The notes under the pieces were generated by a model. It had not been told where the DNA came from. It worked only from the letters and a program-made list of their open reading frames with translations, and searched no databases. From IMG/VR virus record IMGVR_UViG_3300043587_000032, positions 1-61,315 of that record: a stretch of 61,315 nucleotides of DNA. One strand, given 5' to 3'. Numbering within the stretch: the first letter of the stretch is position 1; each line of letters opens with the position of its first letter. The stretch is from a virus. Lineage: Duplodnaviria > Caudoviricetes. Below, one piece after another: positions 1 through 61,315 of the stretch. The translations under genes were made by a program, and so were the position numbers.

Positions 1-127
1 CACCCACGCCGACCGCGACCATCCCGCCGTTGCGGCGGCCCGGCCCGTCAATCAGGTTCCAGTTCGTCTGCTGCGCACGGTCGGGGTCGAGGATCAACCC
101 GAGGTGGTCATCCTGGTTCCGGTGGAA
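1..127. repeat. Terminal direct repeat, copy 1 (circular assembly overlap)
   Basis: 1-127 is identical to 61189-61315; the terminase ORF reads through the junction. Confidence 0.95.
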
Positions 128-565
128 CCGGTCGCCCTTGTAGCCGCCGCCGTAGGTCTCGATCATCTGCCGGACAGCGAGACCGGACCGGGCGGCCACG
201 CCCTGCTCATAGGACGCCACGATGATCCGGCGCGTCGGGTCGCGCAGCAGCAGCCAAAGCGGGCCGACGGTGCCCATGCGCTGCGTCTTGCCTTCCTGCG
301 GCGGGGTGGAGATGATCCACCGGCGCTGAAAGCCCGTGTCCGCGGCGATGATCACGCGGTCGAGGGCGGCCATCATCTCGGTTTGCACGGTGTCCGGCTG
401 GACGAACTTGGCGAGATGGCCGGGACTCGGGAACTCGCGGAGCGCCCGCATCCGCCGCAGGGTGCGATCGAGCCTGATCTGTGCCAGGCGCCGTTCTGCT
501 GGGTTCAGCTTCTCGAGGTAGGCGCGGACCTGCTCCTCGGGTGTCGATTCCTTGACGGCCGTCAC
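1..565 (-). CDS. terL: Terminase large subunit, 5' part (continues across origin at 61188)
   Basis: GTG at 565 overlaps the terS stop (GTGA); encodes WIISTPPQEGKT Walker A; the joined ORF is 1788 nt (about 595 aa) in frame. Confidence 0.9.
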   Translation of the reverse strand, partial: MTAVKESTPEEQVRAYLEKLNPAERRLAQIRLDRTLRRMRALREFPSPGHLAKFVQPDTVQTEMMAALDRVIIAADTGFQRRWIISTPPQEGKTQRMGTVGPLWLLLRDPTRRIIVASYEQGVAARSGLAVRQMIETYGGGYKGDRFHRNQDDHLGLILDPDRAQQTNWNLIDGPGRRNGGMVAVGVG

Positions 566-1119
566 TCTCCGGCCGCTTCGGTGCGCGGGGGCTCTGCGTC
601 GGTGATCACGAAGATGTCCGTCTCGAGCAGCCGGGGCAGGTCGTCGGGACCGGCCTCGAGCATCTTGACGACCTCGCTGACGGTTTCGTCGATTCGCTGG
701 TTCGAGATCTGGATCTTGATTTCGGCGTCGAGCCCGAGCAGCTTGCCGCGCTTGTCCAGGCAGCCGAGCACGATGCGCGCGGACTTCTCGTCGCCGCGCA
801 AGGCCATCGGCATGTGCGCCTTCATGAGCAGTCGCACGGTCTCGAGGTCTTGTGTCACGAGCAGTTCGCGGCGCTCGTTGTTCTGTGCGAGATGGGCGGC
901 GAGCTGGTCATTGAGCAGCTTCGAGGCCCTCGAGGGGACCATCTTCAGCCTGTCTGCGGCCTCGCGCTCCGTCAGTCCTGATGCGATCAGTTCAACCAGT
1001 TGCTGTGACTGAAGCGCCGTCTTTACCTTGCGCTCGAGCGCAGTGGCCCTTGGCTTCGCCGGGGCCTTCTCCGTTGGGCCGACGGCCCGGAGAGGGGTCT
1101 TGCGTTGGCGAGGGGGCAT
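562..1119 (-). CDS. terS: Terminase small subunit / HTH DNA-binding protein
   Basis: HTH (GLTEREAADRL) and RGKLLGLD motif; directly upstream of and coupled to terL. Confidence 0.7.
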   Translation of the reverse strand: MPPRQRKTPLRAVGPTEKAPAKPRATALERKVKTALQSQQLVELIASGLTEREAADRLKMVPSRASKLLNDQLAAHLAQNNERRELLVTQDLETVRLLMKAHMPMALRGDEKSARIVLGCLDKRGKLLGLDAEIKIQISNQRIDETVSEVVKMLEAGPDDLPRLLETDIFVITDAEPPRTEAAGE

Positions 1120-1159
1120 CTGAGCGCTCCTTTTCGGTCGCGAGACAGGGGCTGGATTC

Positions 1160-1759
1160 TCACGAGACGGGCAGGAGCCCGGTGATGGTCCTCAGGATCT
1201 TTACGGCGTCGTCGGCCGGGAGGTGCACGGAGTAGGTGGCCAGCTGACCAGGCCAGGTGTTGACGCTGTTCGCGCACAGCACGAAGAACTTCCAGGCGCG
1301 AGTGCCCTGCCCCGCCACCCATGCCGGGTTCTGGTGTCCGCCGCGAGTCTCACGACGTTTCGCGGCGCCGTCGGCATCAGTCAGGTGGACCAGGGAGAGT
1401 CGGCCACCGGCCTCGAGCACGGCGGATGCGAAGCGCTTGTTCGCCAGGCGGGCGCCTTCGCCGATCACCAGGCCGGTGGCGTTGCCGGAGAGTAGCCACT
1501 TCTCCACGCCGACAATGGCGCTCATGCTCATGGCGTCGGTGCCGGGGAAGCCCTCCGGGTGCGGCCCGGCGCGGCGGCCTAGCTCGGTCGCAACGGGAGT
1601 CTCACCGGGTCCGTACAGGAACTCTCGGGCTGGTCCGCCGTCCGTTCGGTGCGCCACCACGGCCCGTTCATATCCGCGCGTGAGCTCGCCGACGACGGTC
1701 GATTTACCCACGCCGGGCTCGCCGATGACGTAGACCACGTGGAGCGTGCTATCACCCAT
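1160..1759 (-). CDS. P-loop nucleotide kinase-like protein
   Basis: GEPGVGKST Walker A, GTDAMSM and GEGARL motifs; leaderless start. Confidence 0.7.
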   Translation of the reverse strand: MGDSTLHVVYVIGEPGVGKSTVVGELTRGYERAVVAHRTDGGPAREFLYGPGETPVATELGRRAGPHPEGFPGTDAMSMSAIVGVEKWLLSGNATGLVIGEGARLANKRFASAVLEAGGRLSLVHLTDADGAAKRRETRGGHQNPAWVAGQGTRAWKFFVLCANSVNTWPGQLATYSVHLPADDAVKILRTITGLLPVS

Positions 1760-1797
1760 ATGCGAAGAATACCCCCTAGCTAGGGGGTATGATCAAC
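1760..1797 (-). promoter_or_regulatory. C/G-palindrome promoter-operator
   Basis: C5-TAGCTA-G5, then TATTCT, 6 nt, ATG 1759. Confidence 0.6.
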
Positions 1798-1839
1798 CCT
1801 CACTGCGACGCGCCGTAGTCGGGTCGCAGGACGCCTGTC

Positions 1840-2103
1840 CTAGATCACGTCGAACCATCGAGCGAACCGCGCCGGAGGCATGTCGTTGTCGTGGTAGTCG
1901 AGCGTAACCACGACGTAGTGACCCGCTGTCACGATGCGCTCGAAGCCGCCATTAGGGAACGTGACGTGAAGGGCGCCTTCGGAGTCCACTGTGGCATCCA
2001 AACGCTCGGTTCCATTGATGGAGTCGATCAGATCGGCCACGGCCTCTAGGTTGGTTCCGGTCCACTGCTCGAACTCGATATTTTGGGTGGCGAAGTTAGG
2101 CAC
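1840..2103 (-). CDS. Hypothetical protein
   Basis: 87 aa ORF with AGGAG RBS, filling the gene slot. Confidence 0.6.
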   Translation of the reverse strand: MPNFATQNIEFEQWTGTNLEAVADLIDSINGTERLDATVDSEGALHVTFPNGGFERIVTAGHYVVVTLDYHDNDMPPARFARWFDVI

Positions 2104-2126
2104 AATCGCTCCTGAATTCGTAGGTT

Positions 2127-2684
2127 CTAGCCGACCTTGTAGACGTGGAATTCCGCGGGATCGAAGCTCCAGAGGCTACCTGTTGACGCGCCGTTGCTGT
2201 AGGCGTACGCGCAGATGGTGGCACCAGCCGCGAGCGGGTAGGCGCCGATGCTGGCCTCGGCCGACAAACCGGCTGACGTGAAGTTCCCGCTGATGTAATT
2301 CGAGCCGAGCGACGCCGCCGACGATCCAATGAAGACGTTCGAGGAGAAACCGCCCGTACCTGGCATGTAGTTACTCGCCGATAGGGCGTACAGGCCCGCT
2401 TGCGTCACGGTGAAGGTGTCGGTGCCATTCCAGGTGATCCCGGCGGCGGCCTGGATTGTCGAGCCGAACGTGAGCTTGTTGAGGCCGCCTGCAATCGTCT
2501 GCGATGCCGATGCCCGATAGGAGCCGCCATACACACCCTCGAGGGCGGTGACGCGCGCACCGAGAGCGGCATCGGCCGCATCCACGTAGGTCTTGTTCGT
2601 CAGGTCCGGGCCCGCGGTCGGCACGGCAGTGGTGGTGATCTTGTTGGCGCCCAGGTCTACCGCGCCCAGGAAGCGACGGCTCAT
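2127..2684 (-). CDS. Minor tail / fibre-tip protein
   Basis: DLTNKTYVD repeat motif, short coil, beta-rich C-terminus. Confidence 0.6.
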   Translation of the reverse strand: MSRRFLGAVDLGANKITTTAVPTAGPDLTNKTYVDAADAALGARVTALEGVYGGSYRASASQTIAGGLNKLTFGSTIQAAAGITWNGTDTFTVTQAGLYALSASNYMPGTGGFSSNVFIGSSAASLGSNYISGNFTSAGLSAEASIGAYPLAAGATICAYAYSNGASTGSLWSFDPAEFHVYKVG

Positions 2685-2687
2685 GCG

Positions 2688-3824
2688 TCAGCCAACGATC
2701 ATCATCTGGTAGAAGTTCGTCACGAAGCCGGTCGTCGGAATCTGCACCACCAGGTTGTTGGCGTCAGTGCCGGACACCGGCTTGTTGTCGGCCTCGATCT
2801 GCTGCCCCGGGTCGGTGCCTGCCGAGCCGAATCGCAGCACGAACGCGGGGCACAGGTTGTTGAGACCGTGGTTGATAGTGACCGGCGTGTAGCCGCCGGA
2901 CGGTGCGCCGACCGTGAAGATCCCCGAGGTCGTGGTGGGGATCGCGAGCGGGCCGATCTTCCGGCCGACCACCAGCGGATCGATACCGGCAGTCGCACCG
3001 TCCGCGCCGACCGCCGCCATGCCGAGACCCGGGTTGAACCCGACCTTCGAGCCGACCACGGTGATGCCGTACCCGGCGGTGAGGTTCTGCGTGAACGGGT
3101 TCGTCCACACCTGCGGGTTCGTGTCGACAACGATCGCGCCGTTCGTGCCGGTGCCGGTCGCGGTCTGCATCCACAGGGTCCGCGCGGTGCCGTTGTAGCC
3201 CTCGACGACGGTCCCGGCGACGATCGCGCCGGTGTTGCCGGTCGGCGAGTCGGCGGGCCGGGTCATCGGGACCGCGGCGCCGTTCCACTGCCACAAGCCC
3301 ATCTGGCTGGTGGTGGTCTGTGCGGTGAGCAGGACACGGTCACCGGCGACCATGGTGCGGCCGTTGATCGCGGCGCCCGGCGCGGCAATCGACACATTGG
3401 CCAGGGCCACGATGTCGACGTGTTCCTTGAAGTCCATGCCGACCTGGATCCCGGCAATGGCTGTCTGGAACTGGGCGTACTCGACGGCTTGGCCGCCGGT
3501 GCTGGCCGCGGGGAGGTTCGAGAACTGCTGGCCGTTCATGTCCACCGAGGCGTTCGGCGGGAGCATGGACGCCCAGCGCAGGGCCTGCACGGCGGCGGTG
3601 AAGTCGGAGATCGTGCTCGCGGTCTGCGTGCCGGTGTGGGTCGCCCGGTTGCGCAGGTCGATCGCCACGCCGCCGATCTGGATCTTGACGGTGCCCGCGG
3701 TCGAGTCGAACCAGATGCGCCCGTCGGTGACGGTGCCGCCTGCGTTCCCGGCGATCGCCTCCAGGACCGCGTTGATGATCTGGTTCTGCGTCATGTCGAT
3801 CGCAGTGAGGAACTTGCGTGTCAT
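2688..3824 (-). CDS. Minor virion / tail fibre protein
   Basis: Gly/Thr-rich; GDRVLLTAQT...GLW and INHGL motifs typical of phage fibre/collar proteins. Confidence 0.65.
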   Translation of the reverse strand: MTRKFLTAIDMTQNQIINAVLEAIAGNAGGTVTDGRIWFDSTAGTVKIQIGGVAIDLRNRATHTGTQTASTISDFTAAVQALRWASMLPPNASVDMNGQQFSNLPAASTGGQAVEYAQFQTAIAGIQVGMDFKEHVDIVALANVSIAAPGAAINGRTMVAGDRVLLTAQTTTSQMGLWQWNGAAVPMTRPADSPTGNTGAIVAGTVVEGYNGTARTLWMQTATGTGTNGAIVVDTNPQVWTNPFTQNLTAGYGITVVGSKVGFNPGLGMAAVGADGATAGIDPLVVGRKIGPLAIPTTTSGIFTVGAPSGGYTPVTINHGLNNLCPAFVLRFGSAGTDPGQQIEADNKPVSGTDANNLVVQIPTTGFVTNFYQMMIVG

Positions 3825-4387
3825 GAGCAGTACGCCCTTCCGGTCACGGGAGACGACCAGCGGAGGACGGTGGTCGAGAGATTCGGGTCGCTACGGGATC
3901 GCCATTCGATGCCGTTCGATTCGGCAGTGGGATCGAGCCCCTCGAGGGCTTCGATGACGGGGTGGAAACCCAGGTTGTGCGGGATGGTCCAGGTGTTGTC
4001 TGGCGCAGGCTGACTGAACTCGAACGTGCCGCCTGGCACGGTGGGACCCTCGGGATTCTCACCCGGTGGCAGTGAGACCAGCAGGTCACGGAGCTCGTAG
4101 GATCCGCCGTCGGGCATCCGGATCGCCCATTTGTGACCGCCGGGTGCGCAAGTCTCATCCACCAGGTAGTAGGTGTTGATCTGCTCGAACTCGGTGTTCG
4201 CGATCAGGGACGCGGTCCAGATGCCCGTGTGGTCGGTGTCAGCGGGGACGCGCTGGAGCACTTCGCCGACGCCGTTCAGGAGGAACGGATTGGCGGGGGC
4301 AATGAGGGCAATCCGCACTGTCACGTTCTGGAGGCCGCGGCCGTCGGCGGCTACCAGGGTGTTCGTCACCGTCCCGCGAACGACCAT
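3821..4387 (-). CDS. Minor virion protein
   Basis: WTIPHNLGFHP motif; coupled to the fibre genes. Confidence 0.55.
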   Translation of the reverse strand: MVVRGTVTNTLVAADGRGLQNVTVRIALIAPANPFLLNGVGEVLQRVPADTDHTGIWTASLIANTEFEQINTYYLVDETCAPGGHKWAIRMPDGGSYELRDLLVSLPPGENPEGPTVPGGTFEFSQPAPDNTWTIPHNLGFHPVIEALEGLDPTAESNGIEWRSRSDPNLSTTVLRWSSPVTGRAYCS

Positions 4388-4784
4388 CTTCCACCTCCGT
4401 GACTTTGAGGATCACGGTAGCGGTCGCCCGGTCGAGGGGGTCCTCGATGCGCGGCACGACTTGCGCGGAGGAGCGGCGGACGTAGCGCCAGTTGTCGTCT
4501 GGCCAGACACCGGCGGCGACCATGCCGTCGAGGATGGGCTTGATGGAGTCCGTTTGGTTGTCGCCGTCGGCGAGCCGGTTCGAGCCGGGGAACCAGAGGA
4601 GTTCGACATCTGCGCGCCCCAGCTCGAGAAAGCCGTGGGCTTGCTGCCAGTGCTTCGCAAGGTAGGTGATGTCCGACTTGACCGCTTTGTACTCGCGGTG
4701 CGCCGGTGACCAGTGCTTACGGCGGTTGGCGGACAGGGGCGGACGCAGGTACGGCAAGGTCAGTTCCCACGTCCGCCCCGTCAT
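4239..4784 (-). CDS. rusA: RusA-like Holliday junction resolvase
   Basis: PPLSANRR and DGDNxxxxIKPILDGMVxAGVWPDDN motifs; the C-terminal tail overlaps the next gene. Confidence 0.8.
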   Translation of the reverse strand: MTGRTWELTLPYLRPPLSANRRKHWSPAHREYKAVKSDITYLAKHWQQAHGFLELGRADVELLWFPGSNRLADGDNQTDSIKPILDGMVAAGVWPDDNWRYVRRSSAQVVPRIEDPLDRATATVILKVTEVEDGRSRDGDEHPGSRRRPRPPERDSADCPHCPRQSVPPERRRRSAPARPR

Positions 4785-5146
4785 CAGAGCCGCCCGCTAC
4801 CGATGGTCTCGCCGCTGGCCGTCACCGGCGCCGTAACTTCCTTGCGGGTCGCAAGGGTGAGCACGGCGGCGATCGCGAGCATGGCCACAGACTGCTGCTC
4901 TGCGGTCCAGCCGAGCCCGAAGGCGATCCCGGCGGCGATGGCCGTCTTGAACACGACCACGATCGCGGCAACCCAGGTCCCGTCATGCAGCGCCGCAGCA
5001 CCGATGAACCCGAAGATGGCAACGGCCACCGCGGTGATGAGTCCCTGCTGCTCGATGCTCACGTGGATGAAGAACGCGCTGACGAACTGGATGAGGGCGG
5101 CAGCGGCGGCCGTCCACGCGAGCGGGTCGCGTCCAAGGATTTTCAT
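4784..5146 (-). CDS. Holin
   Basis: About 120 aa, four hydrophobic segments, GRDP start, TRKEVT end; adjacent to the endolysin. Confidence 0.75.
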   Translation of the reverse strand: MKILGRDPLAWTAAAAALIQFVSAFFIHVSIEQQGLITAVAVAIFGFIGAAALHDGTWVAAIVVVFKTAIAAGIAFGLGWTAEQQSVAMLAIAAVLTLATRKEVTAPVTASGETIGSGRL

Positions 5147-5183
5147 GATCTTGCCTCTCGGTTGAGCAAACGTCGGATGTGGA

Positions 5184-6116
5184 TCATCCAACGATGTCGA
5201 TTTCCCACGCGTCATTGCAGGAGTACTCGAGGTCCGCCCACACCGCGCCGGGCAGCTCGTGGCGGTGGTGGCTGGTGATCTTCACGGCGTAGTTCGGATC
5301 CGTCTTCGGGTTGTGCCCAACGCCGACCTTGTCCGAGCCCCACGCGAAGATGTTGCCCAGCCAGACCGGGTTAGGCGCCTCGCCGCTCGCGTCGATCCGC
5401 GGCCGGATGATGATCGCCGCGTTCGCCGTGCCCGGCAGCCAAAGCCGGACGGCGACGGTGTCCGGGCTCTTCGGGATGGTCTTGCGCTCCATTAGCTCAA
5501 CCTCGCTTGTCTTGGTGCCGGGTGTCGGGGTCGGTGTCGGCAGCGGCTTGCCCGCGTTGACGGGCACCTCGCCCTTGTTCATGTCCACCGAGCCGCCTAC
5601 GCCCGGCACGCTGCCCGTGCTGGAGTACTGCCAGGTTCGGTAGCTGTTCTTCGGCGCAGCGCCGTAGCGGGCGATCCAGGGCCACACGGAGGGCACCGCA
5701 GCGCGGACGGCAGGGAGCAGGTAGCCCATCATCGAGTCGTTGGCGTAGAACACCGGCAAGTTCCCGAGCTCGACCGCCATGCGAAGCCAGCCGATCGCGA
5801 AGTCCGTAGCCGTCTTGCCCGGCACGAACGGGCTCTCCAGGTCGAGCGCGGGCCCGAGGTCCATCAGGCCGTTTGCCTTCGCCTCCCGCACGAGCAGGCC
5901 GTATTGCGCCCGCGGGTCGCCGAACTGCGCGTAGCCGTACGCGCCCATGGCCAGCCCGGCGCGCCGACCGGCCGCGCCGTAGCCGCCGGTGTCGCGCACG
6001 CTCAGACCGTCAGTCGCCTTGACGTAGACGAATCGGCGCCCCGCCGCGGCAACGCGCCCGAAGTCCACGCCGGGCTGGTACTTCGTGTACACGTCCAGAC
6101 CTTCGTTCACTGCCAC
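5184..6116 (-). CDS. Endolysin, GH25 muramidase with C-terminal binding domain
   Basis: DVxxYQ, YVKATDG, LDLE, WQYSSTG..VDMN motifs; PT linker. Confidence 0.9.
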   Translation of the reverse strand: MAVNEGLDVYTKYQPGVDFGRVAAAGRRFVYVKATDGLSVRDTGGYGAAGRRAGLAMGAYGYAQFGDPRAQYGLLVREAKANGLMDLGPALDLESPFVPGKTATDFAIGWLRMAVELGNLPVFYANDSMMGYLLPAVRAAVPSVWPWIARYGAAPKNSYRTWQYSSTGSVPGVGGSVDMNKGEVPVNAGKPLPTPTPTPGTKTSEVELMERKTIPKSPDTVAVRLWLPGTANAAIIIRPRIDASGEAPNPVWLGNIFAWGSDKVGVGHNPKTDPNYAVKITSHHRHELPGAVWADLEYSCNDAWEIDIVG

Positions 6117-6895
6117 AACCCCCTCGCCGGGACGGGCACGACGGCGTCGCCGTGCCTAGCAAGCAGGTTCGTCAGGTCCCGGAAACCGAGCCAGGCGTAG
6201 CCGTCCTCACCCCACGACGTGCCCCACGAGTTGGCCAGCCGGACGGCCTCGCGTTCGTAGTCCACGCCGACGGCCACGATCTGGTGACCGCCAGCCAGGC
6301 CCGAACCGAAGTCGACCGCGAGCCACTCATCCGGCGACACCATTGCGTCATGCCGGTGGGTCTCGTTCATCGATTCGTACCAGGGGATCCCGAGGCTCAC
6401 CGGGGAGAGCTGGAGCAGCTTCAGCACCGTGTCCACGGAGAACGCGTGTCGGTAGCCCGTGATATACCCGGCCGCCTTCAGCGCCTTCATGGACCACAGG
6501 CCCGTCGAGCCCGTGTCCTGCTCGGGATACCGGCCGGGAATCTGCCGGTCGTCGAGGGCCGTCTCCTGCTCGTAGAGCCGCACCGCGTCGCCCTCGGTGA
6601 ACATCCAGTCGCCATAGAACGGTTCCGTCATCAGGAGCCCCAGCGCGGCGAACGCGGTGCACGCGCCGATCGGGCCCTGGTTCCAGATCGGCGCCCGGCG
6701 GGTGTGCAAGGTCGTGCGGGGCCGGGCGACGCTGCGCACGAAGGCCTCCGCGTCATATTGCCGCGACTGCTCATCGTGGAGTACGTGCCGACCGAGGCCC
6801 GGCCCCTGCTCGAGTCGGTGGAAGGTCGATCCCTCCACCGGCGGCACGCCCAGATCGAAGTCAAGGCCGCCGTTGGTGCTCACGTGGTCATGCAT
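6107..6895 (-). CDS. Papain-like (C1) cysteine peptidase
   Basis: NQGPIGACTAF (Gln/Cys), GGHQI (His), NSWGTSWGEDGY (Asn). Confidence 0.85.
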   Translation of the reverse strand: MHDHVSTNGGLDFDLGVPPVEGSTFHRLEQGPGLGRHVLHDEQSRQYDAEAFVRSVARPRTTLHTRRAPIWNQGPIGACTAFAALGLLMTEPFYGDWMFTEGDAVRLYEQETALDDRQIPGRYPEQDTGSTGLWSMKALKAAGYITGYRHAFSVDTVLKLLQLSPVSLGIPWYESMNETHRHDAMVSPDEWLAVDFGSGLAGGHQIVAVGVDYEREAVRLANSWGTSWGEDGYAWLGFRDLTNLLARHGDAVVPVPARGLWQ

Positions 6896-6946
6896 CCCAT
6901 CACCTCGGGAAGGAGCCTACCGTCTGTCCCCCCAGGATGGGGTGGA

Positions 6947-8257
6947 TCACGCGGTGGTCGGGTCCCACTGGGAATCCGGCCGGTCCCAGTACTCCGCGTT
7001 CGGCCGCCACGGCAACATGCCGGAGTGCCCGCGTACGAGACCCTGCGGCCAGTCCCGCTCTTCGCGCTGCCCGCGCCAGCTGATTACGTCGGCCGAGTTC
7101 GGGTCCGCCGACGGGTCCGTTGCGCGCCGGAGGCCCATGCCGAACTCCGGCCAGCCGAGCAGGACCGCGGACCCGCGGGGGCGCATGTAGCGCTGCCCGT
7201 CGAGGTTCTTGCCCTGACCGGCGTGAGCTTCGGTGATGATTGCGCAGCCGTGGCGCTCGCGGATGCCGTCGATCACGCGCAGTACCTCCCCGGCCACCGT
7301 CTCATCGTTCATGTTCGCCCCGCCGGTGAGCTTGTAGAGCGGGCCAATGACCAGGATGTCCGGCGCGGTGTTGCCTACGTAGCGCTCGAGCCACGCCGCG
7401 TCCGTGCCCTTCAGCAAGTCCATGCCGCCGGTGCGGAACTCGACGAACATCCGCTTTCCCCAATCGACCGGCGGGAGCTGCGCAACGTCGCGCTGCGCGT
7501 CCACCACGCCGACCATGCGGCGGTAGCGGCGGCGGGACTGGCGCTGCGAGTTCTCACAGTCGACGATCGAGACGCGCATCTCCGAGTTTCCGTCAAGGAT
7601 CGGCTCGCCGCGGAACGGGTGGATCCCCGCCGCCGTGCAGCACGACACCTGCGCAATGAACTCGGACTTCCCGAGCCCCTCATCCCCCGTGAGCATCAGC
7701 CGGTCACCTCGCTCAATCAAGCCCGGCACGAGCCAGTCGTACTCCTCGAAGCTGGAGAGCAGGTCTACCAGGGTGTGCGGCTCGACGGTGCTGGCCGACG
7801 ACGCATAGGTGGTGAGCTCTTTCAGCGTGGCTTGGATCCGGCCGATGGCGTCCGCGGTCGGCGTCGGCTCGCCGGACTCCCACTCGCGATCGAGGGACTG
7901 AAGCTCGCGCTCGCAGGCCTCCGCGAGCCGACGACGGCCGTACAACTCGGTGACGCGGTCGGCGTACTGGTCGGCGTTCGGGACGTGGAAGAACGAGCCG
8001 TGCAAGTCGATCAGGTACGGGCCAGGGATCTTCGACAGCAGGCCGAGGTCTTCGACGGCGGCGAGCACGGTGATCGGATCCACCGGCATGTGCTTGATGA
8101 CCATGTCCCGGATGATCCCGGCGACGGCGCGTGCCTGCGGTGACCAGAAAGCCGCGGTCGGCACGGCAAGGAAGATCTGTTCAACATCCTTTGGCGCGGA
8201 AAGCATGGCCCCAAGGAGAGCCCGCTCGGTCTGCATGTCGTATGCGTTATGGGCCAT
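6947..8257 (-). CDS. Replicative helicase (DnaB N-domain plus RecA-like AAA domain)
   Basis: ERALLGAML DnaB N-terminus, GDEGLGKS Walker A, PRGS motif. Confidence 0.85.
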   Translation of the reverse strand: MAHNAYDMQTERALLGAMLSAPKDVEQIFLAVPTAAFWSPQARAVAGIIRDMVIKHMPVDPITVLAAVEDLGLLSKIPGPYLIDLHGSFFHVPNADQYADRVTELYGRRRLAEACERELQSLDREWESGEPTPTADAIGRIQATLKELTTYASSASTVEPHTLVDLLSSFEEYDWLVPGLIERGDRLMLTGDEGLGKSEFIAQVSCCTAAGIHPFRGEPILDGNSEMRVSIVDCENSQRQSRRRYRRMVGVVDAQRDVAQLPPVDWGKRMFVEFRTGGMDLLKGTDAAWLERYVGNTAPDILVIGPLYKLTGGANMNDETVAGEVLRVIDGIRERHGCAIITEAHAGQGKNLDGQRYMRPRGSAVLLGWPEFGMGLRRATDPSADPNSADVISWRGQREERDWPQGLVRGHSGMLPWRPNAEYWDRPDSQWDPTTA

Positions 8258-8260
8258 GTG

Positions 8261-9076
8261 TCACATCTCCAAGCGGGTGCGGCCGGTGTAGACGGCCGGG
8301 CGGGGCTGAGCGGGGGCCGGGCGGGAGCTGGGGAGGCGCGCTCCTCCGCGGAGCTGATTCGCGAGGCGCTCCTCCGTAAGCGTCCAGTTGTGCTCGGCAA
8401 TGAAGGCGAGGACCTGGTTAACGTGGTCGTCCCTGTAACCATGGATCAAGGCCTTGCGGATGATCTTCATAAACGCGGGAACGTTGCCCATCTTGCCGAG
8501 CCGCTCGTAGTGCTCCTGAGCAAGGAGAGTGGCCCGCTTGTTCATCGAGACGTACTCGCCTGCCGTCGCTTCCTTGTCCGAAGCCCTCGCCGCGGCAGCG
8601 GCGGTGTTCTTCTCTTCAGTCTTCTTAAGATCAGTCTTCTCTTTTACCGACTGGATTCCCGTCGACGGAATCTCAGTTGGTGCAACGACCTGCGGATTCG
8701 TGGTGTTTTCCCTGGTCGGGACCATGCCCTGAGATTCAGGTGACGGTGATTCAGTGATCGGCCGGACAATCGGGTCATCCGTGATGGCCCACGTCCATAC
8801 CCACTGGCCACCCTGGGATGTTTTGGTGCGGGCGAGGTAGCCGGTCCGTTCCAACTCCTTCAGAGCGTTGGTGACGGCGTCGCGACCTTCGATGACGGAC
8901 GCGTCGAGCTGCGCCCGATTGACCTCCCAGCCATTCGGGAGGGAGATCATGTATCCAAGCAGGCACCGAGCCACGGCCTTCAGCGGCACCGGCAGCTGGC
9001 CGCGCTGGAAAGCGTTCGAGATGATCGTGAACTGGTCGGCCGGGAGTGGCGCGCGCGAGAGGGTGAAGTCGCTCAT
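8261..9076 (-). CDS. Replication initiator (wHTH, RepA/O-like)
   Basis: FTIISN...EGRDAVTNALKELERTGYL wHTH, low-complexity linker, upstream of the helicase. Confidence 0.75.
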   Translation of the reverse strand: MSDFTLSRAPLPADQFTIISNAFQRGQLPVPLKAVARCLLGYMISLPNGWEVNRAQLDASVIEGRDAVTNALKELERTGYLARTKTSQGGQWVWTWAITDDPIVRPITESPSPESQGMVPTRENTTNPQVVAPTEIPSTGIQSVKEKTDLKKTEEKNTAAAAARASDKEATAGEYVSMNKRATLLAQEHYERLGKMGNVPAFMKIIRKALIHGYRDDHVNQVLAFIAEHNWTLTEERLANQLRGGARLPSSRPAPAQPRPAVYTGRTRLEM

Positions 9077-9324
9077 TCCGCCGCACCGCCGTCGAGGGTG
9101 GCGTAGGCCATCTCGTGATCTATCATCGCCAACCGGATGTGTCCACGGAGGGCCAGCTCTTCCATTGCCGCGACAACCGCAGGCTCGAGGTCTGGGAGTG
9201 CGGCCAGGATCTCAGTGGTCTTGGCGTAGCGGCCGTTGCGTCGACCGAACTCGTCGAGCCAGGCCTTCAGGCCGCGCGCCCCCAAGGTGAGGGGACGGAT
9301 GTCGGGGCGCCTTGGTACACTCAT
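9073..9324 (-). CDS. Small wHTH-like protein
   Basis: 83 aa, AGAAGGA RBS, coupled to the rep gene. Confidence 0.6.
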   Translation of the reverse strand: MSVPRRPDIRPLTLGARGLKAWLDEFGRRNGRYAKTTEILAALPDLEPAVVAAMEELALRGHIRLAMIDHEMAYATLDGGAAE

Positions 9325-9603
9325 GACGTTCCTTCTGCTAGGTCGAGTTAGCGCTAGTCCTTGCTGGGACGCGGGTGCGGGCGGTCGTAGGTCGTTTGGG
9401 CGACGAAGACCACGAAGCGGCGGATACCTAAGGGTGTCCGCCGCTTCCGCGTACGTGGGGCGATAAAGTCATTGCGGCCGTTCACCTCCCGAGGTGTGTC
9501 GGGACGGTGAGAGGCAAGTGCGGCGGGATCCTGTGAGGGGTCCCGCCGCGCGCCAGCGGCCCGGGGTCACACGATCATAGACCCAAATCTCTCCCCCTCA
9601 AAA
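9325..9603 (-). promoter_or_regulatory. Promoter plus structured leader of the replication operon
   Basis: TTGAGG-N16-TATGAT near 9602-9574; three long GC hairpins and a 14-codon uORF. Confidence 0.6.
9428..9472 (-). CDS. Candidate leader peptide MTLSPHVRGSGGHP
   Basis: GGAGG within hairpin 2; stop codon in the loop of hairpin 3. Confidence 0.4.
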   Translation of the reverse strand: MTLSPHVRGSGGHP

Positions 9604-10134
9604 CAGGGTGGTGATCGGCGCGGCAGACCCCGCCGGAGGCAGTCCGTCAAGGTCCAATATGAGGTCATGTCCGAGCTTTGTGAGGGTCCAAATCTGGAAT
9701 TCTCGGCCGCGGTGCTCACGAGTTAGCCGGGTTGCCGTGACGAAACCGGCGTCGACCAGCTCACCGCGGCGGGGGCGTTCCGACGATTCGGCGATGCCTA
9801 CGTTCTGCTGGAGCTCGTAGTCCGTCTGGTCGCCGCGCTGGAGCAGGGACCGGAGGATGTTGTGGCGCTGCGTGCCGGACTTCACGACCAGGCTCGCGGC
9901 CGCCCTGCTCGTCTCAGGTGCGTCTCCCCGCTCCTTCCCGGTCCGGTCGTCCGCGGCGGCCAGTCGCTGGGCGTCCAGGGCATCTGAGAGCGTGCGGATG
10001 ACGCAGGCCAATTCGTGCTGCACGCCGCCGGAGACCTGCGCGAGGTCGCCGGGCGATCGGACCTTGTCCAGGTCGCGGGCGAGGTCCATCGCTCGCTGCG
10101 CGCAGGCGATGGACTGCCGGAGGGATTCGATCAT
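9598..10134 (-). CDS. DNA-binding protein with C-terminal wHTH
   Basis: GTQRHNIL..TDYEL..RPRRGELVDAGFV. Confidence 0.65.
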   Translation of the reverse strand: MIESLRQSIACAQRAMDLARDLDKVRSPGDLAQVSGGVQHELACVIRTLSDALDAQRLAAADDRTGKERGDAPETSRAAASLVVKSGTQRHNILRSLLQRGDQTDYELQQNVGIAESSERPRRGELVDAGFVTATRLTREHRGREFQIWTLTKLGHDLILDLDGLPPAGSAAPITTLF

Positions 10135-10418
10135 GGCTTGCCCTTCATGAGCTTCTCGTGTGGATCTTGAACGATGCCCCAATCGATCGCGGCGGCGTAG
10201 CCCTTGCCGGTGACGAAGATCCCGTAGATCAGGCCCGCGTGGGAGAGCTCGCGGTGGGCAGTGAGCAGGGACGGCGCTAGCACGTTCAGCGTGTCCCGGG
10301 TGAGCAGCCGGTGGGAAGGGTCGGTAATGAGCTCCTTCCGGACGGCCATGGCCAGGACCGCGTGCCGTTCATCGGTCTGGTCCATCTCGTAGTCGTCGCG
10401 CTTCGCCTTGCCCGTCAC
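10131..10418 (-). CDS. Hypothetical protein
   Basis: Start/stop overlaps with both neighbours. Confidence 0.6.
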   Translation of the reverse strand: MTGKAKRDDYEMDQTDERHAVLAMAVRKELITDPSHRLLTRDTLNVLAPSLLTAHRELSHAGLIYGIFVTGKGYAAAIDWGIVQDPHEKLMKGKP

Positions 10419-11119
10419 GGCTTCGCCTTCGGCTGCTCACGCGTGACCTTCACGCCCTTGAAATCGGTCTTCTTCGTGGTGGCCTGCTTCAGGGCGGCTG
10501 CCACCGTCTCGCCGCCCTCCATGCGCGCCACCGTCGCCGCCGCCGCGCGGACCTTCGAGACCTGCGGAACGAACTTGCCGAGCGAGGTGTAGACCGCCAT
10601 GGCGTCGGCGAGCAGCTCGGACAGCAGGCGTACCGCTTCCTCGCCGTCGCCATGAAACTCGGACTGGAACATCTTCACCAGCTGCTCGTGCCGGTCCGTC
10701 ATGAACTGGAAGGCGGTGGCGTTGCGCAGAGCGGACTCATCGAAGCTGTAGGAGTTCGCGGCGTCGATCTCGATCTTCAGGTCGGTGCCGTCGATGTCCG
10801 GAACGGTGATGCCCTGGTTCGGCACGCCGTCCTGCTCGCCAACGGCGGTGGCCAGGGTTTCCAGTACAGCGCTCTTGCGCACGTCGCGGGCGAAGTCGGC
10901 AAAGGCTCGGCCGTAGTCCGCCGCAGTCTCCGCAATGGCCCCGTACCGGCGGAACGCGTGGTAGTAGTCCTCGGGCAGCGGGTCGCCCTTCGCGGCAAGT
11001 GCCGTCTCTTCCTCCGCAATAGCCGCATCCAGCCCGGCGCGCAAGGTCCGCCGGAGGTCGGTGGCGGCCGGAAGCTTGCGGCCGTCGTGAAGGATCAATT
11101 CCTGATCGGGCTCGGTCAT
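10415..11119 (-). CDS. Hypothetical protein
   Basis: MTEPDQEL start overlapping the upstream stop. Confidence 0.65.
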   Translation of the reverse strand: MTEPDQELILHDGRKLPAATDLRRTLRAGLDAAIAEEETALAAKGDPLPEDYYHAFRRYGAIAETAADYGRAFADFARDVRKSAVLETLATAVGEQDGVPNQGITVPDIDGTDLKIEIDAANSYSFDESALRNATAFQFMTDRHEQLVKMFQSEFHGDGEEAVRLLSELLADAMAVYTSLGKFVPQVSKVRAAAATVARMEGGETVAAALKQATTKKTDFKGVKVTREQPKAKP

Positions 11120-11418
11120 CGGCGGGCGCCTTTCTTGGTCTCGACGAACTTGATGCGACCCTCGTAGATGGCGATGAAGAAATCCGCAAAGCCGCGGGTC
11201 TTGGCGAAGTCCTGCGGCTGGAGGGCGTTTTTCGGGTGGGCGTACTTGCTCGGGTGGTCGAGTAGTCCAAGCTGGAGAAGTGCCATCTTCAGCGCGTGCT
11301 TCGCGAAGCTCGGGTACTCGCGGAGGAGCCGTTCGGCGGATGTCCGGCCGTCGGCGTAGGCGTCGGGGTAGGCGCGCGCGAGGGCCTCGGATTCGACGCG
11401 CTTCACGAGATCGGTCAT
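11116..11418 (-). CDS. Hypothetical protein
   Basis: 100 aa with RBS, tight packing. Confidence 0.6.
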   Translation of the reverse strand: MTDLVKRVESEALARAYPDAYADGRTSAERLLREYPSFAKHALKMALLQLGLLDHPSKYAHPKNALQPQDFAKTRGFADFFIAIYEGRIKFVETKKGARR

Positions 11419-11421
11419 GGG

Positions 11422-11718
11422 CTAGTCCTTCGCGGTTTCGATGATGACCGGCCGGTCGCAGTCGAGTCCCGCGGTGTCGCGGGGAAGCTGGAAGGCGCAC
11501 GGTTCGCAGCAGTTCACGAGCTGCGTGGCGTGGCAGGCGAGCGGCAGGTATAGGCCGACCTCGATGGTGCGGTCCTCGAGCTGACAGACGGGGCAGTCGT
11601 CGCCGTAGTTGTCGACCTGGTCGGTCCAAACGCGGCGAAGCTCGATGGTGAGCGTGTCGCAGCCGGTGAGGCTGGTCTTCCGGGTGGCGAGGCTGGCCTT
11701 CCGGGTGGTGTGCGGCAT
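11422..11718 (-). CDS. Cys-rich putative zinc-binding protein
   Basis: CPVC..CH..CCEPC; leaderless ATG 7 nt after TAAGAT. Confidence 0.6.
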   Translation of the reverse strand: MPHTTRKASLATRKTSLTGCDTLTIELRRVWTDQVDNYGDDCPVCQLEDRTIEVGLYLPLACHATQLVNCCEPCAFQLPRDTAGLDCDRPVIIETAKD

Positions 11719-11754
11719 GACGTGGATCTTACCCCCTAAGTTGGGGGGACGCAA
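11719..11754 (-). promoter_or_regulatory. C/G-palindrome promoter-operator
   Basis: TTGCGT-C6-AACTTA-G5-TAAGAT. Confidence 0.75.
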
Positions 11755-11790
11755 GAGAGACCCCCGGGACTCGATCCCCAGGGGTCTCTC
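11755..11790 (-). terminator. Intrinsic terminator downstream of ssb
   Basis: GAGAGACCCC..GGGGTCTCTC hairpin; related to the hairpin at 34618-34654. Confidence 0.65.
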
Positions 11791-11860
11791 GTTCGCGTTC
11801 ACCTCTGCACAAAGGCTCGCGCTCACCAGCTGTATTGGAATACAGCTAGGAGTTCATCGG

Positions 11861-12394
11861 TCAGAACGGCGGTTCGTCCGGGAAGGACTGCTGGCCACCC
11901 TGTTGACCGTACGGCGGCGGTGCCGAGCCCCAGGGGTCATCGCCGCCGCCCTGCTGGTACTGGCCACCCTGCTGGCGGTTTTGCGGCGCCTGACGCTGCT
12001 GCTGGCCGCCCTGCTGCTGCCCGCCGCCGCGCTGTGCACGTTGACTCATCGCCGTGGCGAACTTCAGGTCAGGGCCACAGGTGTCCATCTGCACCTCGAG
12101 CGACTGGCCTTCCTTGCCCTCGCTGGAGGACCACTTCCGCAGGGACACGCGGCCGGTGACGGCAACGCGGTCACCCTTGTTGATGGACTCCGCAATGTTC
12201 TCAGCCATCTGGCGCCACGCAGTGCAGCGGTACCAGGTGGCATCGCCGTCCACCCACTCGCCGGTGCCCTGGTCCTTATTGCGCGGCGTGACGCACACGC
12301 TGAGCTGGACAACTGCGGCGCCGGACGGGGTGAACCGGAGTTCCGGATCCTGTCCGACATTGCCGACCAGTTGAATCGTCGCTTCGTTAGCCAT
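11861..12394 (-). CDS. ssb: Single-stranded DNA-binding protein
   Basis: GNVGQDPELRFTPSG OB-fold, G/Q tail, DEPPF end. Confidence 0.95.
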   Translation of the reverse strand: MANEATIQLVGNVGQDPELRFTPSGAAVVQLSVCVTPRNKDQGTGEWVDGDATWYRCTAWRQMAENIAESINKGDRVAVTGRVSLRKWSSSEGKEGQSLEVQMDTCGPDLKFATAMSQRAQRGGGQQQGGQQQRQAPQNRQQGGQYQQGGGDDPWGSAPPPYGQQGGQQSFPDEPPF

Positions 12395-12599
12395 TCGCGG
12401 GACTTCCTTCTTTCTCGTTTTCTTCGGTTTCCGGGTAGGTCGATTCGATCAGGCCCACCGCGAGCCGGGCGGCCCGGAGAGTGGTTGCGGCGATCTTGTC
12501 AGCGGTCAGCATGGACGGGATGTGCTCCGAACCAGCCTGCTTCGAGGCCACCTGCTTGCCGTCCACGTACACCAGCACCCATGCCTGGACGACAGTCAT
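12387..12599 (-). CDS. Hypothetical protein
   Basis: MTVVQAW start at the upstream stop. Confidence 0.55.
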   Translation of the reverse strand: MTVVQAWVLVYVDGKQVASKQAGSEHIPSMLTADKIAATTLRAARLAVGLIESTYPETEENEKEGSPANG

Positions 12600-13984
12600 C
12601 AGCGCCCGCCAGTCCAGCTGGAGCGGTCCGTGTTCGCCGTCGGACTGGTGAACGTCGTCTGCATCGAGCGGCTGATGGATTGGAAGCCGGACAGCTGCGC
12701 GCGGATCGTGTGGAGTAGGTCCCGCGTGCAGCGGACCAGCGTGGCGGACTCCGTCATCTCCCACGACTCGCGCTCGCACGAGATCGTGGCGTCGGCCTTG
12801 CGCTGGTCCGCCGACCTCGCGGTAGACAGCTTGATGGCCTTGGCGTACTTGATCGAATGCGCGTGCTCTGCGGCGTGGTTGCGGGCGAGTTGCTGCCGGA
12901 GGAAGAACTCGCCGTTTTCCAGCCGCTTGTTCAAGTTGACCATCTGCATTTCCACATCGAGCGGCGTGTAGATCTGCGTCGAGTCGAGCGCCGGGAGGTC
13001 CGAGATGATGGGATCGTTCGAGCCAGGCTCGGGCATGATCGGCGTGCCGGATCCAATCTCCGGCGTAGCCACCTCCCTAACCGGCGGGAGCTGCGCAACG
13101 TCGCGCCCGCCGCCGAACTCCTCGACGTAGCTCTCTTCCTGTCGGGCGGTAACCTCCCGGATCCCGTAGTGGTTGTGCATGGCACACCACCCGGAGTCCG
13201 GCATCGCGAGATCCTCGCAGCTCGTTGCCGCGTCGTCCTCATCGATCACCAGCGCGGTGCAGTAGCCAGCCTTCGGTTCGTCGTCGAACCGGCCGAACGG
13301 CTTCGAGGTCGTCTCGGACGGCACGACTTCGGTGCCCGCCGCGGGCTCGGGTTCCGGCTCGTAGCGGTAGGCGTGGGCGTTCGGATCCCACGTCGCGCCG
13401 TCGTCGAGGACCGCCGCCGGTTCGTCTCCACTGGCGGGGTGAACGGCCTGCGCTTCGTCACAGGTCTCGTCAGCCGTGACCACAAAGTCGTCGCCCTCGA
13501 CCGGCTTGCGCGCTGCCTGTACCAGCTCTTGAAACCTGGCGAGCGTCTCGGGCCGGATGACCGCATCCACTTCGGCCTGCGTCGGGAATTCGTCGCGCAC
13601 GATCTCGACGGGGCCGTAGTTACCCTCGATCACCTCGGGCTCCACAGTGGACTCGACAACGTCCGGAACCTCTTGCGGTGCCTCGGGGATGATTTCCGGA
13701 TAAGCCCCGAAGGCCCCCTTCCGCCCGCGAGCAGCTGCTACCGTCTCGGCTGCTTTCTGCCAGACGGCCTGTCCGGCTTCCGACTTCGGGCCGCGTTGGT
13801 CGGTGAGCTGGATAGGCGTCGGCTCGTAGCCGTCATCATCCGGCTCATCCTCGATCGGCCAGCCGAGCAGTTCCCCGCACGCGCAGACAATCCCGTCGTC
13901 TCCGATGTGCGGGTGCTTGCCCACATCCTTGTGTCCGGCGTGGTCCGGCCAAAACTCCGCAATGGTGACCTGTGCCGACGGCAT
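12599..13984 (-). CDS. Large acidic protein with C-terminal coiled coil (recombination module)
   Basis: Lies between erf and ssb; acidic linker, helical C-domain. Confidence 0.6.
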   Translation of the reverse strand: MPSAQVTIAEFWPDHAGHKDVGKHPHIGDDGIVCACGELLGWPIEDEPDDDGYEPTPIQLTDQRGPKSEAGQAVWQKAAETVAAARGRKGAFGAYPEIIPEAPQEVPDVVESTVEPEVIEGNYGPVEIVRDEFPTQAEVDAVIRPETLARFQELVQAARKPVEGDDFVVTADETCDEAQAVHPASGDEPAAVLDDGATWDPNAHAYRYEPEPEPAAGTEVVPSETTSKPFGRFDDEPKAGYCTALVIDEDDAATSCEDLAMPDSGWCAMHNHYGIREVTARQEESYVEEFGGGRDVAQLPPVREVATPEIGSGTPIMPEPGSNDPIISDLPALDSTQIYTPLDVEMQMVNLNKRLENGEFFLRQQLARNHAAEHAHSIKYAKAIKLSTARSADQRKADATISCERESWEMTESATLVRCTRDLLHTIRAQLSGFQSISRSMQTTFTSPTANTDRSSWTGGR

Positions 13985-13985
13985 A

Positions 13986-14741
13986 TCAGTACCCGCCTTC
14001 CGGCGCTGCCTGCCCGAGGGTGGCACCGGCCGCGGCGAAGTGGACCTTCAGGGCTGCACCGTTGACCTGGTAGCCGAGCAGGCTTCGCTCCTTCGCTGTG
14101 CCGATCATCGAGTTCAGGCGCTCGAGGGTGATGTCCGGTGCCTGCATCTGCTGGATGTACCACTGGGCGGCGGCCTCGCGCTTCTCTGCGGCCTGGCCGT
14201 CCTGGTTCACCGGCGGTGCCGAATTGGCCGGACGCTGGTTCTGCGGCCGTTGCTGCTGGCGGGCCTGCTGGTTCTGCACGGGCTCGTCTCCGGGGCGCTC
14301 GGCATCCGGGTCCTTCTCGCCGGTGGGCAGCGCGAAGGCCTGCGTCAGGGCTGTCTTCATGGCCATCGTGTGGGCCTTGTTGGTGGCCTTGTCCGAGGTG
14401 TCGGCGCTCTCGCCCATTGCCTCGAAGACCAGCTCAGAGCCGTCGACCAGGCTGGTGAAGATGAAGCGAACTCGCAGCGTGACGACGGTCATGACGCCGC
14501 CGTTGCTGGTCTTCTTCGAGGTGAGGTCCATCGAGGTGTCGAGGATGGCCGACTGGACGAACACGCCGTGCTTACGGAACGAGTCCCCCAGCGCGACCAT
14601 CGTGTCGTCGAACGAACGGAACTTGTAGCGGGTGTTGCCCTGGGCATACTGGCCGGTCTTCGGGACGCTGGTCACGTCCTTCATGACCCCCCAGATGGCG
14701 GCGTAAATGGCGCGAGGGGACTGCTGGGCAGGCGAGGTCAT
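13986..14741 (-). CDS. erf: ERF-family single-strand annealing protein
   Basis: YKFRSFDD..GESADTSDKATNKAHTMAMKTAL..FALPT. Confidence 0.85.
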   Translation of the reverse strand: MTSPAQQSPRAIYAAIWGVMKDVTSVPKTGQYAQGNTRYKFRSFDDTMVALGDSFRKHGVFVQSAILDTSMDLTSKKTSNGGVMTVVTLRVRFIFTSLVDGSELVFEAMGESADTSDKATNKAHTMAMKTALTQAFALPTGEKDPDAERPGDEPVQNQQARQQQRPQNQRPANSAPPVNQDGQAAEKREAAAQWYIQQMQAPDITLERLNSMIGTAKERSLLGYQVNGAALKVHFAAAGATLGQAAPEGGY

Positions 14742-14749
14742 TGCGTCTC

Positions 14750-15262
14750 TCAGTTCTCTTTGGCGGCGGCGGGCGTGGTGATGATCGTGCCCGTGTCGGT
14801 GTAGGCCAGAAGGTGGCGCTCGATTGCGGCTGGGACGCCCTCCCCGCTTGCCTCGATCTGCTCGGTGGCGATCTGCTTGGTCTCCTTCGGCACGGAGAAG
14901 CGGATCCGCCTGCGCACCTCGCCATACGGCCGCGGGCGGACCTTGCCGATGCCGAGTGCGACGGCCTCGGGCGTGCCGAGCTCGACGACGCGTTCGTCAT
15001 CGGCGGCGGCATGTTCGGCGATGTCGCGCGCGGCGAAGCGCTGCGGCCCGGGGATACTGTCCTTGACCAGGACGAAGCCGGTCAGCGGGCGGGCTTCGGC
15101 GGCCGCGGTGAAGAGTCCGGCGCGAGCAACAGCCGCCAGCTTTTCACCCTGCCGACGGGCGCGCAGCATCGCGGCGTCGTAGATCTCGTGACGGATCCAC
15201 ACCTCTACCGTGGTGACCGAGTCATCCTCGGTGGTCGTGTCGTCTGGCGTTGCTGTGTTCAT
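14750..15262 (-). CDS. Tandem ribbon-helix-helix regulator (candidate)
   Basis: Two RHH-like units (TVEVWIRHEIYDAA..GEKLAAVAR; RIRFSVPKETKQIA..GEGVPAAIERHL); leaderless. Confidence 0.65.
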   Translation of the reverse strand: MNTATPDDTTTEDDSVTTVEVWIRHEIYDAAMLRARRQGEKLAAVARAGLFTAAAEARPLTGFVLVKDSIPGPQRFAARDIAEHAAADDERVVELGTPEAVALGIGKVRPRPYGEVRRRIRFSVPKETKQIATEQIEASGEGVPAAIERHLLAYTDTGTIITTPAAAKEN

Positions 15263-15298
15263 GTGGCGTATCGTACCCCCCATGCCGGGGGGACACAA
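15263..15298 (-). promoter_or_regulatory. C/G-palindrome promoter-operator of the RHH gene
   Basis: TTGTGT-C6-GGCAT-G6-TACGAT, 7 nt, ATG. Confidence 0.75.
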
Positions 15299-15311
15299 GA
15301 GAGGACACGCC

Positions 15312-15743
15312 GTGAAGAACGCCGTACCCAACTGGAAGATGCTTCGGAAAGCGCTCTGGGAGCGCAGCGCCGGATACTGCGAGGTCAGCGGCATAGCGCT
15401 CGACCCCGACACGTTCGACGCGCACCACCGCCGCAACAAAGGCATGGGCGGGACGACACGCCCAGACCGCGACTCGCTACAGAACCTGATTGCCGTCGAT
15501 CCCGCGGTGCACAACGCGGCCGGGCCGGGAGCCCGCTCGATCCACGGCTCGAAGACCTGGAGCCAGCCGCGCGGCTACCTGCTTTGGCAGACGCAAGGCC
15601 CGCTGCTTACGCCGATGCACTACCGCGAGAAGCAGTGGGTGCTACTCACCGCGGACGGCGATTTCATCGAGGTGGACGAACCGGAGGGCGTGGACCTTGC
15701 GCCGGTCTTCAGCTCGCCGGTGAAGCGCGGCCAGTACCGCTGA
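15312..15743 (+). CDS. HNH endonuclease-like protein
   Basis: RSAGYCE..HHRRNKGMGG..NL...H; GAGGA RBS before GTG. Confidence 0.75.
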   Translation: MKNAVPNWKMLRKALWERSAGYCEVSGIALDPDTFDAHHRRNKGMGGTTRPDRDSLQNLIAVDPAVHNAAGPGARSIHGSKTWSQPRGYLLWQTQGPLLTPMHYREKQWVLLTADGDFIEVDEPEGVDLAPVFSSPVKRGQYR

Positions 15744-15750
15744 CGTGAAG

Positions 15751-15784
15751 CGGCCCCGGAACCTGCCGCAAGATTCCGGGGCCG
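15751..15784. terminator. Hairpin between convergent genes
   Basis: CGGCCCCGGAA..TTCCGGGGCCG. Confidence 0.65.
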
Positions 15785-15838
15785 ACGCCGCGCCTGCCCG
15801 GCACGGTATCCCGCGAAGGACACCGTCAGGATAACCCC

Positions 15839-18397
15839 CTACCCGGGGAAAGTCCGGATCGTCAGGGTGTCGGTCAGCTTCGCGCCGGATTCGCCGCCGG
15901 TGATGTTCCGCACGATGCCGACCACCGAGCCGTATGCCACCGTTGCGCCAGTCATGCCGGGCTGCCCCGGCCGGTCCGGATCCACGATACGCACCACGTC
16001 CTGGAGCTGGCGCCGCGGGTCTCCCGGCACCTCGACCGATTCGAAGCTCGTCTGCGGCTGCTTCACGTCCGCGAGCAGGTTCCCGGCGAGGTCACGCAAC
16101 CACTGGAGGTCCTGGTGGTAGTCGTCGGCGGGGAGGTTGTAGATCCGCTCTCGGTACCGCGCAATCGAGGTTCCGTCGGTGGCGGCCTCGACGACCACTG
16201 GCCGATCGAGGATGAGCGAGCCGCCGAACTTCAGGAACGCCGTCGAGTCATCCACCGCGAACTCCACCAGCTGTGAGCCGCTGAAGTTGCTGAGCACCAG
16301 CCGGGCGCGTCGGTTGCCGTAGTCGTAGTCGAACCAGCCCATGCAGATGGCTGCCGCCGCCGACGGCCCGAGCGGCGGCGGGTTGCTCGGGCTACGGGAG
16401 TTGGGCGTGTAGCTGGTCCAGCCCTCATCCCAGTAGTCCGGCTTGTAGTAGTCCATATAGGACTGCCAGTACAGGGTGGGCGGCGTGAGTCCTGAGTCGT
16501 AGCCCTGAGCGAAGGGGCGCCACGTCGCGTCGCCCATGCGAATCTGCATCACGTCGGTGAGCGACGTGGGGAACGGCCGGGCAACGGTGGACGGCTGGAG
16601 CAGGAACTGTCCGGCCTGCGACGACGCGTAGATCGTTTGGTACGGCCCGGCGGTGCGGAACTTCGCCGTGTATCCGATCTTGTTCGCCACGCTCGCATAG
16701 GTACTCAGGGGCGCGACGTTTGTCATCTGGTCGATCGTGAGGTCGTACATCACGTTGGCAACCAGCTGGCGGCCCTTGATGGTGGCCCGGTTGTCGAACG
16801 TCGCCACGCCCTGCTCGGTGAAGTAGAGCGCGCCCAGGTCGGCGCCGACGGCCGCCTGGAGCGGATCCCCGGCCGGATCGTTCTCGATGTTCGGTACCCA
16901 GAGCATCCGCTGCCCGGACAGATCCACTTTCGCGGTCTCGCGCGGCCGCGGTGGCGGGTCCATGGCGGGCTGGAGGTAGGAGCCGATGACGGCGTTGCGT
17001 TGCGCTACCCACTGCACGTATTGCATGCGCCCTTCGGCGTAGACGCGGGCCGAGTTCGTCTGTCCCTGAATCCAGGGGTAGGCGATGGTGCCGAGCCCGC
17101 CCGCGGTGCCGCCGTTCGTCGAATTCAGCGTGAGCACGCCGTCGAGCCACAGGGACCCGCTGACCTGGCCGGGGGTAAAGATCGTCACCCAGGACAGGAA
17201 GTGCCAGCCGGTGGCGAGCGCGGCAGTGGTCCAGGTCCAGGACTTGGTACTGCCCTCGTTCGTCACGATCATCCGGCAGATGCCGGTGCCGGTGTTCGCC
17301 TCGATCAGGACGTTCGCCGGGTACTGCGTCGCGCCCGAATAATCCCTGATCAGAGGGGATAGGTAGAACTGACTGAAGCAGTACTGGTTTGGGTTGGCGC
17401 GATCGATGTAGACCCACATTGTCGAGCCGAGCAGGTTCGAGTTCAGGCCGCCGTATCCCTGCGGCTCGTAGCGCTCCTTCGCCATCGCCCCGCCGCGCAG
17501 GTTCGTCAGGTACCGCAGGCCGGTCGTCTTCCACGTGCCGATGCCGTTTTTGCCCTTGAACGCGTAGCCGTACTTGCCGGGCGAGTAGCACTCGGCAGGA
17601 CGCAGCATTGCCGGAGAGCGCATCGGCACCGACTCGTCGCCGATGCCGCCGCCCGCGCCCCACACGTTGCCGTAGATCGTCGGCGGGATTCCCGCGATGG
17701 TGCCGATCTCCGGCAGCGTCGAGCCGTTCAGCGTCCATCCCAGGATGCACAGACTGTGAAGGTTCGGCCCCTCGTAGAACCCGGCGCGCCGAAGGAGTGC
17801 GTCAATCAGCCACGACATGGTGCCGGTGCCGGACTCGAGCGCTTCCTGAGAGTTCGCGGAGGCCGAATCGATAATGGACTCTCGCCGGTAGGCGTCGCAC
17901 GCCCACAAGTCCATTGTCTGGGCGATTTCCAGCTTTCCGCCACCATCGAAGCAGGTCATTGTCACCGCGCCGGTCACCCGGTCCGGGACTGCCGAGTCGA
18001 TCCAGCCGGTGAACTGGTCGGTAGCAACGATGCCGACCGCGGTGAGCGTGACAACTTGCAGGTACACCGGGATGTCCACGGCCCCGCCGGTGCCGTACGC
18101 GCCGTACCCGGAGTACGGGCTGAAGACCTTCCAGAGTGGCGTGCCGTCCGGCAGGTCTCCCGACAGCTGCATGGTCAGCTTCGCCGTCGAGAATCCCTCT
18201 GTGGTCTGCATCTCCGAGGGGATGACCCCGGCGAGCTGGCGATCGATCGAGCCGGAATCGAAGTACGCCGACATGTCCGAGAGCGCGTCGGCGTAGAGGT
18301 TGTTGCGGGCCCAATCGACCATGAGCTTGACGCCGAAGTAGCGCTTCTGCCCGGGGGCGAGCGCCGCAGCGAGGTCCGCGTTTCCGGCTTGCTGCAT
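15839..18397 (-). CDS. Minor tail protein (tail tip / hub)
   Basis: 852 aa, second gene after the tape measure; GDPRRQLQDVV motif. Confidence 0.75.
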   Translation of the reverse strand: MQQAGNADLAAALAPGQKRYFGVKLMVDWARNNLYADALSDMSAYFDSGSIDRQLAGVIPSEMQTTEGFSTAKLTMQLSGDLPDGTPLWKVFSPYSGYGAYGTGGAVDIPVYLQVVTLTAVGIVATDQFTGWIDSAVPDRVTGAVTMTCFDGGGKLEIAQTMDLWACDAYRRESIIDSASANSQEALESGTGTMSWLIDALLRRAGFYEGPNLHSLCILGWTLNGSTLPEIGTIAGIPPTIYGNVWGAGGGIGDESVPMRSPAMLRPAECYSPGKYGYAFKGKNGIGTWKTTGLRYLTNLRGGAMAKERYEPQGYGGLNSNLLGSTMWVYIDRANPNQYCFSQFYLSPLIRDYSGATQYPANVLIEANTGTGICRMIVTNEGSTKSWTWTTAALATGWHFLSWVTIFTPGQVSGSLWLDGVLTLNSTNGGTAGGLGTIAYPWIQGQTNSARVYAEGRMQYVQWVAQRNAVIGSYLQPAMDPPPRPRETAKVDLSGQRMLWVPNIENDPAGDPLQAAVGADLGALYFTEQGVATFDNRATIKGRQLVANVMYDLTIDQMTNVAPLSTYASVANKIGYTAKFRTAGPYQTIYASSQAGQFLLQPSTVARPFPTSLTDVMQIRMGDATWRPFAQGYDSGLTPPTLYWQSYMDYYKPDYWDEGWTSYTPNSRSPSNPPPLGPSAAAAICMGWFDYDYGNRRARLVLSNFSGSQLVEFAVDDSTAFLKFGGSLILDRPVVVEAATDGTSIARYRERIYNLPADDYHQDLQWLRDLAGNLLADVKQPQTSFESVEVPGDPRRQLQDVVRIVDPDRPGQPGMTGATVAYGSVVGIVRNITGGESGAKLTDTLTIRTFPG

Positions 18398-18400
18398 CGG

Positions 18401-19258
18401 TCAGACCTCTTTCAGCGTGTAGGTCCCGCCGGTGTACCGGCCGACGGGCTGACGATCGCCGGTGGCGTTCTCCAGGAACAGCACCTGCGGAGATCCCGCA
18501 CCGAGTACCCAGGGGCCGGGCAGCGCGCCTTCCTCGATTTGCCAGCCGACCGTGGTGTAGGTGCTGGCGGCGGCGGACCGCAGCTGCACGGAGACGGCCA
18601 CGATGGTGCCGTTCGTCGGCACGGTGTAGGTGACGTACCGCCGCGGCGGCGTCCCGGCTATGACGGTGGCCCCGGCTACGGGCGCCTGCGGTGCGAGGGC
18701 GGCGTTGTACGGCACGATCTCGAGGCTCGGGGTACCGGCTTGGACGAAGGCACTGAAGACCAGCACCTGCCCTGGCGTGACGGGAATCAGCGCGGTGTCG
18801 GCCACCACCTGGTTCGTGGCGCTCGATACCCACTGGAGCGCCTTAGACGGGCCGGGGGTGAGCTGGGATCCAGCGGGCAGCAGGAGCGTCGTGGCGGCTA
18901 CCTGGGTAAGTGAGGTGCCTGCGAAAGTCCAGTCCGTGGAGAGGGCGTTCAGCGCCAGCGGTGCGGACCCCGTCGAGGAGATGCGCGCACGCAGCTTGTT
19001 CACCCGGCTGGACTCGAGCAGGTACAGCGGGCCGGTAACGGCGCCGGTGTACAGCATCTCGAACCAGGACAGGACCATCGGGGTGAGCCCGTCGGTAGCC
19101 ACCTTGAACTCCATGCGGCGGCTGAATACATCCTTGGTCCGGCGGCCGGACAGCGGCACGTGCTCGCCGCCGTACTCGACCAGGTTGGCTTCGTAGCCAC
19201 CCGAGGGCATGTCGATCTTCATCAGCCGCCCCATCGGACCGAGGTAGATGACCTCCAT
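18401..19258 (-). CDS. Minor tail protein (Dit-like with carbohydrate-binding insert)
   Basis: First gene after the tape measure; beta-rich insert. Confidence 0.7.
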   Translation of the reverse strand: MEVIYLGPMGRLMKIDMPSGGYEANLVEYGGEHVPLSGRRTKDVFSRRMEFKVATDGLTPMVLSWFEMLYTGAVTGPLYLLESSRVNKLRARISSTGSAPLALNALSTDWTFAGTSLTQVAATTLLLPAGSQLTPGPSKALQWVSSATNQVVADTALIPVTPGQVLVFSAFVQAGTPSLEIVPYNAALAPQAPVAGATVIAGTPPRRYVTYTVPTNGTIVAVSVQLRSAAASTYTTVGWQIEEGALPGPWVLGAGSPQVLFLENATGDRQPVGRYTGGTYTLKEV

Positions 19259-22032
19259 TACCTGCGCCTCTCGTTGGTGGCCTGGACCTTCTGGATCTCA
19301 CTATCGGCCTGCGTGGCACTCAGGACGACAGCGACACCCGAGAGCCCGTCCGTGACCGCCTGTGCGGTAGCCGCGGCATTGACGGTGGTCTGCTCGCCGG
19401 TGGCGTTGATGAGGTCGGACACCCACTGCGGCCGGACGTAGTTCGCCGGATTCGTGGCGCCGAAGCTCGGGTTCGTCGTCGAGCCGTCCGGGCTTTGGAT
19501 CCCGCCGACCGGCGTCACCTGCACCCCGATGGTCGGGACGTTCGCGCCACCGAGGTTGTCGGCCATGGCTTGGATCGTGGCGTCGGCCAGGGCGATGGCC
19601 TGCTTCTGTACTGGAGTGATGGATCGGGTAAGCCCGAGGACCAGGCCCTCGCCGACTGAGTCGCCGATGATCGCCATCTCTCGCGACGGGGAGTTGATGC
19701 CGAGGGCGCCCTTGATGCCGTTCAGGATGCTCTTGCCGACATCCACGACCTTGCTGATGACGTTCCTGATCATCGAGCTGATGCCGTTGATCAGGCCGGT
19801 CAGCAGGTCGCGCCCGGCGTTGTAGAGCATCGAGCCGAAGTTCGCGAAGAACGACCCGATCTGGCCGGGGATGCCGCGGATGAAGTTGACCACGTCGTTG
19901 AACTTCTCGCGGACGGCCGACTTGACCCGCTCGACGGCGTCACTGATCTTGGTGCGCAGGTCGTTAAAGATCCGTGCCGCCGTCTGCACGAACTCGTCGA
20001 ACTTCGCCTTGCCGTCCTGCACGAGCTGGATGATCTTGCCGATGGTGTTTCGCCAAATGAAGTCCCAGATGTCGCTCAGGAAATCCTTGATCGCGTTGAA
20101 CACGCCGGAGATGTTGTCTCCGAAATTGCGGAACCAGTCGATCATCTTCTGCGTGCCGTCCGCCACGGTGTTGACCAGGCTGACAATGATGGGCACGAGC
20201 AGGCCGATTATCCACGCGGCGAGCTGGATAATCGGCACGGCGATCGCAGTGAACAGGTCAATCAGCGGCGGCAAAGCGATCGTGATGAGCCGCATCAACG
20301 GCTCGAGAAGCGGGATGACCGCCTTGACCAGATCGAGCAGGGCCGGGACCAAGTCGACTAGCGCCTTTGCCACGGTCGGGATGATCGGCGCAAGGTCGGC
20401 GAAGATCTTGCCGAGTGCCTGGCCGAGCTCGCCAGCCACCGGCTTGATGGCCTCGCCGATCTGCCTGAATGCGTCGGCGACGACGGGCAGCACCGGCCGC
20501 AGCGCGCCCGAGAGCGCCTTAATGACCTCGGTGAGCGCGGGCATGATCGCCTCGAACGCGTCACCCAGCACCCCGCCGATGAGCCCGGCGATGTCGCCGA
20601 TCAACGGGAGTAGCGCCTCGAGCGCCGGGGCGATGGCGGTCATCACCTTGCCGAAGCCGTTCGCGAACGCGATGATGCCCGGCGTTGCGGCCGCCAGCCC
20701 CTTGGCGATGGCGTCGATCACGGTCGCGAGGGGGCCTTCCAGTGCACCGGCGAGCTTGCCGAGCAGGACGATCACCGGCGTGATCAGGCCGCCGATGGAC
20801 TTGAATACCGCGGCCAGTCCCTCGAAGGCGGGCCCGAGCGCGCCGGAGGCCTTCAGCTCGTTAACGGCGTTGTTGAATCCCTCGAAGATCGATCCGATGC
20901 TCGCCCCGAGCGCCTTCAGTTGCGGGCCGACGGCTTCCCCGAGCGTCAGGAACGATTTGACCAGTGCGTCAATCCCCGGCTGCATGCCCTGAATGAACCG
21001 GGCTGCACCCTCGAGCGTGACCTTGATGGCCTTCAGGCCTTCGGCGGACGTGATGGTCTTGGAGATCATCGTGACGGTGCCACCGAGTGCCGTCGCCATC
21101 TGCTGAATGCCGGACGTGATCGCCGGGAACAGTGGGGCGAGGTTCTTTACCGCCGGGGCGAGGGCCTTCTCGAACGAGTCCGAGACCTTCGATTTGAGCG
21201 TGTCGATTGCGGGGGTGAGCGTCCCGAATGCTTTCTTGATGCCGTCCATGCCCAGGGCGATGGCGGCGAAGGCGGAACCGGCCACCGCGGCGAGACCGGG
21301 CAGCGCCAGGATAAGGCCGCCGACGGGTGCGGCGATCGCAGCAATCCCGCCCGCCATGTACGGCAGCTTCGAGGTGAGCACGTCGAGGACGCCGCCGCCG
21401 ATGTTGCCGAGCTGACTGAAGCCTTCCTGAAGGAACTTCAGCGGCGCCTTCGCGACGTTGTCCATCGCTCCACCGAGGCCGCGGACCACGCGCTCACCGA
21501 AGGACAGCTTCTTTGAGGCGTTGTCCGATTCGTCGGCCACGTCTTTGAACGCCTTGCGCCCGCGGCCGAAGGCATTGCCGAGCGCGCCCATGATCGAACT
21601 GGAGTCGAACAGCGCGTTCCGCAGTTTCTTCGTGGCCTGCTCCGCTTCAGCGGCGCCACGCTTCAGGTTGTTGTGCTCGGTGTTCAGTTTCTTCGTGGCA
21701 ACGATGACCCTGTCCGCCGACACGGCTTCCTCGAGCTGCGCCTTGTTCAGGTCGAGGTTGGCCTTGGCCGCTTCCCGGCTGGAGTCGCCGAACTTCTTCC
21801 GGGCCTCGGTGAGGGCGTCGGTGGCCTGGCCGGTCTTCTCCTGCGCGGCGGCGAGCCGTTCCTCTGTGTTGAGCAGGTCGAGTTCGGCTTTGCGCAGGTT
21901 CTGCGTCATGGCCACTAGCGGATCGTTGTCGACCTTGATCGACTTCAGCGCGTCGTTCAGGTCCTTGTTGACCTGCTTTTTCAGGTCCGCCGTGATGGCG
22001 TCGATCCGGATACTCGCCTCACCGATTAGCAC
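19258..22032 (-). CDS. Tape measure protein
   Basis: 924 aa Ala/Leu/Gly amphipathic repeats, LGINSPSR motif. Confidence 0.92.
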   Translation of the reverse strand: MLIGEASIRIDAITADLKKQVNKDLNDALKSIKVDNDPLVAMTQNLRKAELDLLNTEERLAAAQEKTGQATDALTEARKKFGDSSREAAKANLDLNKAQLEEAVSADRVIVATKKLNTEHNNLKRGAAEAEQATKKLRNALFDSSSIMGALGNAFGRGRKAFKDVADESDNASKKLSFGERVVRGLGGAMDNVAKAPLKFLQEGFSQLGNIGGGVLDVLTSKLPYMAGGIAAIAAPVGGLILALPGLAAVAGSAFAAIALGMDGIKKAFGTLTPAIDTLKSKVSDSFEKALAPAVKNLAPLFPAITSGIQQMATALGGTVTMISKTITSAEGLKAIKVTLEGAARFIQGMQPGIDALVKSFLTLGEAVGPQLKALGASIGSIFEGFNNAVNELKASGALGPAFEGLAAVFKSIGGLITPVIVLLGKLAGALEGPLATVIDAIAKGLAAATPGIIAFANGFGKVMTAIAPALEALLPLIGDIAGLIGGVLGDAFEAIMPALTEVIKALSGALRPVLPVVADAFRQIGEAIKPVAGELGQALGKIFADLAPIIPTVAKALVDLVPALLDLVKAVIPLLEPLMRLITIALPPLIDLFTAIAVPIIQLAAWIIGLLVPIIVSLVNTVADGTQKMIDWFRNFGDNISGVFNAIKDFLSDIWDFIWRNTIGKIIQLVQDGKAKFDEFVQTAARIFNDLRTKISDAVERVKSAVREKFNDVVNFIRGIPGQIGSFFANFGSMLYNAGRDLLTGLINGISSMIRNVISKVVDVGKSILNGIKGALGINSPSREMAIIGDSVGEGLVLGLTRSITPVQKQAIALADATIQAMADNLGGANVPTIGVQVTPVGGIQSPDGSTTNPSFGATNPANYVRPQWVSDLINATGEQTTVNAAATAQAVTDGLSGVAVVLSATQADSEIQKVQATNERRR

Positions 22033-22047
22033 CCGGATCGACCCCCT

Positions 22048-22345
22048 CTACTGTCCGTACAACGCCGCCGCCATGGCCTGGTCCTCGGGCGTCTGCCCCC
22101 ACGTCTCCCGCACCGACACCGGATCGATCACCGCGTCCATCGTGCGCAGGTGGCTTTCCAGTGACTTGACGTTCTCCTGAAGGGGCATCGCTTCCAGGAT
22201 CATGGCGTACACGGCATCGAGGTACTCGCGAACTGGTGTCCGCGTATTGATCCCGGCCAGGGCCAGGCGGCCGGAGACGTACCCTCGAAGCCAGATTTGC
22301 CGCGCGGTGCTCAGGATGGCTACCGCGCGGTAGTAGGGCGGCCTG
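22048..22345 (-). CDS. Tail assembly chaperone, frameshift extension
   Basis: -1 frame relative to the upstream chaperone near CGC CCT ACT; abuts the tape measure. Confidence 0.6.
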
Positions 22346-22817
22346 CTGCACTTCCGATCATGTCCTGAAGCACGGCGGTCAGGTCGGTGGTGTCGACGCT
22401 GGTGTACTCGCCCTCGATCAGGCTCATGAGCCGTCGGCGGCTGGACCCGGCGTTGTGCTCCTCGAAGCGCTTGGCTTCGGCCATCGGGTAGAGCACGCCG
22501 TCCGGCCCGCGGAACTTCGGCTCGTAGTCCTCGGGCGCGTCGTCCGGCACCGGCAGGACAGTCGCCTCCCACTGGGAGGGCACCCCGTCCGAGTTGAGCA
22601 GGATCCGGTTCATCAGCCGCAGGACCACGCCGACCTGCTCGGTGCCGGTGCTGGTGCTGGACAGTGCGAGCAGGCCCCCGGCGTCCGTCCGCGGGCGGGC
22701 GTTGAACTCGTGCCAGCGGGACTCTTCGCGGCCGGTCTCGGGGTCTTCGTGCCGGACGTTCAGCTCGAAGGGGACGATAGGGGCTTCTGATTCGCTTCCG
22801 TAACGCTTGCCCGACAT
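22320..22817 (-). CDS. Tail assembly chaperone
   Basis: Position upstream of the tape measure; ends GRPTTAR. Confidence 0.7.
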   Translation of the reverse strand: MSGKRYGSESEAPIVPFELNVRHEDPETGREESRWHEFNARPRTDAGGLLALSSTSTGTEQVGVVLRLMNRILLNSDGVPSQWEATVLPVPDDAPEDYEPKFRGPDGVLYPMAEAKRFEEHNAGSSRRRLMSLIEGEYTSVDTTDLTAVLQDMIGSAAGRPTTAR

Positions 22818-22849
22818 GGCTTCCCTCTCAATGGTGTGTCTACTTAGGA

Positions 22850-23278
22850 CTAATGGGCGGCTTGGGCCATGGACCGCTGCACGAAGTTGTTCGCCCGCGT
22901 ACCCGGATGCCAGACCTGCTTCGCGAACCGCACCCCGCCGCCGACCATGAACCGCAGGTGCGCGTTCGGCCGGTTCGGGATAGCCCGGATGTAGTGGGCG
23001 TGCGTGCCGTACAGGATGTACCCGAGGTAGTCAGTGAGCCCCTGCTTGCCGATGATCACGTCCACGTACGGCCGGAGACCGAGCCGCCCCGCGTTCTTCC
23101 GGCTGGTGGACGCCAGCATCCCTGTCTTCTTCGGCACCGCGCGCAGCTGATACCGCTGCACGTTCGTCGCCCGGCGGTCCAGCTCGTGCCGGATCGGGCC
23201 AGCGGGGGCGTTGACGAAGCGCACGAACTCGGCATCATTCACGCCGCCCTTGGGGGTACTGATCTGAATGTGCGCCAT
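22850..23278 (-). CDS. Neck / tail-completion protein (HK97 gp10-like)
   Basis: VPKKTGML..YGTHAHYI..VWHPGTRANNF. Confidence 0.7.
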   Translation of the reverse strand: MAHIQISTPKGGVNDAEFVRFVNAPAGPIRHELDRRATNVQRYQLRAVPKKTGMLASTSRKNAGRLGLRPYVDVIIGKQGLTDYLGYILYGTHAHYIRAIPNRPNAHLRFMVGGGVRFAKQVWHPGTRANNFVQRSMAQAAH

Positions 23279-23847
23279 CACAGCACGTCCGGATCCGGCG
23301 GCGGCAACAGCTCGATGGCGTTGAGCGTGATGGACGCCTCGATGGCCGTGAAGCGTCCCTCCGGCCCGAGCGGCACGCACTGACCGGCGTCGGCATTCAC
23401 GCCCTGCGGGATCCACTCCGGCAGGGATGAGCACAGGTTCACGACGATCTGCGAGAGACAGCCCATGTCCTTCAGCTGCATTCGACCGGCGGCGTCGACA
23501 GTCGCCGGGGAAGGCGGGTTGCCGCGGGCCGACATGGTCGGCGCGCAAGCCCGCACGATCTGGATGCCGTAGACCACGGCCCGCATCTTCTGTGAGCTGA
23601 ACGGCGAGCCGCCGCGTGCAGCGGAGGAGATCGAGCCCTGTTGCGGGTTGGCGTCGATGATGCCGACACAGCCCACAGCGAACTGCTCGCAGTCCCACGC
23701 GTCGAGCGACGGCAGGCCGGGACAGATGTACTGCCGCTCGGGTAGCGCGATGCCGTTGAACGCGAAGAACGCGCGGACTTCGGCGAAAACGTGCTCCGCG
23801 AAGGGCAGGAGGTTCAGCCCGTACTTCGGGAGGTTGTCCGGCTTCAC
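23278..23847 (-). CDS. Head-tail connector / tail terminator
   Basis: AWDCEQ and PLGPEG motifs; synteny. Confidence 0.6.
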   Translation of the reverse strand: MKPDNLPKYGLNLLPFAEHVFAEVRAFFAFNGIALPERQYICPGLPSLDAWDCEQFAVGCVGIIDANPQQGSISSAARGGSPFSSQKMRAVVYGIQIVRACAPTMSARGNPPSPATVDAAGRMQLKDMGCLSQIVVNLCSSLPEWIPQGVNADAGQCVPLGPEGRFTAIEASITLNAIELLPPPDPDVL

Positions 23848-24080
23848 AGCTTGGCCTTCGCTGCCTCGAGGTCGGCCGCCGACGGGATCCGGCCGCGGCG
23901 CCGCTTCACGGGGCGCTTGGTTGGGGCCGGTGTCTCTGCGGCGATCTCAGGGGCCGGTTCGGGGATCGGCTCGACGGGAGGCGTTACCGGCTCGAAGGGG
24001 ACGCCAGCCCCGCCGACCTCCGGCACTTCGTCGTCCACCACGTGCCCGCTGTAGGGGTCATGCTCGCGACTCAACGTCAT
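23844..24080 (-). CDS. Small Pro/Glu-rich protein
   Basis: Fills the gap; stop overlaps the next start. Confidence 0.45.
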   Translation of the reverse strand: MTLSREHDPYSGHVVDDEVPEVGGAGVPFEPVTPPVEPIPEPAPEIAAETPAPTKRPVKRRRGRIPSAADLEAAKAKL

Positions 24081-24112
24081 GGCGTGATCGTAGCCCGTTC
24101 GGGCCCCCCAGG

Positions 24113-24940
24113 TCAGGGGGTGTACGTCTGCTCGGCCTGCGGAATGTCCGGTGACCACACCGAGCCCGACCGCGTCCGGCCCTTTGGGTTCACCGACACC
24201 AGCCACATATCCACCGCGGGCAGGCCGGTCCGGCGCTTGTCCAGGAAGCCCGACGGGTCGATCTGGATCGAGATGCCCTGGCGGGTCACTGAGGTGGCCG
24301 TGGCCGGGATCGCGCACGAGTCATCGCCGCACAGGAGCTTCGCCAGCTCCATGGCGAACAGCACGCAGGCCCGGACGCCGGACGAATCCGGCGCGAGGCC
24401 GTAGCTGTAGTCCACCTCGGTCGGGCCACCGGCGCCGCACACCGCGAAGCCGTCGCCGTCGATCCGCTCGAGCCAGCCCGAGCGGGACACCCGGTAGGCC
24501 GTCGGTGCCAGCACCACACCACCGGAACGGACCTCGACAATGGCGCGTGCGTCGGCCTCGAGCGGCACCGCGCGCGGGCGGGGGTGGTAGCCGCCGTACC
24601 CCGCGATCGGGCCCCACGATGACCAGTCGGTCCACTGGCTGTAGCCGTTGTATCCCCAGCACTCGCAGACACCGCAGGACGCGTGCGTCCAGTCGTTGGC
24701 GCCGATGGCCGCGGGCCGGGAGCGCAGGGTGGCTGTGGCCGTGCAGCCCTCGCCGCGCCACTGGTAACCGGAGAGCCGATACAGGATCTCCGAGGCCATC
24801 ATGAGCACCTGCTCCCACTGGCCGTCCGTGATGCCCACGCGAGCGGACTCGGGAATGTCGGACGGCGCAGCCCACGCCGCGCACAAGATCTGCGTGGCGT
24901 GGGCTGGCGGAACGTCCGGCAGCGGGATAGGGGTGGACAT
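24113..24940 (-). CDS. Head-to-tail adaptor
   Basis: ASEILYRLSG..SVTRQGIS..TGLPAVDMWL..NP. Confidence 0.8.
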   Translation of the reverse strand: MSTPIPLPDVPPAHATQILCAAWAAPSDIPESARVGITDGQWEQVLMMASEILYRLSGYQWRGEGCTATATLRSRPAAIGANDWTHASCGVCECWGYNGYSQWTDWSSWGPIAGYGGYHPRPRAVPLEADARAIVEVRSGGVVLAPTAYRVSRSGWLERIDGDGFAVCGAGGPTEVDYSYGLAPDSSGVRACVLFAMELAKLLCGDDSCAIPATATSVTRQGISIQIDPSGFLDKRRTGLPAVDMWLVSVNPKGRTRSGSVWSPDIPQAEQTYTP

Positions 24941-25605
24941 CAGACCTGCGCGACCACCGGCACGAAACCGGCATCCATCGTCGGGAGCGCAGCTTCGCGC
25001 ACGTACTGCCAGACGCGGTCAGACGGGTAGGTGAAGTCGTCGTTCGGGCCGGTGCCCCACGCCGGGTTCTGGATCGAGTAGCCGTCAAACTCGGGCAGCA
25101 TCGCTTCGGTGCCGGAGATCGACCAGGATCCCGAGGGGATCAAGAACGCACGCGGGATCACCCAGTGGAAGTAGGGCAGGTTCTGTGCGATCGCCGAACC
25201 GATCAGGGCCCGGCTCCAGAACTCCAGGGACACGCCGTAGGGCGTCTCCTCGACGCCGGTGGCCGGTGCTCGGTAGCCGATCTCCGCGGGCGGGGTGCTG
25301 GCGTCAACGATGGTCTCGCCGCCGATGAGGAACTCGACCAAGTTCGGGTCCGGCTGGCAGATCTGGAGCCCGGCAATGGAGCCGCGCTTCAGGGTGTAGG
25401 GCGCCTGGTAGTTGACGCACGCCACGCCGGTGCCGTTCAGCTGGGTGACCTGCTTGGCGTCCTCGTACTCGAGGCCGATCTCGATCTTGACAAGCGAGTC
25501 CGACACGTACGCGTTCTTCAGGCCTACCGAGGGCAGGCCTGACGCGTCGAGCTTCGTGGCACGCATGCCGAGTGCGAACAGTGTGCCCGCGCCGTCATAG
25601 CTCAT
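24940..25605 (-). CDS. Major tail protein
   Basis: MRATKLD..CQPDP..SLEFWS..WGTGP, typical of this phage type. Confidence 0.75.
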   Translation of the reverse strand: MSYDGAGTLFALGMRATKLDASGLPSVGLKNAYVSDSLVKIEIGLEYEDAKQVTQLNGTGVACVNYQAPYTLKRGSIAGLQICQPDPNLVEFLIGGETIVDASTPPAEIGYRAPATGVEETPYGVSLEFWSRALIGSAIAQNLPYFHWVIPRAFLIPSGSWSISGTEAMLPEFDGYSIQNPAWGTGPNDDFTYPSDRVWQYVREAALPTMDAGFVPVVAQV

Positions 25606-25614
25606 GATCTCTCC

Positions 25615-26766
25615 TTACGGGACGGGTACCTGAATGGCGAAGTGGACGCAGGGGTCGAACCCCACGCCGAACATGCGTTCCGCCCAGAGCTCGCGGATGT
25701 TGGTGCGGCGGTCCACCGTCTGCTTGGGCTGGTCGAGCACCGCAATCGGACCGAGCCGCGCCACGACGGGCCCCGTGCCGTACATCCACAGTCCGGCGAC
25801 CGGTGCCGGATCGACACCCGGCGTGCCGGTGGTGACGTTCACGGCGGGGGCGGTGCCGCCGGTCAGTCCCGCGCCGGACGCCGTCATTTGCGGCACGTTC
25901 TCCGGCGGGGAGAAGGTGACCGTGTACGGGCCACCGGCCGCCCCGGACACCGCGACATCGCCGGGGGCAAGGTTGGACAGTGCCTCGAGGGCGAGACGGA
26001 CGGTAGCGGCCGTGGCGTTGAATGCGATGCCCGCCGTGGTCTGGCCGGAGTACGTCAGGGTGAAGGTGCCGCCCGTCGGTACGCCGGTGATCGTGACCGT
26101 CTGGACCTCCGGCGTGCCGGTGCTCAGCGGGCCCGAGCCGTCGTAACCGGCGTCGGCCACCACGATCGCGTCCGTCGGCGTGCGCAGTTCGTTGCCGACC
26201 CGGCGAAGCTGCGCACCGAGCACGATCGCAAGGCGAAGCGGGATGTGCAGGAACACCGCCTGGCCTTTGGTCTGGCGGCGGGTCTCTTCCTCGAGCAGCC
26301 CGAGCGCGTCCAGCGCGCCGGTGAGGCCTGTGTTCGAGACCACGGTGGCATCGTTCGAGGCGAGGAACGGGTTGATCGTCGAGCCGTCTGGCGCCGCAGT
26401 GTGCGGGTTGGCACGTGTCCCTGCGCCGGTCCAGAGTTCGTTGGCGACCGCGAAAGACGCCGTCGCCTCGGACATCCGGCGGATGCGGTCCGAGTTCATC
26501 CCAACGGCGAGCGTCGAGCAGTCCTCACGAAGCCGGTAGCCCATCGGCTGCACGTATACCGGCGGCGAAGTGTCTTCGTCCGGGTATGCGGGCGAGCCGT
26601 CGCAGGGGTCGAACAGAGACAGGGCGGGGCACTGCTCGCCGCGGAACGAGAAGCCTTCCTGCCAGCGGTCATCCGTGGTCGCCGGGGAAAGCGCGGACGC
26701 GAGCAGGTTAACGGCGGTCGGCGCGGCGGCCTGGAAGGCATCGATCTCGGTGAACAGCACTGGCAC
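25615..26766 (-). CDS. Major capsid pentamer protein with inserted Ig-like (EVQTV) domain
   Basis: WQEGFSF, VANELWTG, GYDGSGP, WMYGTGPV, AERMF..DPC; directly after the hexamer gene. Confidence 0.7.
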   Translation of the reverse strand: MPVLFTEIDAFQAAAPTAVNLLASALSPATTDDRWQEGFSFRGEQCPALSLFDPCDGSPAYPDEDTSPPVYVQPMGYRLREDCSTLAVGMNSDRIRRMSEATASFAVANELWTGAGTRANPHTAAPDGSTINPFLASNDATVVSNTGLTGALDALGLLEEETRRQTKGQAVFLHIPLRLAIVLGAQLRRVGNELRTPTDAIVVADAGYDGSGPLSTGTPEVQTVTITGVPTGGTFTLTYSGQTTAGIAFNATAATVRLALEALSNLAPGDVAVSGAAGGPYTVTFSPPENVPQMTASGAGLTGGTAPAVNVTTGTPGVDPAPVAGLWMYGTGPVVARLGPIAVLDQPKQTVDRRTNIRELWAERMFGVGFDPCVHFAIQVPVP

Positions 26767-26833
26767 TCCCTTCGGGGCGATTGGGTGAGCGAGGTCCGGC
26801 GCGTCTGTCGGGGGACGCGCCGGACCTCACGAA

Positions 26834-28570
26834 TCACGCCGGGTTGACGACATCCCAATCGGCCGGGGCGGTGGTGCCGACCGAGGAGCCACGCGCCCGC
26901 AGAGGCATGTTGATCCGCAGGGACTCCTTGCCGTCGAACGCCACGCCCTCGAAGGTCTCCACGAAGGTCTGGTAGCGGTTCCGCTTGTTCAGGTCGGAAT
27001 CCCGCACCAAGCCCAGGTCCAGCGTGCCGCCGTCGAGGAACAGCCAGTCGCCCTCGACAAACAGCAGGGAGTCGACGGACAGCGGCCAGTTCGGCACGAC
27101 GCCACCGGCGACGGTGTCGGCGTAGGTCTGGTCGGCGACGACAACGCCGTTCACGGTGCCGCCGGTGAGCCCGTCGAGGTGCCAGGTGACGTTCACGCTG
27201 CGAGTCGCGAACCAAGCCTCGAGCTGGCTCTGAGCGATGGTGAACAGGTCGCCCGGGGAACCGTTGGTCATGCGCCGCGCGAGGTCCGTGCGGAGCATGC
27301 CGATCAACCACTGCGGCAGGATGGTCCGCAGCTGCACCGTCGAGTTCAGGCGGTGCCGGTAGCGGTACTGGCTGATGATCCGGTCGTAGGTCGCGAGGAT
27401 GTCCGCGATCGCGGACAGGACACCACCGAGGCCCTTGAGGATCTTCGAGCCCGCGGCGAGCCGCGACAGGAGCTGGTTCTCCGCGAACCGGGCCCACGCG
27501 ATTTGCGCAGCCTCGGTGGTCGCGGTGACCCACTCGGTGTCGAACCGCGCCGTCATGTTCGGGAACTCGAGGCACATGTACGTCGAGTAGATCGAGGCCT
27601 CGACGACACCCGGGCAGTTGACCGTCAAGCACGACTTGTAGACGTTCGTGTCCGGGTCCGCCGGGGGCTGCACGATGGCCTGGTCCATGGCCTGCGTCCA
27701 CACGCCCAAGCCGGTGGCCATGGTGAGCGCGTCGAACGGCTGGCGGTACTGGATACCGCCGCGGTCCACGCCGTAACGCACGAGCGTGTCACGGACGGGC
27801 CGGTCGGTGACGCCCAAGACCTTGATGTCGTAGCGCACCTCGAGCGGCAGGCACAGTCCACCGGCGGCGGTGAGCGCCTCAGGGGACTTCGCCGCGGCGA
27901 TGCGCTCAGTGTTGGCGACGGCGTCCGAGCCAAGCATCCGCTCGGGCGGGTAGTTGAACTCGACGCGGGCCACGTCCATGCGGCCGATGCCACCGGCGGC
28001 CTGCGCACGCTCACGTACGGCCTGCGCGAAGGTCTGGTCATTGAGCTGGGTGCCGACCTCCATGCCGGGCACGCCGCCACGGACCCGGGTGATGGTCTGG
28101 ATCGCCCCGGCGTTGCGGCCTTCCGGCGAGGTGTCGCCGTTCAGCTTGCCGAGACCGGCCGCGGTGCGGGACTTCGGCGCGGCCTTTTTCGTGGGGGCCT
28201 TGCCCTTGTCCGTGTCGTCGCCTTCGTCGGCCGCTTCGGCGCCGGGGTCCGGCACGTCCGTCACGTCGCCCGGCTCGGGCGGTGCGACGTTGTCGCGGGA
28301 CGCGTCGTGCACGCCGTCCAGTTCGGCCAGTGCGGCCGCGCGCTGCTCGCCAAGGCTGACCTTGCTGGCGCGCTCGGTGAGCTCGCTCGAGATCTTCTGG
28401 GCGTTGGCAACGGCTTCGCGGAGGGCGCTGACGCTCTCTTCGGTGGCCGGTGCGGTGTCGGTGGCCAGCTCGGTGCCCTGGGTGCGGATGGCAGCGAGAG
28501 CCGTCCGAAGGTCCTCATCGCTGGCGTTCGCGAGATCCGCGAGGATCTCGGAGATGCGCTTCGGGTCCAC
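26834..28570 (-). CDS. Major capsid hexamer protein
   Basis: Scaffold-like N-terminus, ALTAAGGLCLPLEVRYD, LDGGTLDLGLVRDS..N.YQTFVETFEGVA. Confidence 0.85.
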   Translation of the reverse strand: MDPKRISEILADLANASDEDLRTALAAIRTQGTELATDTAPATEESVSALREAVANAQKISSELTERASKVSLGEQRAAALAELDGVHDASRDNVAPPEPGDVTDVPDPGAEAADEGDDTDKGKAPTKKAAPKSRTAAGLGKLNGDTSPEGRNAGAIQTITRVRGGVPGMEVGTQLNDQTFAQAVRERAQAAGGIGRMDVARVEFNYPPERMLGSDAVANTERIAAAKSPEALTAAGGLCLPLEVRYDIKVLGVTDRPVRDTLVRYGVDRGGIQYRQPFDALTMATGLGVWTQAMDQAIVQPPADPDTNVYKSCLTVNCPGVVEASIYSTYMCLEFPNMTARFDTEWVTATTEAAQIAWARFAENQLLSRLAAGSKILKGLGGVLSAIADILATYDRIISQYRYRHRLNSTVQLRTILPQWLIGMLRTDLARRMTNGSPGDLFTIAQSQLEAWFATRSVNVTWHLDGLTGGTVNGVVVADQTYADTVAGGVVPNWPLSVDSLLFVEGDWLFLDGGTLDLGLVRDSDLNKRNRYQTFVETFEGVAFDGKESLRINMPLRARGSSVGTTAPADWDVVNPA

Positions 28571-28717
28571 GGTCGGCCCCTTCCGTCATAGTCGGTGCGA
28601 CGGGGGCCGGTCGGTGCTTAGAGCTCCAGTTTGCCCGGGCTTAGAGCCCAGACGCGCAAGTGCCCCGTCTGCTGTGAAGCTAGCAGCGGGGCACGTGCGG
28701 TGATCTCGATACGCGTA
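28571..28717 (-). promoter_or_regulatory. Structured 5' leader of the capsid operon
   Basis: Three hairpins, GCTCTAAGC twice, RBS inside the last stem. Confidence 0.5.
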
Positions 28718-28936
28718 TCAGGTGACTTTGGTGCGTCGCAGGCGTCGGTGGTCGAGTGCGCCGGTGATCGCGTAGACGGTGGCGAGGGACAGGAGTCCGA
28801 AGGGGACGAAGCCGATCAGAAGCAGGAAGATCATCAGCTTCAGCATCCACAGGATCATCACCCCGAAGCCCATCACCATGTAGGCGAGGCCGCGGACCAA
28901 GGCCCTGACGAACAGATACACGAAGTAGAAGATCAT
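28718..28936 (-). CDS. Small membrane protein
   Basis: Highly hydrophobic; leaderless. Confidence 0.65.
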   Translation of the reverse strand: MIFYFVYLFVRALVRGLAYMVMGFGVMILWMLKLMIFLLLIGFVPFGLLSLATVYAITGALDHRRLRRTKVT

Positions 28937-28971
28937 GAGCAGATCTTACCCCCCAAGTTAGGGGGTGTCAA
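28937..28971 (-). promoter_or_regulatory. C/G-palindrome promoter-operator
   Basis: TTGACA-C5-TAACTT-G6-TAAGAT, 6 nt, ATG. Confidence 0.8.
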
Positions 28972-29220
28972 ACGTCAGCGGCGTTGATGCCTTCGCCCAC
29001 ATCCGCAGCCGGACGGTAGACGTAGACCCGCACACCCTGGCAAGCCCGGCACACCTCGAGCACCGGAACGGACCCGTCCGGTGAGCCAAGCATTTTCCGG
29101 GATAGCGCACTGTTGGTTTTCCGTGTCATGACGGTCTGCACCGGCATCCACGCGTGCGGGACTTCCTCATCAGCGTTGTAGCGCGGACAGACGCCCGCGT
29201 ACTCCTGCATCGTCGGCAAT

Positions 29221-29640
29221 TCAGCCACGGGGGTACTCCTCTTTGATCCAGGCCCGAACGTGCTCGTCAACAAGCTCGAGCAGCCAGGCAGGCCAGTCGT
29301 AACGTCTCAGCTGGGTCTCCGCGCCATCGGATCCGTTGGCCATCACGCCGGTGCCATGCGCGGTCGAGTCCGTGCTCCACCACCTGGTCTCCCATTCGCC
29401 GCCGCCGGTGGCGACAGTAACCACTCGGACCTGCTGAATGCGGTGACGCCGGTTGCTGCGTCGTCTGGGATGCATGTCTTCGATCGGGGCGTCCAACACG
29501 GCGGCAATGACGGTCAGTTCCTCTGTGAGGTGGACATCTTCCACCTTCAGGATTGCGATGCCATCCGGCTTGTGCTCGTAATTGGATTGAGTGCGCTCGA
29601 GGCGCTCGAGGCGGTGCCCGATGATGTTCAAGCTCGGCAT
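29221..29640 (-). CDS. Hypothetical protein
   Basis: GAAAGGA RBS; MPSLNII start. Confidence 0.6.
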   Translation of the reverse strand: MPSLNIIGHRLERLERTQSNYEHKPDGIAILKVEDVHLTEELTVIAAVLDAPIEDMHPRRRSNRRHRIQQVRVVTVATGGGEWETRWWSTDSTAHGTGVMANGSDGAETQLRRYDWPAWLLELVDEHVRAWIKEEYPRG

Positions 29641-29726
29641 GACGGTCCTTTCGCGGGGTAGTGGTGCGGGCCCTGCCGCCCGGCCGGTGTGCATCCGGGC
29701 GGCAGGGACCTCGCGGTGTGTGCGGT

Positions 29727-29936
29727 CTAGAGCTCGACGACCGTGGGGCCGTAGGTGTTGATCCGGTTCATCGTGGCATCCTTGTGGGCCCGGCAGGCGA
29801 AGTCGGTCATCTCGCCGTAGTGGCCGAAGGTGTACGTCATCTTGGTGACGGCCCGCTCCCCGCACATCCAGGCGTTCTCGGTGATCGAGCCGGAGTCGTA
29901 GGTGCAGGTGACGGGGGCGGTGCGGGTCTCGGTCAT
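29727..29936 (-). CDS. Small Cys/His protein
   Basis: Leaderless, MTETRTA start. Confidence 0.6.
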   Translation of the reverse strand: MTETRTAPVTCTYDSGSITENAWMCGERAVTKMTYTFGHYGEMTDFACRAHKDATMNRINTYGPTVVEL

Positions 29937-29977
29937 AGGGTCAATCTATCCCCCCAAAGTGGGGGGTGTCAAGGGCC
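29916..29977 (-). repeat. 62-bp exact direct repeat, copy 1 (promoter-operator plus first 7 codons)
   Basis: Identical to 31919-31980; TTGACA-C6-ACTTT-G6-A-TAGATT. Confidence 0.9.
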
Positions 29978-30562
29978 CCTTGTAAGAGAAGCCACCGCCT
30001 TTGCCCGAGCGGCCGCCTTCGCCGCAAGGTGCCGGATGTTCAGCCGGTCAGACAGCTCGAAGGCGAAGCCCTCCATGTCCGGCGCGAACTTGGCCAGCAC
30101 TCGGCACGCCTGCCTGTCCACCACCATGTGCCATACGGTGCCGTCCGACTTGGGATCCTCCGGCAGAACCATGTAGCGGCCGTCCATCACATTCTCCCTG
30201 CGGTACGGCACAGGTCCATCAGGAACTGCGCGGACTCGTGAAGCTCCAGCAGATCGTTCAGCGTGAGGCCCTCGAAGGCTCGATCGATGGCCAGGCCGTC
30301 ACCGGCGAGCACCGCGCGGAGCACCTCCGGCCCGGCGTCCTGCACGGCTGGTGAGGCCGCTTCCGGGTACGCCATCAGCTGACCTCGATTCCGCGCATGG
30401 CCGCGATCTGGCGAAGTGCCCAGGTCGTATCCGGCGTGCCGGTGGCGATCCATACGCGACCGCCGCCGAACGCAGTGGGAACGGCGTGATCAGTTCCAGC
30501 AGCAGTGATCAGGGCTGCATGCTCGGACTCGGTGATGTAAACGCGGGGCGGGCCGGACAGGC

Positions 30563-31108
30563 TCATCGTCCACCGCCAAACAGTCCACTGATCGGGTTGC
30601 GGAGGCCGCCCGTGGCGTCGAGGCACTGGCTTGCGGTACCGGAACACGGGTTGTCCGGGTTGGGCGGTTGCGGGGCAGGCTGGCCGTCCGGGCGGCTCGA
30701 GCATGAGCCGTCGGCGTGCAGGTAGCCGTTCGAGCACCAGACCGTGTAGCCGCCGCTAAGCTCCTGCTCGGTGTAGGCGGGCGGTGACTGCTGCTTGGCG
30801 ACACGCGGCGCCGTCTTCGGGGCGGCCTTGGCCGCGGGCTTCGGGACCACCTTGGCGGGTGCCTGCGGCGCCACGGCAGGCTTGGCCACCGGCGCCGGGG
30901 TGACGACGGCGGGAACCTGCGTCGGCGCGGGGGCGACGGCCACGGGCTCGGGCACGGCCGGGACGGCACCGCGGGTCTCCGGCACGGTGATCGAGGTGGC
31001 CGGGGCGTTATCGGCGGCGAAGGCAAAGACGGTCGCGGTGCCGAGTCCGGCGAGCGCGAGCGCCGCGAAGGCGTAGGCGGTGCGGACGCCGTAGGGGTGT
31101 CGGGACAT
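30563..31108 (-). CDS. Exported Pro/Ala-rich protein with Cys-rich C-terminus
   Basis: Signal peptide-like N-terminus, PA linker, four Cys. Confidence 0.7.
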   Translation of the reverse strand: MSRHPYGVRTAYAFAALALAGLGTATVFAFAADNAPATSITVPETRGAVPAVPEPVAVAPAPTQVPAVVTPAPVAKPAVAPQAPAKVVPKPAAKAAPKTAPRVAKQQSPPAYTEQELSGGYTVWCSNGYLHADGSCSSRPDGQPAPQPPNPDNPCSGTASQCLDATGGLRNPISGLFGGGR

Positions 31109-31148
31109 CAGGTGCTCTCTTTCGGTGTGGCGTGCGGGATGGACAGGT

Positions 31149-31463
31149 TCAGCAGGTCGCGGTGATCGCGGACCAGTAGGCGTCAACCAGGCGCGTCATC
31201 TGCTCGGGCGTGTCGTCCTTACCGGACCGGGCGAAGCGCGCCAGCTGCTCCGCGGAGCCCTGGACGGTCGGGTCCGTCTTCGCGCTCACGCACAGGGCCA
31301 TGCCCATGGTGTAGGCGTTGTCACCGACTTCCCAGCCCGCGTCGCGAAGCTGCGCGTCGAACTCCGCATGCGAGAGCTTGTGGTCCGATGGGGCGTCGCT
31401 GCCACTGGAGCAGGCGGTGAGTGCGAGTGCGGAGATGGCGAGTGCGGCGACGATCTTCTTCAC
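31149..31463 (-). CDS. Lipoprotein
   Basis: KKIVAALAISALALTAC lipobox. Confidence 0.75.
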   Translation of the reverse strand: MKKIVAALAISALALTACSSGSDAPSDHKLSHAEFDAQLRDAGWEVGDNAYTMGMALCVSAKTDPTVQGSAEQLARFARSGKDDTPEQMTRLVDAYWSAITATC

Positions 31464-31519
31464 GGGATGCTCTCTTTCGGTGTGGATGCAGCCGAGGGCG
31501 AGTGCCCCCGGCCGGGGGC

Positions 31520-31939
31520 TCAGCGGTTGAGCCAGTCCGCATACGCCTTGGCGGGGTCCGCTGCCTGGTCGCGTACGGCGATGATGGCGGCCCATGCTGG
31601 GTAGGCGTCAGTAGCGACGGCCGAGGCCTTCAGGGTGCGCACGTTGACGAACCCGGCGGCCTCCAGGGCGGCGATCGCGGTCTCGTTGCGATCGCCGAAC
31701 GCAGCGTTCCGGGCGGCGGCGCCAGCCTTGCGCTTCGCCTCGCGGCGCTTCGCGGCGGACTCGCGGCGCTTAACGACGGCCACGGGTACCCAGTGGCCAC
31801 CGGCCGGGATGCCGCTGGCGTCGGTGCAGGCGAAGCACTTGCCGCCGACGACGCTGACCGGGCCGTGTGCGCCGGTGCCGGAACAGCGAGTGCAGGGAAC
31901 CCAGGTGAGGTCGTTGGCGGCGGTGCGGGTCTCGGTCAT
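31520..31939 (-). CDS. Zinc-finger protein (CxxCxGxG..CxxC)
   Basis: CTRCSGTG..CFAC; leaderless. Confidence 0.65.
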   Translation of the reverse strand: MTETRTAANDLTWVPCTRCSGTGAHGPVSVVGGKCFACTDASGIPAGGHWVPVAVVKRRESAAKRREAKRKAGAAARNAAFGDRNETAIAALEAAGFVNVRTLKASAVATDAYPAWAAIIAVRDQAADPAKAYADWLNR

Positions 31940-31980
31940 AGGGTCAATCTATCCCCCCAAAGTGGGGGGTGTCAAGGGCC
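31919..31980 (-). repeat. 62-bp exact direct repeat, copy 2
   Basis: Identical to 29916-29977. Confidence 0.9.
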
Positions 31981-32044
31981 AATTGGAAACGGCCCCGGCG
32001 TGGCGCGCACCGGGGCCGAACTGAAGATCACCAGTCGCGGTTGC

Positions 32045-32494
32045 TCATAGACCCTCCCTTGGATAGACATGGACGCTCAGCCCCGCCGCGCGCGCCTGGC
32101 GTACCGCATCAGCCGTACCGCGCGAGTTGCCCAGGTGGAACGCCAATACCAAGTCCGGCATGTGCGCAACCATGATTCCGTTGCGCGCCGGGCCACCGGC
32201 CTTGCCGAGCTCCTTGACGTACGGGAAGCCGGTAATCGGACCCAAGCCGTACAGGCTCCAGATGGCTACGGCCATGCGGTCCGCGCCCACTGCGTCGCCG
32301 TGAATGAGCTGGACTGTGCCGGTCTGGTCTAGCCGGTGCTCCAGGACGGCATCCAGCATGATTGCCCGGTGCCGGTGGACGACGGGGCAGGTAGACGCCG
32401 CCGCCGTTCCGTCTTCGCCCGCGTGCGGCGGCTCATGCGGGCACACGCCCCACGTGCGCGAGCCGGTCACCATCACTTTCGATGCGGTGTTCAC
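32045..32494 (-). CDS. SLOG-family (DUF2493/YspA-like) protein
   Basis: VTGSRTW, IHGDAVGAD, ARNxxM, SRGTAD..ARAAG. Confidence 0.8.
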   Translation of the reverse strand: MNTASKVMVTGSRTWGVCPHEPPHAGEDGTAAASTCPVVHRHRAIMLDAVLEHRLDQTGTVQLIHGDAVGADRMAVAIWSLYGLGPITGFPYVKELGKAGGPARNGIMVAHMPDLVLAFHLGNSRGTADAVRQARAAGLSVHVYPREGL

Positions 32495-32838
32495 GACCAG
32501 CGACCGCGGTCCACGTCGACAGCGAAGGTCTCGAGCTTGGCCGCCTGCTCGATGAGGGCAGCCGCTTCCCGCCGCAGGACAGCCGCCCGGCGCACGATGG
32601 TCGCGTGCTGGAAGGCGGACGGCTGCACCGAGCTGGCCTGGATGGTCGGGTCGGGCGCGACGTACATTTCGGAATCGCCCTTGGGGTTGACGACCTGAAT
32701 GAGCCACGCCGGGTCCGCGTGGTCGGGGTCGAGCACCGGGTTTCCGATGACCAGGTACCAGTAGCCGCGGCGGTGCAGGTACTGCCCGCGCTTCACGTCC
32801 TGCGTGGGGATCTCTTCGAGGTTCAGAGGCTTCGTCAT
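32491..32838 (-). CDS. Hypothetical protein
   Basis: GGAG RBS; MTKPLNL start. Confidence 0.55.
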   Translation of the reverse strand: MTKPLNLEEIPTQDVKRGQYLHRRGYWYLVIGNPVLDPDHADPAWLIQVVNPKGDSEMYVAPDPTIQASSVQPSAFQHATIVRRAAVLRREAAALIEQAAKLETFAVDVDRGRWS

Positions 32839-32941
32839 GGTGCTCCAATCGCGGGGAAGCCCTCCGTCCGAGGCTTGAACTCGGTCAGGTCCTCCGGGTG
32901 CGGCCCGGCGGGTGCACGCCCACTGCGTGCGCACGGAGGTT

Positions 32942-32966
32942 GGCGGGGCCCGTGGTGGGCCCCGCC
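32942..32966 (-). terminator. Hairpin after a small gene
   Basis: GGCGGGGCCC-N5-GGGCCCCGCC. Confidence 0.55.
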
Positions 32967-32972
32967 GGTAGA

Positions 32973-33170
32973 TCACATGAGCTTCAGGCAGGCCTTGCAG
33001 GTGACGACTGCGGTGGGGCTGTAGACACCGCGGAGGACCTGCGCCCGGCCGTTGACGCGGGTCCCGCCGCAGAGGATGGCCTTGTGGTCGTAGCGGGCGT
33101 CCCGGAGGTGGATGGCCTTGCCGCCGCCGACGGTGAGGAGCTGGAGGGCGGTGGTTTCGTTGTTGTTCAT
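32973..33170 (-). CDS. Small zinc-binding protein
   Basis: H..LCG..VTCKAC; leaderless. Confidence 0.65.
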   Translation of the reverse strand: MNNNETTALQLLTVGGGKAIHLRDARYDHKAILCGGTRVNGRAQVLRGVYSPTAVVTCKACLKLM

Positions 33171-33206
33171 ACGAGTAATCTATCCCCCCAAAGTGGGGGG
33201 TGTCAA
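33171..33206 (-). promoter_or_regulatory. C/G-palindrome promoter-operator
   Basis: TTGACA-C6-ACTTT-G6-A-TAGATT, 6 nt, ATG. Confidence 0.85.
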
Positions 33207-33478
33207 GAGGAACGGCGGAAAACCTGCATGAGGTGGTTCAGCTCGCCGCCGATGACCACGCCAGCCGCGTTGTCCTTCTCGGTCAGGGTCTTCCGGTTCG
33301 CCTCCGGAATGAGGGTCACGCCCTGGAGCCGGTCCACGGCGCGAAAGGCCTTGTCCATGTCTTCGCGGGATACGTCGTCACCGACCATCTCGCGGATGGA
33401 GCCCAGGTCAACCCACTCGTTCGGCTCCTCCGCAAGGAGTTCGTACGTCGTCAGGATCCGATCTTCGATGCTCACCAT
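33203..33478 (-). CDS. Hypothetical wHTH-like protein
   Basis: Leaderless after TAACAT; WVDLGSIRE..LIPEAN. Confidence 0.6.
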   Translation of the reverse strand: MVSIEDRILTTYELLAEEPNEWVDLGSIREMVGDDVSREDMDKAFRAVDRLQGVTLIPEANRKTLTEKDNAAGVVIGGELNHLMQVFRRSS

Positions 33479-33514
33479 GGATCCCATGTTACCCCCCAAG
33501 GCAGGGGGACACAA
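33479..33514 (-). promoter_or_regulatory. C/G-palindrome promoter-operator
   Basis: TTGTGT-C5-TGCCTT-G6-TAACAT. Confidence 0.75.
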
Positions 33515-33581
33515 TGGTCAAGGACTGGTCAGAAAGTGGACAAAAGAGAAGCGGGCCCGCACCACCAGGCACGGACCCGCT

Positions 33582-33809
33582 TCACACCGAGACCCGCAGC
33601 GTCCGGCGTTCACCAGCCGAGAGGCCACCGAACACGCCGAACTCCTGCATCCCCAGCTCGGCCCGGCAGGACGCGGACACCGGGCACCGCGCGCACACCG
33701 CCTTGGCCTGCGCCACCTGCCGAGCACCGGGGCCGACCTCGGAGGCCGGGAAAAACAGCTCAGGGTCCACACCGCGGCACGCGGCCTCGACCCGCCAGTC
33801 CTGCACCAT
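33582..33809 (-). CDS. whiB: WhiB-family transcription factor
   Basis: AACRGVDPELFF..AKAVCARCPV..C..GVFGGLS..ERR. Confidence 0.92.
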   Translation of the reverse strand: MVQDWRVEAACRGVDPELFFPASEVGPGARQVAQAKAVCARCPVSASCRAELGMQEFGVFGGLSAGERRTLRVSV

Positions 33810-33849
33810 TGCGCACCTCCCGTGATTGCGGGGCGCGCAATGAGCGCCC

Positions 33850-34296
33850 CTAGCTGAACTCGGCCTGCCAGCCGCCCGTTTTGGCAGCGAAGGTGACCTT
33901 GTGGTGGTCGTAGCCGTGCGAGGCCGCGTACAGCTCGGCCCACCGGCGCGCCTTCTCGTCTTGCCTCGCGAAGTTGTTCAGGCCGACAGTGACCAGGGTC
34001 GGAACCCAGCACCGCTCAATTCGGGAGGACAGCGGCGAGGCAACAATCGAAGCCTCCAGCTCAACTACCCGCTCCAGCAGGGCGGACGCCTTGATCGCCG
34101 CGGTGGCCTGATTGCGTGCCGTGCGCCGGGTGAAGGCGCTCACCGAGTCCTCCCATCGACGGTCGAACTCCGCATCAGTGGCCCACGCCATGCCGTTGTT
34201 GGGCTCCTCGTTCTGGAGCTTGGCGCGGTAGATGGCCTTGGCGGTGCGCTCGACCAGGTCGGTGTCGAGCGTGTAATCGGTGGTGAGGTGCTGCAT
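33850..34296 (-). CDS. Hypothetical protein
   Basis: 148 aa with GAGAGG RBS. Confidence 0.6.
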   Translation of the reverse strand: MQHLTTDYTLDTDLVERTAKAIYRAKLQNEEPNNGMAWATDAEFDRRWEDSVSAFTRRTARNQATAAIKASALLERVVELEASIVASPLSSRIERCWVPTLVTVGLNNFARQDEKARRWAELYAASHGYDHHKVTFAAKTGGWQAEFS

Positions 34297-34307
34297 GGCC
34301 GGGCCTC

Positions 34308-34559
34308 TCAGTTCTCGGGAAGGGGGAGCGTGGCGCCGAAGAACGTTTCGTACTCGTTCGGCTGGTCGCAGGTCCAGCCTGCGGCGGTCAGGCGGTCTAC
34401 GGCCTGCTGGCGGGTCTCGCCGCGGCCCATCCAGACGACCGAGTGGAACACCATGCCGTTGACCAGGGAGCGGGTGGTGACTTGGGCGTCGCGCCCGAGC
34501 AGCTTCTTCACTGCCCGGGTAACGGCGGCGTTGCTTCGGTACTTCAGCGTCTCGGTCAT
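34308..34559 (-). CDS. Hypothetical protein
   Basis: Leaderless MTET start. Confidence 0.6.
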   Translation of the reverse strand: MTETLKYRSNAAVTRAVKKLLGRDAQVTTRSLVNGMVFHSVVWMGRGETRQQAVDRLTAAGWTCDQPNEYETFFGATLPLPEN

Positions 34560-34595
34560 GGCTCCAATCTATCCCCCCAAACTAGGGGGTGTCAA
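34560..34595 (-). promoter_or_regulatory. C/G-palindrome promoter-operator
   Basis: TTGACA-C5-TAGTTT-G6-A-TAGATT. Confidence 0.8.
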
Positions 34596-34611
34596 GAGGT
34601 ATTTCGGACCG

Positions 34612-34654
34612 AAAAAGGCGGAGACCCCTGGGGATCGAATCCCGGGGCCTCCGC
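34612..34654 (-). terminator. Intrinsic terminator
   Basis: GC hairpin followed by TTTTT on the minus strand. Confidence 0.7.
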
Positions 34655-34827
34655 ACGTCGAACCTACCGGCCGCTGACCGTATTCGCGATGCACAGGAAC
34701 AGCACCGAGCCGAATCCCACCGTCACGCCCGCGATCAGGAGCCACGTCATCCCGGCCACCGCACCGAACACGGCTGCCATCAGGCCGACGCACTCGACGC
34801 CGACCGTGACGACGAACCCACGCGTCC

Positions 34828-35049
34828 TCACGACGCCACCGGCAGCGGTACCCGCTTGAACCCGCGGGTTCCCTCGACGCGCCACGCCTCGGGGTCCCTC
34901 TCCAGCGCGGCTAGGGCTTCCTGCGCCGCGCCGATCTGGTTGCGCAGGTACTCCTTCGCCTCCGTAATTGCGGCCTCTCGCGTGAGTAGGCCCCACATGC
35001 CGACGATCGGGTACGTCCCGAAGTAGATCTCCGTCACTGCGTCGGCCAT
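34828..35049 (-). CDS. Hypothetical protein
   Basis: TGATG coupling to the upstream gene. Confidence 0.55.
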   Translation of the reverse strand: MADAVTEIYFGTYPIVGMWGLLTREAAITEAKEYLRNQIGAAQEALAALERDPEAWRVEGTRGFKRVPLPVAS

Positions 35050-35492
35050 CAGCGGATCATCCTGCCGGTCAGGGTGCCCAGCGCAGCGAGGTCGTGCGCG
35101 CAGCGATAGATCACATCCCACTCGTTGATCACGATCTGCATTGCGTCCGAGCGGGCTTCAGCTTCCGACAGGCCGTACGTGTCGGCGGCGGCCGCGAAGT
35201 CGGCGTAGTCCTGCCTGGACTCGTACGGGTCCGCTTCGCCCGCACCCTTGCCGTACTGCGTCTGGCGCCAGTATGTGGCGGCTTCGTGGCCCGCCATGAG
35301 CCCGACCAGGAAGCCCCGCTCCTGAGCGGCAGTGCCGTAGTCCTCACGGATAGTGCACTCGCCGTCGCCGCCGATCTTCAGCCGGACACGCTCGACGTGC
35401 AGCCCTGCGTGCATCATCGCCACGGCGTGCCCGATCTCGTGAGCGGAGATCTGAAGCTCCATCGGGCTCGGGCCCTGGTGTGCCTCGGTCAT
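35049..35492 (-). CDS. HExxH metallopeptidase-like protein (paralogue 2)
   Basis: SAHEIGHA..MAGHEA. Confidence 0.7.
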   Translation of the reverse strand: MTEAHQGPSPMELQISAHEIGHAVAMMHAGLHVERVRLKIGGDGECTIREDYGTAAQERGFLVGLMAGHEAATYWRQTQYGKGAGEADPYESRQDYADFAAAADTYGLSEAEARSDAMQIVINEWDVIYRCAHDLAALGTLTGRMIR

Positions 35493-35935
35493 CAGCGGAT
35501 CATCTCCCCGGACAGGCGCCCCATGCGGGCAAGGTCGTAGGCGCAACGCGTGATCACGTCCCACTCGCTGACGACGATCTGCATTGCATCGGAGCGGGCT
35601 TCGGCCTCGGACAGGCTGATGATGTCGGCGTAGCGCTCGAAGACGGCGTAGTCGGGGGCCGAATTGGCGGCGTCAGCACCGGCGCTCGGACCGAACTGCG
35701 TCTTGATCCAGTAGTCCTCGGCTTCGAAGCCCGCCAGCATCCCCGTCAGCCAGCCGCGAAGCCGCTCGTCGGGGATCTCCAGCCCCTTCTCCTTGATCGC
35801 GCACACGCCGCCGTCGCCGAACCTATCCAGCTTCACGTAGTCGACATGGAACCCGGCGGCCATCTGCGCGACGGCGTGGCCGACTTCGTGCGCGGCAATC
35901 TGGAGGTCCAGCTCGCCCAGTTCCGGCATGGTCAC
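35492..35935 (-). CDS. HExxH metallopeptidase-like protein (paralogue 1)
   Basis: AAHEVGHA..LAGFEAE. Confidence 0.7.
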   Translation of the reverse strand: MTMPELGELDLQIAAHEVGHAVAQMAAGFHVDYVKLDRFGDGGVCAIKEKGLEIPDERLRGWLTGMLAGFEAEDYWIKTQFGPSAGADAANSAPDYAVFERYADIISLSEAEARSDAMQIVVSEWDVITRCAYDLARMGRLSGEMIR

Positions 35936-36435
35936 TTCGATCCCCTCTGCTTGGCGATGAACTCGCCCTTCGGCCAGTCCTGGACACGGGTGCAGGTCTT
36001 CACGTGCTTCTGGTAGGTGCTACCGCCGGAGGCGCGGAACCCGGCTGCCTGGCCGCGCTTCATCTCGCCGCACGTCGGCCGACCGGTGCCGTTCAGGTGC
36101 AGCACCCACGTGGACATCGGATACGGCTTGGCGTCGAACGGGATGAGCTTCGTCTCCCGACGCTTCTCCGGCGTGCGCCCGGCCGGGTTCGGCAGGGTTT
36201 CTGCCCAGATGATCCGGGCCTTGCAGAACTTGCAGGGGCTGGAGTGCTTCCGCTGCTGCTCGGTCAGCCCGTCGTCTCCAGGCAGCCCGGGGAACTGTGT
36301 GGCGACTCGCGTACAGGTGCCGCACATCAACGGGCCACCGCACCGTGCCCGCGGTGGCTGCCCCTCGCCGGGCTCGTTGGCGGGGTCGCCGATCCAGTAG
36401 CCGTGACTGTTCCATCCTTCGCGGGGGCTGGTCAC
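35932..36435 (-). CDS. Zinc-binding protein
   Basis: ARCGGP.MC.TC, CKFC..IIW, H..TC. Confidence 0.6.
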   Translation of the reverse strand: MTSPREGWNSHGYWIGDPANEPGEGQPPRARCGGPLMCGTCTRVATQFPGLPGDDGLTEQQRKHSSPCKFCKARIIWAETLPNPAGRTPEKRRETKLIPFDAKPYPMSTWVLHLNGTGRPTCGEMKRGQAAGFRASGGSTYQKHVKTCTRVQDWPKGEFIAKQRGSK

Positions 36436-36674
36436 GGGATGCGCTCCTTCCCGATCTGGTCGATCTTCGGGTACTCCTTCAGGAAGTTGAGGAGCTCGAA
36501 CTCGGTGTCAAACTGTGCGATGAGCCGCCCGTGGTCAGTGATTCCCTCGAATCGGTAGGGCTTCCCGGCGATGGCCTTGCTGCGCTCGGTGGCGGCACTG
36601 TAGGCGAGCGCGAGGAGCACGATAAAGAGCACGGCCGCGCCGATGCTGGCGAAGATCCAGCCTGCGATGCTCAT
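36432..36674 (-). CDS. Small membrane-anchored protein
   Basis: N-terminal TM segment; ATGA coupling. Confidence 0.55.
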   Translation of the reverse strand: MSIAGWIFASIGAAVLFIVLLALAYSAATERSKAIAGKPYRFEGITDHGRLIAQFDTEFELLNFLKEYPKIDQIGKERIP

Positions 36675-37186
36675 ACGTCGGCCTGCGCAGCGGCACTGTC
36701 CCGGTCGAACCGCTCGATGCGCTCGATGAGGGCTTTCTCGCCGCGGGCGTCGAGCTGGTCGGCGGCACCGAAGTCGGTGCACCGCAGCATGCCAACGGCG
36801 CTGAAGACGTTGATCGGCGTGTCGAACTGCTCCGCGGTGCCGTTGACGACGCGCCTCACGGTGGTCTGGTCGGCGCCCATGCGGTCCACCAGGGCAATGG
36901 TGGCGCCGGTGTGGTCGATCTTCCAGGGCTCCAGCGTCTGTTCGGTAGCGGTGATGGCGGGGCCGAAGGAGAGCTCCCCGTAGATCACGTGGACGTGGGC
37001 TCGCGGGTCGCCATCGGTCCAGATGGGCGCGGACGGCAAGTCGGTGTCGAACGGCAGTGCAGCGCCGTCGAGCGCCCAGTAGGCGGCCTCTGCGGTCTCG
37101 AAGTGGGCAAGCGGGTGCCCGGCGGCGATACGCTCGGCAACGGGCGTGCAGGCCTCCGTGAGGCCGATGGTGATGATGGGCAGCAA
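36671..37186 (-). CDS. Hypothetical protein (start uncertain)
   Basis: AGAGGAG RBS before TTG, downstream of a palindrome promoter. Confidence 0.5.
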   Translation of the reverse strand: MLPIITIGLTEACTPVAERIAAGHPLAHFETAEAAYWALDGAALPFDTDLPSAPIWTDGDPRAHVHVIYGELSFGPAITATEQTLEPWKIDHTGATIALVDRMGADQTTVRRVVNGTAEQFDTPINVFSAVGMLRCTDFGAADQLDARGEKALIERIERFDRDSAAAQADV

Positions 37187-37223
37187 GAGTGCTCCTCTAT
37201 CAGGGGCTGGACAGGTACCGTGG

Positions 37224-37252
37224 ATCGTACCCCCCATCGAGGGGGGATACAA
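37224..37252 (-). promoter_or_regulatory. C/G-palindrome promoter-operator between divergent genes
   Basis: TTGTAT-C6-TCGAT-G6-TACGAT. Confidence 0.75.
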
Positions 37253-37268
37253 GCGAAGGGACTTCGGC

Positions 37269-37583
37269 ATGTCGAACCGTTTCTCCAGCGTCAACGCGGA
37301 AAAGGGCACCGCACTGGCCGACGTGAAAAGCCTGCTTGATCAGGTCGCCGATCGGCTCGAGGCCACGGACGTGGACGCCAGCGACTCCCGCGTGCGTGCG
37401 GGGCTCCAGGGCATCGGCCTGGCACTGAACGTGCTTTCCACGGTGCCAAGCCTGAACGAGCGGCCGGGCGCCGGTGTCGCGCCAACCGAGCCGGACGGCG
37501 AGCCGGTCAAGGCGCCCCGCAAAAAGACCGCCCTCCAGCGTGCCGCGGACCCTGAGCCCGGCGATGTAATCGAGCAGGACTGA
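37269..37583 (+). CDS. Hypothetical protein
   Basis: GAAGGGA RBS; followed by a terminator. Confidence 0.6.
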   Translation: MSNRFSSVNAEKGTALADVKSLLDQVADRLEATDVDASDSRVRAGLQGIGLALNVLSTVPSLNERPGAGVAPTEPDGEPVKAPRKKTALQRAADPEPGDVIEQD

Positions 37584-37623
37584 GCATGTAGTCTCGCTCC
37601 CGTGTGGTCGGGATGCCGCGCGA

Positions 37624-37655
37624 GAAGGCCCCCTGGTTGTGACCGGGGGGCCTTC
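37624..37655. terminator. Bidirectional hairpin
   Basis: GAAGGCCCCC..GGGGGCCTTC between convergent genes. Confidence 0.7.
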
Positions 37656-37656
37656 G

Positions 37657-37899
37657 TCATGCCGGGATGAGGATCCGCCAGCACGGCGGCATGGCGTCCG
37701 TGTCGTGACCCACCCAGATTTCGAACTCGGGCCCGCCAATCATCGGCAGCGCCCACACCACGCGGTCCGGATCAAGGAGAAGGCGCTCGATCGATACGAC
37801 CGTGGCCATATAGCCGTGCTCGTTGACGATCTGGATGCCGATGAGTGCGTCTGTGCAGATGTCGACGATCAGGGCGAGGTCGTCCACCGGCGCGCTCAT
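37657..37899 (-). CDS. Hypothetical protein
   Basis: ATGA coupled. Confidence 0.55.
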   Translation of the reverse strand: MSAPVDDLALIVDICTDALIGIQIVNEHGYMATVVSIERLLLDPDRVVWALPMIGGPEFEIWVGHDTDAMPPCWRILIPA

Positions 37900-38159
37900 G
37901 CGTCGCCGTCCAGGCGCAGCTTCTCGCGCAGCTGCATGGAGACGGGGCGGCCGTCGAGCTCGTCGTCCTCGCCCAGTACGGGGATGAGCTTCCGTGCGAG
38001 ATCCTGATCGGTGATGTTCTCTGCGCGCCGGAGAAGCTCATCCGCGATGGCCTGGCCGTTGATGTGGGTGAAGCCTTCGCCCCACGCGACTTTCAGCGCC
38101 TCCAGGGGGAGCTTGCTCACCGGCTTGGTCGAGTTCATGTTCTGCGGCTCTTTGCTCAT
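37896..38159 (-). CDS. Hypothetical protein
   Basis: Leaderless after TAGATT. Confidence 0.6.
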   Translation of the reverse strand: MSKEPQNMNSTKPVSKLPLEALKVAWGEGFTHINGQAIADELLRRAENITDQDLARKLIPVLGEDDELDGRPVSMQLREKLRLDGDA

Positions 38160-38232
38160 GGGATCAATCTATCCCCCTATTCAGGGGTGGTCAAGGGTTG
38201 TGTCCCCCTCGTTTGGGGGGTATGTTGTGGGT
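38160..38232. promoter_or_regulatory. Back-to-back pair of C/G-palindrome promoters
   Basis: Minus: TTGACC..G5-A-TAGATT-N6-ATG; plus: TTGTGT-C5-N6-G6-TATGTT-N6-ATG. Confidence 0.8.
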
Positions 38233-38439
38233 ATGGACGAAACGACGCGCATCCTCCGCACCGCAATTGCCGACGGCCGAATTCACCTTCACGGGGCCAC
38301 CTGGATGATCCGCCCGGCCGCGAACATCGCAGGCCTCACCGTGCTCGACGAAGATGCCGAACTGATCCTCGACGAATGGTTCGAGACCGGCAAGATCGTC
38401 ACCGGCACCCACTCCGGCACCGCAAGCTGGGTCTCATGA
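38233..38439 (+). CDS. Small protein, tandem paralogue 1 of 3
   Basis: Leaderless; RIHLHGATWMIR..LDEW..G...W. Confidence 0.65.
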   Translation: MDETTRILRTAIADGRIHLHGATWMIRPAANIAGLTVLDEDAELILDEWFETGKIVTGTHSGTASWVS

Positions 38440-38642
38440 CGCCCCGCGAGGATGTCCTCTACGACGCCGTAATCGACCACCGCGTCGAGCTGCACGGCAC
38501 CGAGTGGTGGATTCGCACCGAACTCACCCGCGAAGCCGCCCCTGCCGATGCCGATGACGCGTTCCTGCTCGATGAGTGGATCAAGGATCGGCTGTGCGTC
38601 GTCTCAACCGGCAACGTGTACTGGCAGGGCCCCACCCCATGA
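38436..38642 (+). CDS. Small protein, tandem paralogue 2 of 3
   Basis: ATGA coupled; RVELHGTEWWIR..REAAP..LDEW. Confidence 0.65.
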   Translation: MTPREDVLYDAVIDHRVELHGTEWWIRTELTREAAPADADDAFLLDEWIKDRLCVVSTGNVYWQGPTP

Positions 38643-38836
38643 GGCCTGAGCGGCTGGCCATGCTCATCAGGTTGGCGTGCGTGCGGCAACAGAACGGGAA
38701 GTGGGAAGTAGCCCTGACTGGCGTGTGGCGCGAAGCTGCACCCGAGGATGCCGCCCGGCTCGATGAGGCGATGACGAAGGGGCGGATCGGCCTGATGTTC
38801 CTGTCCGGCAAGGCCGTCTGGCTAGTGGAGCCCTAG
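38639..38836 (+). CDS. Small protein, tandem paralogue 3 of 3
   Basis: ATGA coupled; REAAPEDAARLDE..GKAVW. Confidence 0.6.
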   Translation: MRPERLAMLIRLACVRQQNGKWEVALTGVWREAAPEDAARLDEAMTKGRIGLMFLSGKAVWLVEP

Positions 38837-39591
38837 CCGCCCTCGACCGGCGCCGCATCCTTCACGCAGACGCGCACCGTCTTCGGGGGGATGTCGGCGC
38901 TGGTCGCGTCCTCGACGTGGTAACCGGCCTCGCAGGCAGGCCCCGCCGGTCCAGCCGGGCCCTCGGGACCTTCCGGACCCCGGCACGGCTGATTGGCCCC
39001 CTGGCAGAACTCCTGCACCTGAGCAAGCAACTGAGCATCCGTCGCCGGTGGCGCATCCTTGCCGTTCTCGCCGTTCTGCCCCGCCGGGCCCACACACCGA
39101 TCGTTCGCGCACACCGCCTGCACCGCGGCCAAGATCTGATCCTGCGTCGGCAGCGGCGCGTCCTTGCCGGGCTTCCCATCGGCGGGCCGGTTCGCGTTGT
39201 AGACCTGCGTCACCAGCGCCAGCACCTGATCGGACGTGACGACCTTCCCGGCGATCTGCGACTGCACGATCGCGATCACGTCCGAGCGCGCAAGCCCGTC
39301 GGCCACGGCCGGTTGCGGCTGCCCGTCGACGGCCGACTTCGCCTTATCGATCTTCTCCCCGCACGCCCCCAACGCCGCAAGGTCTTTCGCCAGCTGGTCA
39401 GTGCGCTTGCACAGCACGTCGAGCGTCAGCACCGCGGGCGCCGTGTCGGACGCGATCGTGTTTGCGCGGTTCTCCTGCCCCTGCCCGGACACCAGGATGG
39501 CCACCCCGAGCCCGGCGACCACCAGCAGGGCCACGACGGCGAGGCCGATCAGGAGCGGCGATGCGGCCCGGGACTTCGTGGCGGCAGTCAT
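38833..39591 (-). CDS. Membrane-anchored collagen-repeat protein
   Basis: N-terminal TM segment, GxY triplets (GPEGPEGPAGPAGP), paired Cys. Confidence 0.7.
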   Translation of the reverse strand: MTAATKSRAASPLLIGLAVVALLVVAGLGVAILVSGQGQENRANTIASDTAPAVLTLDVLCKRTDQLAKDLAALGACGEKIDKAKSAVDGQPQPAVADGLARSDVIAIVQSQIAGKVVTSDQVLALVTQVYNANRPADGKPGKDAPLPTQDQILAAVQAVCANDRCVGPAGQNGENGKDAPPATDAQLLAQVQEFCQGANQPCRGPEGPEGPAGPAGPACEAGYHVEDATSADIPPKTVRVCVKDAAPVEGG

Positions 39592-39929
39592 TTCGTCTTG
39601 CCCTTCAGGTCGTCGGCGAGCCCTTTCACGAGCTCCCCGAGTTGCTGCATCTCCGGGTTGTTCGTCGCGTCGGCGCGCCCGAGCAGGTAATCCGCCGTGG
39701 CCTTCGGGGGCAGGGGAGGCCACAAGGGGTGCTGGTCCCACCCTTCGGATGCAGCCAACGTACGCACACGATAGCCCCATCCCATGAGCTCGACGTTGAT
39801 GTCCCGGACGGCGACCAGGTCTGTGACCTGGCGATCCTTGCGCTTCGCCCGGAGGCCGATGAGCCCGATGATGAAGGTGAGGAAGGTGAGCGCGGCGCCA
39901 CCGAGGGCGCCCAGTGCGGTGAGGTTCAT
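39588..39929 (-). CDS. Single-TM membrane protein
   Basis: TM segment followed by a basic stretch. Confidence 0.65.
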   Translation of the reverse strand: MNLTALGALGGAALTFLTFIIGLIGLRAKRKDRQVTDLVAVRDINVELMGWGYRVRTLAASEGWDQHPLWPPLPPKATADYLLGRADATNNPEMQQLGELVKGLADDLKGKTK

Positions 39930-40327
39930 CTGACGGCCTCGCGCATGTCGGCGTTGTACGAGAACGCGAGGATGCCGTGGACCGCGGCGAGGGCGATGGT
40001 GCAGACCGGCAGCAGGTGTGTGCCGTGGGCAGCGATGGCGCCGACCTCGAGGGCGAAGGCGTAGGCCAGCCAGCTGGAGCCGGTGAGTAGATGTGCCACA
40101 TGCAGCAACCTATGCGTACGCAGCGCGACTACCAGGCAGATACCCGTGGCACCGAACCACGTGATCCACACCGGCCCGAGAGCGTTAATGGCCACCACCA
40201 CAGACGTGGTCGTCGGCACCGCAGGGTAGACCAGCCGAGGAAAGACGTGCAGCAAAGCCACCGCGAGGTGCACGATCACGAGCGTGACCGAGGTTGCCCA
40301 CCGGCCGGGGATGCGTGGGTGTGGCAC
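39926..40327 (-). CDS. Multi-TM membrane protein (holin-like)
   Basis: About four hydrophobic segments; GGGAGGA RBS. Confidence 0.65.
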   Translation of the reverse strand: MPHPRIPGRWATSVTLVIVHLAVALLHVFPRLVYPAVPTTTSVVVAINALGPVWITWFGATGICLVVALRTHRLLHVAHLLTGSSWLAYAFALEVGAIAAHGTHLLPVCTIALAAVHGILAFSYNADMREAVR

Positions 40328-40342
40328 GCGTCCTCCCTTCGG

Positions 40343-40591
40343 TCAGTCCTTGCCCTTGTGGCCCTTGTCAAACAGGGCGCGTCCGGCTGGCGTGGCACGC
40401 ATGATGTTCGTCGCGAGCCCGGCCGCCATCTTCACCGGCACGCCTTCCTTGACCAGCGCCGCGCGCAACGTCGTCCACGGGTGCGCCGCTCCCATATACC
40501 GGGCCGACCCCTTGGGGCCGATCCAGTACTTCCAGAGCGCCGACCCGCGGCCGTACGGCAGCTTGCTGGCTAGCTCCTCACCGGGAAAGGG
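40343..40591 (-). CDS. Probable -1 frameshift extension of the maturation protease
   Basis: LWKYWIGPKG..HPWTTLR domain in the -1 frame after C CCT TTC. Confidence 0.55.
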   Translation of the reverse strand, partial: PFPGEELASKLPYGRGSALWKYWIGPKGSARYMGAAHPWTTLRAALVKEGVPVKMAAGLATNIMRATPAGRALFDKGHKGKD

Positions 40592-42735
40592 CGCATCAGC
40601 TCTTCCAAGGCAATGCCTCGCTCCAGCTCCAGCGCGAGTGACGACTTCTCCGTGCCGAGCTTGTCCGGCGCGGCCTCCGGCGAGCGGCCCCACTGCCCAA
40701 GCAGGTCACCGAGCTTCGCCGCCACACGGGTAGCGAGCTCGTCGTAGTCGATCCCGCCGGGCCCGAACGCGATCGCCGGACGGGTCGCACCGGCCGCGGT
40801 CATCGCCATCGGGACACCCGACGCTACGCGCGCCCTGGTAACCGGGTAGCCCGGGGTGTTGACCGAGAGCACCGCCACCATCTCGAGGTGCCCGCCGTAG
40901 TTGCGCCAGTCGCCGGACGGCGCCGCGGCCAGCAGGCGCGCACGGTCACGCTCAGACAGCTCGGGGTCGATCGCCCCGGCGATCCAGATGCCGAAGGTGT
41001 CCTCCCCTGCCGCCACGTCGGCCGCGTTGGTGCCGGTGTTGTCGTAGTGCGCGACGGTGTCGGCGGCGTTGGCGGACAGTTCGGCGTGCCCGGTGTCCAT
41101 CGTGAGGTGGCCGACGGCGACCGTGCGGCGTGCACCTTCGTCGTCGAGGGCGAAGCGGGCGCCGGTCATGAAGTAGGCGTAGTCGGTGCCCGAGCGCGGC
41201 GGCGGCGTGCACTGGCGTGAGATGCCGATGTGGCAGGTGCCCCACGTTGCGATGTGCCCGAAGATCTGGCCGGTGTCCGGGTCGATCTGGAGCGGCGTCG
41301 GGCCGTCGAGCTTCGGGTCCTCGAACCAGGCGACCGGCGGCAGTTCGGCGAGCTTCTTCTTCAGGAAGTCCGGCTTGCCCTTGGCCTTCGTCTTGGTCTT
41401 CGGGTCATCTTCGTCGTCAGCCTTCTTCGCCTTGGCGTTCTTCAGGAACTGCGGCGGGATCTTGCCGAACTCCTCGACCGCACACGAGAGGCAGTCGTCT
41501 CCGAGCTCGCTCGCGGAGAACGCGGCCGCGGTGATGGTCGCGACGCCCTTGGACTCGAGCAGGGCGCGCAGCTTCTCGAGCGTGTCGGCGGCGGCCAGCT
41601 CCTCCGCGGGCATGCCGGGGCGCGAGCCGTCGATCTCGACGTACGCGTCGGGGAATGCCGGGATGGCGCACAGGGTGGTGGCAGCGATGACGCCCTTGGA
41701 CACGGCCGTCTGGGTGGTCTCTTCGCCGTCCTCGCCGTAGGTCACGTCCTCGACCCAATCGAGCTCCGAGAGATCCACCGAGTTGCCGGTGAGGTAGCCC
41801 TTCGCGGCGAGCTTGCCGCCGACGGACTCGGGGTCGGCGGTGCCGCGTCCCTGCCAGACGAAGGTGCCTTCCGGGAGTGGCTCACCGGTCTGCTTCGAGA
41901 TGAACTCGGGGCCGGGAATCTTCCAGGCTTCGTCGAGCTTGCCCATGATCTCGGCTTTGGCGTGTCCGCCGTCGCTGCCCGGGTTGACGGTCTGCGCGAG
42001 GATGCTGATGGGCAGTGCCCTGGTGGTGAGCGCGCCGGGGTGGATGAACCGGCCGTCAGCGGTGGCCTTGCCCTCGACGGCGAGGCAGGGGAAGAAAAGC
42101 TGGAGCTCGCCGTCCTTCTCGGTGACGACCGGCGTCGCGGTCTCCGTGCTGGTCATCTCCATCACTCCGTTTCCTGCGTACCTCGAGGGCGGCGTCATGT
42201 CGCCCGCCTGGTCGTCGCCCCACCCGGTCAGCGGGAAGTCGTGATCCTTGCCTGCCAGTGCCAGCCGGACCGTGGAGAAGCGCGCCGTGCCCTTCGCCTT
42301 GGGGAGGGTGGTCTCCGGCAGTTCGTACCCGGCGCAGATGTGCGGCGCCCACGGCTCGAACTGCTTCGGGTAGCGGCCGGTGCCGAGCACCGACACTCCA
42401 ATATCACGGGCGTACTGGTTCGCGTCCTGCATGGCGAAGGTCGGCGTCAGCGTGGTGTTCGTCGAGGGCTTGTGCTTGCCGTCCGGCCCGCCGTCGCGAT
42501 TCCAGATCGCCGGGCCCATGATCTGCGCCTCGATCGGCCCCAAGTTGGTGGCCATCCGGGCGACGCGCTCGATGAGCTCCTCGCGGGTGGCATCGTCGAG
42601 GTCGGTCACGTCGTCACCGAGGAACACCAGGGTGCAGTGGATGACGCCGGTGGGATCCCCTCCGGGCACGGTGAACTGGCCAGGCGAGTCCGGGATAAGG
42701 GCGATCATGCCGCCGGTCTGCACGTCGTCAGCCAC
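40570..42735 (-). CDS. Capsid maturation protease with N-terminal 2H phosphoesterase domain
   Basis: HCTL/PHIC 2H motifs; TADGR..GH..GNSVDL..IPAF; GHIATWGTCH; SGDWR..VNTPGYP. Confidence 0.8.
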   Translation of the reverse strand: MADDVQTGGMIALIPDSPGQFTVPGGDPTGVIHCTLVFLGDDVTDLDDATREELIERVARMATNLGPIEAQIMGPAIWNRDGGPDGKHKPSTNTTLTPTFAMQDANQYARDIGVSVLGTGRYPKQFEPWAPHICAGYELPETTLPKAKGTARFSTVRLALAGKDHDFPLTGWGDDQAGDMTPPSRYAGNGVMEMTSTETATPVVTEKDGELQLFFPCLAVEGKATADGRFIHPGALTTRALPISILAQTVNPGSDGGHAKAEIMGKLDEAWKIPGPEFISKQTGEPLPEGTFVWQGRGTADPESVGGKLAAKGYLTGNSVDLSELDWVEDVTYGEDGEETTQTAVSKGVIAATTLCAIPAFPDAYVEIDGSRPGMPAEELAAADTLEKLRALLESKGVATITAAAFSASELGDDCLSCAVEEFGKIPPQFLKNAKAKKADDEDDPKTKTKAKGKPDFLKKKLAELPPVAWFEDPKLDGPTPLQIDPDTGQIFGHIATWGTCHIGISRQCTPPPRSGTDYAYFMTGARFALDDEGARRTVAVGHLTMDTGHAELSANAADTVAHYDNTGTNAADVAAGEDTFGIWIAGAIDPELSERDRARLLAAAPSGDWRNYGGHLEMVAVLSVNTPGYPVTRARVASGVPMAMTAAGATRPAIAFGPGGIDYDELATRVAAKLGDLLGQWGRSPEAAPDKLGTEKSSLALELERGIALEELMRPFPVRS

Positions 42736-43036
42736 GGTCTTCCTCCGGAACGCTCGGGCACTCGGTCAGGTGATGCCAGGACCCGCCTACGGGATCGGCA
42801 CCGGGCAGGACGCCTTCGTGATTGTCTGCGGCCGGGTACTGGAGATCGTTCATGAAGATCCCCTTCGGGTTGAACACGGTGAGCCCCACCGCCAGGCGGT
42901 CTTCGCCGAAGTTCGTGTCGCCGACCTCGGTAACGATGGCGGCCCGGCACTGCGCCGTGTACGCCTGCGTCCCGTCCGCCAGCACCGGAGTGCCGTGGCT
43001 GACGTAGTGGACGATCTGACCTACGTAGGGGCTCAT
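42728..43036 (-). CDS. Conserved small phage protein
   Basis: VGQIVHYVSHGTP..CRAAIVTEV..GSWH. Confidence 0.65.
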   Translation of the reverse strand: MSPYVGQIVHYVSHGTPVLADGTQAYTAQCRAAIVTEVGDTNFGEDRLAVGLTVFNPKGIFMNDLQYPAADNHEGVLPGADPVGGSWHHLTECPSVPEEDRG

Positions 43037-43356
43037 CAGGCCTCGATCCATTTGCCGTTTCGGATGAAGCCGTGGGACTTGCAGGAGCACAGCAAAGACG
43101 GCTCGACGGTCAGCGGATCAAGCGACACCAGTTGCCACCTCGGGCCGGGCCGGTCAGCGTTCTCCGGCAGGTCGAACGTGATGCTGCCCGCGCACGGCTC
43201 CCCTACCGGGGTGTGGTCGCCTCCGGCGGCGGGGTGCACGTGGAAGAGACCGGCGGCCAGGCAATCGTGGTGCGAGGTGATCCGGGCATAGTGGCCGTTG
43301 CCCAGGTCGATCGCGCCTTCGCCTAGGAGGTCGAGCAGGTAATCCGAGTCGGCCAT
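43036..43356 (-). CDS. DUF6527-like protein
   Basis: PLTVEPSLLC.C..HGFIRNGKW. Confidence 0.65.
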   Translation of the reverse strand: MADSDYLLDLLGEGAIDLGNGHYARITSHHDCLAAGLFHVHPAAGGDHTPVGEPCAGSITFDLPENADRPGPRWQLVSLDPLTVEPSLLCSCKSHGFIRNGKWIEA

Positions 43357-43358
43357 GG

Positions 43359-45899
43359 TCACTCCCTGTCCAGCCACTTTTGCTGCACTGCGACCATACG
43401 ATCGCGCTGGTCCCGGGTGCGCTGACTGTGCGTGCCGGTGCGCCCGGCGGCGTCGTCGAGCTCGGCAAGGTGCCGCTCGCCGCGCATGGCGCCGGACTCT
43501 TCGTCGATGACGGACTGAGCGATGTCGTCGGCCTCGACCAGCGCCCACGATGGGACGTAGTCGCACATGCAGCCGGAGTGGTCGCCGGGCTTGTAGTGCG
43601 AGCCGATCCAGGCGTACTTCGGCTCGGGGATCAAGGCGGGATCGTCGTATCCCTCGAAGCGGCGCCCCGCGATAGCGAAGTGCGGCTCAAAGTGCCTCGA
43701 CCGGGGTGTCACCCCGTAGCGCCACGTGAAGCCCACACGGGGGCCCTGAGCGTCCAGTGTGCGCAGGATGTCGCCACCGAGCGCGATACCGCCGTCAGTG
43801 GTCGAGCCCCCGCCGATCTCCGAGAGCGCGTCCCGCACGTCGCCGGGCAGCACGATGGTGTCCGGCACTTCGCCGCGCAGTTCGTCACCGGCCCGGCCGT
43901 ACAGCTTCGCCATCGCCCGGTCCTTCAGGCTGCCCTCGAGCCGCTTCCAGGCGGCCGGGATCCGCGCCGTCATGGCCTGCGTCAGCGCTGCCAGCGTCGA
44001 GAGCGGCAGGTACGTCATCTCGGCTACGGCCTTCACGGACTGCGTGATGGCGTAGGTGGACCACTGGGTGAACTTGACCGCGAGGTAGGCGAAGGCGGCG
44101 GCGAGCAGGATGTCTTCGGTCAGCCCGAGCTCCTCGAGCCGGTCCCGGCCGACCATGGCGCACACGTCGACCGGGTCGGCACCCTTGACCTGGAGCGCCA
44201 ACGCGGCATCCTTGCCCTGCACCTTCGCCTTGACCTTGTTGCCCGCCTTCTCGAGCGCGCGAATCAGCGCGTCGTCGGCGGCCTGCATAATCCGGTCGCG
44301 TAGCGCGGCGTCGATCTCCGCGAGCCTGTCCCCCGACCTGACCTTGATGGCCGGTCCGCTCGAGGCCACCCGCACGCCGGAAGGTGCCGTGTCCGGCGCG
44401 GTGCTCGGGGTTCGCGGTGGGTCGCCGGGCCCACGGGGCATCTCCTCGATCTGGGCGGGCTGGCGCACCTGCCCCTGGATGATCTGCGGCGTCTGCTGGC
44501 GCTGCGTGCCGAGCATCTCCGCGGCCAGCTGGCTGAGCGTGTCCGGCGGCGTGGTGCCCTTGAACATCGCCAGCTGCTTCAGGTCTTCTTCGTCGGGCGC
44601 GTCGTCCTCGTTGAATCCCTTGGCCTTGCGGTACGCGACGTAGGACAGGCCGCCGCGATCCATGGCGGCGTCGGCATCGGCGGACCGGTTGGCGTTCTCG
44701 GTGATGTTCCCGGCGTCATACCAGATCTGAACGGAGAGGGCTTCGTCCTTCGTCAGGCCGTAGCCGTTGTCGGACTCGGGCAGCATCAGCAGGCGCCGGA
44801 AGTAGGACTCCGTGAGGGAGTCGACGATCAGGCGGCAGGACGGCTCGATGTGCTCCTTGAACTTGGCGGCGTCCATCATGGCGCCTGACCAGTGGTTCAT
44901 CTCGCCGACGCGCATGGCGTCGGACGGCAGGTCGAGGCCGTCGGCGATGCGGTTCAACGCGGCCTGCATCTTGCCGAGCAGGTCATCGGAGGTCTCGCGT
45001 TCGAAGCGGACGTGCCGAACTTCCTTCAGGTCTTCTGCTTCGCCGCGGACCAGGATGGGCGCGACGGATCCGGCGTCGCCCTCGTTCATGATCGGCGCGG
45101 TGATGGCGGCCGTGAAGTTGGCGCTGAAGCGGTCGTTCTCCGGGTCGAGCGTGGCACCCGAGCGCGCCATCAGCGTCAGCTCGTTGGGGATGAGGATGAT
45201 GCCGTTCGCGGCGATGCGGGACTTCGAGGCTGCCCGGATCTCGCGACCGGCCAAGATCACGTCTTCGCACACGTCGAGCATGGTGCGCAGCGGGGAATCG
45301 GCCAGGCCGGACCACTGGGGGTGTGGGACCCAGAGCCTGATCAGGGTCTCGGTCTTGGCGTTGATGGGGCGTGCGGCCCGGCCGGGGATGTCGATGATGC
45401 CGAGTCCGCCGTTGCCGGGGATGACTTCGCTGGTGGACCTGATCATCCACTGCTCGTCGCCGTACTGGTCGGGGAAGCCGTGTAGCCAGCATTCGCCGGG
45501 GATGTCGAACGACTGACTGATCATGCCCTGGAAGCGGTAGCCGGATCCGAACGGGAGCCGGGACAGGCAGTCGCGGGCGGCTTCCGCTACTCGCCTGTCC
45601 ACGGGGAGATCTTCGTCTGGCGTGGGGTTCCCGTCGCCGTCCTCGAGCACGATGATGTTCGGTTCGTCGTCTCCGCCGCTGACGGCGGCGATGGTGAACT
45701 GGACCTTGGAGATGATGTTCGCCTTGTTGCGCAGCGCGGACCCGAGCTCGGGGATGAGGTCCCGGTAGTTCCAGGCGATGGCTTGCCAGGCCATCTTGGT
45801 CTTGCCGAGATCGGTGATGCTGTTGCGGTCGCGGAGGTCGATGACCTGTCCGGATGCGGTGCTGGCGTTCCTGCGCTTCGTCGACCAGGGGAGGGGCAT
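43359..45899 (-). CDS. Portal protein with C-terminal MuF-like domain
   Basis: WQAIAW..IPGECW..RLW.PHP..ADSP..ANGIILIP..NHWS; C-terminal PGDHSGCMC. Confidence 0.85.
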   Translation of the reverse strand: MPLPWSTKRRNASTASGQVIDLRDRNSITDLGKTKMAWQAIAWNYRDLIPELGSALRNKANIISKVQFTIAAVSGGDDEPNIIVLEDGDGNPTPDEDLPVDRRVAEAARDCLSRLPFGSGYRFQGMISQSFDIPGECWLHGFPDQYGDEQWMIRSTSEVIPGNGGLGIIDIPGRAARPINAKTETLIRLWVPHPQWSGLADSPLRTMLDVCEDVILAGREIRAASKSRIAANGIILIPNELTLMARSGATLDPENDRFSANFTAAITAPIMNEGDAGSVAPILVRGEAEDLKEVRHVRFERETSDDLLGKMQAALNRIADGLDLPSDAMRVGEMNHWSGAMMDAAKFKEHIEPSCRLIVDSLTESYFRRLLMLPESDNGYGLTKDEALSVQIWYDAGNITENANRSADADAAMDRGGLSYVAYRKAKGFNEDDAPDEEDLKQLAMFKGTTPPDTLSQLAAEMLGTQRQQTPQIIQGQVRQPAQIEEMPRGPGDPPRTPSTAPDTAPSGVRVASSGPAIKVRSGDRLAEIDAALRDRIMQAADDALIRALEKAGNKVKAKVQGKDAALALQVKGADPVDVCAMVGRDRLEELGLTEDILLAAAFAYLAVKFTQWSTYAITQSVKAVAEMTYLPLSTLAALTQAMTARIPAAWKRLEGSLKDRAMAKLYGRAGDELRGEVPDTIVLPGDVRDALSEIGGGSTTDGGIALGGDILRTLDAQGPRVGFTWRYGVTPRSRHFEPHFAIAGRRFEGYDDPALIPEPKYAWIGSHYKPGDHSGCMCDYVPSWALVEADDIAQSVIDEESGAMRGERHLAELDDAAGRTGTHSQRTRDQRDRMVAVQQKWLDRE

Positions 45900-45906
45900 T
45901 AACGGT

Positions 45907-46242
45907 TCACTCCCTCGGTTCGCTCGCCTCGATCCAGTCGAGGAGTTCCGTGATCACGCCGGTTGTTGCTGAGAATGCCAGCACGCGGGCGGCGATGCTC
46001 CAGATACGCGGGGAGAGAGCGCGGGCGATGGTGACTCCGAGGGCGACGTACGGGGAGAGGCACCATGGGCAGGAGAGGAGCTCGTTGATCTTGTGGTGGT
46101 CGTGTTTGAGGAGCCAGGTGGCGACGCTGTCTCGGGCGGGTTCGGTGATGGAATCGACTTGAATGAGCCTGACCAGCCGATACGTCGCAGCTACGTCAAT
46201 CAGGGTTGACTGTGCGCCCGGGGATCCCGGCAACCGCTTCAC
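45907..46242 (-). CDS. DUF1360-like membrane protein
   Basis: ATYRLVRLI..DSITEP..LLSCPWC. Confidence 0.7.
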   Translation of the reverse strand: MKRLPGSPGAQSTLIDVAATYRLVRLIQVDSITEPARDSVATWLLKHDHHKINELLSCPWCLSPYVALGVTIARALSPRIWSIAARVLAFSATTGVITELLDWIEASEPRE

Positions 46243-46433
46243 CACTTGGCACGCTCCTCGGGGGTCTCTTTGAGCTCGCGAGCCAGGTCGGACAGGGCGG
46301 CTGCGCAGGCTTCCGACATCCACTCGATCTCGTTGTCCCCTCGGGCGGCTGCCTGCTTGACCAGGAAGTACATGGTCTCGGCCATGGCTTCCACCTGCTT
46401 GCGTGTCTCGGGCAGGTCGTCGAGATTGATCAT
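46239..46433 (-). CDS. Hypothetical protein
   Basis: MINLDD start, ATGA coupling. Confidence 0.5.
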   Translation of the reverse strand: MINLDDLPETRKQVEAMAETMYFLVKQAAARGDNEIEWMSEACAAALSDLARELKETPEERAKW

Positions 46434-47062
46434 GAGTCGTCGCCGTCCTTCGCGTCCTCGGTGCACAGCGGCGGCGGATGGGCGCACCCGGTGGCGTAGC
46501 AGTCCTCACAGGGGTGGCCGATCGGGCGCGCATGGCCGGTGCCCTCGCAGGCCGTGCAGCATCCGCGCGGCGTGGGGTGCGGGTCCGGCGGGAGCTGGAG
46601 GTAGGGCGTAACGCGCAGGCCGGTGGCGTAGCCGATCTGCTTGCCCTCGAACTCGATCTTCACCGGGCCGTTGATGTGGCGCGACACGCCGGGCGCGTAG
46701 TACTCGGCCATCAGACGACCTCCGTCCATCCGCACCCCTGGCAGTGGCGGACCTTGCGGCGCCCGAGGTCTCGCAGGTGCCACGGTCCCCAGTTGCTGTA
46801 GCAGTGGCAGGACTCGCCGGTCTTCAGGCGGAAGACCAGGCGGCCCCATCGGTTGAGCAAGGCGAGGATCATTGGTCGGCTTCTCTCGTGGTCACTATCG
46901 CGGTGTGGGTCATGGTGTAGCCGATCGGCGTGAACGCGCCGACGCAGTACGGCCCGCCCAGCTGCTCGAACGGGACGTGCTTACGGTGGTTGACCTGCTC
47001 GGTGCGCCCGCAGAACGGGCACCAGTACAGCGTCACTGACGGCGGCGGGAGCGGTACGGCGG

Positions 47063-47542
47063 TCATGAGTCGAGGTGGATGGTCGTCGGCCAAAGTGAGC
47101 AAGACGGCCAGATCGGTTCGCCGTCAAGCACGACCTCGGTGAGTCGCCAATCCCCGCCCAAGACGTACCCGTCCTCACCCTGCTCGCCCTCGGTCACCGC
47201 GAAGGTGACAGGCACACCGTCCGAGCGTCCGTCAGCGCGGCCGGTGAGCTGGACCATCACCGACGGGGATGCGGCCTCCAGTTTCGCCACGTCCAAGACG
47301 CCGGTGCCGATCAGTCGCGGCCATCGGCCATAGGTCAGCATTCTCGTGCCCCGCCGGTCGGCGATCATGAGCGTGTCGAGCCTTCCAACCGCCGTCATCG
47401 TTCCGATTCCGTCATCTGGGCGCACCATCACCGGTACCGGCAGGTTCGCCCGCGGTTTGCCCGCCGGGCGCTTCAGCTCGCGGCCGTCGCTGGACTTGCG
47501 ATCCAGCCAGCCGAGAAGTACCTCGAACTCCAGGTAGCTCAT
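47063..47542 (-). CDS. Hypothetical protein resembling the protease domain
   Basis: SSDGREL..LPVPVM..VGRLD resembles TADGRFI..LPISIL..MGKLD. Confidence 0.5.
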   Translation of the reverse strand: MSYLEFEVLLGWLDRKSSDGRELKRPAGKPRANLPVPVMVRPDDGIGTMTAVGRLDTLMIADRRGTRMLTYGRWPRLIGTGVLDVAKLEAASPSVMVQLTGRADGRSDGVPVTFAVTEGEQGEDGYVLGGDWRLTEVVLDGEPIWPSCSLWPTTIHLDS

Positions 47543-48303
47543 GAGTGCTGGCTCCTGATCATCTCGACGTACGCGACCACCGAATTGGCCCGGCCGATGG
47601 CCTCGCTGTTGACCGCTTCGCCGCCGCCATGCGTCGCGCCGAACAGGATCTCTGCGTGGGTTCGGATGGCGCTGATTCGGAACTGCGCCTCCACCGGCCC
47701 GACCGGCTCGGTGAGGATGTGTGTCTCCGGCTCGCCCGGAGTCATCTCGACGACAGTGTCCGGCGCAGGATCTCCCATGACGGCGCGCGCGGTCGGCTCG
47801 GAAACCGACCGCCACTTGATCGGGGTGTCCCGGATCTCGCGAAGCTTCTCCTTGAAGGCCTCGTTCGACTTCGTCCACTCGGGCATGGCGCCATCGAAGT
47901 GTTCCGGACGCGTGAGGGCTGGCAATTCGTCGTGATACTGCTTCGGTACGCGGATGCCCCTGTATGACTTGGCGAACTCCATCAGTTGCTCATCTGTCTC
48001 AGGCGCGGGCACCCAGTCCTGTGCCGTCACCGGCCGCGGGTCGCTCAGGGCATCCTGAAGGTTGGCAATGTCTTCCGCGGCGTCGACCTTCTCGCCCGGC
48101 ATGCGCAGCGGCTCGCGAGGGCCGTAGATCTTCTCGAACTCCTCGCGCTCGACCCACTGTCGTCCGCCGGACCAGTCTTCGGCGACATACCAGATCGTCT
48201 CGCAGTCCGGGCACTGCCACCGGCGAGCAGCGCGCTTGAACCAGAACATCGGCATGCGGCACTCGTGCTCGACCGGGGCGGGCTCCTTCAGCCAGGGGCT
48301 CAC
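47539..48303 (-). CDS. Hypothetical protein with N-terminal zinc ribbon
   Basis: HEC..WQCPDC; coupled starts. Confidence 0.6.
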   Translation of the reverse strand: MSPWLKEPAPVEHECRMPMFWFKRAARRWQCPDCETIWYVAEDWSGGRQWVEREEFEKIYGPREPLRMPGEKVDAAEDIANLQDALSDPRPVTAQDWVPAPETDEQLMEFAKSYRGIRVPKQYHDELPALTRPEHFDGAMPEWTKSNEAFKEKLREIRDTPIKWRSVSEPTARAVMGDPAPDTVVEMTPGEPETHILTEPVGPVEAQFRISAIRTHAEILFGATHGGGEAVNSEAIGRANSVVAYVEMIRSQHS

Positions 48304-48566
48304 GGGTTGTCGATCCGCTCGTGCGAGCCGTCCAACTCGGTCGGCAATGTGGCCTTCCAGGCGTGGTAGCGGTCCATGATCTGGTCGGCTCGCCAGGTGG
48401 CCAGGATCCCGGCGAGCATGACGGCCATAATCAGCCAGCCGCCCGCTACGTCGCTGATGGTCAGGCGCGCGGCGAGCATGACGCTCCAGGCGGTTGCCCA
48501 GACCGGCCAGACGTAGCGGACGGCGTCGCGCATCGCCTTGAGGATGGATTTCGTTTTGTCCTGCAT
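48300..48566 (-). CDS. Two-TM membrane protein
   Basis: GAAGGA RBS; hydrophobic segments. Confidence 0.6.
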   Translation of the reverse strand: MQDKTKSILKAMRDAVRYVWPVWATAWSVMLAARLTISDVAGGWLIMAVMLAGILATWRADQIMDRYHAWKATLPTELDGSHERIDNP

Positions 48567-48591
48567 GATCGTTTCCTTCGCGGGTTGATGA

Positions 48592-48951
48592 TCAACTGAC
48601 GGGTGTTGCCGTGGGCCACGCGGCGGCCCGATTCGCCCACCGCGGCACCCAGCGCTTCAGGGTGGAGCCGCAACCGCATCCGCCGGTAGGCGTGATGACC
48701 ACTGTTCCGGCCTCCGTGTGGATGTCCACGCCGATCTGGTTCGCGGTCCAGTTCGGCTCGCCGGTCTCCGCGTGCCTGGCCATATCGAGCGGCGATTCCC
48801 AATCGGGACTGTCGCCGGACTCCGGCTTGGTGCGGAAGACCCGAAGGCCTGCGCTGGTGACGTAGACGCGGCACCGGTGCCAGACCTGGCCGGTGTCAAC
48901 GACCAGGACGGCGGCCGGGTACCACTGGCCGTAAGTCAGGATGTCGCTCAT
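48592..48951 (-). CDS. Conserved hypothetical protein
   Basis: GGCGCGS.LK motif. Confidence 0.6.
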   Translation of the reverse strand: MSDILTYGQWYPAAVLVVDTGQVWHRCRVYVTSAGLRVFRTKPESGDSPDWESPLDMARHAETGEPNWTANQIGVDIHTEAGTVVITPTGGCGCGSTLKRWVPRWANRAAAWPTATPVS

Positions 48952-48996
48952 CTAGTCATCGTAATCTATCCCCCTTCGAAAGGGGGCTGACACGCA

Positions 48997-49178
48997 GAAA
49001 TCCCCGACTCATCTCAGAGAGCGAGCCGGGGATTCCACGTCTACGGCTTGGGAGACTTGACCCCCTCCGATCACGGGCCTGTCCGCTGCGAGCTGCCCTG
49101 TCCTGATCGAGGGACTGGCGAACTTAGCGCGCTACGAGCCTGTTCCGGAGAGGTGGGGACTCTGAACCGTTGAACAAG
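48997..49178 (-). ncRNA. Candidate structured small RNA
   Basis: Own palindrome promoter (TTGCCC-N18-TAGGGT), several stems, terminator hairpin at 48998-49035, no real ORF. Confidence 0.45.
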
Positions 49179-49197
49179 GATGACCCTAGCATCCCCC

Positions 49198-49725
49198 CTA
49201 ACTGGGGGGCAACTCCTCCGATCGGATGAGTGCGCGCACCGTGTCGGCACGCATCTCCGTTTCGGCCCGCAGCTCCTCTACCGTGTCGCCGTCCACGTCG
49301 TGATCCTCACCAAGGCTGGCATACCGATTCGCCGCGTCGGCGAGGAGTGCGGCCTGCTCAATGAACGGGCCGAACGCAGCCGCCAGCCCATTGGCCGCGG
49401 CTGTCACCTGCTCGATGAGGCCACCGAGCCGGGCCTGAAGGTCCATGGCCAGGGCTGGCAGTCCCTCGACCTCGAGGCGTGGCCACGACGGCGAAGCGGC
49501 ACCGGATGCGCGCATTGACTGGAGATGCAGTTCGCGCAGGGTGTCGTGGTCGCCGGACCGCTTCGCCTGCTCGATGAGCTCGGATCGCGCCTGCATTGTC
49601 GCGGCGTCCCGCTCGGCCTGCGTCGCTTCGGACATCGAGCGAGGGAACGCCGGATGCTTGGTCGACTGCGCCTGATCGAACAAATTCGCTGCCCTCGCTT
49701 TGATCTTGCTGTGGATGTCACTCAT
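49198..49725 (-). CDS. Hypothetical helical protein
   Basis: AGGAG RBS; MSDIHSK start. Confidence 0.55.
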   Translation of the reverse strand: MSDIHSKIKARAANLFDQAQSTKHPAFPRSMSEATQAERDAATMQARSELIEQAKRSGDHDTLRELHLQSMRASGAASPSWPRLEVEGLPALAMDLQARLGGLIEQVTAAANGLAAAFGPFIEQAALLADAANRYASLGEDHDVDGDTVEELRAETEMRADTVRALIRSEELPPS

Positions 49726-49884
49726 CGTTTGTCGCTCCTGTTCCGTCGAGCACATTGGCCGGGTTGCACACGCAGATTTCGTCCTGGCACTCACACCCTT
49801 CCGTGGCGTCCGGCTCACTGTGATCGCACTCCGGGCAACGGAACGCTTCGGCCAGTCGGCCATGCATCCACTGGGCGAGGGTCT

Positions 49885-50121
49885 TCATCGGTAACTCCCT
49901 GATCGATTGCCACCCCTGCCCGCTTTCCAGGGCTTGGTGGACTTGCTGGACAGGTGGTAGTGGTTGCCGTCGCCCTTCGGGCATTTGTAGTACCCGGCCG
50001 GGGTGTAGAGCCGCTCGGGAAGTTCACCGGCCGCGAGCCTGCGCCAGATCGTCTCGAGCGCCGTGCGGGCTTCCCCGCCGGTGCGCCACGTTCCCGACTT
50101 CGGGATCCGGCAGGCCTTCAC
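49885..50121 (-). CDS. Small Cys/His protein
   Basis: YKCP..HYHLSSK; GTGA coupling. Confidence 0.5.
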   Translation of the reverse strand: MKACRIPKSGTWRTGGEARTALETIWRRLAAGELPERLYTPAGYYKCPKGDGNHYHLSSKSTKPWKAGRGGNRSGSYR

Positions 50122-50447
50122 GACGGGCCGGGCCGGTCTTCCAGCTCGCGCAGGCGGCATAGGACGGCGTTGAGGTCCGACGGCGTGATCGCCGCGGGCA
50201 GGCCGCCGGTGTCGAGGAGTGCGATCGGGTCATCCGAGTACGCGTGCTTCCGGCGCCACTCACTGAGAAAGAGGCGCAGGCGGGTGGCGGGCGCGGCGAG
50301 GTTGACGGCGACGGTCAAGATCAGTGCGAGCTCGTCGGCATGCAGGGTGATTTCGTCGTTGCCGGTCGTGGTCCGTCCGGCGTGCAGCCGCTCAACGCCG
50401 TCGGCGATTGCGTCGGCGGCTTCCTGCGTCCAGTTGAACATGATCAT
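50118..50447 (-). CDS. Hypothetical protein
   Basis: GGAGGA RBS. Confidence 0.55.
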   Translation of the reverse strand: MIMFNWTQEAADAIADGVERLHAGRTTTGNDEITLHADELALILTVAVNLAAPATRLRLFLSEWRRKHAYSDDPIALLDTGGLPAAITPSDLNAVLCRLRELEDRPGPS

Positions 50448-50663
50448 GGGCGTGTCCTCCGGGGATAGGGCCGGGCGGGAGGGTTCCCGCCCGGCTGGCT
50501 AGTCAGTCGAGGTCGAGCGCGCGGAGCATGGCCGCGTTCGCGTCTTTGATCTTCCCGGCTTCCTTGACGCGCTTCTCGGTGTCCTGGACCGCCTTGCCCT
50601 CTCGAGCGTCCCTCGGGGAGGTGGAGCGTCCGGCCTTGTCTTCGCTGCCCTTGCCGTTGCGAG

Positions 50664-50909
50664 TCATCGGAGGTCCTCAATCTGTGTGGTGTCGAGCGAG
50701 ACGCAGGCGTTGAACATCTCGCTAGGGGATGCCGTGCAGTTCGCGGCGATCGCGGTGCCGGTGACGACGTTGGTATAGGTGGCCATGTCGTGCACGAGCT
50801 CGATGCCGCCGATGAGCGCCATGATGAGCATGGCCGGGCCGACCAGCCAGATAACCAGGTCTTTGAGGATCGAGTTATGCGGCTTGGCGGTGCGGGCCGT
50901 GGTGCTCAT
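50664..50909 (-). CDS. Small membrane protein
   Basis: Single TM; downstream of the palindrome promoter at 50949-50977. Confidence 0.55.
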   Translation of the reverse strand: MSTTARTAKPHNSILKDLVIWLVGPAMLIMALIGGIELVHDMATYTNVVTGTAIAANCTASPSEMFNACVSLDTTQIEDLR

Positions 50910-51264
50910 CTGGAGTTCCGTTCGTCGCGGGACTTGCTGTCTCCAGTGATGTTACCCCCCAAAGTGGGGGGAGACAAGGGCCCTCGACCGGCGATCGGAA
51001 CAATTCTCGTAACGCCGTCTGGGTGTGGCCGCCCCACGTGCCGAACTCCTCGCGACGCTCCACCGCGCCCTGGAGGCACGCCAGCCTGATCGGGCAGTCC
51101 GTGCACATCGCCAAGGCGCGCTTGTTGTCCGCCGTGTAGGAGGAATCCGGGAACCAGGCATCCGGGTCGGCCTGCGCGCACACTGCACCCTGGTAGTCCT
51201 CCAGGGTGTGACCGATCTCGAAGTCCCACTTCAGGCGCTCTTCGTACGCGCCGATGCGCATCAC
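50875..51264 (-). CDS. whiB: WhiB-family transcription factor (second copy)
   Basis: AVCAQADPDAWFP..MCTDCPIR.AC..GTWGG. Confidence 0.88.
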   Translation of the reverse strand: MMRIGAYEERLKWDFEIGHTLEDYQGAVCAQADPDAWFPDSSYTADNKRALAMCTDCPIRLACLQGAVERREEFGTWGGHTQTALRELFRSPVEGPCLPPLWGVTSLETASPATNGTPDEHHGPHRQAA

Positions 51265-51539
51265 GATCGCCCATCAGGATCGGCGTCGAGCGCCTCGGTG
51301 AGCATGTCGCGCAACTCGCGCATGCTGGTCATGTCCAGCAGCGCAGGCATCGTGAGCGTGATCGGGGTGTCGCTGTTGAGGTGGCCGTGCAGGTAGAGCA
51401 CGCAGATCTTGTCTTCGGCGTGCCGCTCGACGCCGTCGTTGTCGATCGTGGCGGACACGCCCACGGCGGCGGTGACGGAATGAACGCACAGAGCGTTGAC
51501 GGGGATGTCCATGACGGAAGGACCGGGCAGGGGAGGCAT
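51261..51539 (-). CDS. Hypothetical protein
   Basis: AAGGAG RBS. Confidence 0.55.
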   Translation of the reverse strand: MPPLPGPSVMDIPVNALCVHSVTAAVGVSATIDNDGVERHAEDKICVLYLHGHLNSDTPITLTMPALLDMTSMRELRDMLTEALDADPDGRS

Positions 51540-51547
51540 CGGGCTCC

Positions 51548-51931
51548 TTAGGTGCGGCGTGCCGCGTGGGCGGCGTCGTTGTTGGGCGTGACCGAAGTCA
51601 GGTCGAGCGTGTCGGCATAGGTGCCGTACAGGAAGGTGATCTCCGCGCGGGCGATCTTCTCGAGGTCGCCGCGCTCATCCGGCCACAGTTCGAAGGTGAT
51701 CTTCGTGCCCTGGAAGTCGGCGAGGTACTCCTCCTTCTCGTCGGCGGTGAGCACCTGCCGCCACTGCGTGCCCTCGGGCTGCATCTCGGGCACCGGGGTC
51801 CAGACCTCGGTGGACGCGCGCCGTACCTCCTTCTCGCCAAACATCTCGTTGATGCGCCGGGCGATCTTGCGGGAGCCGGTACGGACCTTGCGCTTGAATC
51901 CGCGGTTCTTTGTTGCCTGCTTGCGGGTCAC
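51548..51931 (-). CDS. Hypothetical protein, basic N-terminus
   Basis: GAGGAAGGG RBS; palindrome promoter at 51963-51990. Confidence 0.55.
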   Translation of the reverse strand: MTRKQATKNRGFKRKVRTGSRKIARRINEMFGEKEVRRASTEVWTPVPEMQPEGTQWRQVLTADEKEEYLADFQGTKITFELWPDERGDLEKIARAEITFLYGTYADTLDLTSVTPNNDAAHAARRT

Positions 51932-51994
51932 GGGATGCCCTTCCTCGGTCGGGTGTGGCTCGATCTTACCCCCGGAATGGGGGGAAGGAAAGAA

Positions 51995-52031
51995 CCAGGC
52001 CCGCCCTCGGGGGAGGCGAGGGCGGGCCTGG
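51995..52031 (-). terminator. Intrinsic terminator
   Basis: CCAGGCCCGCCCTCG..CGAGGGCGGGCCTGG followed by TTCTTT. Confidence 0.75.
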
Positions 52032-52034
52032 AGA

Positions 52035-52499
52035 TCAGAAGTCGAGAACGTCGAGCGTCGCGGCCAGGCGTCCCGCGAAGTACTCACGGGTGAGCTCCAG
52101 CGCCTCGACGGTGCTGACGTACCACGCGGGCTGCGTGCGGTTCGCCCACTCGGCAACCAATCGCGCATTGGCCTCGGTGATGGCCACCTTCGCCAAAGCG
52201 GTGGTGGCTTCGTAGCCTTCCGCGCGGCGGGTGTCGATCACGCGCCAGTTCTCGCCGGTCTCGCGCTGCCAGAACGGGAGCTCCTGAACGCTGTAGCCGG
52301 TGGCGAGCGAGTGGCAGTGATCGGTGTTGCGGGCGTCGCACTCGCGCTGCGCGGCGGCCCGGTCGAAGTGAACGGCTACCCGCTGGTTGGTGACGTTGTC
52401 GAGAACCCGGTACTCGGTGCGGCCGGTCTGCGCGTTGGTCATCCACTCGACCGTGAAGCACTGGTTGCGGTCCTGAGCGGTGATGGTGGTGTTCGACAT
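52035..52499 (-). CDS. Hypothetical protein
   Basis: GGAGG RBS; bounded by a promoter and a terminator. Confidence 0.65.
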   Translation of the reverse strand: MSNTTITAQDRNQCFTVEWMTNAQTGRTEYRVLDNVTNQRVAVHFDRAAAQRECDARNTDHCHSLATGYSVQELPFWQRETGENWRVIDTRRAEGYEATTALAKVAITEANARLVAEWANRTQPAWYVSTVEALELTREYFAGRLAATLDVLDF

Positions 52500-52537
52500 C
52501 GGGGGCCTCCGTGGTTCCGGTCCGGGTTGGTGAAGCC

Positions 52538-52655
52538 AATCTATCCCCCCAAAGTGGGGGGTGTCAAGGAAAACCTTCGCGGCAGGGGTATGAATCTGCG
52601 GCGTGTCTCCCCCTCGGCTCTATCCCCCCAGGTTGGGGGGCCCTATCCTGAGCGC
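52538..52655. promoter_or_regulatory. Divergent control region with two C6-N5-G6 palindromes
   Basis: 52545-52561 in TTGACA..TAGATT (minus); 52624-52640 before TATCCT-N6-ATG (plus, transfer operon). Confidence 0.75.
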
Positions 52656-52865
52656 ATGAAGATACGAACCGCAATCGCAATTGCAGGGCTCACCCTGCTG
52701 GCGATCAACCTCATCGCGGGAGTCTCGATGCTCGCGGTCTGGATCATCGCCACCTACGCCGCGCACCTCCCCGTTCGGGACTACGTCGGCCGCCGGACCG
52801 GATTCGCCCGAGTCGATCTCATCGAGCCCACTGAGACCGTCGAGACCGCTGAGATCGGAGACTGA
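52656..52865 (+). CDS. Small membrane protein (Spd-like), first gene of the transfer operon
   Basis: 69 aa, hydrophobic N-half, leaderless. Confidence 0.6.
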   Translation: MKIRTAIAIAGLTLLAINLIAGVSMLAVWIIATYAAHLPVRDYVGRRTGFARVDLIEPTETVETAEIGD

Positions 52866-54480
52866 CCAATGCGCCTGCCCACGCTCCCCGTAACCCGCCT
52901 TCGGCTGTTCGCCACCCTGCCGGTTGCGTCCGCCGCCATCATCTCGTTCGACTCGGTCCGCCACCTTGCGGAGTCCGCCGGGTTCGGACCGCTCGCGTGG
53001 CTCTTCCCGCTCACCATGGACGCCGCCGTGGCGTTCGGTACGGACCTGTGGATTCGGCGAAAGCAGTCCGCCGCGATGAGCAAGGCGCGCGCACTCGCGC
53101 TCACCGTCATGGCCGGGTCGCTGGTCGCGAACACCGTGGACCACTACATGACCGGATCGATCCTGGGCGGTCTGCTGGGGGCGGTCCCGCCGACCGTGCT
53201 CGCCTGGATGTTGCTGGTCCTGCATCAGCACGGTCTAGGCGAAGCGGACCAGGATGCACCGGACCAGACAGACCGCTTCTCTGGTCCCGGACCGGTCGCC
53301 ATCTCCTACACGGTCCCGCGGTTCCTTGCGGTCCCGCGGTCCACGGTCCACGTCGAATCGGACCGCGCCATGGACGCGACGGTCCGAGAACTGGTCCAGA
53401 TCGTCCGGACCGACGGCGAGCCCGGTCCGGTCCCGAACTGGGAGAAGCCGGACCGGACCGGGCCACTGCCGCAGCCGCGTAAGCGGACCAGCGCCGCCCG
53501 GACCCCCGCCACCACGGTCCGGCGGTCCGCCACCGCGAAGGCGCCCGAGGACCGCGAGATCGTCGCGTGGATCTCGGACCAGCCGACGGCGCCGACCAAG
53601 CAGCAGATCATGGACCGCTACCCGATCGGGTCCGGGCGCGCCTTGCGCCTGCGGACCGCCGCCACCGCGAAGGAGTCGACCGATGAGTAAGGGCAAGCAG
53701 CAAGGCGGTGCGCTCGATATCGCCGCCGGTGCGCTGATGGCGAAGTTCTCCATCTGGGCACTGGGCAAGCTCGGCAAGGGCACCCGCCGCCTGGTCTTCC
53801 GGTGGCGGCGGGCCATCTCGCCGGTCCTGTTCGCCGGTCTCGTGTTCCTGCTCGCCGTGGTCCTGCGCGAGACGGTCCCGTGGCTTTGGTGGACCGCCGC
53901 GGTGCTGCCGGTCTGCGGCGGTCTGCTCGCCTACTTCGGACCGGTCCTGTCCGAGAGGTGGTCCGGTCTGGTTACGCGGCTGGTCCCGGCTGGCTTGGAC
54001 CGCGGCCGTGACGGCGTGCTGGACCGCCCGGTCGAGCGGATCTATCTCGCCGCGATGCTCACCACCATCGGGACCTACCTCGCGGTCCGGTGGGGTTTCG
54101 GTCCGAGCGAGTTCACCGGGTGGACCTGGAAGATCGGTCTGCTCGTGTTCGGCGGGTCCTGGTGGTACCACCGCCGCATCCGGACCGCCGGTCGCGCGGA
54201 CCGCGTTGCGAAGCGCTGGACCAAGTTCACGCGGTCCGACACGTGCCCGGCGAACCTGAAGCCGCTCGTCGGGTCCAAGGTCCTGAGTGCGACCGGCGAG
54301 GGTCGCAACTCGGTGCTGAAGGTCCGGGTTGCCGACGCCGGGACCGCCGCGAACGTCGAGCGTCTTGGCAACCCGCTCGCGGCGTATTTCAAGATGCGGC
54401 CGGGCTCGGTCCACATCAAGGGCGACATGGTGGACGCCGGGGTGGCCTGGTTCACCTTCATGCCGAAGGACCCGTGGTCG
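52790..54480. repeat. Dense GGWCC (GGACC/GGTCC) array
   Basis: About 57 sites by hand count in about 1.7 kb, 25 of them in 53240-53660. Confidence 0.85.
52869..53690 (+). CDS. DUF2637/Spd-like membrane protein with C-terminal HTH
   Basis: SFDSVRHLA..AWLFPLTMD..SLVAN..H..AVPP four-TM domain; TKQQIMDRYPIGSGRALRL HTH. Confidence 0.8.
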   Translation: MRLPTLPVTRLRLFATLPVASAAIISFDSVRHLAESAGFGPLAWLFPLTMDAAVAFGTDLWIRRKQSAAMSKARALALTVMAGSLVANTVDHYMTGSILGGLLGAVPPTVLAWMLLVLHQHGLGEADQDAPDQTDRFSGPGPVAISYTVPRFLAVPRSTVHVESDRAMDATVRELVQIVRTDGEPGPVPNWEKPDRTGPLPQPRKRTSAARTPATTVRRSATAKAPEDREIVAWISDQPTAPTKQQIMDRYPIGSGRALRLRTAATAKESTDE

Positions 54481-55596
54481 GGCAAGATCCCGCACCCGAT
54501 GCCCGAGCCGGGCTCGATCTCGCTGAAGTCGACCCGCGGCCGGTTCAAGATGGGGGAGCTCGCGAACGGCGACGACCTGATCTATCAGCTCCAGCACACC
54601 TTGGCCGTCGGCATGAACGGGTCCGGCAAGTCGATCTGGCTGCACGCGCTCATGGCCTGGCTGGTCGCCTGCTCGGACTGTCTGGTGGTCGCCATCGATA
54701 TGGCCGGTGGCGCGACTCTCACCGTGTGGCGTAAGGCGTTGAGTCTGCCCCTTGCGACTGACCTGGATTCGGCGATGGTGGTGCTGAACTCGGTGTTTGC
54801 GGTGATCGCGGATCGCGAGCGCCAGCTTGGCGTGGCTTCCGAACTCGATGATGACGCGGCCGACTCCTTCGAGCCGACGCGGGAAACGCCGTGGATGGTG
54901 TTGATCATCGATGAGTTCCCTGACCTGCTCGCGGAAGCGAAGACGGCCGGGGTCGAGAAGCAGGTGATCACCCTGCTCGGCCGGATCGCGAAGAAAGCCC
55001 GCAAGTGCGGAATCCGGCTGTTCTTCGCCAGCCAGAACGGCACCAAGGTCGACCTGGGCTCGAAGGAGCTTCAGGCGCAGCTCAGGGCCATTGTCGGACT
55101 CCAGCTCGACGTGCAGCAGAGTAAAAACCTGTGGGGCGAGCAGATGCGCATGGGGTGGAACTCGACGATCCTCCAGTCCGGACAGTTCCTGCTGAAGGAC
55201 GACGAACACACCATGCCCGCGATCGCGAAGGGTCTCTTCGTCGAGATGAAGGAGCGCCGCGAGCAGGCCAATAAGGCCTCTGAGCTGCACAAACAACTGG
55301 AGCCGTCAGCCAATGCCGCCTTGATCGGCATGGCGGGTTCATACCTGCCGCCGGAGATCGTGGTGCCCGCCGAGCCCGGCGATCCGATCCTGGAGTACCT
55401 GGCCACCGTCGATGGCACCGGCGCGCGGGCGGCCGACATCGTGGACCTAGTGCCCGGCGTGGGCTCGAAGGCCACCGTCTTCCGGCGGCTCGGGCGGCTG
55501 AAGGAGGAAGGGCTTGCGCACTCGCGCGGCGGCGTGTGGCACGCGGGGCCGGACACGCGTAACCCGCAGGACCGCGCGGACGAGTCCGCGGCGTAG
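53683..55596 (+). CDS. traB: TraB-like FtsK/SpoIIIE DNA translocase
   Basis: N-terminal TMs, GMNGSGKS Walker A, LIIDE Walker B, ARKCGI..ASQ, C-terminal wHTH (SKATVFRRLGRL..G.W). Confidence 0.85.
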   Translation: MSKGKQQGGALDIAAGALMAKFSIWALGKLGKGTRRLVFRWRRAISPVLFAGLVFLLAVVLRETVPWLWWTAAVLPVCGGLLAYFGPVLSERWSGLVTRLVPAGLDRGRDGVLDRPVERIYLAAMLTTIGTYLAVRWGFGPSEFTGWTWKIGLLVFGGSWWYHRRIRTAGRADRVAKRWTKFTRSDTCPANLKPLVGSKVLSATGEGRNSVLKVRVADAGTAANVERLGNPLAAYFKMRPGSVHIKGDMVDAGVAWFTFMPKDPWSGKIPHPMPEPGSISLKSTRGRFKMGELANGDDLIYQLQHTLAVGMNGSGKSIWLHALMAWLVACSDCLVVAIDMAGGATLTVWRKALSLPLATDLDSAMVVLNSVFAVIADRERQLGVASELDDDAADSFEPTRETPWMVLIIDEFPDLLAEAKTAGVEKQVITLLGRIAKKARKCGIRLFFASQNGTKVDLGSKELQAQLRAIVGLQLDVQQSKNLWGEQMRMGWNSTILQSGQFLLKDDEHTMPAIAKGLFVEMKERREQANKASELHKQLEPSANAALIGMAGSYLPPEIVVPAEPGDPILEYLATVDGTGARAADIVDLVPGVGSKATVFRRLGRLKEEGLAHSRGGVWHAGPDTRNPQDRADESAA

Positions 55597-55710
55597 TCGC
55601 AGAATCGCAGTCTCGCGCCACACCCGTAATGTGGGCAGACGTGAGACTGCGTGATTTTGAGATCAACATGCCCCCGGACCAGGGGGTTAGATCTGGAATC
55701 AGCGGTACAG

Positions 55711-55755
55711 AAAGGCCCTCCTTACCCCGGGAAATCTCAGGGAAGGAGGGCCTTT
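55711..55755. terminator. Bidirectional terminator after traB
   Basis: AAAGGCCCTCCTT..AAGGAGGGCCTTTT. Confidence 0.8.
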
Positions 55756-55763
55756 TCGCAGCT

Positions 55764-56087
55764 TCAGGCGCCTTTGGGCGACGCTCCCCAGGGTCCGAAG
55801 GACTTCCAGACCTGCCGCGACACCACCACGGAGTGCGGATGCGCGCGCTGCCGCTTGATGGCCTGCGTCTTGTCCAGGGCCTTCCAGGTGGCCTCCGGGT
55901 CCTCGATGTCCTCGGTGGTGCCCCACTCCGTCACGGCCTCGATGCGGCCGGGGAACTGCACGGTGTCGAGCTCCTGCCACGGCATCGGCAGGCCCATGGC
56001 GTGGACCCGCGCCCAGTACTGGGCGCGGTCTTCGTCCGGGTCATAGCTCGGGTACTTGAACACGAAGGCGTGGCGGACCTGCGTCAT
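55764..56087 (-). CDS. Hypothetical protein
   Basis: GAGGA RBS; ATGA coupling. Confidence 0.55.
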   Translation of the reverse strand: MTQVRHAFVFKYPSYDPDEDRAQYWARVHAMGLPMPWQELDTVQFPGRIEAVTEWGTTEDIEDPEATWKALDKTQAIKRQRAHPHSVVVSRQVWKSFGPWGASPKGA

Positions 56088-56272
56088 GGCGCTTTCCTCT
56101 CGATGTCGGCGGCGAGGATGGCAATTGCGGTGGCGGCGTTTACCAGCAGAATCAGGGCCACGCCGATGACGTACGGCGACGCAGCGGACTCGTGATCGAT
56201 GGACGTGCAGAACCAGAAGAACGCGGTGCAGGTGGCGACCATCGCAAGCCTGGCGCGGATCACTTCGTCCAC
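56084..56272 (-). CDS. Two-TM membrane protein
   Basis: Hydrophobic segments. Confidence 0.5.
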   Translation of the reverse strand: MDEVIRARLAMVATCTAFFWFCTSIDHESAASPYVIGVALILLVNAATAIAILAADIERKAP

Positions 56273-56778
56273 CTGGCGAGCAGCTCGGCACCGACGACGG
56301 TGATGGCGCCGCGGACGCCGACGGCCTTGGCGTCGATCAGGGACTGGATTGCCCGGCGAGCCTGCGCACCCTCGAGGACGACCTCGGTGCCGGACACCAC
56401 GCGAACGCTCATGCGCTGAAGAACGGGATCAATGTGCAGGGTGCCCGCGTCGGCGTGCCGCAGCGCACCGAGCCGAAGGGGGGACTTGCGGGGCATGGCG
56501 CCCATGGCCTTGGCTCGCTTTCGCTCGTTGCCGAGATGGCTGCCGGTCTCCGAATTGCACGGGGTGCAGGCGGGACGGATGTTGCCGCGGACGTACCGGC
56601 CGCCCTCGACGCCGGGAGTGATGCGGTCCACCGAGATGGTCTCGTCGGTGACGAAGGTGCCACACCGGAAGCAGGGGGCCTTCGTGCCGTCGCCGAACTG
56701 CTGGAGCAGCCAGGCGCGGCGAATGCGGCGGGTTTGACTGGAGCCGCGGGAGTTGGTGTTCGAGGTACCTCGGGTCAT
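56260..56778 (-). CDS. HNH endonuclease
   Basis: CFRCG..VDRI.PG..GGRY..GNIRPAC.PCN. Confidence 0.8.
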   Translation of the reverse strand: MTRGTSNTNSRGSSQTRRIRRAWLLQQFGDGTKAPCFRCGTFVTDETISVDRITPGVEGGRYVRGNIRPACTPCNSETGSHLGNERKRAKAMGAMPRKSPLRLGALRHADAGTLHIDPVLQRMSVRVVSGTEVVLEGAQARRAIQSLIDAKAVGVRGAITVVGAELLARWTK

Positions 56779-57080
56779 TCCGGCCGCCGAATGGACTTGG
56801 CTCGGGCGACCTCAACCAGCGCACCGGAGGGCGTGCGCTCCTCGTAGATCACGATGGTCTCGCTCGCGCCCTGAGCTTTGCGCAGCGCGTAGGCCTCACC
56901 TTCGGCGCGCAGCTGGAGCGCGTCCCGGCGGTGGAGCTCGGTGCGCAGGATCTCGACCTCCGCGAGGATGGGATCCCGCTCAACGCGGGCGGGGTGAAGC
57001 GAGTAGGCCTTTTTCGTTTCGTAGAAGCGGGCCAATTGATCGTTTCGAAGGTCGCGCACGCTGTCTTTGGTGAGGTTCAT
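56775..57080 (-). CDS. Hypothetical protein
   Basis: Leaderless after TTGTCA-C6-AAAAT-G6-TAGCAT (57088-57116). Confidence 0.6.
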   Translation of the reverse strand: MNLTKDSVRDLRNDQLARFYETKKAYSLHPARVERDPILAEVEILRTELHRRDALQLRAEGEAYALRKAQGASETIVIYEERTPSGALVEVARAKSIRRPE

Positions 57081-57119
57081 GACGGGAATGCTACCCCCCA
57101 TTTTGGGGGGTGACAAGCC

Positions 57120-57824
57120 CTACTTCCCGGCGAGCTGAGCGAACGCATCCAGGCCATTGCTCACGCCCGTCCACCACGGCCCGCCAGCCGCCGCCACCGT
57201 CACCACGGCCAGGACACCAGCCGCGGCAGTCAGGATCCACGTCGCAATCACCTCACCCTTGACGATCGTGCCCGGCAATCCCCCCGCACGGAACCGCAGC
57301 ACCGACGGGTAGCCGACAGTGAACCAGCGCTTGCCCTGCCGTTTGACCAGTGGCCACGCCGGGTGCGGCACGCCGGAGAGCGTGCAGGCGTCGCCGATGA
57401 ACCAGACGTGCGTCAGGCAGCCAACGGTCACCGAGGAGCCCAGGAAGATGCCCCACGCCGCGTAGGGCGTGAACTGGAGCGCCGCGTACAGGCCGCCGCC
57501 GTGGATGAGCGCAAAGGCGGTGGTGTGCGTGAACGTGCGGTGACAGCCGGTCGGCCGATCCTTCTCGGTGCGCGTGGCCTGGTAAATCACCTCGGACAGC
57601 CACCGGTAGAACCAGCAGATCGCGGGCGAGAGCAACGGGATCATCTTCGAGGCGACGGCTGGCTTGTGATCGATGTCCGGCATGAGTGCACACAGGGCCA
57701 CCAGGATGGCGTAGACGGCATAGATCCCAAGGTGGCGCGCTGCCCCCTCCAGGTCGGGCGTGGGCACGAGCGGGGCAACGAGCAGGCCGGACACCACGCC
57801 GGAGACGAAGTGTCCCTTACTCAT
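57120..57824 (-). CDS. Membrane metal-dependent hydrolase (YdjM-like)
   Basis: GH, MPDIDH, HRTFTH, H...GDA.T..GVP motifs; multiple TMs. Confidence 0.8.
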   Translation of the reverse strand: MSKGHFVSGVVSGLLVAPLVPTPDLEGAARHLGIYAVYAILVALCALMPDIDHKPAVASKMIPLLSPAICWFYRWLSEVIYQATRTEKDRPTGCHRTFTHTTAFALIHGGGLYAALQFTPYAAWGIFLGSSVTVGCLTHVWFIGDACTLSGVPHPAWPLVKRQGKRWFTVGYPSVLRFRAGGLPGTIVKGEVIATWILTAAAGVLAVVTVAAAGGPWWTGVSNGLDAFAQLAGK

Positions 57825-57862
57825 TATGTCGTCCACCTCCCCACGGTGTGTACAGTTCCATC

Positions 57863-58357
57863 ATGACCAGGACCCGCAAGCCCACGCTCACAATTGCCGA
57901 CCATGTCCACCTGGCGCGGAGCGCTGCCGTCGGCGATTGCTGGCCGTGGCAAGGGAACATCGGCGATCAGGGTTACGGCCGTCGAACGGTCGCACCTGGA
58001 GTCCAAGTGAAGGCGCACCGCCTGATCTATGAGACCTACGTCGGACCAATACCTGAAGACCACACGCTCGACCACCTGTGCCACACGCGGGACGAAACGT
58101 GTCGCAGTGGTCCGAAGTGTCCACATCGAAGGTGCATCAACCCGACTCATCTGGAGCCGGTCCCCCAGCTGGAAAACTGGGAGCGTGGCCGATCGAAGTC
58201 GCGCGAGAACCGCGACAAGCGCGTGTGCTCGAACGGTCACGCGCTTACACCGAGCAACACCTACCGGCATCGGGGTCGCGGGGGAAAGCTGTACCGCCGC
58301 TGCAAGACGTGCATTCAGGCTCAAAACCGAGCCAGCGTCCTGCGGAACATTGGCTAG
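57863..58357 (+). CDS. Free-standing HNH endonuclease
   Basis: CWPWQG..GYG..AHR..DHLC..CINPTHLE..EN, plus CSNGH..CKTC zinc domain; TACAGT-N6-ATG. Confidence 0.85.
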   Translation: MTRTRKPTLTIADHVHLARSAAVGDCWPWQGNIGDQGYGRRTVAPGVQVKAHRLIYETYVGPIPEDHTLDHLCHTRDETCRSGPKCPHRRCINPTHLEPVPQLENWERGRSKSRENRDKRVCSNGHALTPSNTYRHRGRGGKLYRRCKTCIQAQNRASVLRNIG

Positions 58358-58374
58358 CTGGGCAGGCGCAGTCA

Positions 58375-58623
58375 TCAGTCTTCGCATCCTTCGTGGACGT
58401 AGCGGGTGTCGTCGTCTTCGGTCACGCCGACAATGGAATCCCCCGGCGTGATGCGCTCTCCACACTCCGGGCAGCGGCTGAAGTAGTTCGCGGAGAAGAC
58501 ATCGCCGACCTGAACTTTGCGGCCCGCGGTCGAGCGCATCGGATCGATGTTGCTGGCGGGGCGGCAGTGGGCGCAGTCGGACTTGAACAGGTACGTCCGC
58601 TCGCAGCGCTCGAGCTTGGTCAT
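58375..58623 (-). CDS. Small Cys-rich protein
   Basis: CAHC..CPECG..I..GD.I..H..C. Confidence 0.6.
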   Translation of the reverse strand: MTKLERCERTYLFKSDCAHCRPASNIDPMRSTAGRKVQVGDVFSANYFSRCPECGERITPGDSIVGVTEDDDTRYVHEGCED

Positions 58624-59203
58624 CAGGTCCTCCGGAGTGAGGGCGGCGCATCGGCAAGCGGGTCATCGGGGACGGCGAGCCGGTTCTTCCAGCCGTCGGC
58701 CGGTACGGACCAGACCTGCGGCCATCCGCTGGTGATGTCGATATGCACCGGGAAGCCGGGGTGCTCGACCAGGAAGCACACCCGGTCCTTCGTCTCGACG
58801 GCGCAGCGTTCAGCCACCGGTCACCAGCCCTCGGATCCTGCGGGTCTCACCGTCGATCTCATCGAGAATCGCCAGCATGGCGCCGGATTCCATGTCATCG
58901 TCGGCGGCGTTCTCGAGGTCAGCGAGGAGCTGTGAGAGCGCGCATAGGGCCTGGTCCATCAGTGCTCCAGTCCGGCGCGGTAGTGAAGCGCGAGCGGAGT
59001 GATAGCGAACTCCGGGCAAAGGTAGCCGTCCGGGTCGCCGACGCGGTAGCCGTCGGCAGCGTAGGCCTGCCACATGACGTTCCCTTGGCGGGCGATGGTG
59101 CCGACGGGTTCGCCGGTGCGAGAGTTCGTCACGTCGTGCCGGTTGGCGATGTGCTCAACGTGCAGGTGATCGAGTTTGGATGCGGGGCCGTTCAGAACTG
59201 CGG

Positions 59204-59413
59204 TCATGGTGTGGTGACCTCTTTCCAGATGGGGGCGCACACCTGGGGCCGGAAGGGCTGCGCGCCCTGCTTGTTCCAGTGTTGCGCGTCACGCTTGTTG
59301 AGGTGCCGAATACCCGTACGGGCCGACTTCGGATTCAGGAAAACGTGGTCGCTCGGGTAACCGCTTTTGTCGCACGGCATGTCGTTCGCGTCCACGATCC
59401 GGTACAAGTCCAT
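59204..59413 (-). CDS. Hypothetical protein
   Basis: Leaderless after the palindrome promoter at 59420-59448. Confidence 0.55.
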   Translation of the reverse strand: MDLYRIVDANDMPCDKSGYPSDHVFLNPKSARTGIRHLNKRDAQHWNKQGAQPFRPQVCAPIWKEVTTP

Positions 59414-59444
59414 GGGTCGATCTTCCCCCCCAAATTGGGGGGTG

Positions 59445-59969
59445 TCAACCCGCTTCGCCCAGCATCCTCCGTTTGCGCAAAACCCGCTGCACCGTGTCGC
59501 ACTCCTCGCGGTACAACCGCCCGCCCGGTGACCTCCAGCGACCATCCGACATCTTCGCCCACTCGCCCGGGTGATGGATGTCGGTGCGCTCCGTCCGGCC
59601 GTGACTGTGCCGACCGTGGCGGCTCGTGCGCCGCGTCGTCGCCAACGGGTCCGAGTTGTCCACCTCGGTCAGTTCGTCGAGCTCGTAAGGCTCGCCCTTC
59701 CAAGTCGCGTAGCTGGCGAGCTGCGCCTCCGTGAAGGCGGCCTGGAGCGCATCGAGGAGCTGGCGCGGCCCGGATGCCACGACGGCCCATCCGCGGGCCT
59801 GGTGAGTCGACACGCGTACCCGGCCGGGTGAGAGCACGTCGATGCGCACCTCGATCGACTTGACCTGGTGAAGCACCGGCGGCGGCCCGACATGCTCAGG
59901 CAGGCCGGGACCGACCGTGCCGTGAGGTCCGGGGCGGTGGGTCTCCCCCTGCCGCCGGATGTCGTTCAC
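59445..59969 (-). CDS. Conserved hypothetical protein after terL
   Basis: GTGA coupling, GAGGAG RBS; DGRWRSPGGRLY. Confidence 0.6.
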   Translation of the reverse strand: MNDIRRQGETHRPGPHGTVGPGLPEHVGPPPVLHQVKSIEVRIDVLSPGRVRVSTHQARGWAVVASGPRQLLDALQAAFTEAQLASYATWKGEPYELDELTEVDNSDPLATTRRTSRHGRHSHGRTERTDIHHPGEWAKMSDGRWRSPGGRLYREECDTVQRVLRKRRMLGEAG

Positions 59970-61315
59970 GTTCTCCTCATCATCGAACCGAGCCGCTCGA
60001 GGTTCACCGACTCCTGACTTTGCCGCGTCGGCAACGTGCCCTGTGCCGGGTTCAAACTGGGCTCGCCCTGGTTTGCCGAGAGTTGATCGATGGCGTGCAC
60101 CGCGGCGTCCATCCGGTCCGGCGAATCCTGCGACTCCTGCCACGCCACCATCTGATGCACGAGCTCCATGAAGAACCCCACGTGGTGCACCTTGCCGGTC
60201 TCGTGCAGCGGCGCCACCATCTGCGCGCGGAACGACTTGGAGCCGCGGGCGGTGAACCCCCTGATCGGGATTCCGGCCTCGGTCAGGCGCATCACCTTCG
60301 GGACGTGTGGCCATAGCTCTTTGAGGCCCCTCTCCATCGCCAGCACGTCTTCGGCTTCGGCGTCATCACGGCACAGTGCTTGGGTGGCTTGCTGGAGCAG
60401 GACTCCGTCAGGCAGCTTCGGCCAGGCCTTTAGGTTGCCTTGCAGCTGGTAGAGCTTCAGGGCTTCGCGACGCACGTCCTTCCAGGCCTGCTTCGCCGAT
60501 CGCCGCAGGCCGGACAGGGAACGCTCGTAGCGGATCGCGGTGGCGTCGTACTCGAACGCGGCGATGTGCGCAGCGCGGAACCAGGACGCCACGGACATGT
60601 GGCCGGACTCGTCGGCGAGGATGTAGTAGTGGCTGTCGATACCGCGGCCAGCCACGATGATGCCCGCTTCGTCGCCGTCGCCTTCGTTGTCGGCCGGGTC
60701 CACGAAGACCTCGGTTTTGAGGAGCTCGGGCGCTGCCTTGACGCGGTGGTTGTTGATCCACGCGAGCTTGAACACGCCACCGGCGGGCGGGTGCGGATCG
60801 GCCTGGTAGAGCGCCGACCAGAACCGCTCACCTACGCGGCGCTCAATGTCCTTCCAGTCCTCCGGCGTGCGGCGGCGGGTCGAGTTCAGGTACTCGCCGG
60901 GCTCCCGCCCGAGGGCGTCGTTCTTCTTTGCCTGCGCCGGGATGATCAGGTGGTGGAAGTCAGGCGTCAGGGCGAGGCCGTCTTGCCGCATGAGGTAGCC
61001 CATGAGGTCGTCTTCGTGCCATCGGGTGCCGATGATGATCACGATCGCGCCGGGGGACAGGCGGGTGGTGGCCACGGCCTGGTACCAGTCGAGGATGTGC
61101 TTACGCTGTTCCGCGCTGTCCGCCTGCTTCGAGTTCTTCACCGAGTCGTCGATGATCATCACGTCAGCGGATCGACCGGTGAGCGCGCCACCCACGCCGA
61201 CCGCGACCATCCCGCCGTTGCGGCGGCCCGGCCCGTCAATCAGGTTCCAGTTCGTCTGCTGCGCACGGTCGGGGTCGAGGATCAACCCGAGGTGGTCATC
61301 CTGGTTCCGGTGGAA
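59966..61315 (-). CDS. terL: Terminase large subunit, 3' part
   Basis: GGALTGRSAD.MIIDD, TRWHEDDL, ALYQADP, VDPA, SPDRMDA. Confidence 0.92.
   Translation of the reverse strand, partial: FHRNQDDHLGLILDPDRAQQTNWNLIDGPGRRNGGMVAVGVGGALTGRSADVMIIDDSVKNSKQADSAEQRKHILDWYQAVATTRLSPGAIVIIIGTRWHEDDLMGYLMRQDGLALTPDFHHLIIPAQAKKNDALGREPGEYLNSTRRRTPEDWKDIERRVGERFWSALYQADPHPPAGGVFKLAWINNHRVKAAPELLKTEVFVDPADNEGDGDEAGIIVAGRGIDSHYYILADESGHMSVASWFRAAHIAAFEYDATAIRYERSLSGLRRSAKQAWKDVRREALKLYQLQGNLKAWPKLPDGVLLQQATQALCRDDAEAEDVLAMERGLKELWPHVPKVMRLTEAGIPIRGFTARGSKSFRAQMVAPLHETGKVHHVGFFMELVHQMVAWQESQDSPDRMDAAVHAIDQLSANQGEPSLNPAQGTLPTRQSQESVNLERLGSMMRRT
61189..61315. repeat. Terminal direct repeat, copy 2
   Basis: Identical to 1-127. 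Confidence 0.95.

What the first reader, a model, noticed from the sequence alone, without database searches (positions are those of the whole stretch)
52624..55755. Tailed phage carrying a TraB/Spd-type conjugation operon: possible virion-free spread through mycelium
Seen: a self-contained + strand operon with a promoter bearing the phage's own C6-N5-G6 operator, a small membrane protein, a DUF2637-like four-TM+HTH protein, a 637-aa FtsK-family ATPase (TMs, intact Walker A/B, C-terminal wHTH) and a terminator. Knowledge: in Streptomyces plasmids and AICEs a single TraB translocates circular dsDNA between hyphae, and Spd proteins spread it across septa. There is no AICE integrase, excisionase or Rep alongside, and the shared operator argues for domestication rather than a chance insertion. 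Inference: the phage genome moves between compartments or mating partners, bypassing receptors and adsorption.
Basis: partly seen in the sequence, partly recalled or inferred. Interest (0 to 1): 0.92.

Follow-up and report, generated by a model that had tools for sequence, protein, structure and literature searches.

The report
Phage lineage with conjugation-type DNA pump
A complete 61-kb tailed phage of soil actinomycetes, and a whole family of its relatives, carries a three-gene membrane DNA-pump module of the kind that Streptomyces plasmids use to move double-stranded DNA between hyphae, together with a dense array of short DNA repeats that looks like the pump's loading site, so the phage genome itself may travel without a virion.

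Summary
The window is a closed virus genome with capsid, portal, tail and terminase genes. Its only plus-strand block is a 69-aa membrane protein, a DUF2637 protein and a 637-aa FtsK-family ATPase with membrane helices, intact Walker motifs and a C-terminal winged helix, closed by a strong terminator. It is not a chimera: the module sits in the same place and orientation in related virus contigs, 8 of 8 tested being 99-100% complete with the same capsid gene. The ATPase lies outside the chromosomal FtsK and EccC clades. It is closer by profile to plasmid TraB than to FtsK, and full-length like TraB-like proteins of actinomycete mobile elements, but it scores far below NCBI's TraB cut-off and the deep tree is unresolved. 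DUF2637 genes also lie upstream of TraB in one canonical TraB locus and in Streptomyces plasmids.

New here: the densest short-repeat cluster of the genome (GGWCC, core CGGWCCG) spans the DUF2637 3' half and the ATPase 5' end. It exceeds codon-shuffle expectation, and relatives keep it in place with clade-specific words, as clt or sps sites do. No integrase, ParAB or repressor was found among the proteins scanned.

Precedents are plasmid-phage pZL12 and SpdB2 homologues in phiC31 and VWB. Transfer itself is untested and the host is unknown.

The parts
52538..52567 (-). Sigma-70-like promoter (TTGACA, 18 nt, TAGATT) of the divergent minus-strand gene. Its spacer is the C6N5G6 element at 52545-52561.
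   Evidence: Promoter scan; motif search; flank analysis.
52624..52640 (+). C6N5G6 element (CCCCCCAGGTTGGGGGG) ending 15 nt before the first start codon of the plus-strand operon. Its flanks are CTCTAT and CCCTAT: no -35 hexamer, but a -10-like TATCCT. It is the likely regulated promoter of the module.
   Evidence: A C6N5G6 copy lies about 300 nt upstream of the DUF2637 gene in L002, L007, L008, L011, L012, L014 and L017.
52656..52865 (+). Small membrane protein, 69 aa, with one hydrophobic helix (residues 14-32). No known family.
   Evidence: A 63-aa counterpart precedes the DUF2637 gene in Amycolatopsis locus L029.
52869..53690 (+). DUF2637-family membrane protein, 273 aa. It has a conserved hydrophobic N-terminal domain (~1-120), a hypervariable middle, and a conserved C-terminal helix-turn-helix-like motif. 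It is the Spd-like partner.
   Evidence: Pfam PF10935 E 7e-9; alignment A2. DUF2637 genes lie upstream of TraB or FtsK-like genes in L092, L088, L089 and L029.
53138..54100 (.). Array of GGWCC repeats (core CGGWCCG, a 7-bp palindrome). 28 copies lie in 53138-53653, and 42 of the genome's 258 lie within -800..+400 of the ATPase start. The array overlaps the 3' half of the DUF2637 gene and the 5' end of the ATPase gene. It is the candidate cis-acting loading site (clt- or sps-like).
   Evidence: Codon-shuffle control: 27 observed against 7.9 +/- 2.3, with 0 of 2000 shuffles reaching it. Same place, clade-specific words in relatives.
53683..55596 (+). TraB-like FtsK-family dsDNA translocase, 637 aa: N-terminal membrane helices, FtsK alpha/beta motor with Walker A and B, and a C-terminal winged helix.
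55711..55758 (.). Strong hairpin with an A run before and a U run after, lying between the convergent plus operon and the minus-strand genes. It is an intrinsic terminator, probably working in both directions.
   Evidence: Inverted repeat I14; fold -40.3 kcal/mol, z -3.26.

Best explanation
The three genes form a TraB/Spd-type double-stranded-DNA translocation module that an old lineage of tailed actinophages has made part of its own genome. The ATPase would assemble as a membrane-anchored ring. It, or the HTH tail of the DUF2637 partner, would load on the phage genome at the CGGWCCG repeat array that lies inside the module. ATP hydrolysis would then pump phage dsDNA through a membrane or septal channel, which the DUF2637 protein and the small membrane protein help to form. 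The most likely use is to carry replicating phage genomes across hyphal cross-walls into neighbouring compartments, and perhaps into touching hyphae. One adsorption event could then exploit a whole mycelium.

Shown: the gene content, the architecture, the conservation, the affinity to mobile-element TraB-like proteins, and the repeat array with its clade-specific words.

Inferred: ring formation, binding of the array, the partner complex, the direction and destination of transport, and a mycelial host.
For: (1) True and complete phage. Structural and packaging genes are present. The record has direct terminal repeats and is 100% complete by CheckV, with an exact 127-nt end overlap.

(2) Ancient, conserved module.
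- 24 IMG/VR contigs encode relatives.
- Of those 24 loci, tblastn finds the DUF2637 gene upstream on the same strand in 14. On the opposite strand downstream it finds the YdjM-like gene in 20 and the large terminase in 17.
- ATPase identity (37-60%) tracks terminase identity (44-70%).
- 8 of 8 tested ~60-kb records are 99-100% complete and carry the same capsid gene at 55-72% identity.
- At least 22 of 98 protein relatives sit on contigs of 57-64 kb.
- Two complete 150-155-kb virus records with other capsid and terminase genes also carry it, at 52% identity.

(3) Affinity of the ATPase.
- The family is one clade (SH-aLRT 99), outside chromosomal FtsK (100) and EccC (92).
- Profile-profile comparison against TraB and TraB-like proteins gives E 1.6e-24 over 342 columns.
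- Against chromosomal FtsK it gives E 4.5e-14 over 305 columns.
- Against the TraB-like proteins L066 and L067 it gives E 7.9e-52 over 543 columns, from membrane domain to winged helix.
- All 28 of 28 family members match NCBIfam plasmid_TraB, 20 match EccCa and 12 match FtsK.
- The model's best PDB matches are FtsK motor domains bound to dsDNA (E 4e-19), then the conjugation coupling protein TcpA.

(4) Partner gene. A DUF2637 gene lies upstream on the same strand of a canonical TraB (989 bits) in L092. The same holds for FtsK-like genes in Streptomyces plasmids L088 and L089.

(5) Cis site.
- CGGTCC is the most clustered 6-mer of the genome: 16 in 350 nt against a mean of 0.56.
- GGWCC counts are 38 and 17 per kb in the two bins of the module, against a median of 3.
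- The count is 27 observed against 7.9 +/- 2.3 expected from the protein sequence and the phage's own codon usage (0 of 2000 shuffles).
- In 17 of 24 related loci the top-clustered hexamer lies within 800 nt of the ATPase start. The word changes by clade: GGWCC, GGTACC, GGCACC, CRCCAG. Each exceeds codon-shuffle expectation.
- The protein segment under the array is hypervariable.

(6) Published parallels (passages read).
- clt sites are plasmid-specific 7-9-bp repeats next to or overlapping tra, and are bound by the TraB winged helix (PMC4447253; PMC3583192).
- SpdA2 binds a palindrome inside its own gene (PMC4170104, abstract and sections 17 and 21).
Against: - The ATPase scores 49 bits against the 800-bit cut-off of NCBI's TraB model. 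Chromosomal FtsK proteins hit that model with 62-72 bits over its ATPase core, so the TraB hit alone does not discriminate.
- With the family's own ATPase-domain profile, the two true TraB proteins score only 17-18 bits, below chromosomal FtsK at 38-48.
- The deep branches of the tree are unresolved (support 22).
- The winged helix is generic. No FtsK gamma domain is among the top PDB matches, and no match reaches E 0.001.
- The repeat words were chosen after the fact, as the most clustered, so their shuffle counts are optimistic.
- The three loci of the 49-155-kb group (L003, L004, L018), and also L009, L022 and L023, show no such top cluster at the ATPase start.
- The words are palindromic or occur in both orientations, whereas published clt sites are mostly direct repeats.
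- No GntR-type TraR regulator was found among the proteins scanned.
- The host is unknown, so a mycelial lifestyle is inferred only from the Amycolatopsis and Kribbella relatives and a WhiB gene.
- Nothing shows transfer.
Confidence: 0.5

Rival explanations
1. The phage is a plasmid-type temperate element like pZL12/phiZL12. The module serves classical conjugation and spreading of a plasmid prophage between and within mycelia, not spread of a lytic infection.
For: [quoted passage not shown] Its record GQ919031 carries an FtsK-like gene (71c), two neighbours (72c, 73c membrane protein) and a GntR regulator beside the virion genes. The window ATPase is a distant relative of 71c: 25% identity over 215 aa, E 7e-9. 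The window has its own replication initiator and DnaB. Amycolatopsis genomes hold a related module at the edge of a provirus-like region.
Against: No ParA, ParB, integrase, repressor or GntR was found among the window proteins scanned with Pfam or PHROGs, whereas pZL12 has ParAB and an integrase. About half of the small ORFs were not scanned, and many have no family, so lysogeny is not excluded. The DUF2637 protein has no detectable similarity to pZL12.73c.
Confidence: 0.17
2. The pump acts at genome entry or exclusion. Made early from the first DNA to enter, it reels the rest of the phage genome into the cell after loading at the array. Alternatively it sits in the membrane to block or expel superinfecting DNA.
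For: A membrane-anchored dsDNA motor sits with its presumed loading site inside the same short module. The module lies within about 4-8 kb of the terminase genes in all relatives, which could be near a physical genome end. It has its own regulated promoter and terminator.
Against: The physical ends are unknown: the 127-nt end repeat is an assembly overlap. The nearest relatives and the partner gene are those of conjugative elements, not of any known entry or exclusion system. PADLOC gives only weak ATPase-core hits. The array words lack a single orientation that would give direction.
Confidence: 0.12
3. The ATPase mimics host FtsK or SpoIIIE to act on septation and sporulation, for example by pumping phage DNA into prespores for carriage or by disturbing host chromosome segregation.
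For: Papers on Streptomyces phages note FtsK-like and WhiB-like genes and link them loosely to host development (PMC13587820 and bioRxiv 10.1101/2024.02.16.580700, passages). The window also encodes a WhiB-like protein at 50878-51264. The FtsK motor fold is clear.
Against: The family is outside the chromosomal FtsK clade and scores 26 bits against the 1566-bit FtsK model. The repeat array is on the phage itself, which points to the phage genome as cargo. Pumping phage DNA across sporulation septa would be a special case of the main explanation rather than a true rival.
Confidence: 0.1
4. The repeat array is the phage's replication origin or packaging site. Its position inside the module is incidental, and the ATPase has some other role.
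For: Arrays of short repeats mark origins and pac sites in many phages (general knowledge, recalled). No iterons were found next to the initiator gene at 8264-9076, so the origin is unplaced.
Against: The array stays at the DUF2637/ATPase junction in 17 of 24 loci, even where it has shifted into the ATPase 5' end (L005, L006, L010, L015). It changes word by clade. It is also present in the Amycolatopsis provirus-type loci (L021, L029). The initiator, DnaB and terminase genes lie 4-45 kb away.
Confidence: 0.07

Closest known systems
TraB of Streptomyces conjugative plasmids and AICEs (pSVH1 type; NCBIfam NF041214), with its clt site
   Same: Single FtsK-family ATPase with an N-terminal membrane part, a motor domain and a C-terminal winged helix. 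Profile-profile match E 1.6e-24 over 342 columns, better than to chromosomal FtsK. A DUF2637 gene lies upstream, as in TraB locus L092. A dense array of short repeats lies next to and inside the gene, as published for clt.
   Different: 49 bits against a cut-off of 800. The tree does not join them with support. The repeats are palindromic 5-7-mers in dozens of copies rather than a handful of direct 7-9-bp repeats. There is no GntR TraR, Rep or integrase. The carrier is a virion-encoding phage.
TraB-like proteins of other actinomycete chromosomes (L066, L067) and of a Streptomyces linear plasmid (L030)
   Same: These are the best matches outside the family with the family's ATPase profile: 108, 98.5 and 93.6 bits. 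L066 and L067 align over the full length, including the membrane domain motifs and the winged helix (E 7.9e-52). L067 lies in a region with Nudix, DUF5919 and three kinds of IS element.
   Different: Only about 24% identity. They are cellular or plasmid-borne, with no phage genes around them, and their function is untested.
Plasmid-phage pZL12/phiZL12 of Streptomyces (GQ919031; Zhong et al. 2010, title seen only in reference lists; paper not held)
   Same: A genome that makes tailed virions and also carries an FtsK-like tra gene with adjacent membrane-protein genes next to the virion genes. Transfer needs the tra gene and two neighbours (PMC3583192, passage).
   Different: 90 kb, with ParAB, an integrase and a GntR regulator. 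The ATPase is only 25% identical over 215 aa. There is no similarity between pZL12.73c and the DUF2637 protein. It is described as a singleton (PMC7157519, passage), whereas the present module defines a family of about 60-kb phages with no plasmid genes found.
SpdB2 and SpdA spread proteins of Streptomyces plasmids; SpdB2 homologues in phages phiC31 and VWB
   Same: A membrane protein encoded in the transfer operon. SpdA2 binds a palindrome inside its own gene (PMC4170104), as the array here lies inside the DUF2637 gene. Thoma et al. 2015 already suggested that phage SpdB2 homologues might help phage DNA to spread.
   Different: I did not test whether DUF2637 equals SpdB2. No phage in the collection matches the DUF2637 protein at E 0.01. 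According to that paper's remark, phiC31 and VWB carry the Spd homologue, not a TraB.
'FtsK-like DNA translocase' genes annotated in large Streptomyces phages (e.g. Tomas, Gilgamesh)
   Same: FtsK-family ATPases in actinophages: 95 phage records match the ATPase core. Gilgamesh gp10 is followed by a membrane protein and scores 78.6 bits with the family's profile.
   Different: At most 30.6% identity over a third of the protein. The phages are different (120-134 kb). No DUF2637 partner is annotated. Their function is unknown in the papers read.

Membership tests
Plasmid TraB (NCBIfam NF041214, equivalog) | Score above the curated cut-off of the family model | tested here: not met
   49.3 bits, E 2.7e-13, against a cut-off of 800. 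All 28 of 28 family members match, but the best E is only 1.2e-17.
Plasmid TraB (functional kind) | FtsK/SpoIIIE ATPase domain with intact Walker A and B | tested here: met
   PF01580 38.1 bits against a cut-off of 24. G310, G315, K316 and E411 are invariant and D410 nearly so in 28 sequences. FtsK motor is the top fold match, E 4e-19.
Plasmid TraB (functional kind) | N-terminal membrane association domain | tested here: met
   Hydrophobic segments 43-61 and 72-90. Model helices 10-64, 66-88, 116-139 and 143-182. Conserved RWRR and WWYHRR motifs are shared with L067.
Plasmid TraB (functional kind) | C-terminal winged helix that reads the cis site (FtsK-gamma-like) | tested here: inconclusive
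   The winged-helix fold is predicted (pLDDT 81). The PDB matches are generic winged helices, with none at E <= 0.001 and no FtsK gamma among those listed. DNA binding cannot be tested here.
Plasmid TraB (functional kind) | clt: element-specific short repeats next to or overlapping the tra gene | tested here: met
   GGWCC array at 53138-54100. Clade-specific words occupy the same place in 17 of 24 loci. That it acts as clt is not shown.
Plasmid TraB (functional kind) | Operon partners of Spd type (membrane proteins) and a GntR-type TraR | tested here: inconclusive
   A DUF2637 partner and a small membrane protein are present. DUF2637 lies upstream of a canonical TraB in L092 but was not detected in L091. 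No GntR was found among the window proteins scanned.
Plasmid TraB (phylogeny) | Groups with TraB rather than with FtsK or EccC | tested here: inconclusive
   Outside the FtsK (100) and EccC (92) clades, but the backbone has support of 22. hhalign favours TraB (E 1.6e-24) over FtsK (E 4.5e-14). The family's ATPase profile scores true TraB at only 17-18 bits.
Chromosomal FtsK | Match to the FtsK equivalog model and placement in the FtsK clade | tested here: not met
   NF007615 26 bits against a cut-off of 1566. The FtsK clade (8 rows, support 100) excludes the family.
EccC / EssC of type VII secretion | Several tandem FtsK-like ATPase domains; placement in the EccC clade | tested here: not met
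   One ATPase domain in 637 aa. TIGR03924 32 bits against a cut-off of 509. The EccC clade (8 rows, support 92) excludes the family.
DUF2637 (PF10935) | Score above Pfam's gathering threshold | tested here: met
   36.2 bits against 22.8, residues 21-129. The Amycolatopsis counterpart scores 78.1 bits.
AICE (actinomycete integrative and conjugative element) | Integrase, excisionase and Rep beside the tra gene | tested here: not met
   None were found among the window proteins scanned. The window is instead a complete virus genome. For contrast, AICE-type locus L091 has an integrase-like gene and GntR beside TraB.
Phage-plasmid of pZL12 type | Plasmid maintenance genes (ParAB, RepA) together with virion genes | tested here: not met
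   ParAB was not found among the proteins scanned. A replication initiator and DnaB are present, but these are common in lytic phages. Not all small ORFs were scanned.

The most novel reading that the evidence does not exclude
A whole lineage of apparently virulent tailed phages of mycelial actinomycetes has a second, virion-free route of transmission. A domesticated TraB/Spd-type pump loads on a phage-specific CGGWCCG array and drives the replicating phage genome through hyphal cross-walls, and possibly into neighbouring hyphae. Infection would then spread like a conjugative plasmid, bypassing receptors and adsorption-level defences. The clade-specific repeat words would mark a co-evolving pump/site pair that keeps each phage's pump private.
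Probability: 0.35. Interest if true: 0.9.

Novelty: new variant of a known kind. Interest (0 to 1): 0.72.

Why it matters
Phages are assumed to pass from cell to cell only as particles. In mycelial bacteria one compartment is a small part of the organism, and plasmids have evolved a single-protein dsDNA pump plus spread proteins to cross septa. This family keeps such a pump as a core module, together with a matching cis site on the phage genome. That points to a hybrid of infection and conjugation, and it would change how burst size, host range, receptor-based resistance and plaque formation are understood in actinomycetes.

The idea becomes testable. The array and the two DNA-binding tails give direct binding assays. 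The Amycolatopsis proviruses offer a culturable entry point.

The clade-specific words would also be a natural case of pump/site co-evolution, comparable to FtsK-KOPS and TraB-clt.

If the module instead serves genome entry or spore carriage, that too would be a new use of an FtsK-like motor by a phage.

Tried and rejected
**Chimeric assembly: rejected.** The synteny is conserved in independent contigs, and depth is equal on both sides in two runs. Logan contigs of X1 and X2 bridge 52540-57500 in one piece. They break at 52537-52569, where a 31-mer promoter element is repeated in the genome, so the left border is not bridged by a single contig there. Both runs may be the source of the window, so they are not independent.

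**Known phage: no.** No phage record matched the module DNA. The capsid's best match is 37.8% identical.

**Direct scan of viral contigs with the single protein** found nothing. The alignment-based scan worked.

**Defence system: rejected.** PADLOC gave only weak ATPase-core hits.

**tRNA genes:** none.

**An over-represented 8-mer across the genome with strand bias (KOPS-like):** none stood out; the top z was 2.9.

**Tandem repeats or iterons near the initiator gene:** none of note.

**Context of the nearest cellular relative L067.** It lies in a region with Nudix, DUF5919 and IS elements and no tRNA. The 427-aa ORF had no integrase hit, so 'AICE' could not be affirmed.

**Similarity of the DUF2637 protein to pZL12.73c:** none.

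**Complex prediction** of the two membrane domains: no verdict.

**RNA evidence:** no RNA holder listed.

**Literature.**
- Searches for DUF2637 found 2 papers, neither on function.
- Searches combining actinophage or actinobacteriophage, FtsK, TraB, conjugation, spread, hyphae and septa gave no paper that describes a TraB-like module with a cis array in phages.
- Searches for TraB with clt and for pZL12 gave the papers cited here on clt and pZL12.
- The pZL12 paper itself is not held.
- Supplementary files were not consulted and are closed.

**Covariation of the presumed recognition helix with the repeat word.** The nine GGWCC loci with a full-length C-terminus (L001, L002, L005, L006, L007, L008, L011, L012, L014) read SR/SK at the helix start, as does the window, and the GGTACC and GGCACC loci L015, L016 and L019 read AR/AK. 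L010 is an exception, and the loci are not independent. I do not count this as evidence.

Full report
**What the window is.** The window is the whole of a virus record of 61,315 bases. IMG/VR classes it as having direct terminal repeats, and CheckV rates it 100% complete. The ends share an exact 127-nt repeat, which is the overlap of a circular assembly. The small and large terminase genes are neighbours across that junction.

PHROGs finds these genes:
- major head protein (26837-28570, minus strand)
- major tail protein (25618-26766)
- head-tail adaptor (24116-24940)
- tape measure (19261-22032)
- portal (43362-45899)
- large terminase (59969-61285)
- DnaB-like helicase (6950-8257)
- replication initiator (8264-9076)
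- Erf-like annealing protein (13989-14741)

Pfam adds a GH25 lysin (5187-6116), a YdjM-like membrane protein (57123-57836) and an HNH nuclease (56263-56778). There is no tRNA gene. GC is 64-71% throughout, with no compositional island at the module. The capsid's best match in the phage collection is 37.8% identical, so this phage type is not among the listed isolates. The tool may withhold close records.

**The observation.** By GC3 frame analysis almost every gene is on the minus strand. The exception is the block at 52656-55596.

- It starts 15 nt after a C6N5G6 element at 52624-52640. That motif occurs 11 times in the genome against 0.01 expected.
- The block encodes three proteins:
  - a 69-aa protein with one hydrophobic helix;
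  - a 273-aa DUF2637 protein (E 7e-9);
  - a 637-aa FtsK_SpoIIIE protein (E 1.5e-9).
- It ends 115 nt before a strong hairpin with a U run, at 55711-55758.
- Walker A and B residues are conserved in 28 relatives.
- The AlphaFold2 model (pLDDT 83.3) shows four long N-terminal helices, a small beta domain, the motor and a C-terminal winged helix.
- Its best PDB matches are FtsK motor domains, some bound to dsDNA (E 4e-19). The conjugation coupling protein TcpA, EccC/EssC and HerA follow.

One refinement concerns the 'operator'. On the minus strand, 9 of the 11 C6N5G6 copies are flanked by TTGnnn and TAnnnT hexamers, with an ATG 13 nt further on. The element is therefore the 17-nt spacer of a family of sigma-70-like promoters for leaderless genes. 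The copy before the plus operon keeps the palindrome and a -10-like TATCCT but has no -35 hexamer. This suggests that the palindrome itself is a protein-binding site.

**Not a chimera, but a lineage trait.** A protein search found 98 relatives. 89 of them are 43-61% identical, and at least 22 lie on contigs of 57-64 kb. An alignment-based scan of IMG/VR returned 24 loci.

tblastn with the window's proteins gives these counts over the 24 loci:
- the DUF2637 gene lies upstream on the same strand in 14;
- the YdjM-like gene lies downstream on the opposite strand in 20;
- the large terminase lies downstream on the opposite strand in 17;
- the HNH gene and a WhiB-like gene flank the module in many.

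ATPase identity (37-60%) falls together with terminase identity (44-70%).

Eight of eight tested ~60-kb records are 99-100% complete, four of them have terminal repeats, and all encode the same capsid at 55-72% identity. In L002, L007, L008, L011, L012, L014 and L017 a C6N5G6 copy lies about 300 nt upstream of the DUF2637 gene, as in the window.

In two runs that may be the source of the window, single contigs bridge the right border. Depth is equal on both sides of the left border, where the k-mer contigs break at the repeated promoter element.

Two complete virus records of 150-155 kb carry the ATPase at 52% identity but lack homologues of this capsid and terminase, so the gene has also moved between phage types.

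In one genome per species of 185,579 species, only four loci appeared: two in Amycolatopsis (38%), one in Kribbella (29%) and one in a MAG. The Amycolatopsis locus L029 has the same three-gene order, beside host genes on one side and phage-like genes on the other. An IMG/VR provirus record (L021) has the same C-terminus.

A full HMMER scan of 1.84 billion representatives gave 170 proteins at E <= 1e-30. The family is rare but real.

**What the ATPase is related to.** Several lines bear on this.

- *Curated NCBI models.* The best match is plasmid_TraB at 49 bits, against EccCa at 32 and FtsK at 26. All 28 family members match TraB.
- *Caveat on that hit.* This is far below the 800-bit cut-off. 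Ordinary chromosomal FtsK proteins also hit the TraB model's ATPase core, with 62-72 bits. The hit by itself therefore proves little.
- *Local reference set.* I used:
  - two true TraB proteins (998 and 989 bits);
  - five TraB-like proteins;
  - chromosomal FtsK and EccC from three genomes;
  - four plasmid proteins;
  - two phage 'FtsK-like translocases'.
- *Family ATPase profile.* The best outsiders are the TraB-like L066 and L067, a Streptomyces linear-plasmid protein (L030) and phage Gilgamesh gp10. EccC and FtsK come next, and true TraB comes last.
- *Maximum-likelihood tree* (63 rows, 286 columns). The family is one clade (support 99) outside FtsK (100) and EccC (92), but the backbone is unresolved (22).
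- *Profile-profile comparison* is more telling:

| Compared with | E-value | Columns | Extent |
|---|---|---|---|
| TraB set | 1.6e-24 | 342 | starts in the membrane part |
| Chromosomal FtsK | 4.5e-14 | 305 | – |
| L066, L067 | 7.9e-52 | 543 | membrane domain to winged helix |

- *Shared motifs.* L067 shares the WRFR and WWxHRR motifs of the membrane domain. It lies among Nudix, DUF5919 and IS genes.

The reading is that the family is a deep branch of the TraB-like radiation of actinomycete mobile elements. It is neither a chromosomal FtsK nor an EccC, and it is not a member of TraB in NCBI's narrow sense.

The C-terminal domain folds as a winged helix (pLDDT 81). It resembles generic winged helices, not specifically FtsK gamma.

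**The partner.** A DUF2637 protein is encoded upstream of a canonical TraB, on the same strand, in L092 (E 5e-12). The equivalent ORF of L091 gave no hit. Annotated DUF2637 genes lie upstream of FtsK-like genes in Streptomyces plasmids L088 and L089, the latter with a divergent GntR and a WhiB gene.

The phage protein has a conserved membrane domain and a conserved C-terminal VGSGRALRL-type motif. Between them lies a hypervariable middle that even holds an HNH-like insertion in L011 and L012.

I could not test whether DUF2637 corresponds to SpdB2. No paper found deals with DUF2637's function.

**A cis-acting array (new).**

*In the window.*
- A search for clustered short words found one outstanding place in the whole genome. 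GGACC/GGTCC occurs 28 times in 53138-53653, and 42 of the genome's 258 copies lie within -800 to +400 of the ATPase start.
- CGGTCC is the most clustered of all 6-mers: 16 in 350 nt against a mean of 0.56.
- Per kilobase, the two bins of the module hold 38 and 17 copies against a median of 3.
- The core is the 7-bp palindrome CGGWCCG: 13 of its 42 genome copies lie in 53100-54100.
- The copies fall in all three reading frames.
- Back-translating the same protein with the phage's own codon usage gives 7.9 +/- 2.3 copies against 27 observed (0 of 2000). The rare Gly codons GGA and GGT, and CGG and GTC, are over-used there.

*In the relatives.* In 17 of 24 related loci the most clustered hexamer of the 9-22-kb locus also lies within 800 nt of the ATPase start. 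The word differs by clade:
- GGWCC in eleven loci, shifted into the ATPase 5' end in L005 and L006;
- GGTACC or GTACCA in L015, L019 and L010;
- GGCACC in L016;
- CACCAG/CGCCAG in the Amycolatopsis-type loci L021 and L029.

*Controls on the relatives.*
- In the ten relatives tested, each word exceeds its codon-shuffle expectation in the DUF2637 ORF, in the first 600 nt of the ATPase gene, or in both (0 of 1000 shuffles in the stronger interval).
- Each word is scarce in the rest of the ATPase gene.
- The words were picked after the fact, so these counts are optimistic. The coincidence of place does not depend on that choice.

*No top cluster at the junction.* The 49-155-kb group (L003, L004, L018), L009, L022 and L023 show none. 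In L026 the same words rank second and third at the junction.

*Parallels in print.*
- Published clt sites are element-specific 7-9-bp repeats beside or inside the tra gene, read by helix 3 of the TraB winged helix (PMC4447253 and PMC3583192, passages).
- SpdA2 of pIJ101 binds a palindrome inside its own gene (PMC4170104).

The array fits either model. Its presence on the phage says that the cargo is the phage genome.

**Lifestyle and host.** No integrase, excisionase, ParA/ParB, repressor or GntR appeared among the window proteins scanned: 10 with Pfam and 30 with PHROGs. About half of the small ORFs were not scanned, so lysogeny is unlikely but not excluded.

The host is unknown. The window comes from soil metagenomes. 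The only cultured relatives of the module are in Amycolatopsis and Kribbella, which I recall as mycelial genera. The phage also has a WhiB gene. 'Streptomyces' is not supported.

**Precedents.**
- Thoma et al. [quoted passage not shown]
- pZL12/phiZL12 is a 90-kb Streptomyces plasmid-phage. Its transfer needs a tra gene and two neighbours.
  - Its record shows an FtsK-like gene beside the virion genes, together with ParAB, an integrase and GntR.
  - The window ATPase is only 25% identical to it.
- FtsK-like genes are routinely annotated in large Streptomyces phages without a tested role.

What is new here:
- a conserved family of about 60-kb phages, with no lysogeny or plasmid genes found, that carry a TraB-like ATPase;
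- its DUF2637 partner and its own promoter element;
- a co-varying cis array.

My searches found no paper describing this.

- *Most likely (0.5).* The module pumps the phage's own dsDNA across membranes or septa, as TraB and the Spd proteins do for plasmids.
- *Rivals:*
  - conjugation of a plasmid prophage of pZL12 type (0.17);
  - a genome-entry or exclusion motor (0.12);
  - FtsK mimicry in development or spore carriage (0.10);
  - an origin or pac site that merely coincides with the module (0.07).
- *Novelty.* It is a new variant of a known kind.
- *Interest.* High, because a concrete and testable mechanism for virion-free phage spread emerges, with defined genes, a defined site and a possible culturable relative.

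Noticed in passing
window 15276, 29950, 31953, 33184, 37230, 50955, 52545, 57094, 59426 (minus strand): A family of sigma-70-like promoters whose 17-nt spacer is the G/C palindrome C6N5G6: TTGACA/TTGTCA - C6N5G6 - (A)TAGAT/TACGAT/TAGCAT. At six of the nine an ATG follows 12-13 nt after the G run, which implies leaderless transcripts. The palindrome may be the site of a phage regulator.
   Followed up: partly
window 29727-29966 and 31520-31969 (minus strand): Two genes of 69 and 139 aa share an identical promoter and an identical first ~30 nt, including the start codon. This looks like a duplicated 5' module.
   Followed up: no
L011 about 9400-9700 and L012 about 9300-9600: The hypervariable middle of the DUF2637-like gene holds an HNH-endonuclease-like insertion (CWP..GSRT..GYG..RAHR..W..C.NP.H) in two relatives.
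   Followed up: no
L004 (G305, 155,347 nt) and L018 (G306, 149,735 nt): Two complete virus records with terminal repeats carry the TraB-like ATPase (about 52% identity) and a YdjM-like gene. They have no homologue of the window's terminase or capsid, and no repeat cluster at the ATPase start. This is a second, much larger phage type with the same pump.
   Followed up: partly
window 1-127 and 61189-61315; 1163-1759 and 59969-61285: An exact 127-nt terminal repeat, an assembly overlap of a circle. Small and large terminase genes are adjacent across the junction, so the true unit length is 61,188 nt and the physical ends are unknown.
   Followed up: yes
window 40573-42735 and 43362-45899 (minus strand): Two large portal-like ORFs. 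One matches phrog_776 (portal). The other matches phrog_859 (portal), a head maturation protease family and, at its N-terminus, an RNA-ligase family.
   Followed up: no
window 57123-57836 (minus strand): A YdjM-family inner membrane protein gene lies just downstream of the module in 20 of 24 related loci, including the 150-kb phages. It may belong functionally with the pump.
   Followed up: no
L090 (G224:C1) 5703-11697: The closest full-length cellular relative of the ATPase (L067, 576 aa) lies beside a Nudix hydrolase and a DUF5919 protein, among IS110-, IS5- and IS66-type transposases. It is probably a decayed mobile element.
   Followed up: partly

Follow-up and report, generated by a model that had tools for sequence, protein, structure and literature searches.

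Conjugation of the Streptomyces type requires only the translocase TraB and a small clt locus. In FtsK and SpoIIIE, a C-terminal winged helix reads short words, KOPS and SRS respectively, for loading on DNA; both are polar 8-bp words that occur chromosome-wide and are skewed by replichore. For TraB, the available text of two published accounts describes how helix 3 of the winged helix reads short repeated motifs that vary between elements (PMC3583192, PMC4447253). According to the same text, clt loci measure 50-175 bp, contain 3-9 mostly direct repeats of 5-9 bp and lie beside, at or beyond the 3′ end of tra, with the clt of pWTY27 located partly inside a tra gene. That phages of mycelial bacteria move DNA by this machinery is, in the accessible part of one of these accounts, so far a suggestion only (PMC4447253), and the available portion of Thoma et al. 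suggests that actinophage Spd homologues help to spread phage DNA.

The locus described here lies in the IMG/VR virus record IMGVR_UViG_3300043587_000032, analysed at its full length of 61,315 nucleotides (the window). It resembles TraB/clt in that an FtsK-like membrane translocase with a predicted C-terminal winged helix adjoins a patch of short repeated words, in that these words vary between elements, and in its reach into coding sequence. It differs in that 57 words, equal on both strands, extend over 1.7 kb through the gene upstream of traB and the 5′ third of traB itself, which makes the array about ten times longer and richer than the clt loci described in those texts, and in that its carrier is a tailed phage rather than a plasmid or AICE with replication, integration and kor functions. 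The phage array is probably a clt-like element of the TraB kind at a far larger scale than described. An initial annotation of the sequence had proposed a centromere- or clt-like loading zone; this proposal stands as regards the array at the DNA level, its homologues with differing words and the two HTH domains of the structure models, and falls short on the element being neither plasmid nor ICE and on its size.

The phage and its TraB module

The 61-kb window represents the complete genome of a tailed soil actinophage and includes genes for the tape measure, major head, portal, major tail and adaptor proteins. What had been labelled a transfer operon is instead a phage island of three or four genes on the opposite strand. 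Profile searches of the record returned neither an integrase (PF00589, PF00239) nor a ParB domain (PF02195), the latter setting the locus apart from ParB/parS centromeres, and it yielded no genes for replication or integration of the plasmid or AICE type. Blastn of the array region against a plasmid collection gave no DNA match, and tblastn of gene 1 against phages gave none either. The module and its array comprise the following features:

52541..52648, no strand assigned: divergent control region upstream of the module, with a promoter-like element present as a direct repeat
52541-52562, minus strand: copy 1 of the promoter-like element, TTGACA followed by a CCCCCC-N5-GGGGGG spacer and TAGATT
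52620-52648, no strand assigned: copy 2 of the palindrome without the −35 hexamer, directly before the first plus-strand ORF
52656..52865, plus strand: small ORF of 69 aa, first gene of the island, with an N-terminal half that reads as hydrophobic from its sequence
52795..53142, no strand assigned: sparse 5′ fringe of the array, 5 GGWCC (1 in the small ORF, 4 in the part of gene 1 coding for the membrane domain)
52869..53690, plus strand: gene 1, 273 aa, DUF2637 membrane domain, disordered linker and C-terminal HTH; 31 GGWCC
53183..53657, words on both strands: block A, 26 GGWCC in 475 bp, in the part of gene 1 coding for the linker and HTH
53683..55596, plus strand: gene 2, 637 aa, TraB/FtsK-like dsDNA translocase; 25 GGWCC before 54480 and 3 after
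53823..54472, words on both strands: block B, 25 GGWCC in 650 bp, in TraB codons ~47-263 (membrane helices, beta domain)

Judging by their sequence, the elements of the control region would act as promoter and operator. The small ORF carries a single GGWCC, at 52795, and a Pfam search assigned it to no family. Gene 1 matches PF10935 (DUF2637, E 7e-9) and has a helical membrane domain at about aa 8-122, followed in the structure model by a disordered hypervariable linker (aa 122-222, pLDDT below 50) and a C-terminal three-helix HTH (aa 228-271, pLDDT about 90); an alignment of gene 1 homologues likewise has conserved ends flanking a hypervariable linker. The linker encoded in block A varies in both length and sequence, and short tandem copies, including 5-base and 7-base doublets, occur there.

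Gene 2 starts 8 bases before the end of gene 1, overlapping its stop. The motor matches PF01580 above the cut-off (E 1.5e-9), while the plasmid TraB model NF041214 (NCBIfam) yields 49.3 bits, far below its cut-off of 800 and for residues 221-470 only. Identity to pIJ101 Tra is 24%, collinear through the HTH, and the best plasmid tblastn matches to the window's TraB reach 25-31% identity over the motor. In the structure model (pLDDT 84.9), long N-terminal helices (10-183) precede a beta domain (199-260), the motor (287-533) and a C-terminal winged HTH with helices at 568-575, 583-589 and 596-608 and a wing at 612-621; pLDDT is 82-91 for the N-terminal helices and the winged helix region. The protein is predicted, then, to combine a membrane domain at its N terminus with a winged HTH, including a recognition helix, at its C terminus, and the models agree with the initial annotation on the membrane-tethered HTH of gene 1 as well as on the winged helix of TraB. 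The HTH of the window's TraB itself is below the Pfam thresholds (E 0.064), and homologues (P0008) reach the HTH_11 and TrmB cut-offs. A complex prediction of full-length TraB with the gene 1 protein scored 0.00, a value that counts neither way.

Gene 1 invites comparison with further plasmid proteins. Like SpdB2 and the other Spd spreading proteins in the available descriptions, it encodes a membrane protein beside TraB; BLASTP against pIJ101 SpdB showed no sequence similarity (E 0.84), and SpdB2 is described in the same portions as binding DNA non-specifically, whereas gene 1 is a DUF2637 protein with a specific-looking tethered HTH. Sites within the coding sequence of the binder itself are described for pIJ101 SpdA2 with its sps site (PMC4170104) and for RepAM of pMEA300 (PMC2440964), a likeness to the phage module, where binding is putative. 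In the accessible parts of these papers, however, the sites consist of either a single palindrome or a small number of identical 8-bp repeats within a hairpin, and no kilobase-scale array over two genes appears.

A GGWCC array at the level of DNA

An exact count reproduces the numbers that the initial annotation had obtained by hand, i.e. 57 GGWCC in 52790-54480 and 25 in 53240-53660. As it had also stated, the words stand in both orientations (28 GGACC, 29 GGTCC). The claimed enrichment is real, with 6.6-7.6 expected against the 57 observed: Markov models of order 0-3, trained on the remainder of the window and simulated 1000 times each, gave an expectation of 6.6-6.9 (sd ~2.6, maximum 15-17), and the other 1117 windows of 1691 bp have a mean of 5.7 and a maximum of 12. 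The whole 61-kb window contains 258 GGWCC, with 0-7 per 1-kb bin outside the array. GGWCC tops all 5-mers for enrichment in the array (57 versus 5.7, a tenfold excess), and its extensions are enriched as well, namely GGACCG/CGGTCC (35 versus 1.8 expected), CGGACC/GGTCCG (28 versus 2.4) and CGGACCG/CGGTCCG (19 versus 0.67). Chance is excluded as the source of the array.

The words form two dense blocks with irregular spacing (median 21 bp), in which a search for a long repeat unit found none. This layout separates the locus from FtsK/KOPS and SpoIIIE/SRS: the motor has the same fold, the gene 2 model matching FtsK motor structures (2iut_A, Foldseek E 9e-19), and a C-terminal winged helix is predicted here too, whereas the phage words are confined to one 1.7-kb patch, number 28 versus 29 by orientation and are at background in the rest of the genome.

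Two controls preserve the encoded proteins. In the first, codons were redrawn from the usage of the window with the protein fixed (2000 draws), which gives 7-8 words where 25 are seen: the second half of gene 1 (53229-53687) has 25 GGWCC against 7.2 ± 2.1 (largest draw 15), and the N part of TraB (53683-54480) has 25 against 8.1 ± 2.2 (largest draw 16). The gene 1 membrane part (52869-53228) has 6 against 1.8 expected in this control, and the ATPase part (54481-55593) 3 against 4.3. In the second control, the synonymous codons of each gene were permuted among themselves, which produced at most 21 GGWCC in gene 1, where 31 are observed, and at most 25 in gene 2, where 28 are observed. Synonymous resampling of the window's TraB codons puts GGWCC at z 8.8 in block B. 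Because the excess survives these protein-preserving controls, exceeding every control draw, the signal is in the DNA, and selection acts on it at that level. Amino-acid composition as the cause of the array is ruled out by the synonymous-codon controls in each gene part. The remaining descriptive claims of the initial annotation hold up too: the array spans two genes (31 words in gene 1, 25 in gene 2 before 54480), uses all three codon phases (6, 18 and 32 among the 56 sites within the two genes) and fades in the ATPase domain. As a separate observation, GGWCC would already reach about fourfold the genome background from the encoded proteins by themselves, so the order of amino acids also carries part of the signal.

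Different words at one place in homologous loci

Homologues were found with a TraB alignment search, a search of genome and viral contigs with the single TraB having returned none. Local 5-mer clusters were sought without bias in the 30 loci, one of them that of the window itself, that remained once duplicates at 90% identity had been removed. The top cluster falls on the 5′ end of traB or on the upstream gene in 20 of the 30, and in 16 of the 19 loci with a strong cluster (log10 p at or below -9), against a chance share of about 0.4; in L003 and L004, a cluster lies downstream of traB, and L018 has none. While the place is conserved, the word changes with lineage, being GGWCC, GGTAC(C), CRGTGCCA, CRCCAG or CRACCA. 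GGWCC is the top word in 11 of the 20 in-zone loci and GGTAC in 3, and one locus each is topped by TGCCA/GTGCCA, CTGGC, CGCCA and AACCA, of which CTGGC and CGCCA both derive from CRCCAG and AACCA from CRACCA. In the last two in-zone loci, the top word forms only a weak cluster (log10 p -4.7 and -6.0). The non-palindromic words of the relatives occur on both strands, and several loci carry two words at once.

The same change of words is written into conserved coding sequence. Synonymous resampling of TraB codons 25-265, computed for 19 loci, gave z 4.5-8.8 for GGWCC in 11 loci, 5.2-9.5 for GGTAC in 6, 7.1-12.7 for GTGCCA in 3 and 5.4 for CRACCA in 1, with foreign words near z 0. Density stays the same as sites turn over: the 11 loci use 69 distinct positions between them, and of the 25 in the window, 8 occur in none of the others. 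Translation of gene 1 and traB is coupled, and the two genes were neighbours in every locus examined. The test suggested in the initial annotation, whether homologous operons carry different enriched words co-varying with the HTH, was positive in that different words stand at one place through lineage-specific codon choice. The covariation is untidy, and several loci are two-worded.

In pIJ101, the same scan found no comparable array, the best signal being 4 copies of an 8-mer, which shows only that classical plasmids are without an array of this scale; nor did it find one in the FtsK-like locus of the Streptomyces phage Tomas. With homologous loci carrying arrays of differing words at this position, the array is best read as a recognition zone for one HTH of the module.

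Candidate readers and competing explanations

On balance, the array is likely to be a giant clt-like recognition zone that is read by the module's own HTH domains and provides a DNA handle for the pump. It would act in cis for the C-terminal winged helix of TraB and for the gene 1 HTH, the latter held on a disordered tether of ~100 residues from the membrane. With ~50 close-set words on both strands, the zone could gather many HTH copies, which would keep this part of the phage dsDNA at the membrane. There, TraB hexamers may assemble and drive the phage genome through a membrane or septum, in the way that clt allows for Streptomyces plasmids. We infer binding of the words, by an HTH of the module, and translocation of phage DNA as its consequence. 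Several points weigh against a clt reading: the array differs from described clt loci in length, number of words, strand arrangement and position, the core word is only 5-7 bp, covariation is untidy, L003, L004 and L018 do not have the cluster at this place, the plasmid TraB model is matched far below its cut-off, and the phage is one in which plasmid or AICE genes were not found, so conjugation-like transfer would be without precedent here.

A wider picture is possible, if doubtful: tailed soil actinophages of roughly 60 kb that lack an integrase may form a widespread family carrying a conjugation-type dsDNA pump together with a kilobase-scale, fast-evolving clt. The genome might then be pumped between hyphal compartments, into neighbouring cells or into spores without virions as a second route of spread, with word and reader specificity diversifying such that each phage moves only its own DNA. 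If the recognition-zone reading is right, the idea of phage DNA transfer would gain a testable cis element in the form of a defined 1.7-kb zone with two candidate reader domains, and the natural specificity variants GGWCC, GGTACC and CRGTGCCA would suit swap experiments. It would also mean that two genes can, through their choice of codons and residues, accommodate a strong DNA code of a regulatory or structural kind, which gene-centred annotation would miss, and paired words and readers may serve actinomycete genetics as orthogonal handles for directing translocases to DNA.

As to which HTH reads the words, naming the reader by covariation had to be given up, as both the gene 1 and the TraB HTH differ between word groups and several loci are two-worded. 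Counts made by hand and without phylogenetic correction on 16 closer loci (L003, L021 and L046 left out) place GGWCC at z 4.5 or above in 10 of 10 loci with the gene 1 helix ..RAL[RK][IL] and 1 of 6 with other helices, and in 11 of 13 loci with an S-type and 0 of 3 with an A-type TraB helix 3. By these counts, the gene 1 class appears to track GGWCC strength slightly better than TraB helix 3. Moreover, L010 shares an identical TraB helix 3 with L005 and L029, and L035 with L006, and both contrasts combine different gene 1 helices with different main words, which points away from TraB helix 3 as the sole reader. An array read only by the membrane-tethered gene 1 HTH, for membrane anchoring in replication, organisation or partition or for autoregulation of the operon and without TraB loading, would fit these contrasts, as it would the position of the densest block inside gene 1, which recalls the SpdA2 site within its own gene in the available text on pIJ101 (PMC4170104). 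We nevertheless consider it unlikely: half of the array lies in TraB codons of a gene coupled to and always adjacent to gene 1, L027 has a GGWCC array despite a different gene 1 helix, and L007 and L011 show GGTAC with the window's gene 1 helix, whereas the window has no GGTAC enrichment.

The recognition zone must also be set against a functionless by-product of slippage, gene conversion or mutational bias in a hypervariable low-complexity region. The location of block A in a disordered variable linker with short tandem copies agrees with such an origin, and the array of L046 overlaps in part with peptide repeats rich in proline and glutamine. It is an improbable account, given that block B lies in conserved TraB codons with its excess achieved through synonymous choices, that lineages build different words at one shared place, that density is kept despite the turnover of sites and that no long repeat unit was found.

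Less probable again is a replication origin, with iterons in coding sequence, or a packaging recognition site. RepAM of pMEA300 offers a parallel in its repeated binding sites within coding sequence, as the accessible part of its description has it (PMC2440964), and a terminase-like gene lies 5.5 kb from the array. Yet the array goes with the TraB module, not with the DnaB-like helicase or the terminase; no initiator-like gene or initiator family was found in the module; there is no GC skew switch; and 57 sites over 1.7 kb far exceed the iteron sets in the descriptions available. The array region, at GC 0.70, is the most GC-rich kilobase nearby, with no AT-rich stretch evident in the sequence. 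The RNA fold of block A is more stable than shuffles (z -3.8), which could be read in favour of such a site but is uninformative because a word and its complement present in equal numbers already predict a stable fold.

GGWCC is the site of AvaII-type enzymes, and the relatives' hosts may differ, so that a host factor could vary too, but targets of such a factor, be it a restriction-modification sink or decoy, as the initial annotation offered as an alternative, or a host nucleoid protein or translocase, are the least probable explanation of all, with the restriction sink rejected: GGWCC is not avoided elsewhere in the phage (3.4 per kb versus ~4, ~0.85 of expectation), a search for C5 or N6/N4 methyltransferases (PF00145, PF01555) found none, 57 cleavable sites acting as a sink would be harmful to the phage, the relatives' words are non-palindromic and in both orientations, and the array always travels with the two phage-encoded HTH proteins.

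An array of GGWCC words written through two genes

Positions 52790-54480 hold 57 GGWCC words (28 GGACC and 29 GGTCC), 25 of them within 53240-53660, an exact count that matches the hand count of the initial annotation. Trained on the window minus the array region, Markov models of order 0 to 3 predict 6.6-6.9 words for this interval (sd ~2.6), with maxima of 15-17 across the sets of 1000 simulations each, and the highest count among 1117 other segments of 1691 bp is 12. The window's 61315 bases contain 258 such words in total, with 0-7 per 1-kb bin outside the array. GGWCC is also the array's top enriched 5-mer (57 versus 5.7 expected from the remaining window) and extends weakly outward: GGACCG/CGGTCC occurs 35 times versus 1.8 expected, CGGACC/GGTCCG 28 versus 2.4, and CGGACCG/CGGTCCG 19 versus 0.67, the base following GGACC being G at 35/57 array sites versus 63/200 background sites. 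Spacing is irregular (median 21 bp), a search of the array for a long repeat unit found none, and most sites fall into two blocks 170 bp apart.

Features of the array and its module
52869-53690 (+): gene 1, membrane protein of the DUF2637 family (PF10935, E 7e-9)
53183-53657: block A, 26 GGWCC sites in the linker and HTH codons of gene 1
53420-53433 / 53450-53463: perfect inverted repeat of 14 bases in mid block A, spacer 16 bases, arms made of doubled words
53683-55596 (+): gene 2, traB, translocase of the FtsK/SpoIIIE family (PF01580)
53823-54472: block B, 25 GGWCC sites in TraB codons 47-263
55629-56195 (+): ORF after traB without a family match, which may be no gene
56260-56778 (-): HNH endonuclease (PF14279, PF01844), just downstream of the module
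57120-57836 (-): YdjM-family membrane protein, likewise just downstream

The 56 sites within the two genes use all three codon phases (6, 18 and 32), as had been claimed from the sequence alone. With the proteins held fixed and codons redrawn from window usage in 2000 resamplings, the second half of gene 1 is expected to contain 7.2 +/- 2.1 words (maximum 15) and the N part of TraB 8.1 +/- 2.2 (maximum 16), versus 25 observed in each. The ATPase part has 3 words versus 4.3 expected, bearing out the fading described earlier. Because the observed counts far exceed these redraws, amino-acid composition is ruled out as the cause of the excess, and the DNA-level signal, which the initial annotation had made dependent on this point, stands. 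The fixed proteins still predict ~4x the genome background, so that residue order, besides codon choice, also seems to be bent towards the word.

The module and its phage

The structure model of gene 1 has four to five long helices (residues 8-122) and a confident three-helix C-terminal domain (residues 228-271), and for the ~100 residues between them pLDDT stays below 50; A2, an alignment of its homologues, shows conservation at both ends and a linker hypervariable in both its length and its sequence. In two homologous loci (L011 and L012), the upstream gene (~3300-3800 in locus coordinates) has a cysteine/histidine-rich module inserted in the disordered linker, which therefore tolerates whole-domain insertions. 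The homologous DUF2637-HTH protein P0105 carries precomputed PF13392 and PF05551, which by name we take to be HNH-type endonuclease families. Elsewhere the HTH is joined to a second type of membrane domain (L001, L003, L004 and L018), or the order is reversed to HTH, linker and membrane domain (L046, 2482-3423). TraB, whose start precedes the gene 1 stop by 8 bases, is modelled (pLDDT 84.9) with long N-terminal helices, a motor that matches FtsK motor domains best in structure (E 9e-19) and a C-terminal winged helix (residues 568-621). It is collinear with pIJ101 Tra through the HTH at 24% identity, and falls far short of a curated plasmid TraB model, with 49 bits out of 800.

The initial annotation's transfer-operon setting does not hold in its plasmid sense. 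The record is a whole virus with direct terminal repeats and an estimated completeness of 100%, encoding tape measure, major head, two portal-like, major tail and head-tail adaptor proteins as well as a DnaB-like helicase and a terminase-like protein; no tyrosine recombinase, serine recombinase or ParB domain was found in it. No plasmid resembles the array region, and plasmid TraB proteins share just 25-31% identity with the window's, over the motor. The TraB homologues in the protein database come mostly from metagenome contigs of 58-63 kb, so this is a family of similar-sized phages; distant relatives occur in Amycolatopsis genomes, and one homologue carries the name of a Pseudonocardia MAG. 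By third-position GC, the - strand carries almost every gene, the module being a small + strand island among very few such stretches.

A near-identical ~40-base element, always oriented for the - strand, recurs as exact copies at 29946, 31949, 33180, 34569 and 52541 and as variants at 38169, 48966 and 52620, one full and one operator-only copy flanking the module start. It reads TTGACA, CCCCCC-N5-GGGGGG and ATAGATT in that order, and most copies are followed by an ATG 8-12 bases downstream. This layout resembles a strong promoter, present repeatedly, whose spacer contains a palindromic operator and which serves leaderless or short-leader genes; the element's 10-base core has 12 matches at <=1 mismatch versus 3.3 expected.

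Conserved place and changing words in homologous loci

The comparison set comprised 56 homologous loci, with the TraB landmark found in 53/57 sources (window counted); merging at 90% identity left 42 representatives, 30 of which span at least 6 kb with the 5' end of traB included. Each locus was scanned without bias for its most significant local 5-mer cluster, which falls on the 5' end of traB or on the gene upstream of it (the zone) in 20/30 loci, and in 16 of the 19 loci with strong clusters (log10 p <= -9), where the chance share is ~0.4. The top zone word is GGWCC in 11 loci, GGTAC in three, and TGCCA (within CRGTGCCA), CTGGC and CGCCA (both from CRCCAG) and AACCA (from CRACCA) in one each, with weak clusters of GATCA and CGCTC in one each (log10 p -4.7 and -6.0). 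Non-palindromic words occur on both strands (10 and 11 in L035; 19 and 19 in L046). In most loci with a strong cluster the arrays keep their place, and their words differ by lineage, different words being what the check proposed in the initial annotation had envisaged. Four further loci (L017, L035, L037 and L038) also carry arrays and are too short for the tally.

The top cluster of L010 lies outside the zone, yet its 6-mer and codon tests indicate the zone. Strong clusters outside it are seen in L049 and L051, and only weak ones, also outside, in L018, L025, L041, L055 and L056. In L003 and L004 the cluster is found downstream of traB: without an array at the usual place, they carry CGGGA(C) at ~6400-7900 (27 versus 36 outside, and 23 versus 23), over - strand genes of which one resembles, by eye, the window's YdjM-like protein.

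Codon choice was assessed over TraB codons 25-265 by synonymous resampling from each locus's own ATPase-part usage, in 19 loci (L018 left out).

Words in excess in the codon test, by locus
Window: GGWCC, z 8.8; other words without excess
L001, L002, L005, L006, L012, L027, L029: GGWCC, z 5.0-8.1
L007, L009, L011: GGWCC, z 4.5-5.4; GGTAC, z 5.2-7.9
L010, L015: GGTAC, z 8.9-9.5
L016: GTGCCA, z 12.7
L019: GGTAC, z 5.2; GTGCCA, z 7.1
L035: GTGCCA, z 7.9; GGWCC, z 3.7
L046: CRACCA, z 5.4
L021: CRCCAG, z only 2.1
L003: none

In the conserved TraB segment, GGWCC density is kept despite site turnover: 11 loci use 69 distinct positions, and of the window's 25 sites, eight are absent from all 10 GGWCC-type relatives and 12 are shared with at least four of these. 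Such lineage-specific words and turnover are expected of a putative protein-binding array coevolving with its reader; GGTCC, GGTACC and GGTGCC are close in sequence, and stepwise drift of one specificity would fit.

Candidate readers and a proposed clt-like function

Both HTHs vary between word groups. In hand counts that ignore kinship, made over 16 closer loci (outgroups L003, L021 and L046 omitted), strong GGWCC (z >= 4.5) accompanies the gene 1 helix ..RAL[RK][IL] in 10/10 loci and other gene 1 helices in 1/6, and a TraB helix starting with S in 11/13 and one starting with A in 0/3. TraB helix 3 is identical between L010 and both L005 and L029, and between L035 and L006, with gene 1 helix and main word differing each time. 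These pairs would suit the gene 1 HTH as the only reader, a reading we consider unlikely; one gene 1 helix is common to the window, L001, L002, L012, L007 and L011, GGTAC being added only in the last two. Both HTHs may bind the words. The restriction sink once offered as an alternative is rejected.

The best reading of the array, held with moderate confidence, is a clt-like recognition zone, which retains that part of the earlier interpretation and moves it from a plasmid transfer operon to a phage. The array, the selection on it, its conserved place, the turnover of its words and the domain architecture of the two proteins are established. In the proposed mechanism, the ~50 words would be bound by many HTH copies, carried by TraB hexamers and by tethered gene 1 protein; this part of the phage dsDNA would thereby be kept at the membrane, where the TraB motor would then engage and pump it. 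As to purpose, one may speculate about spread between hyphal compartments, spore entry or cell-to-cell transfer; excerpts of Thoma et al. (2015) raise spreading for phage SpdB2 homologues.

As excerpted from one account (PMC3583192), the clt of pIJ101 (~54 bp) has three 5-bp direct repeats and an inverted repeat, that of pJV1 nine 9-bp direct repeats, that of pWTY27 (175 bp, 16 bp of it inside traA) four copies of 7-bp direct repeats (DC1, DC2) and two inverted repeats, and that of pSVH1 8-bp motifs read by winged-helix helix 3. The window's array is ~10x longer and richer than the small loci described there; it is bidirectional, intragenic as well as upstream, and phage-borne. The same scan applied to pIJ101 and to the surroundings of the FtsK-like gene in Streptomyces phage Tomas revealed nothing comparable, and a literature search outside the key TraB papers and supplements found neither an array of this kind nor a tailed phage with a TraB-clt pair described. 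In the distant loci L047, L051 and L052, whose TraB-like proteins are 23-31% identical, GCCCA/AGCCCA clusters lie in the 3' part of the translocase gene or past it, which is where the classical pWTY27 clt is reported to be.
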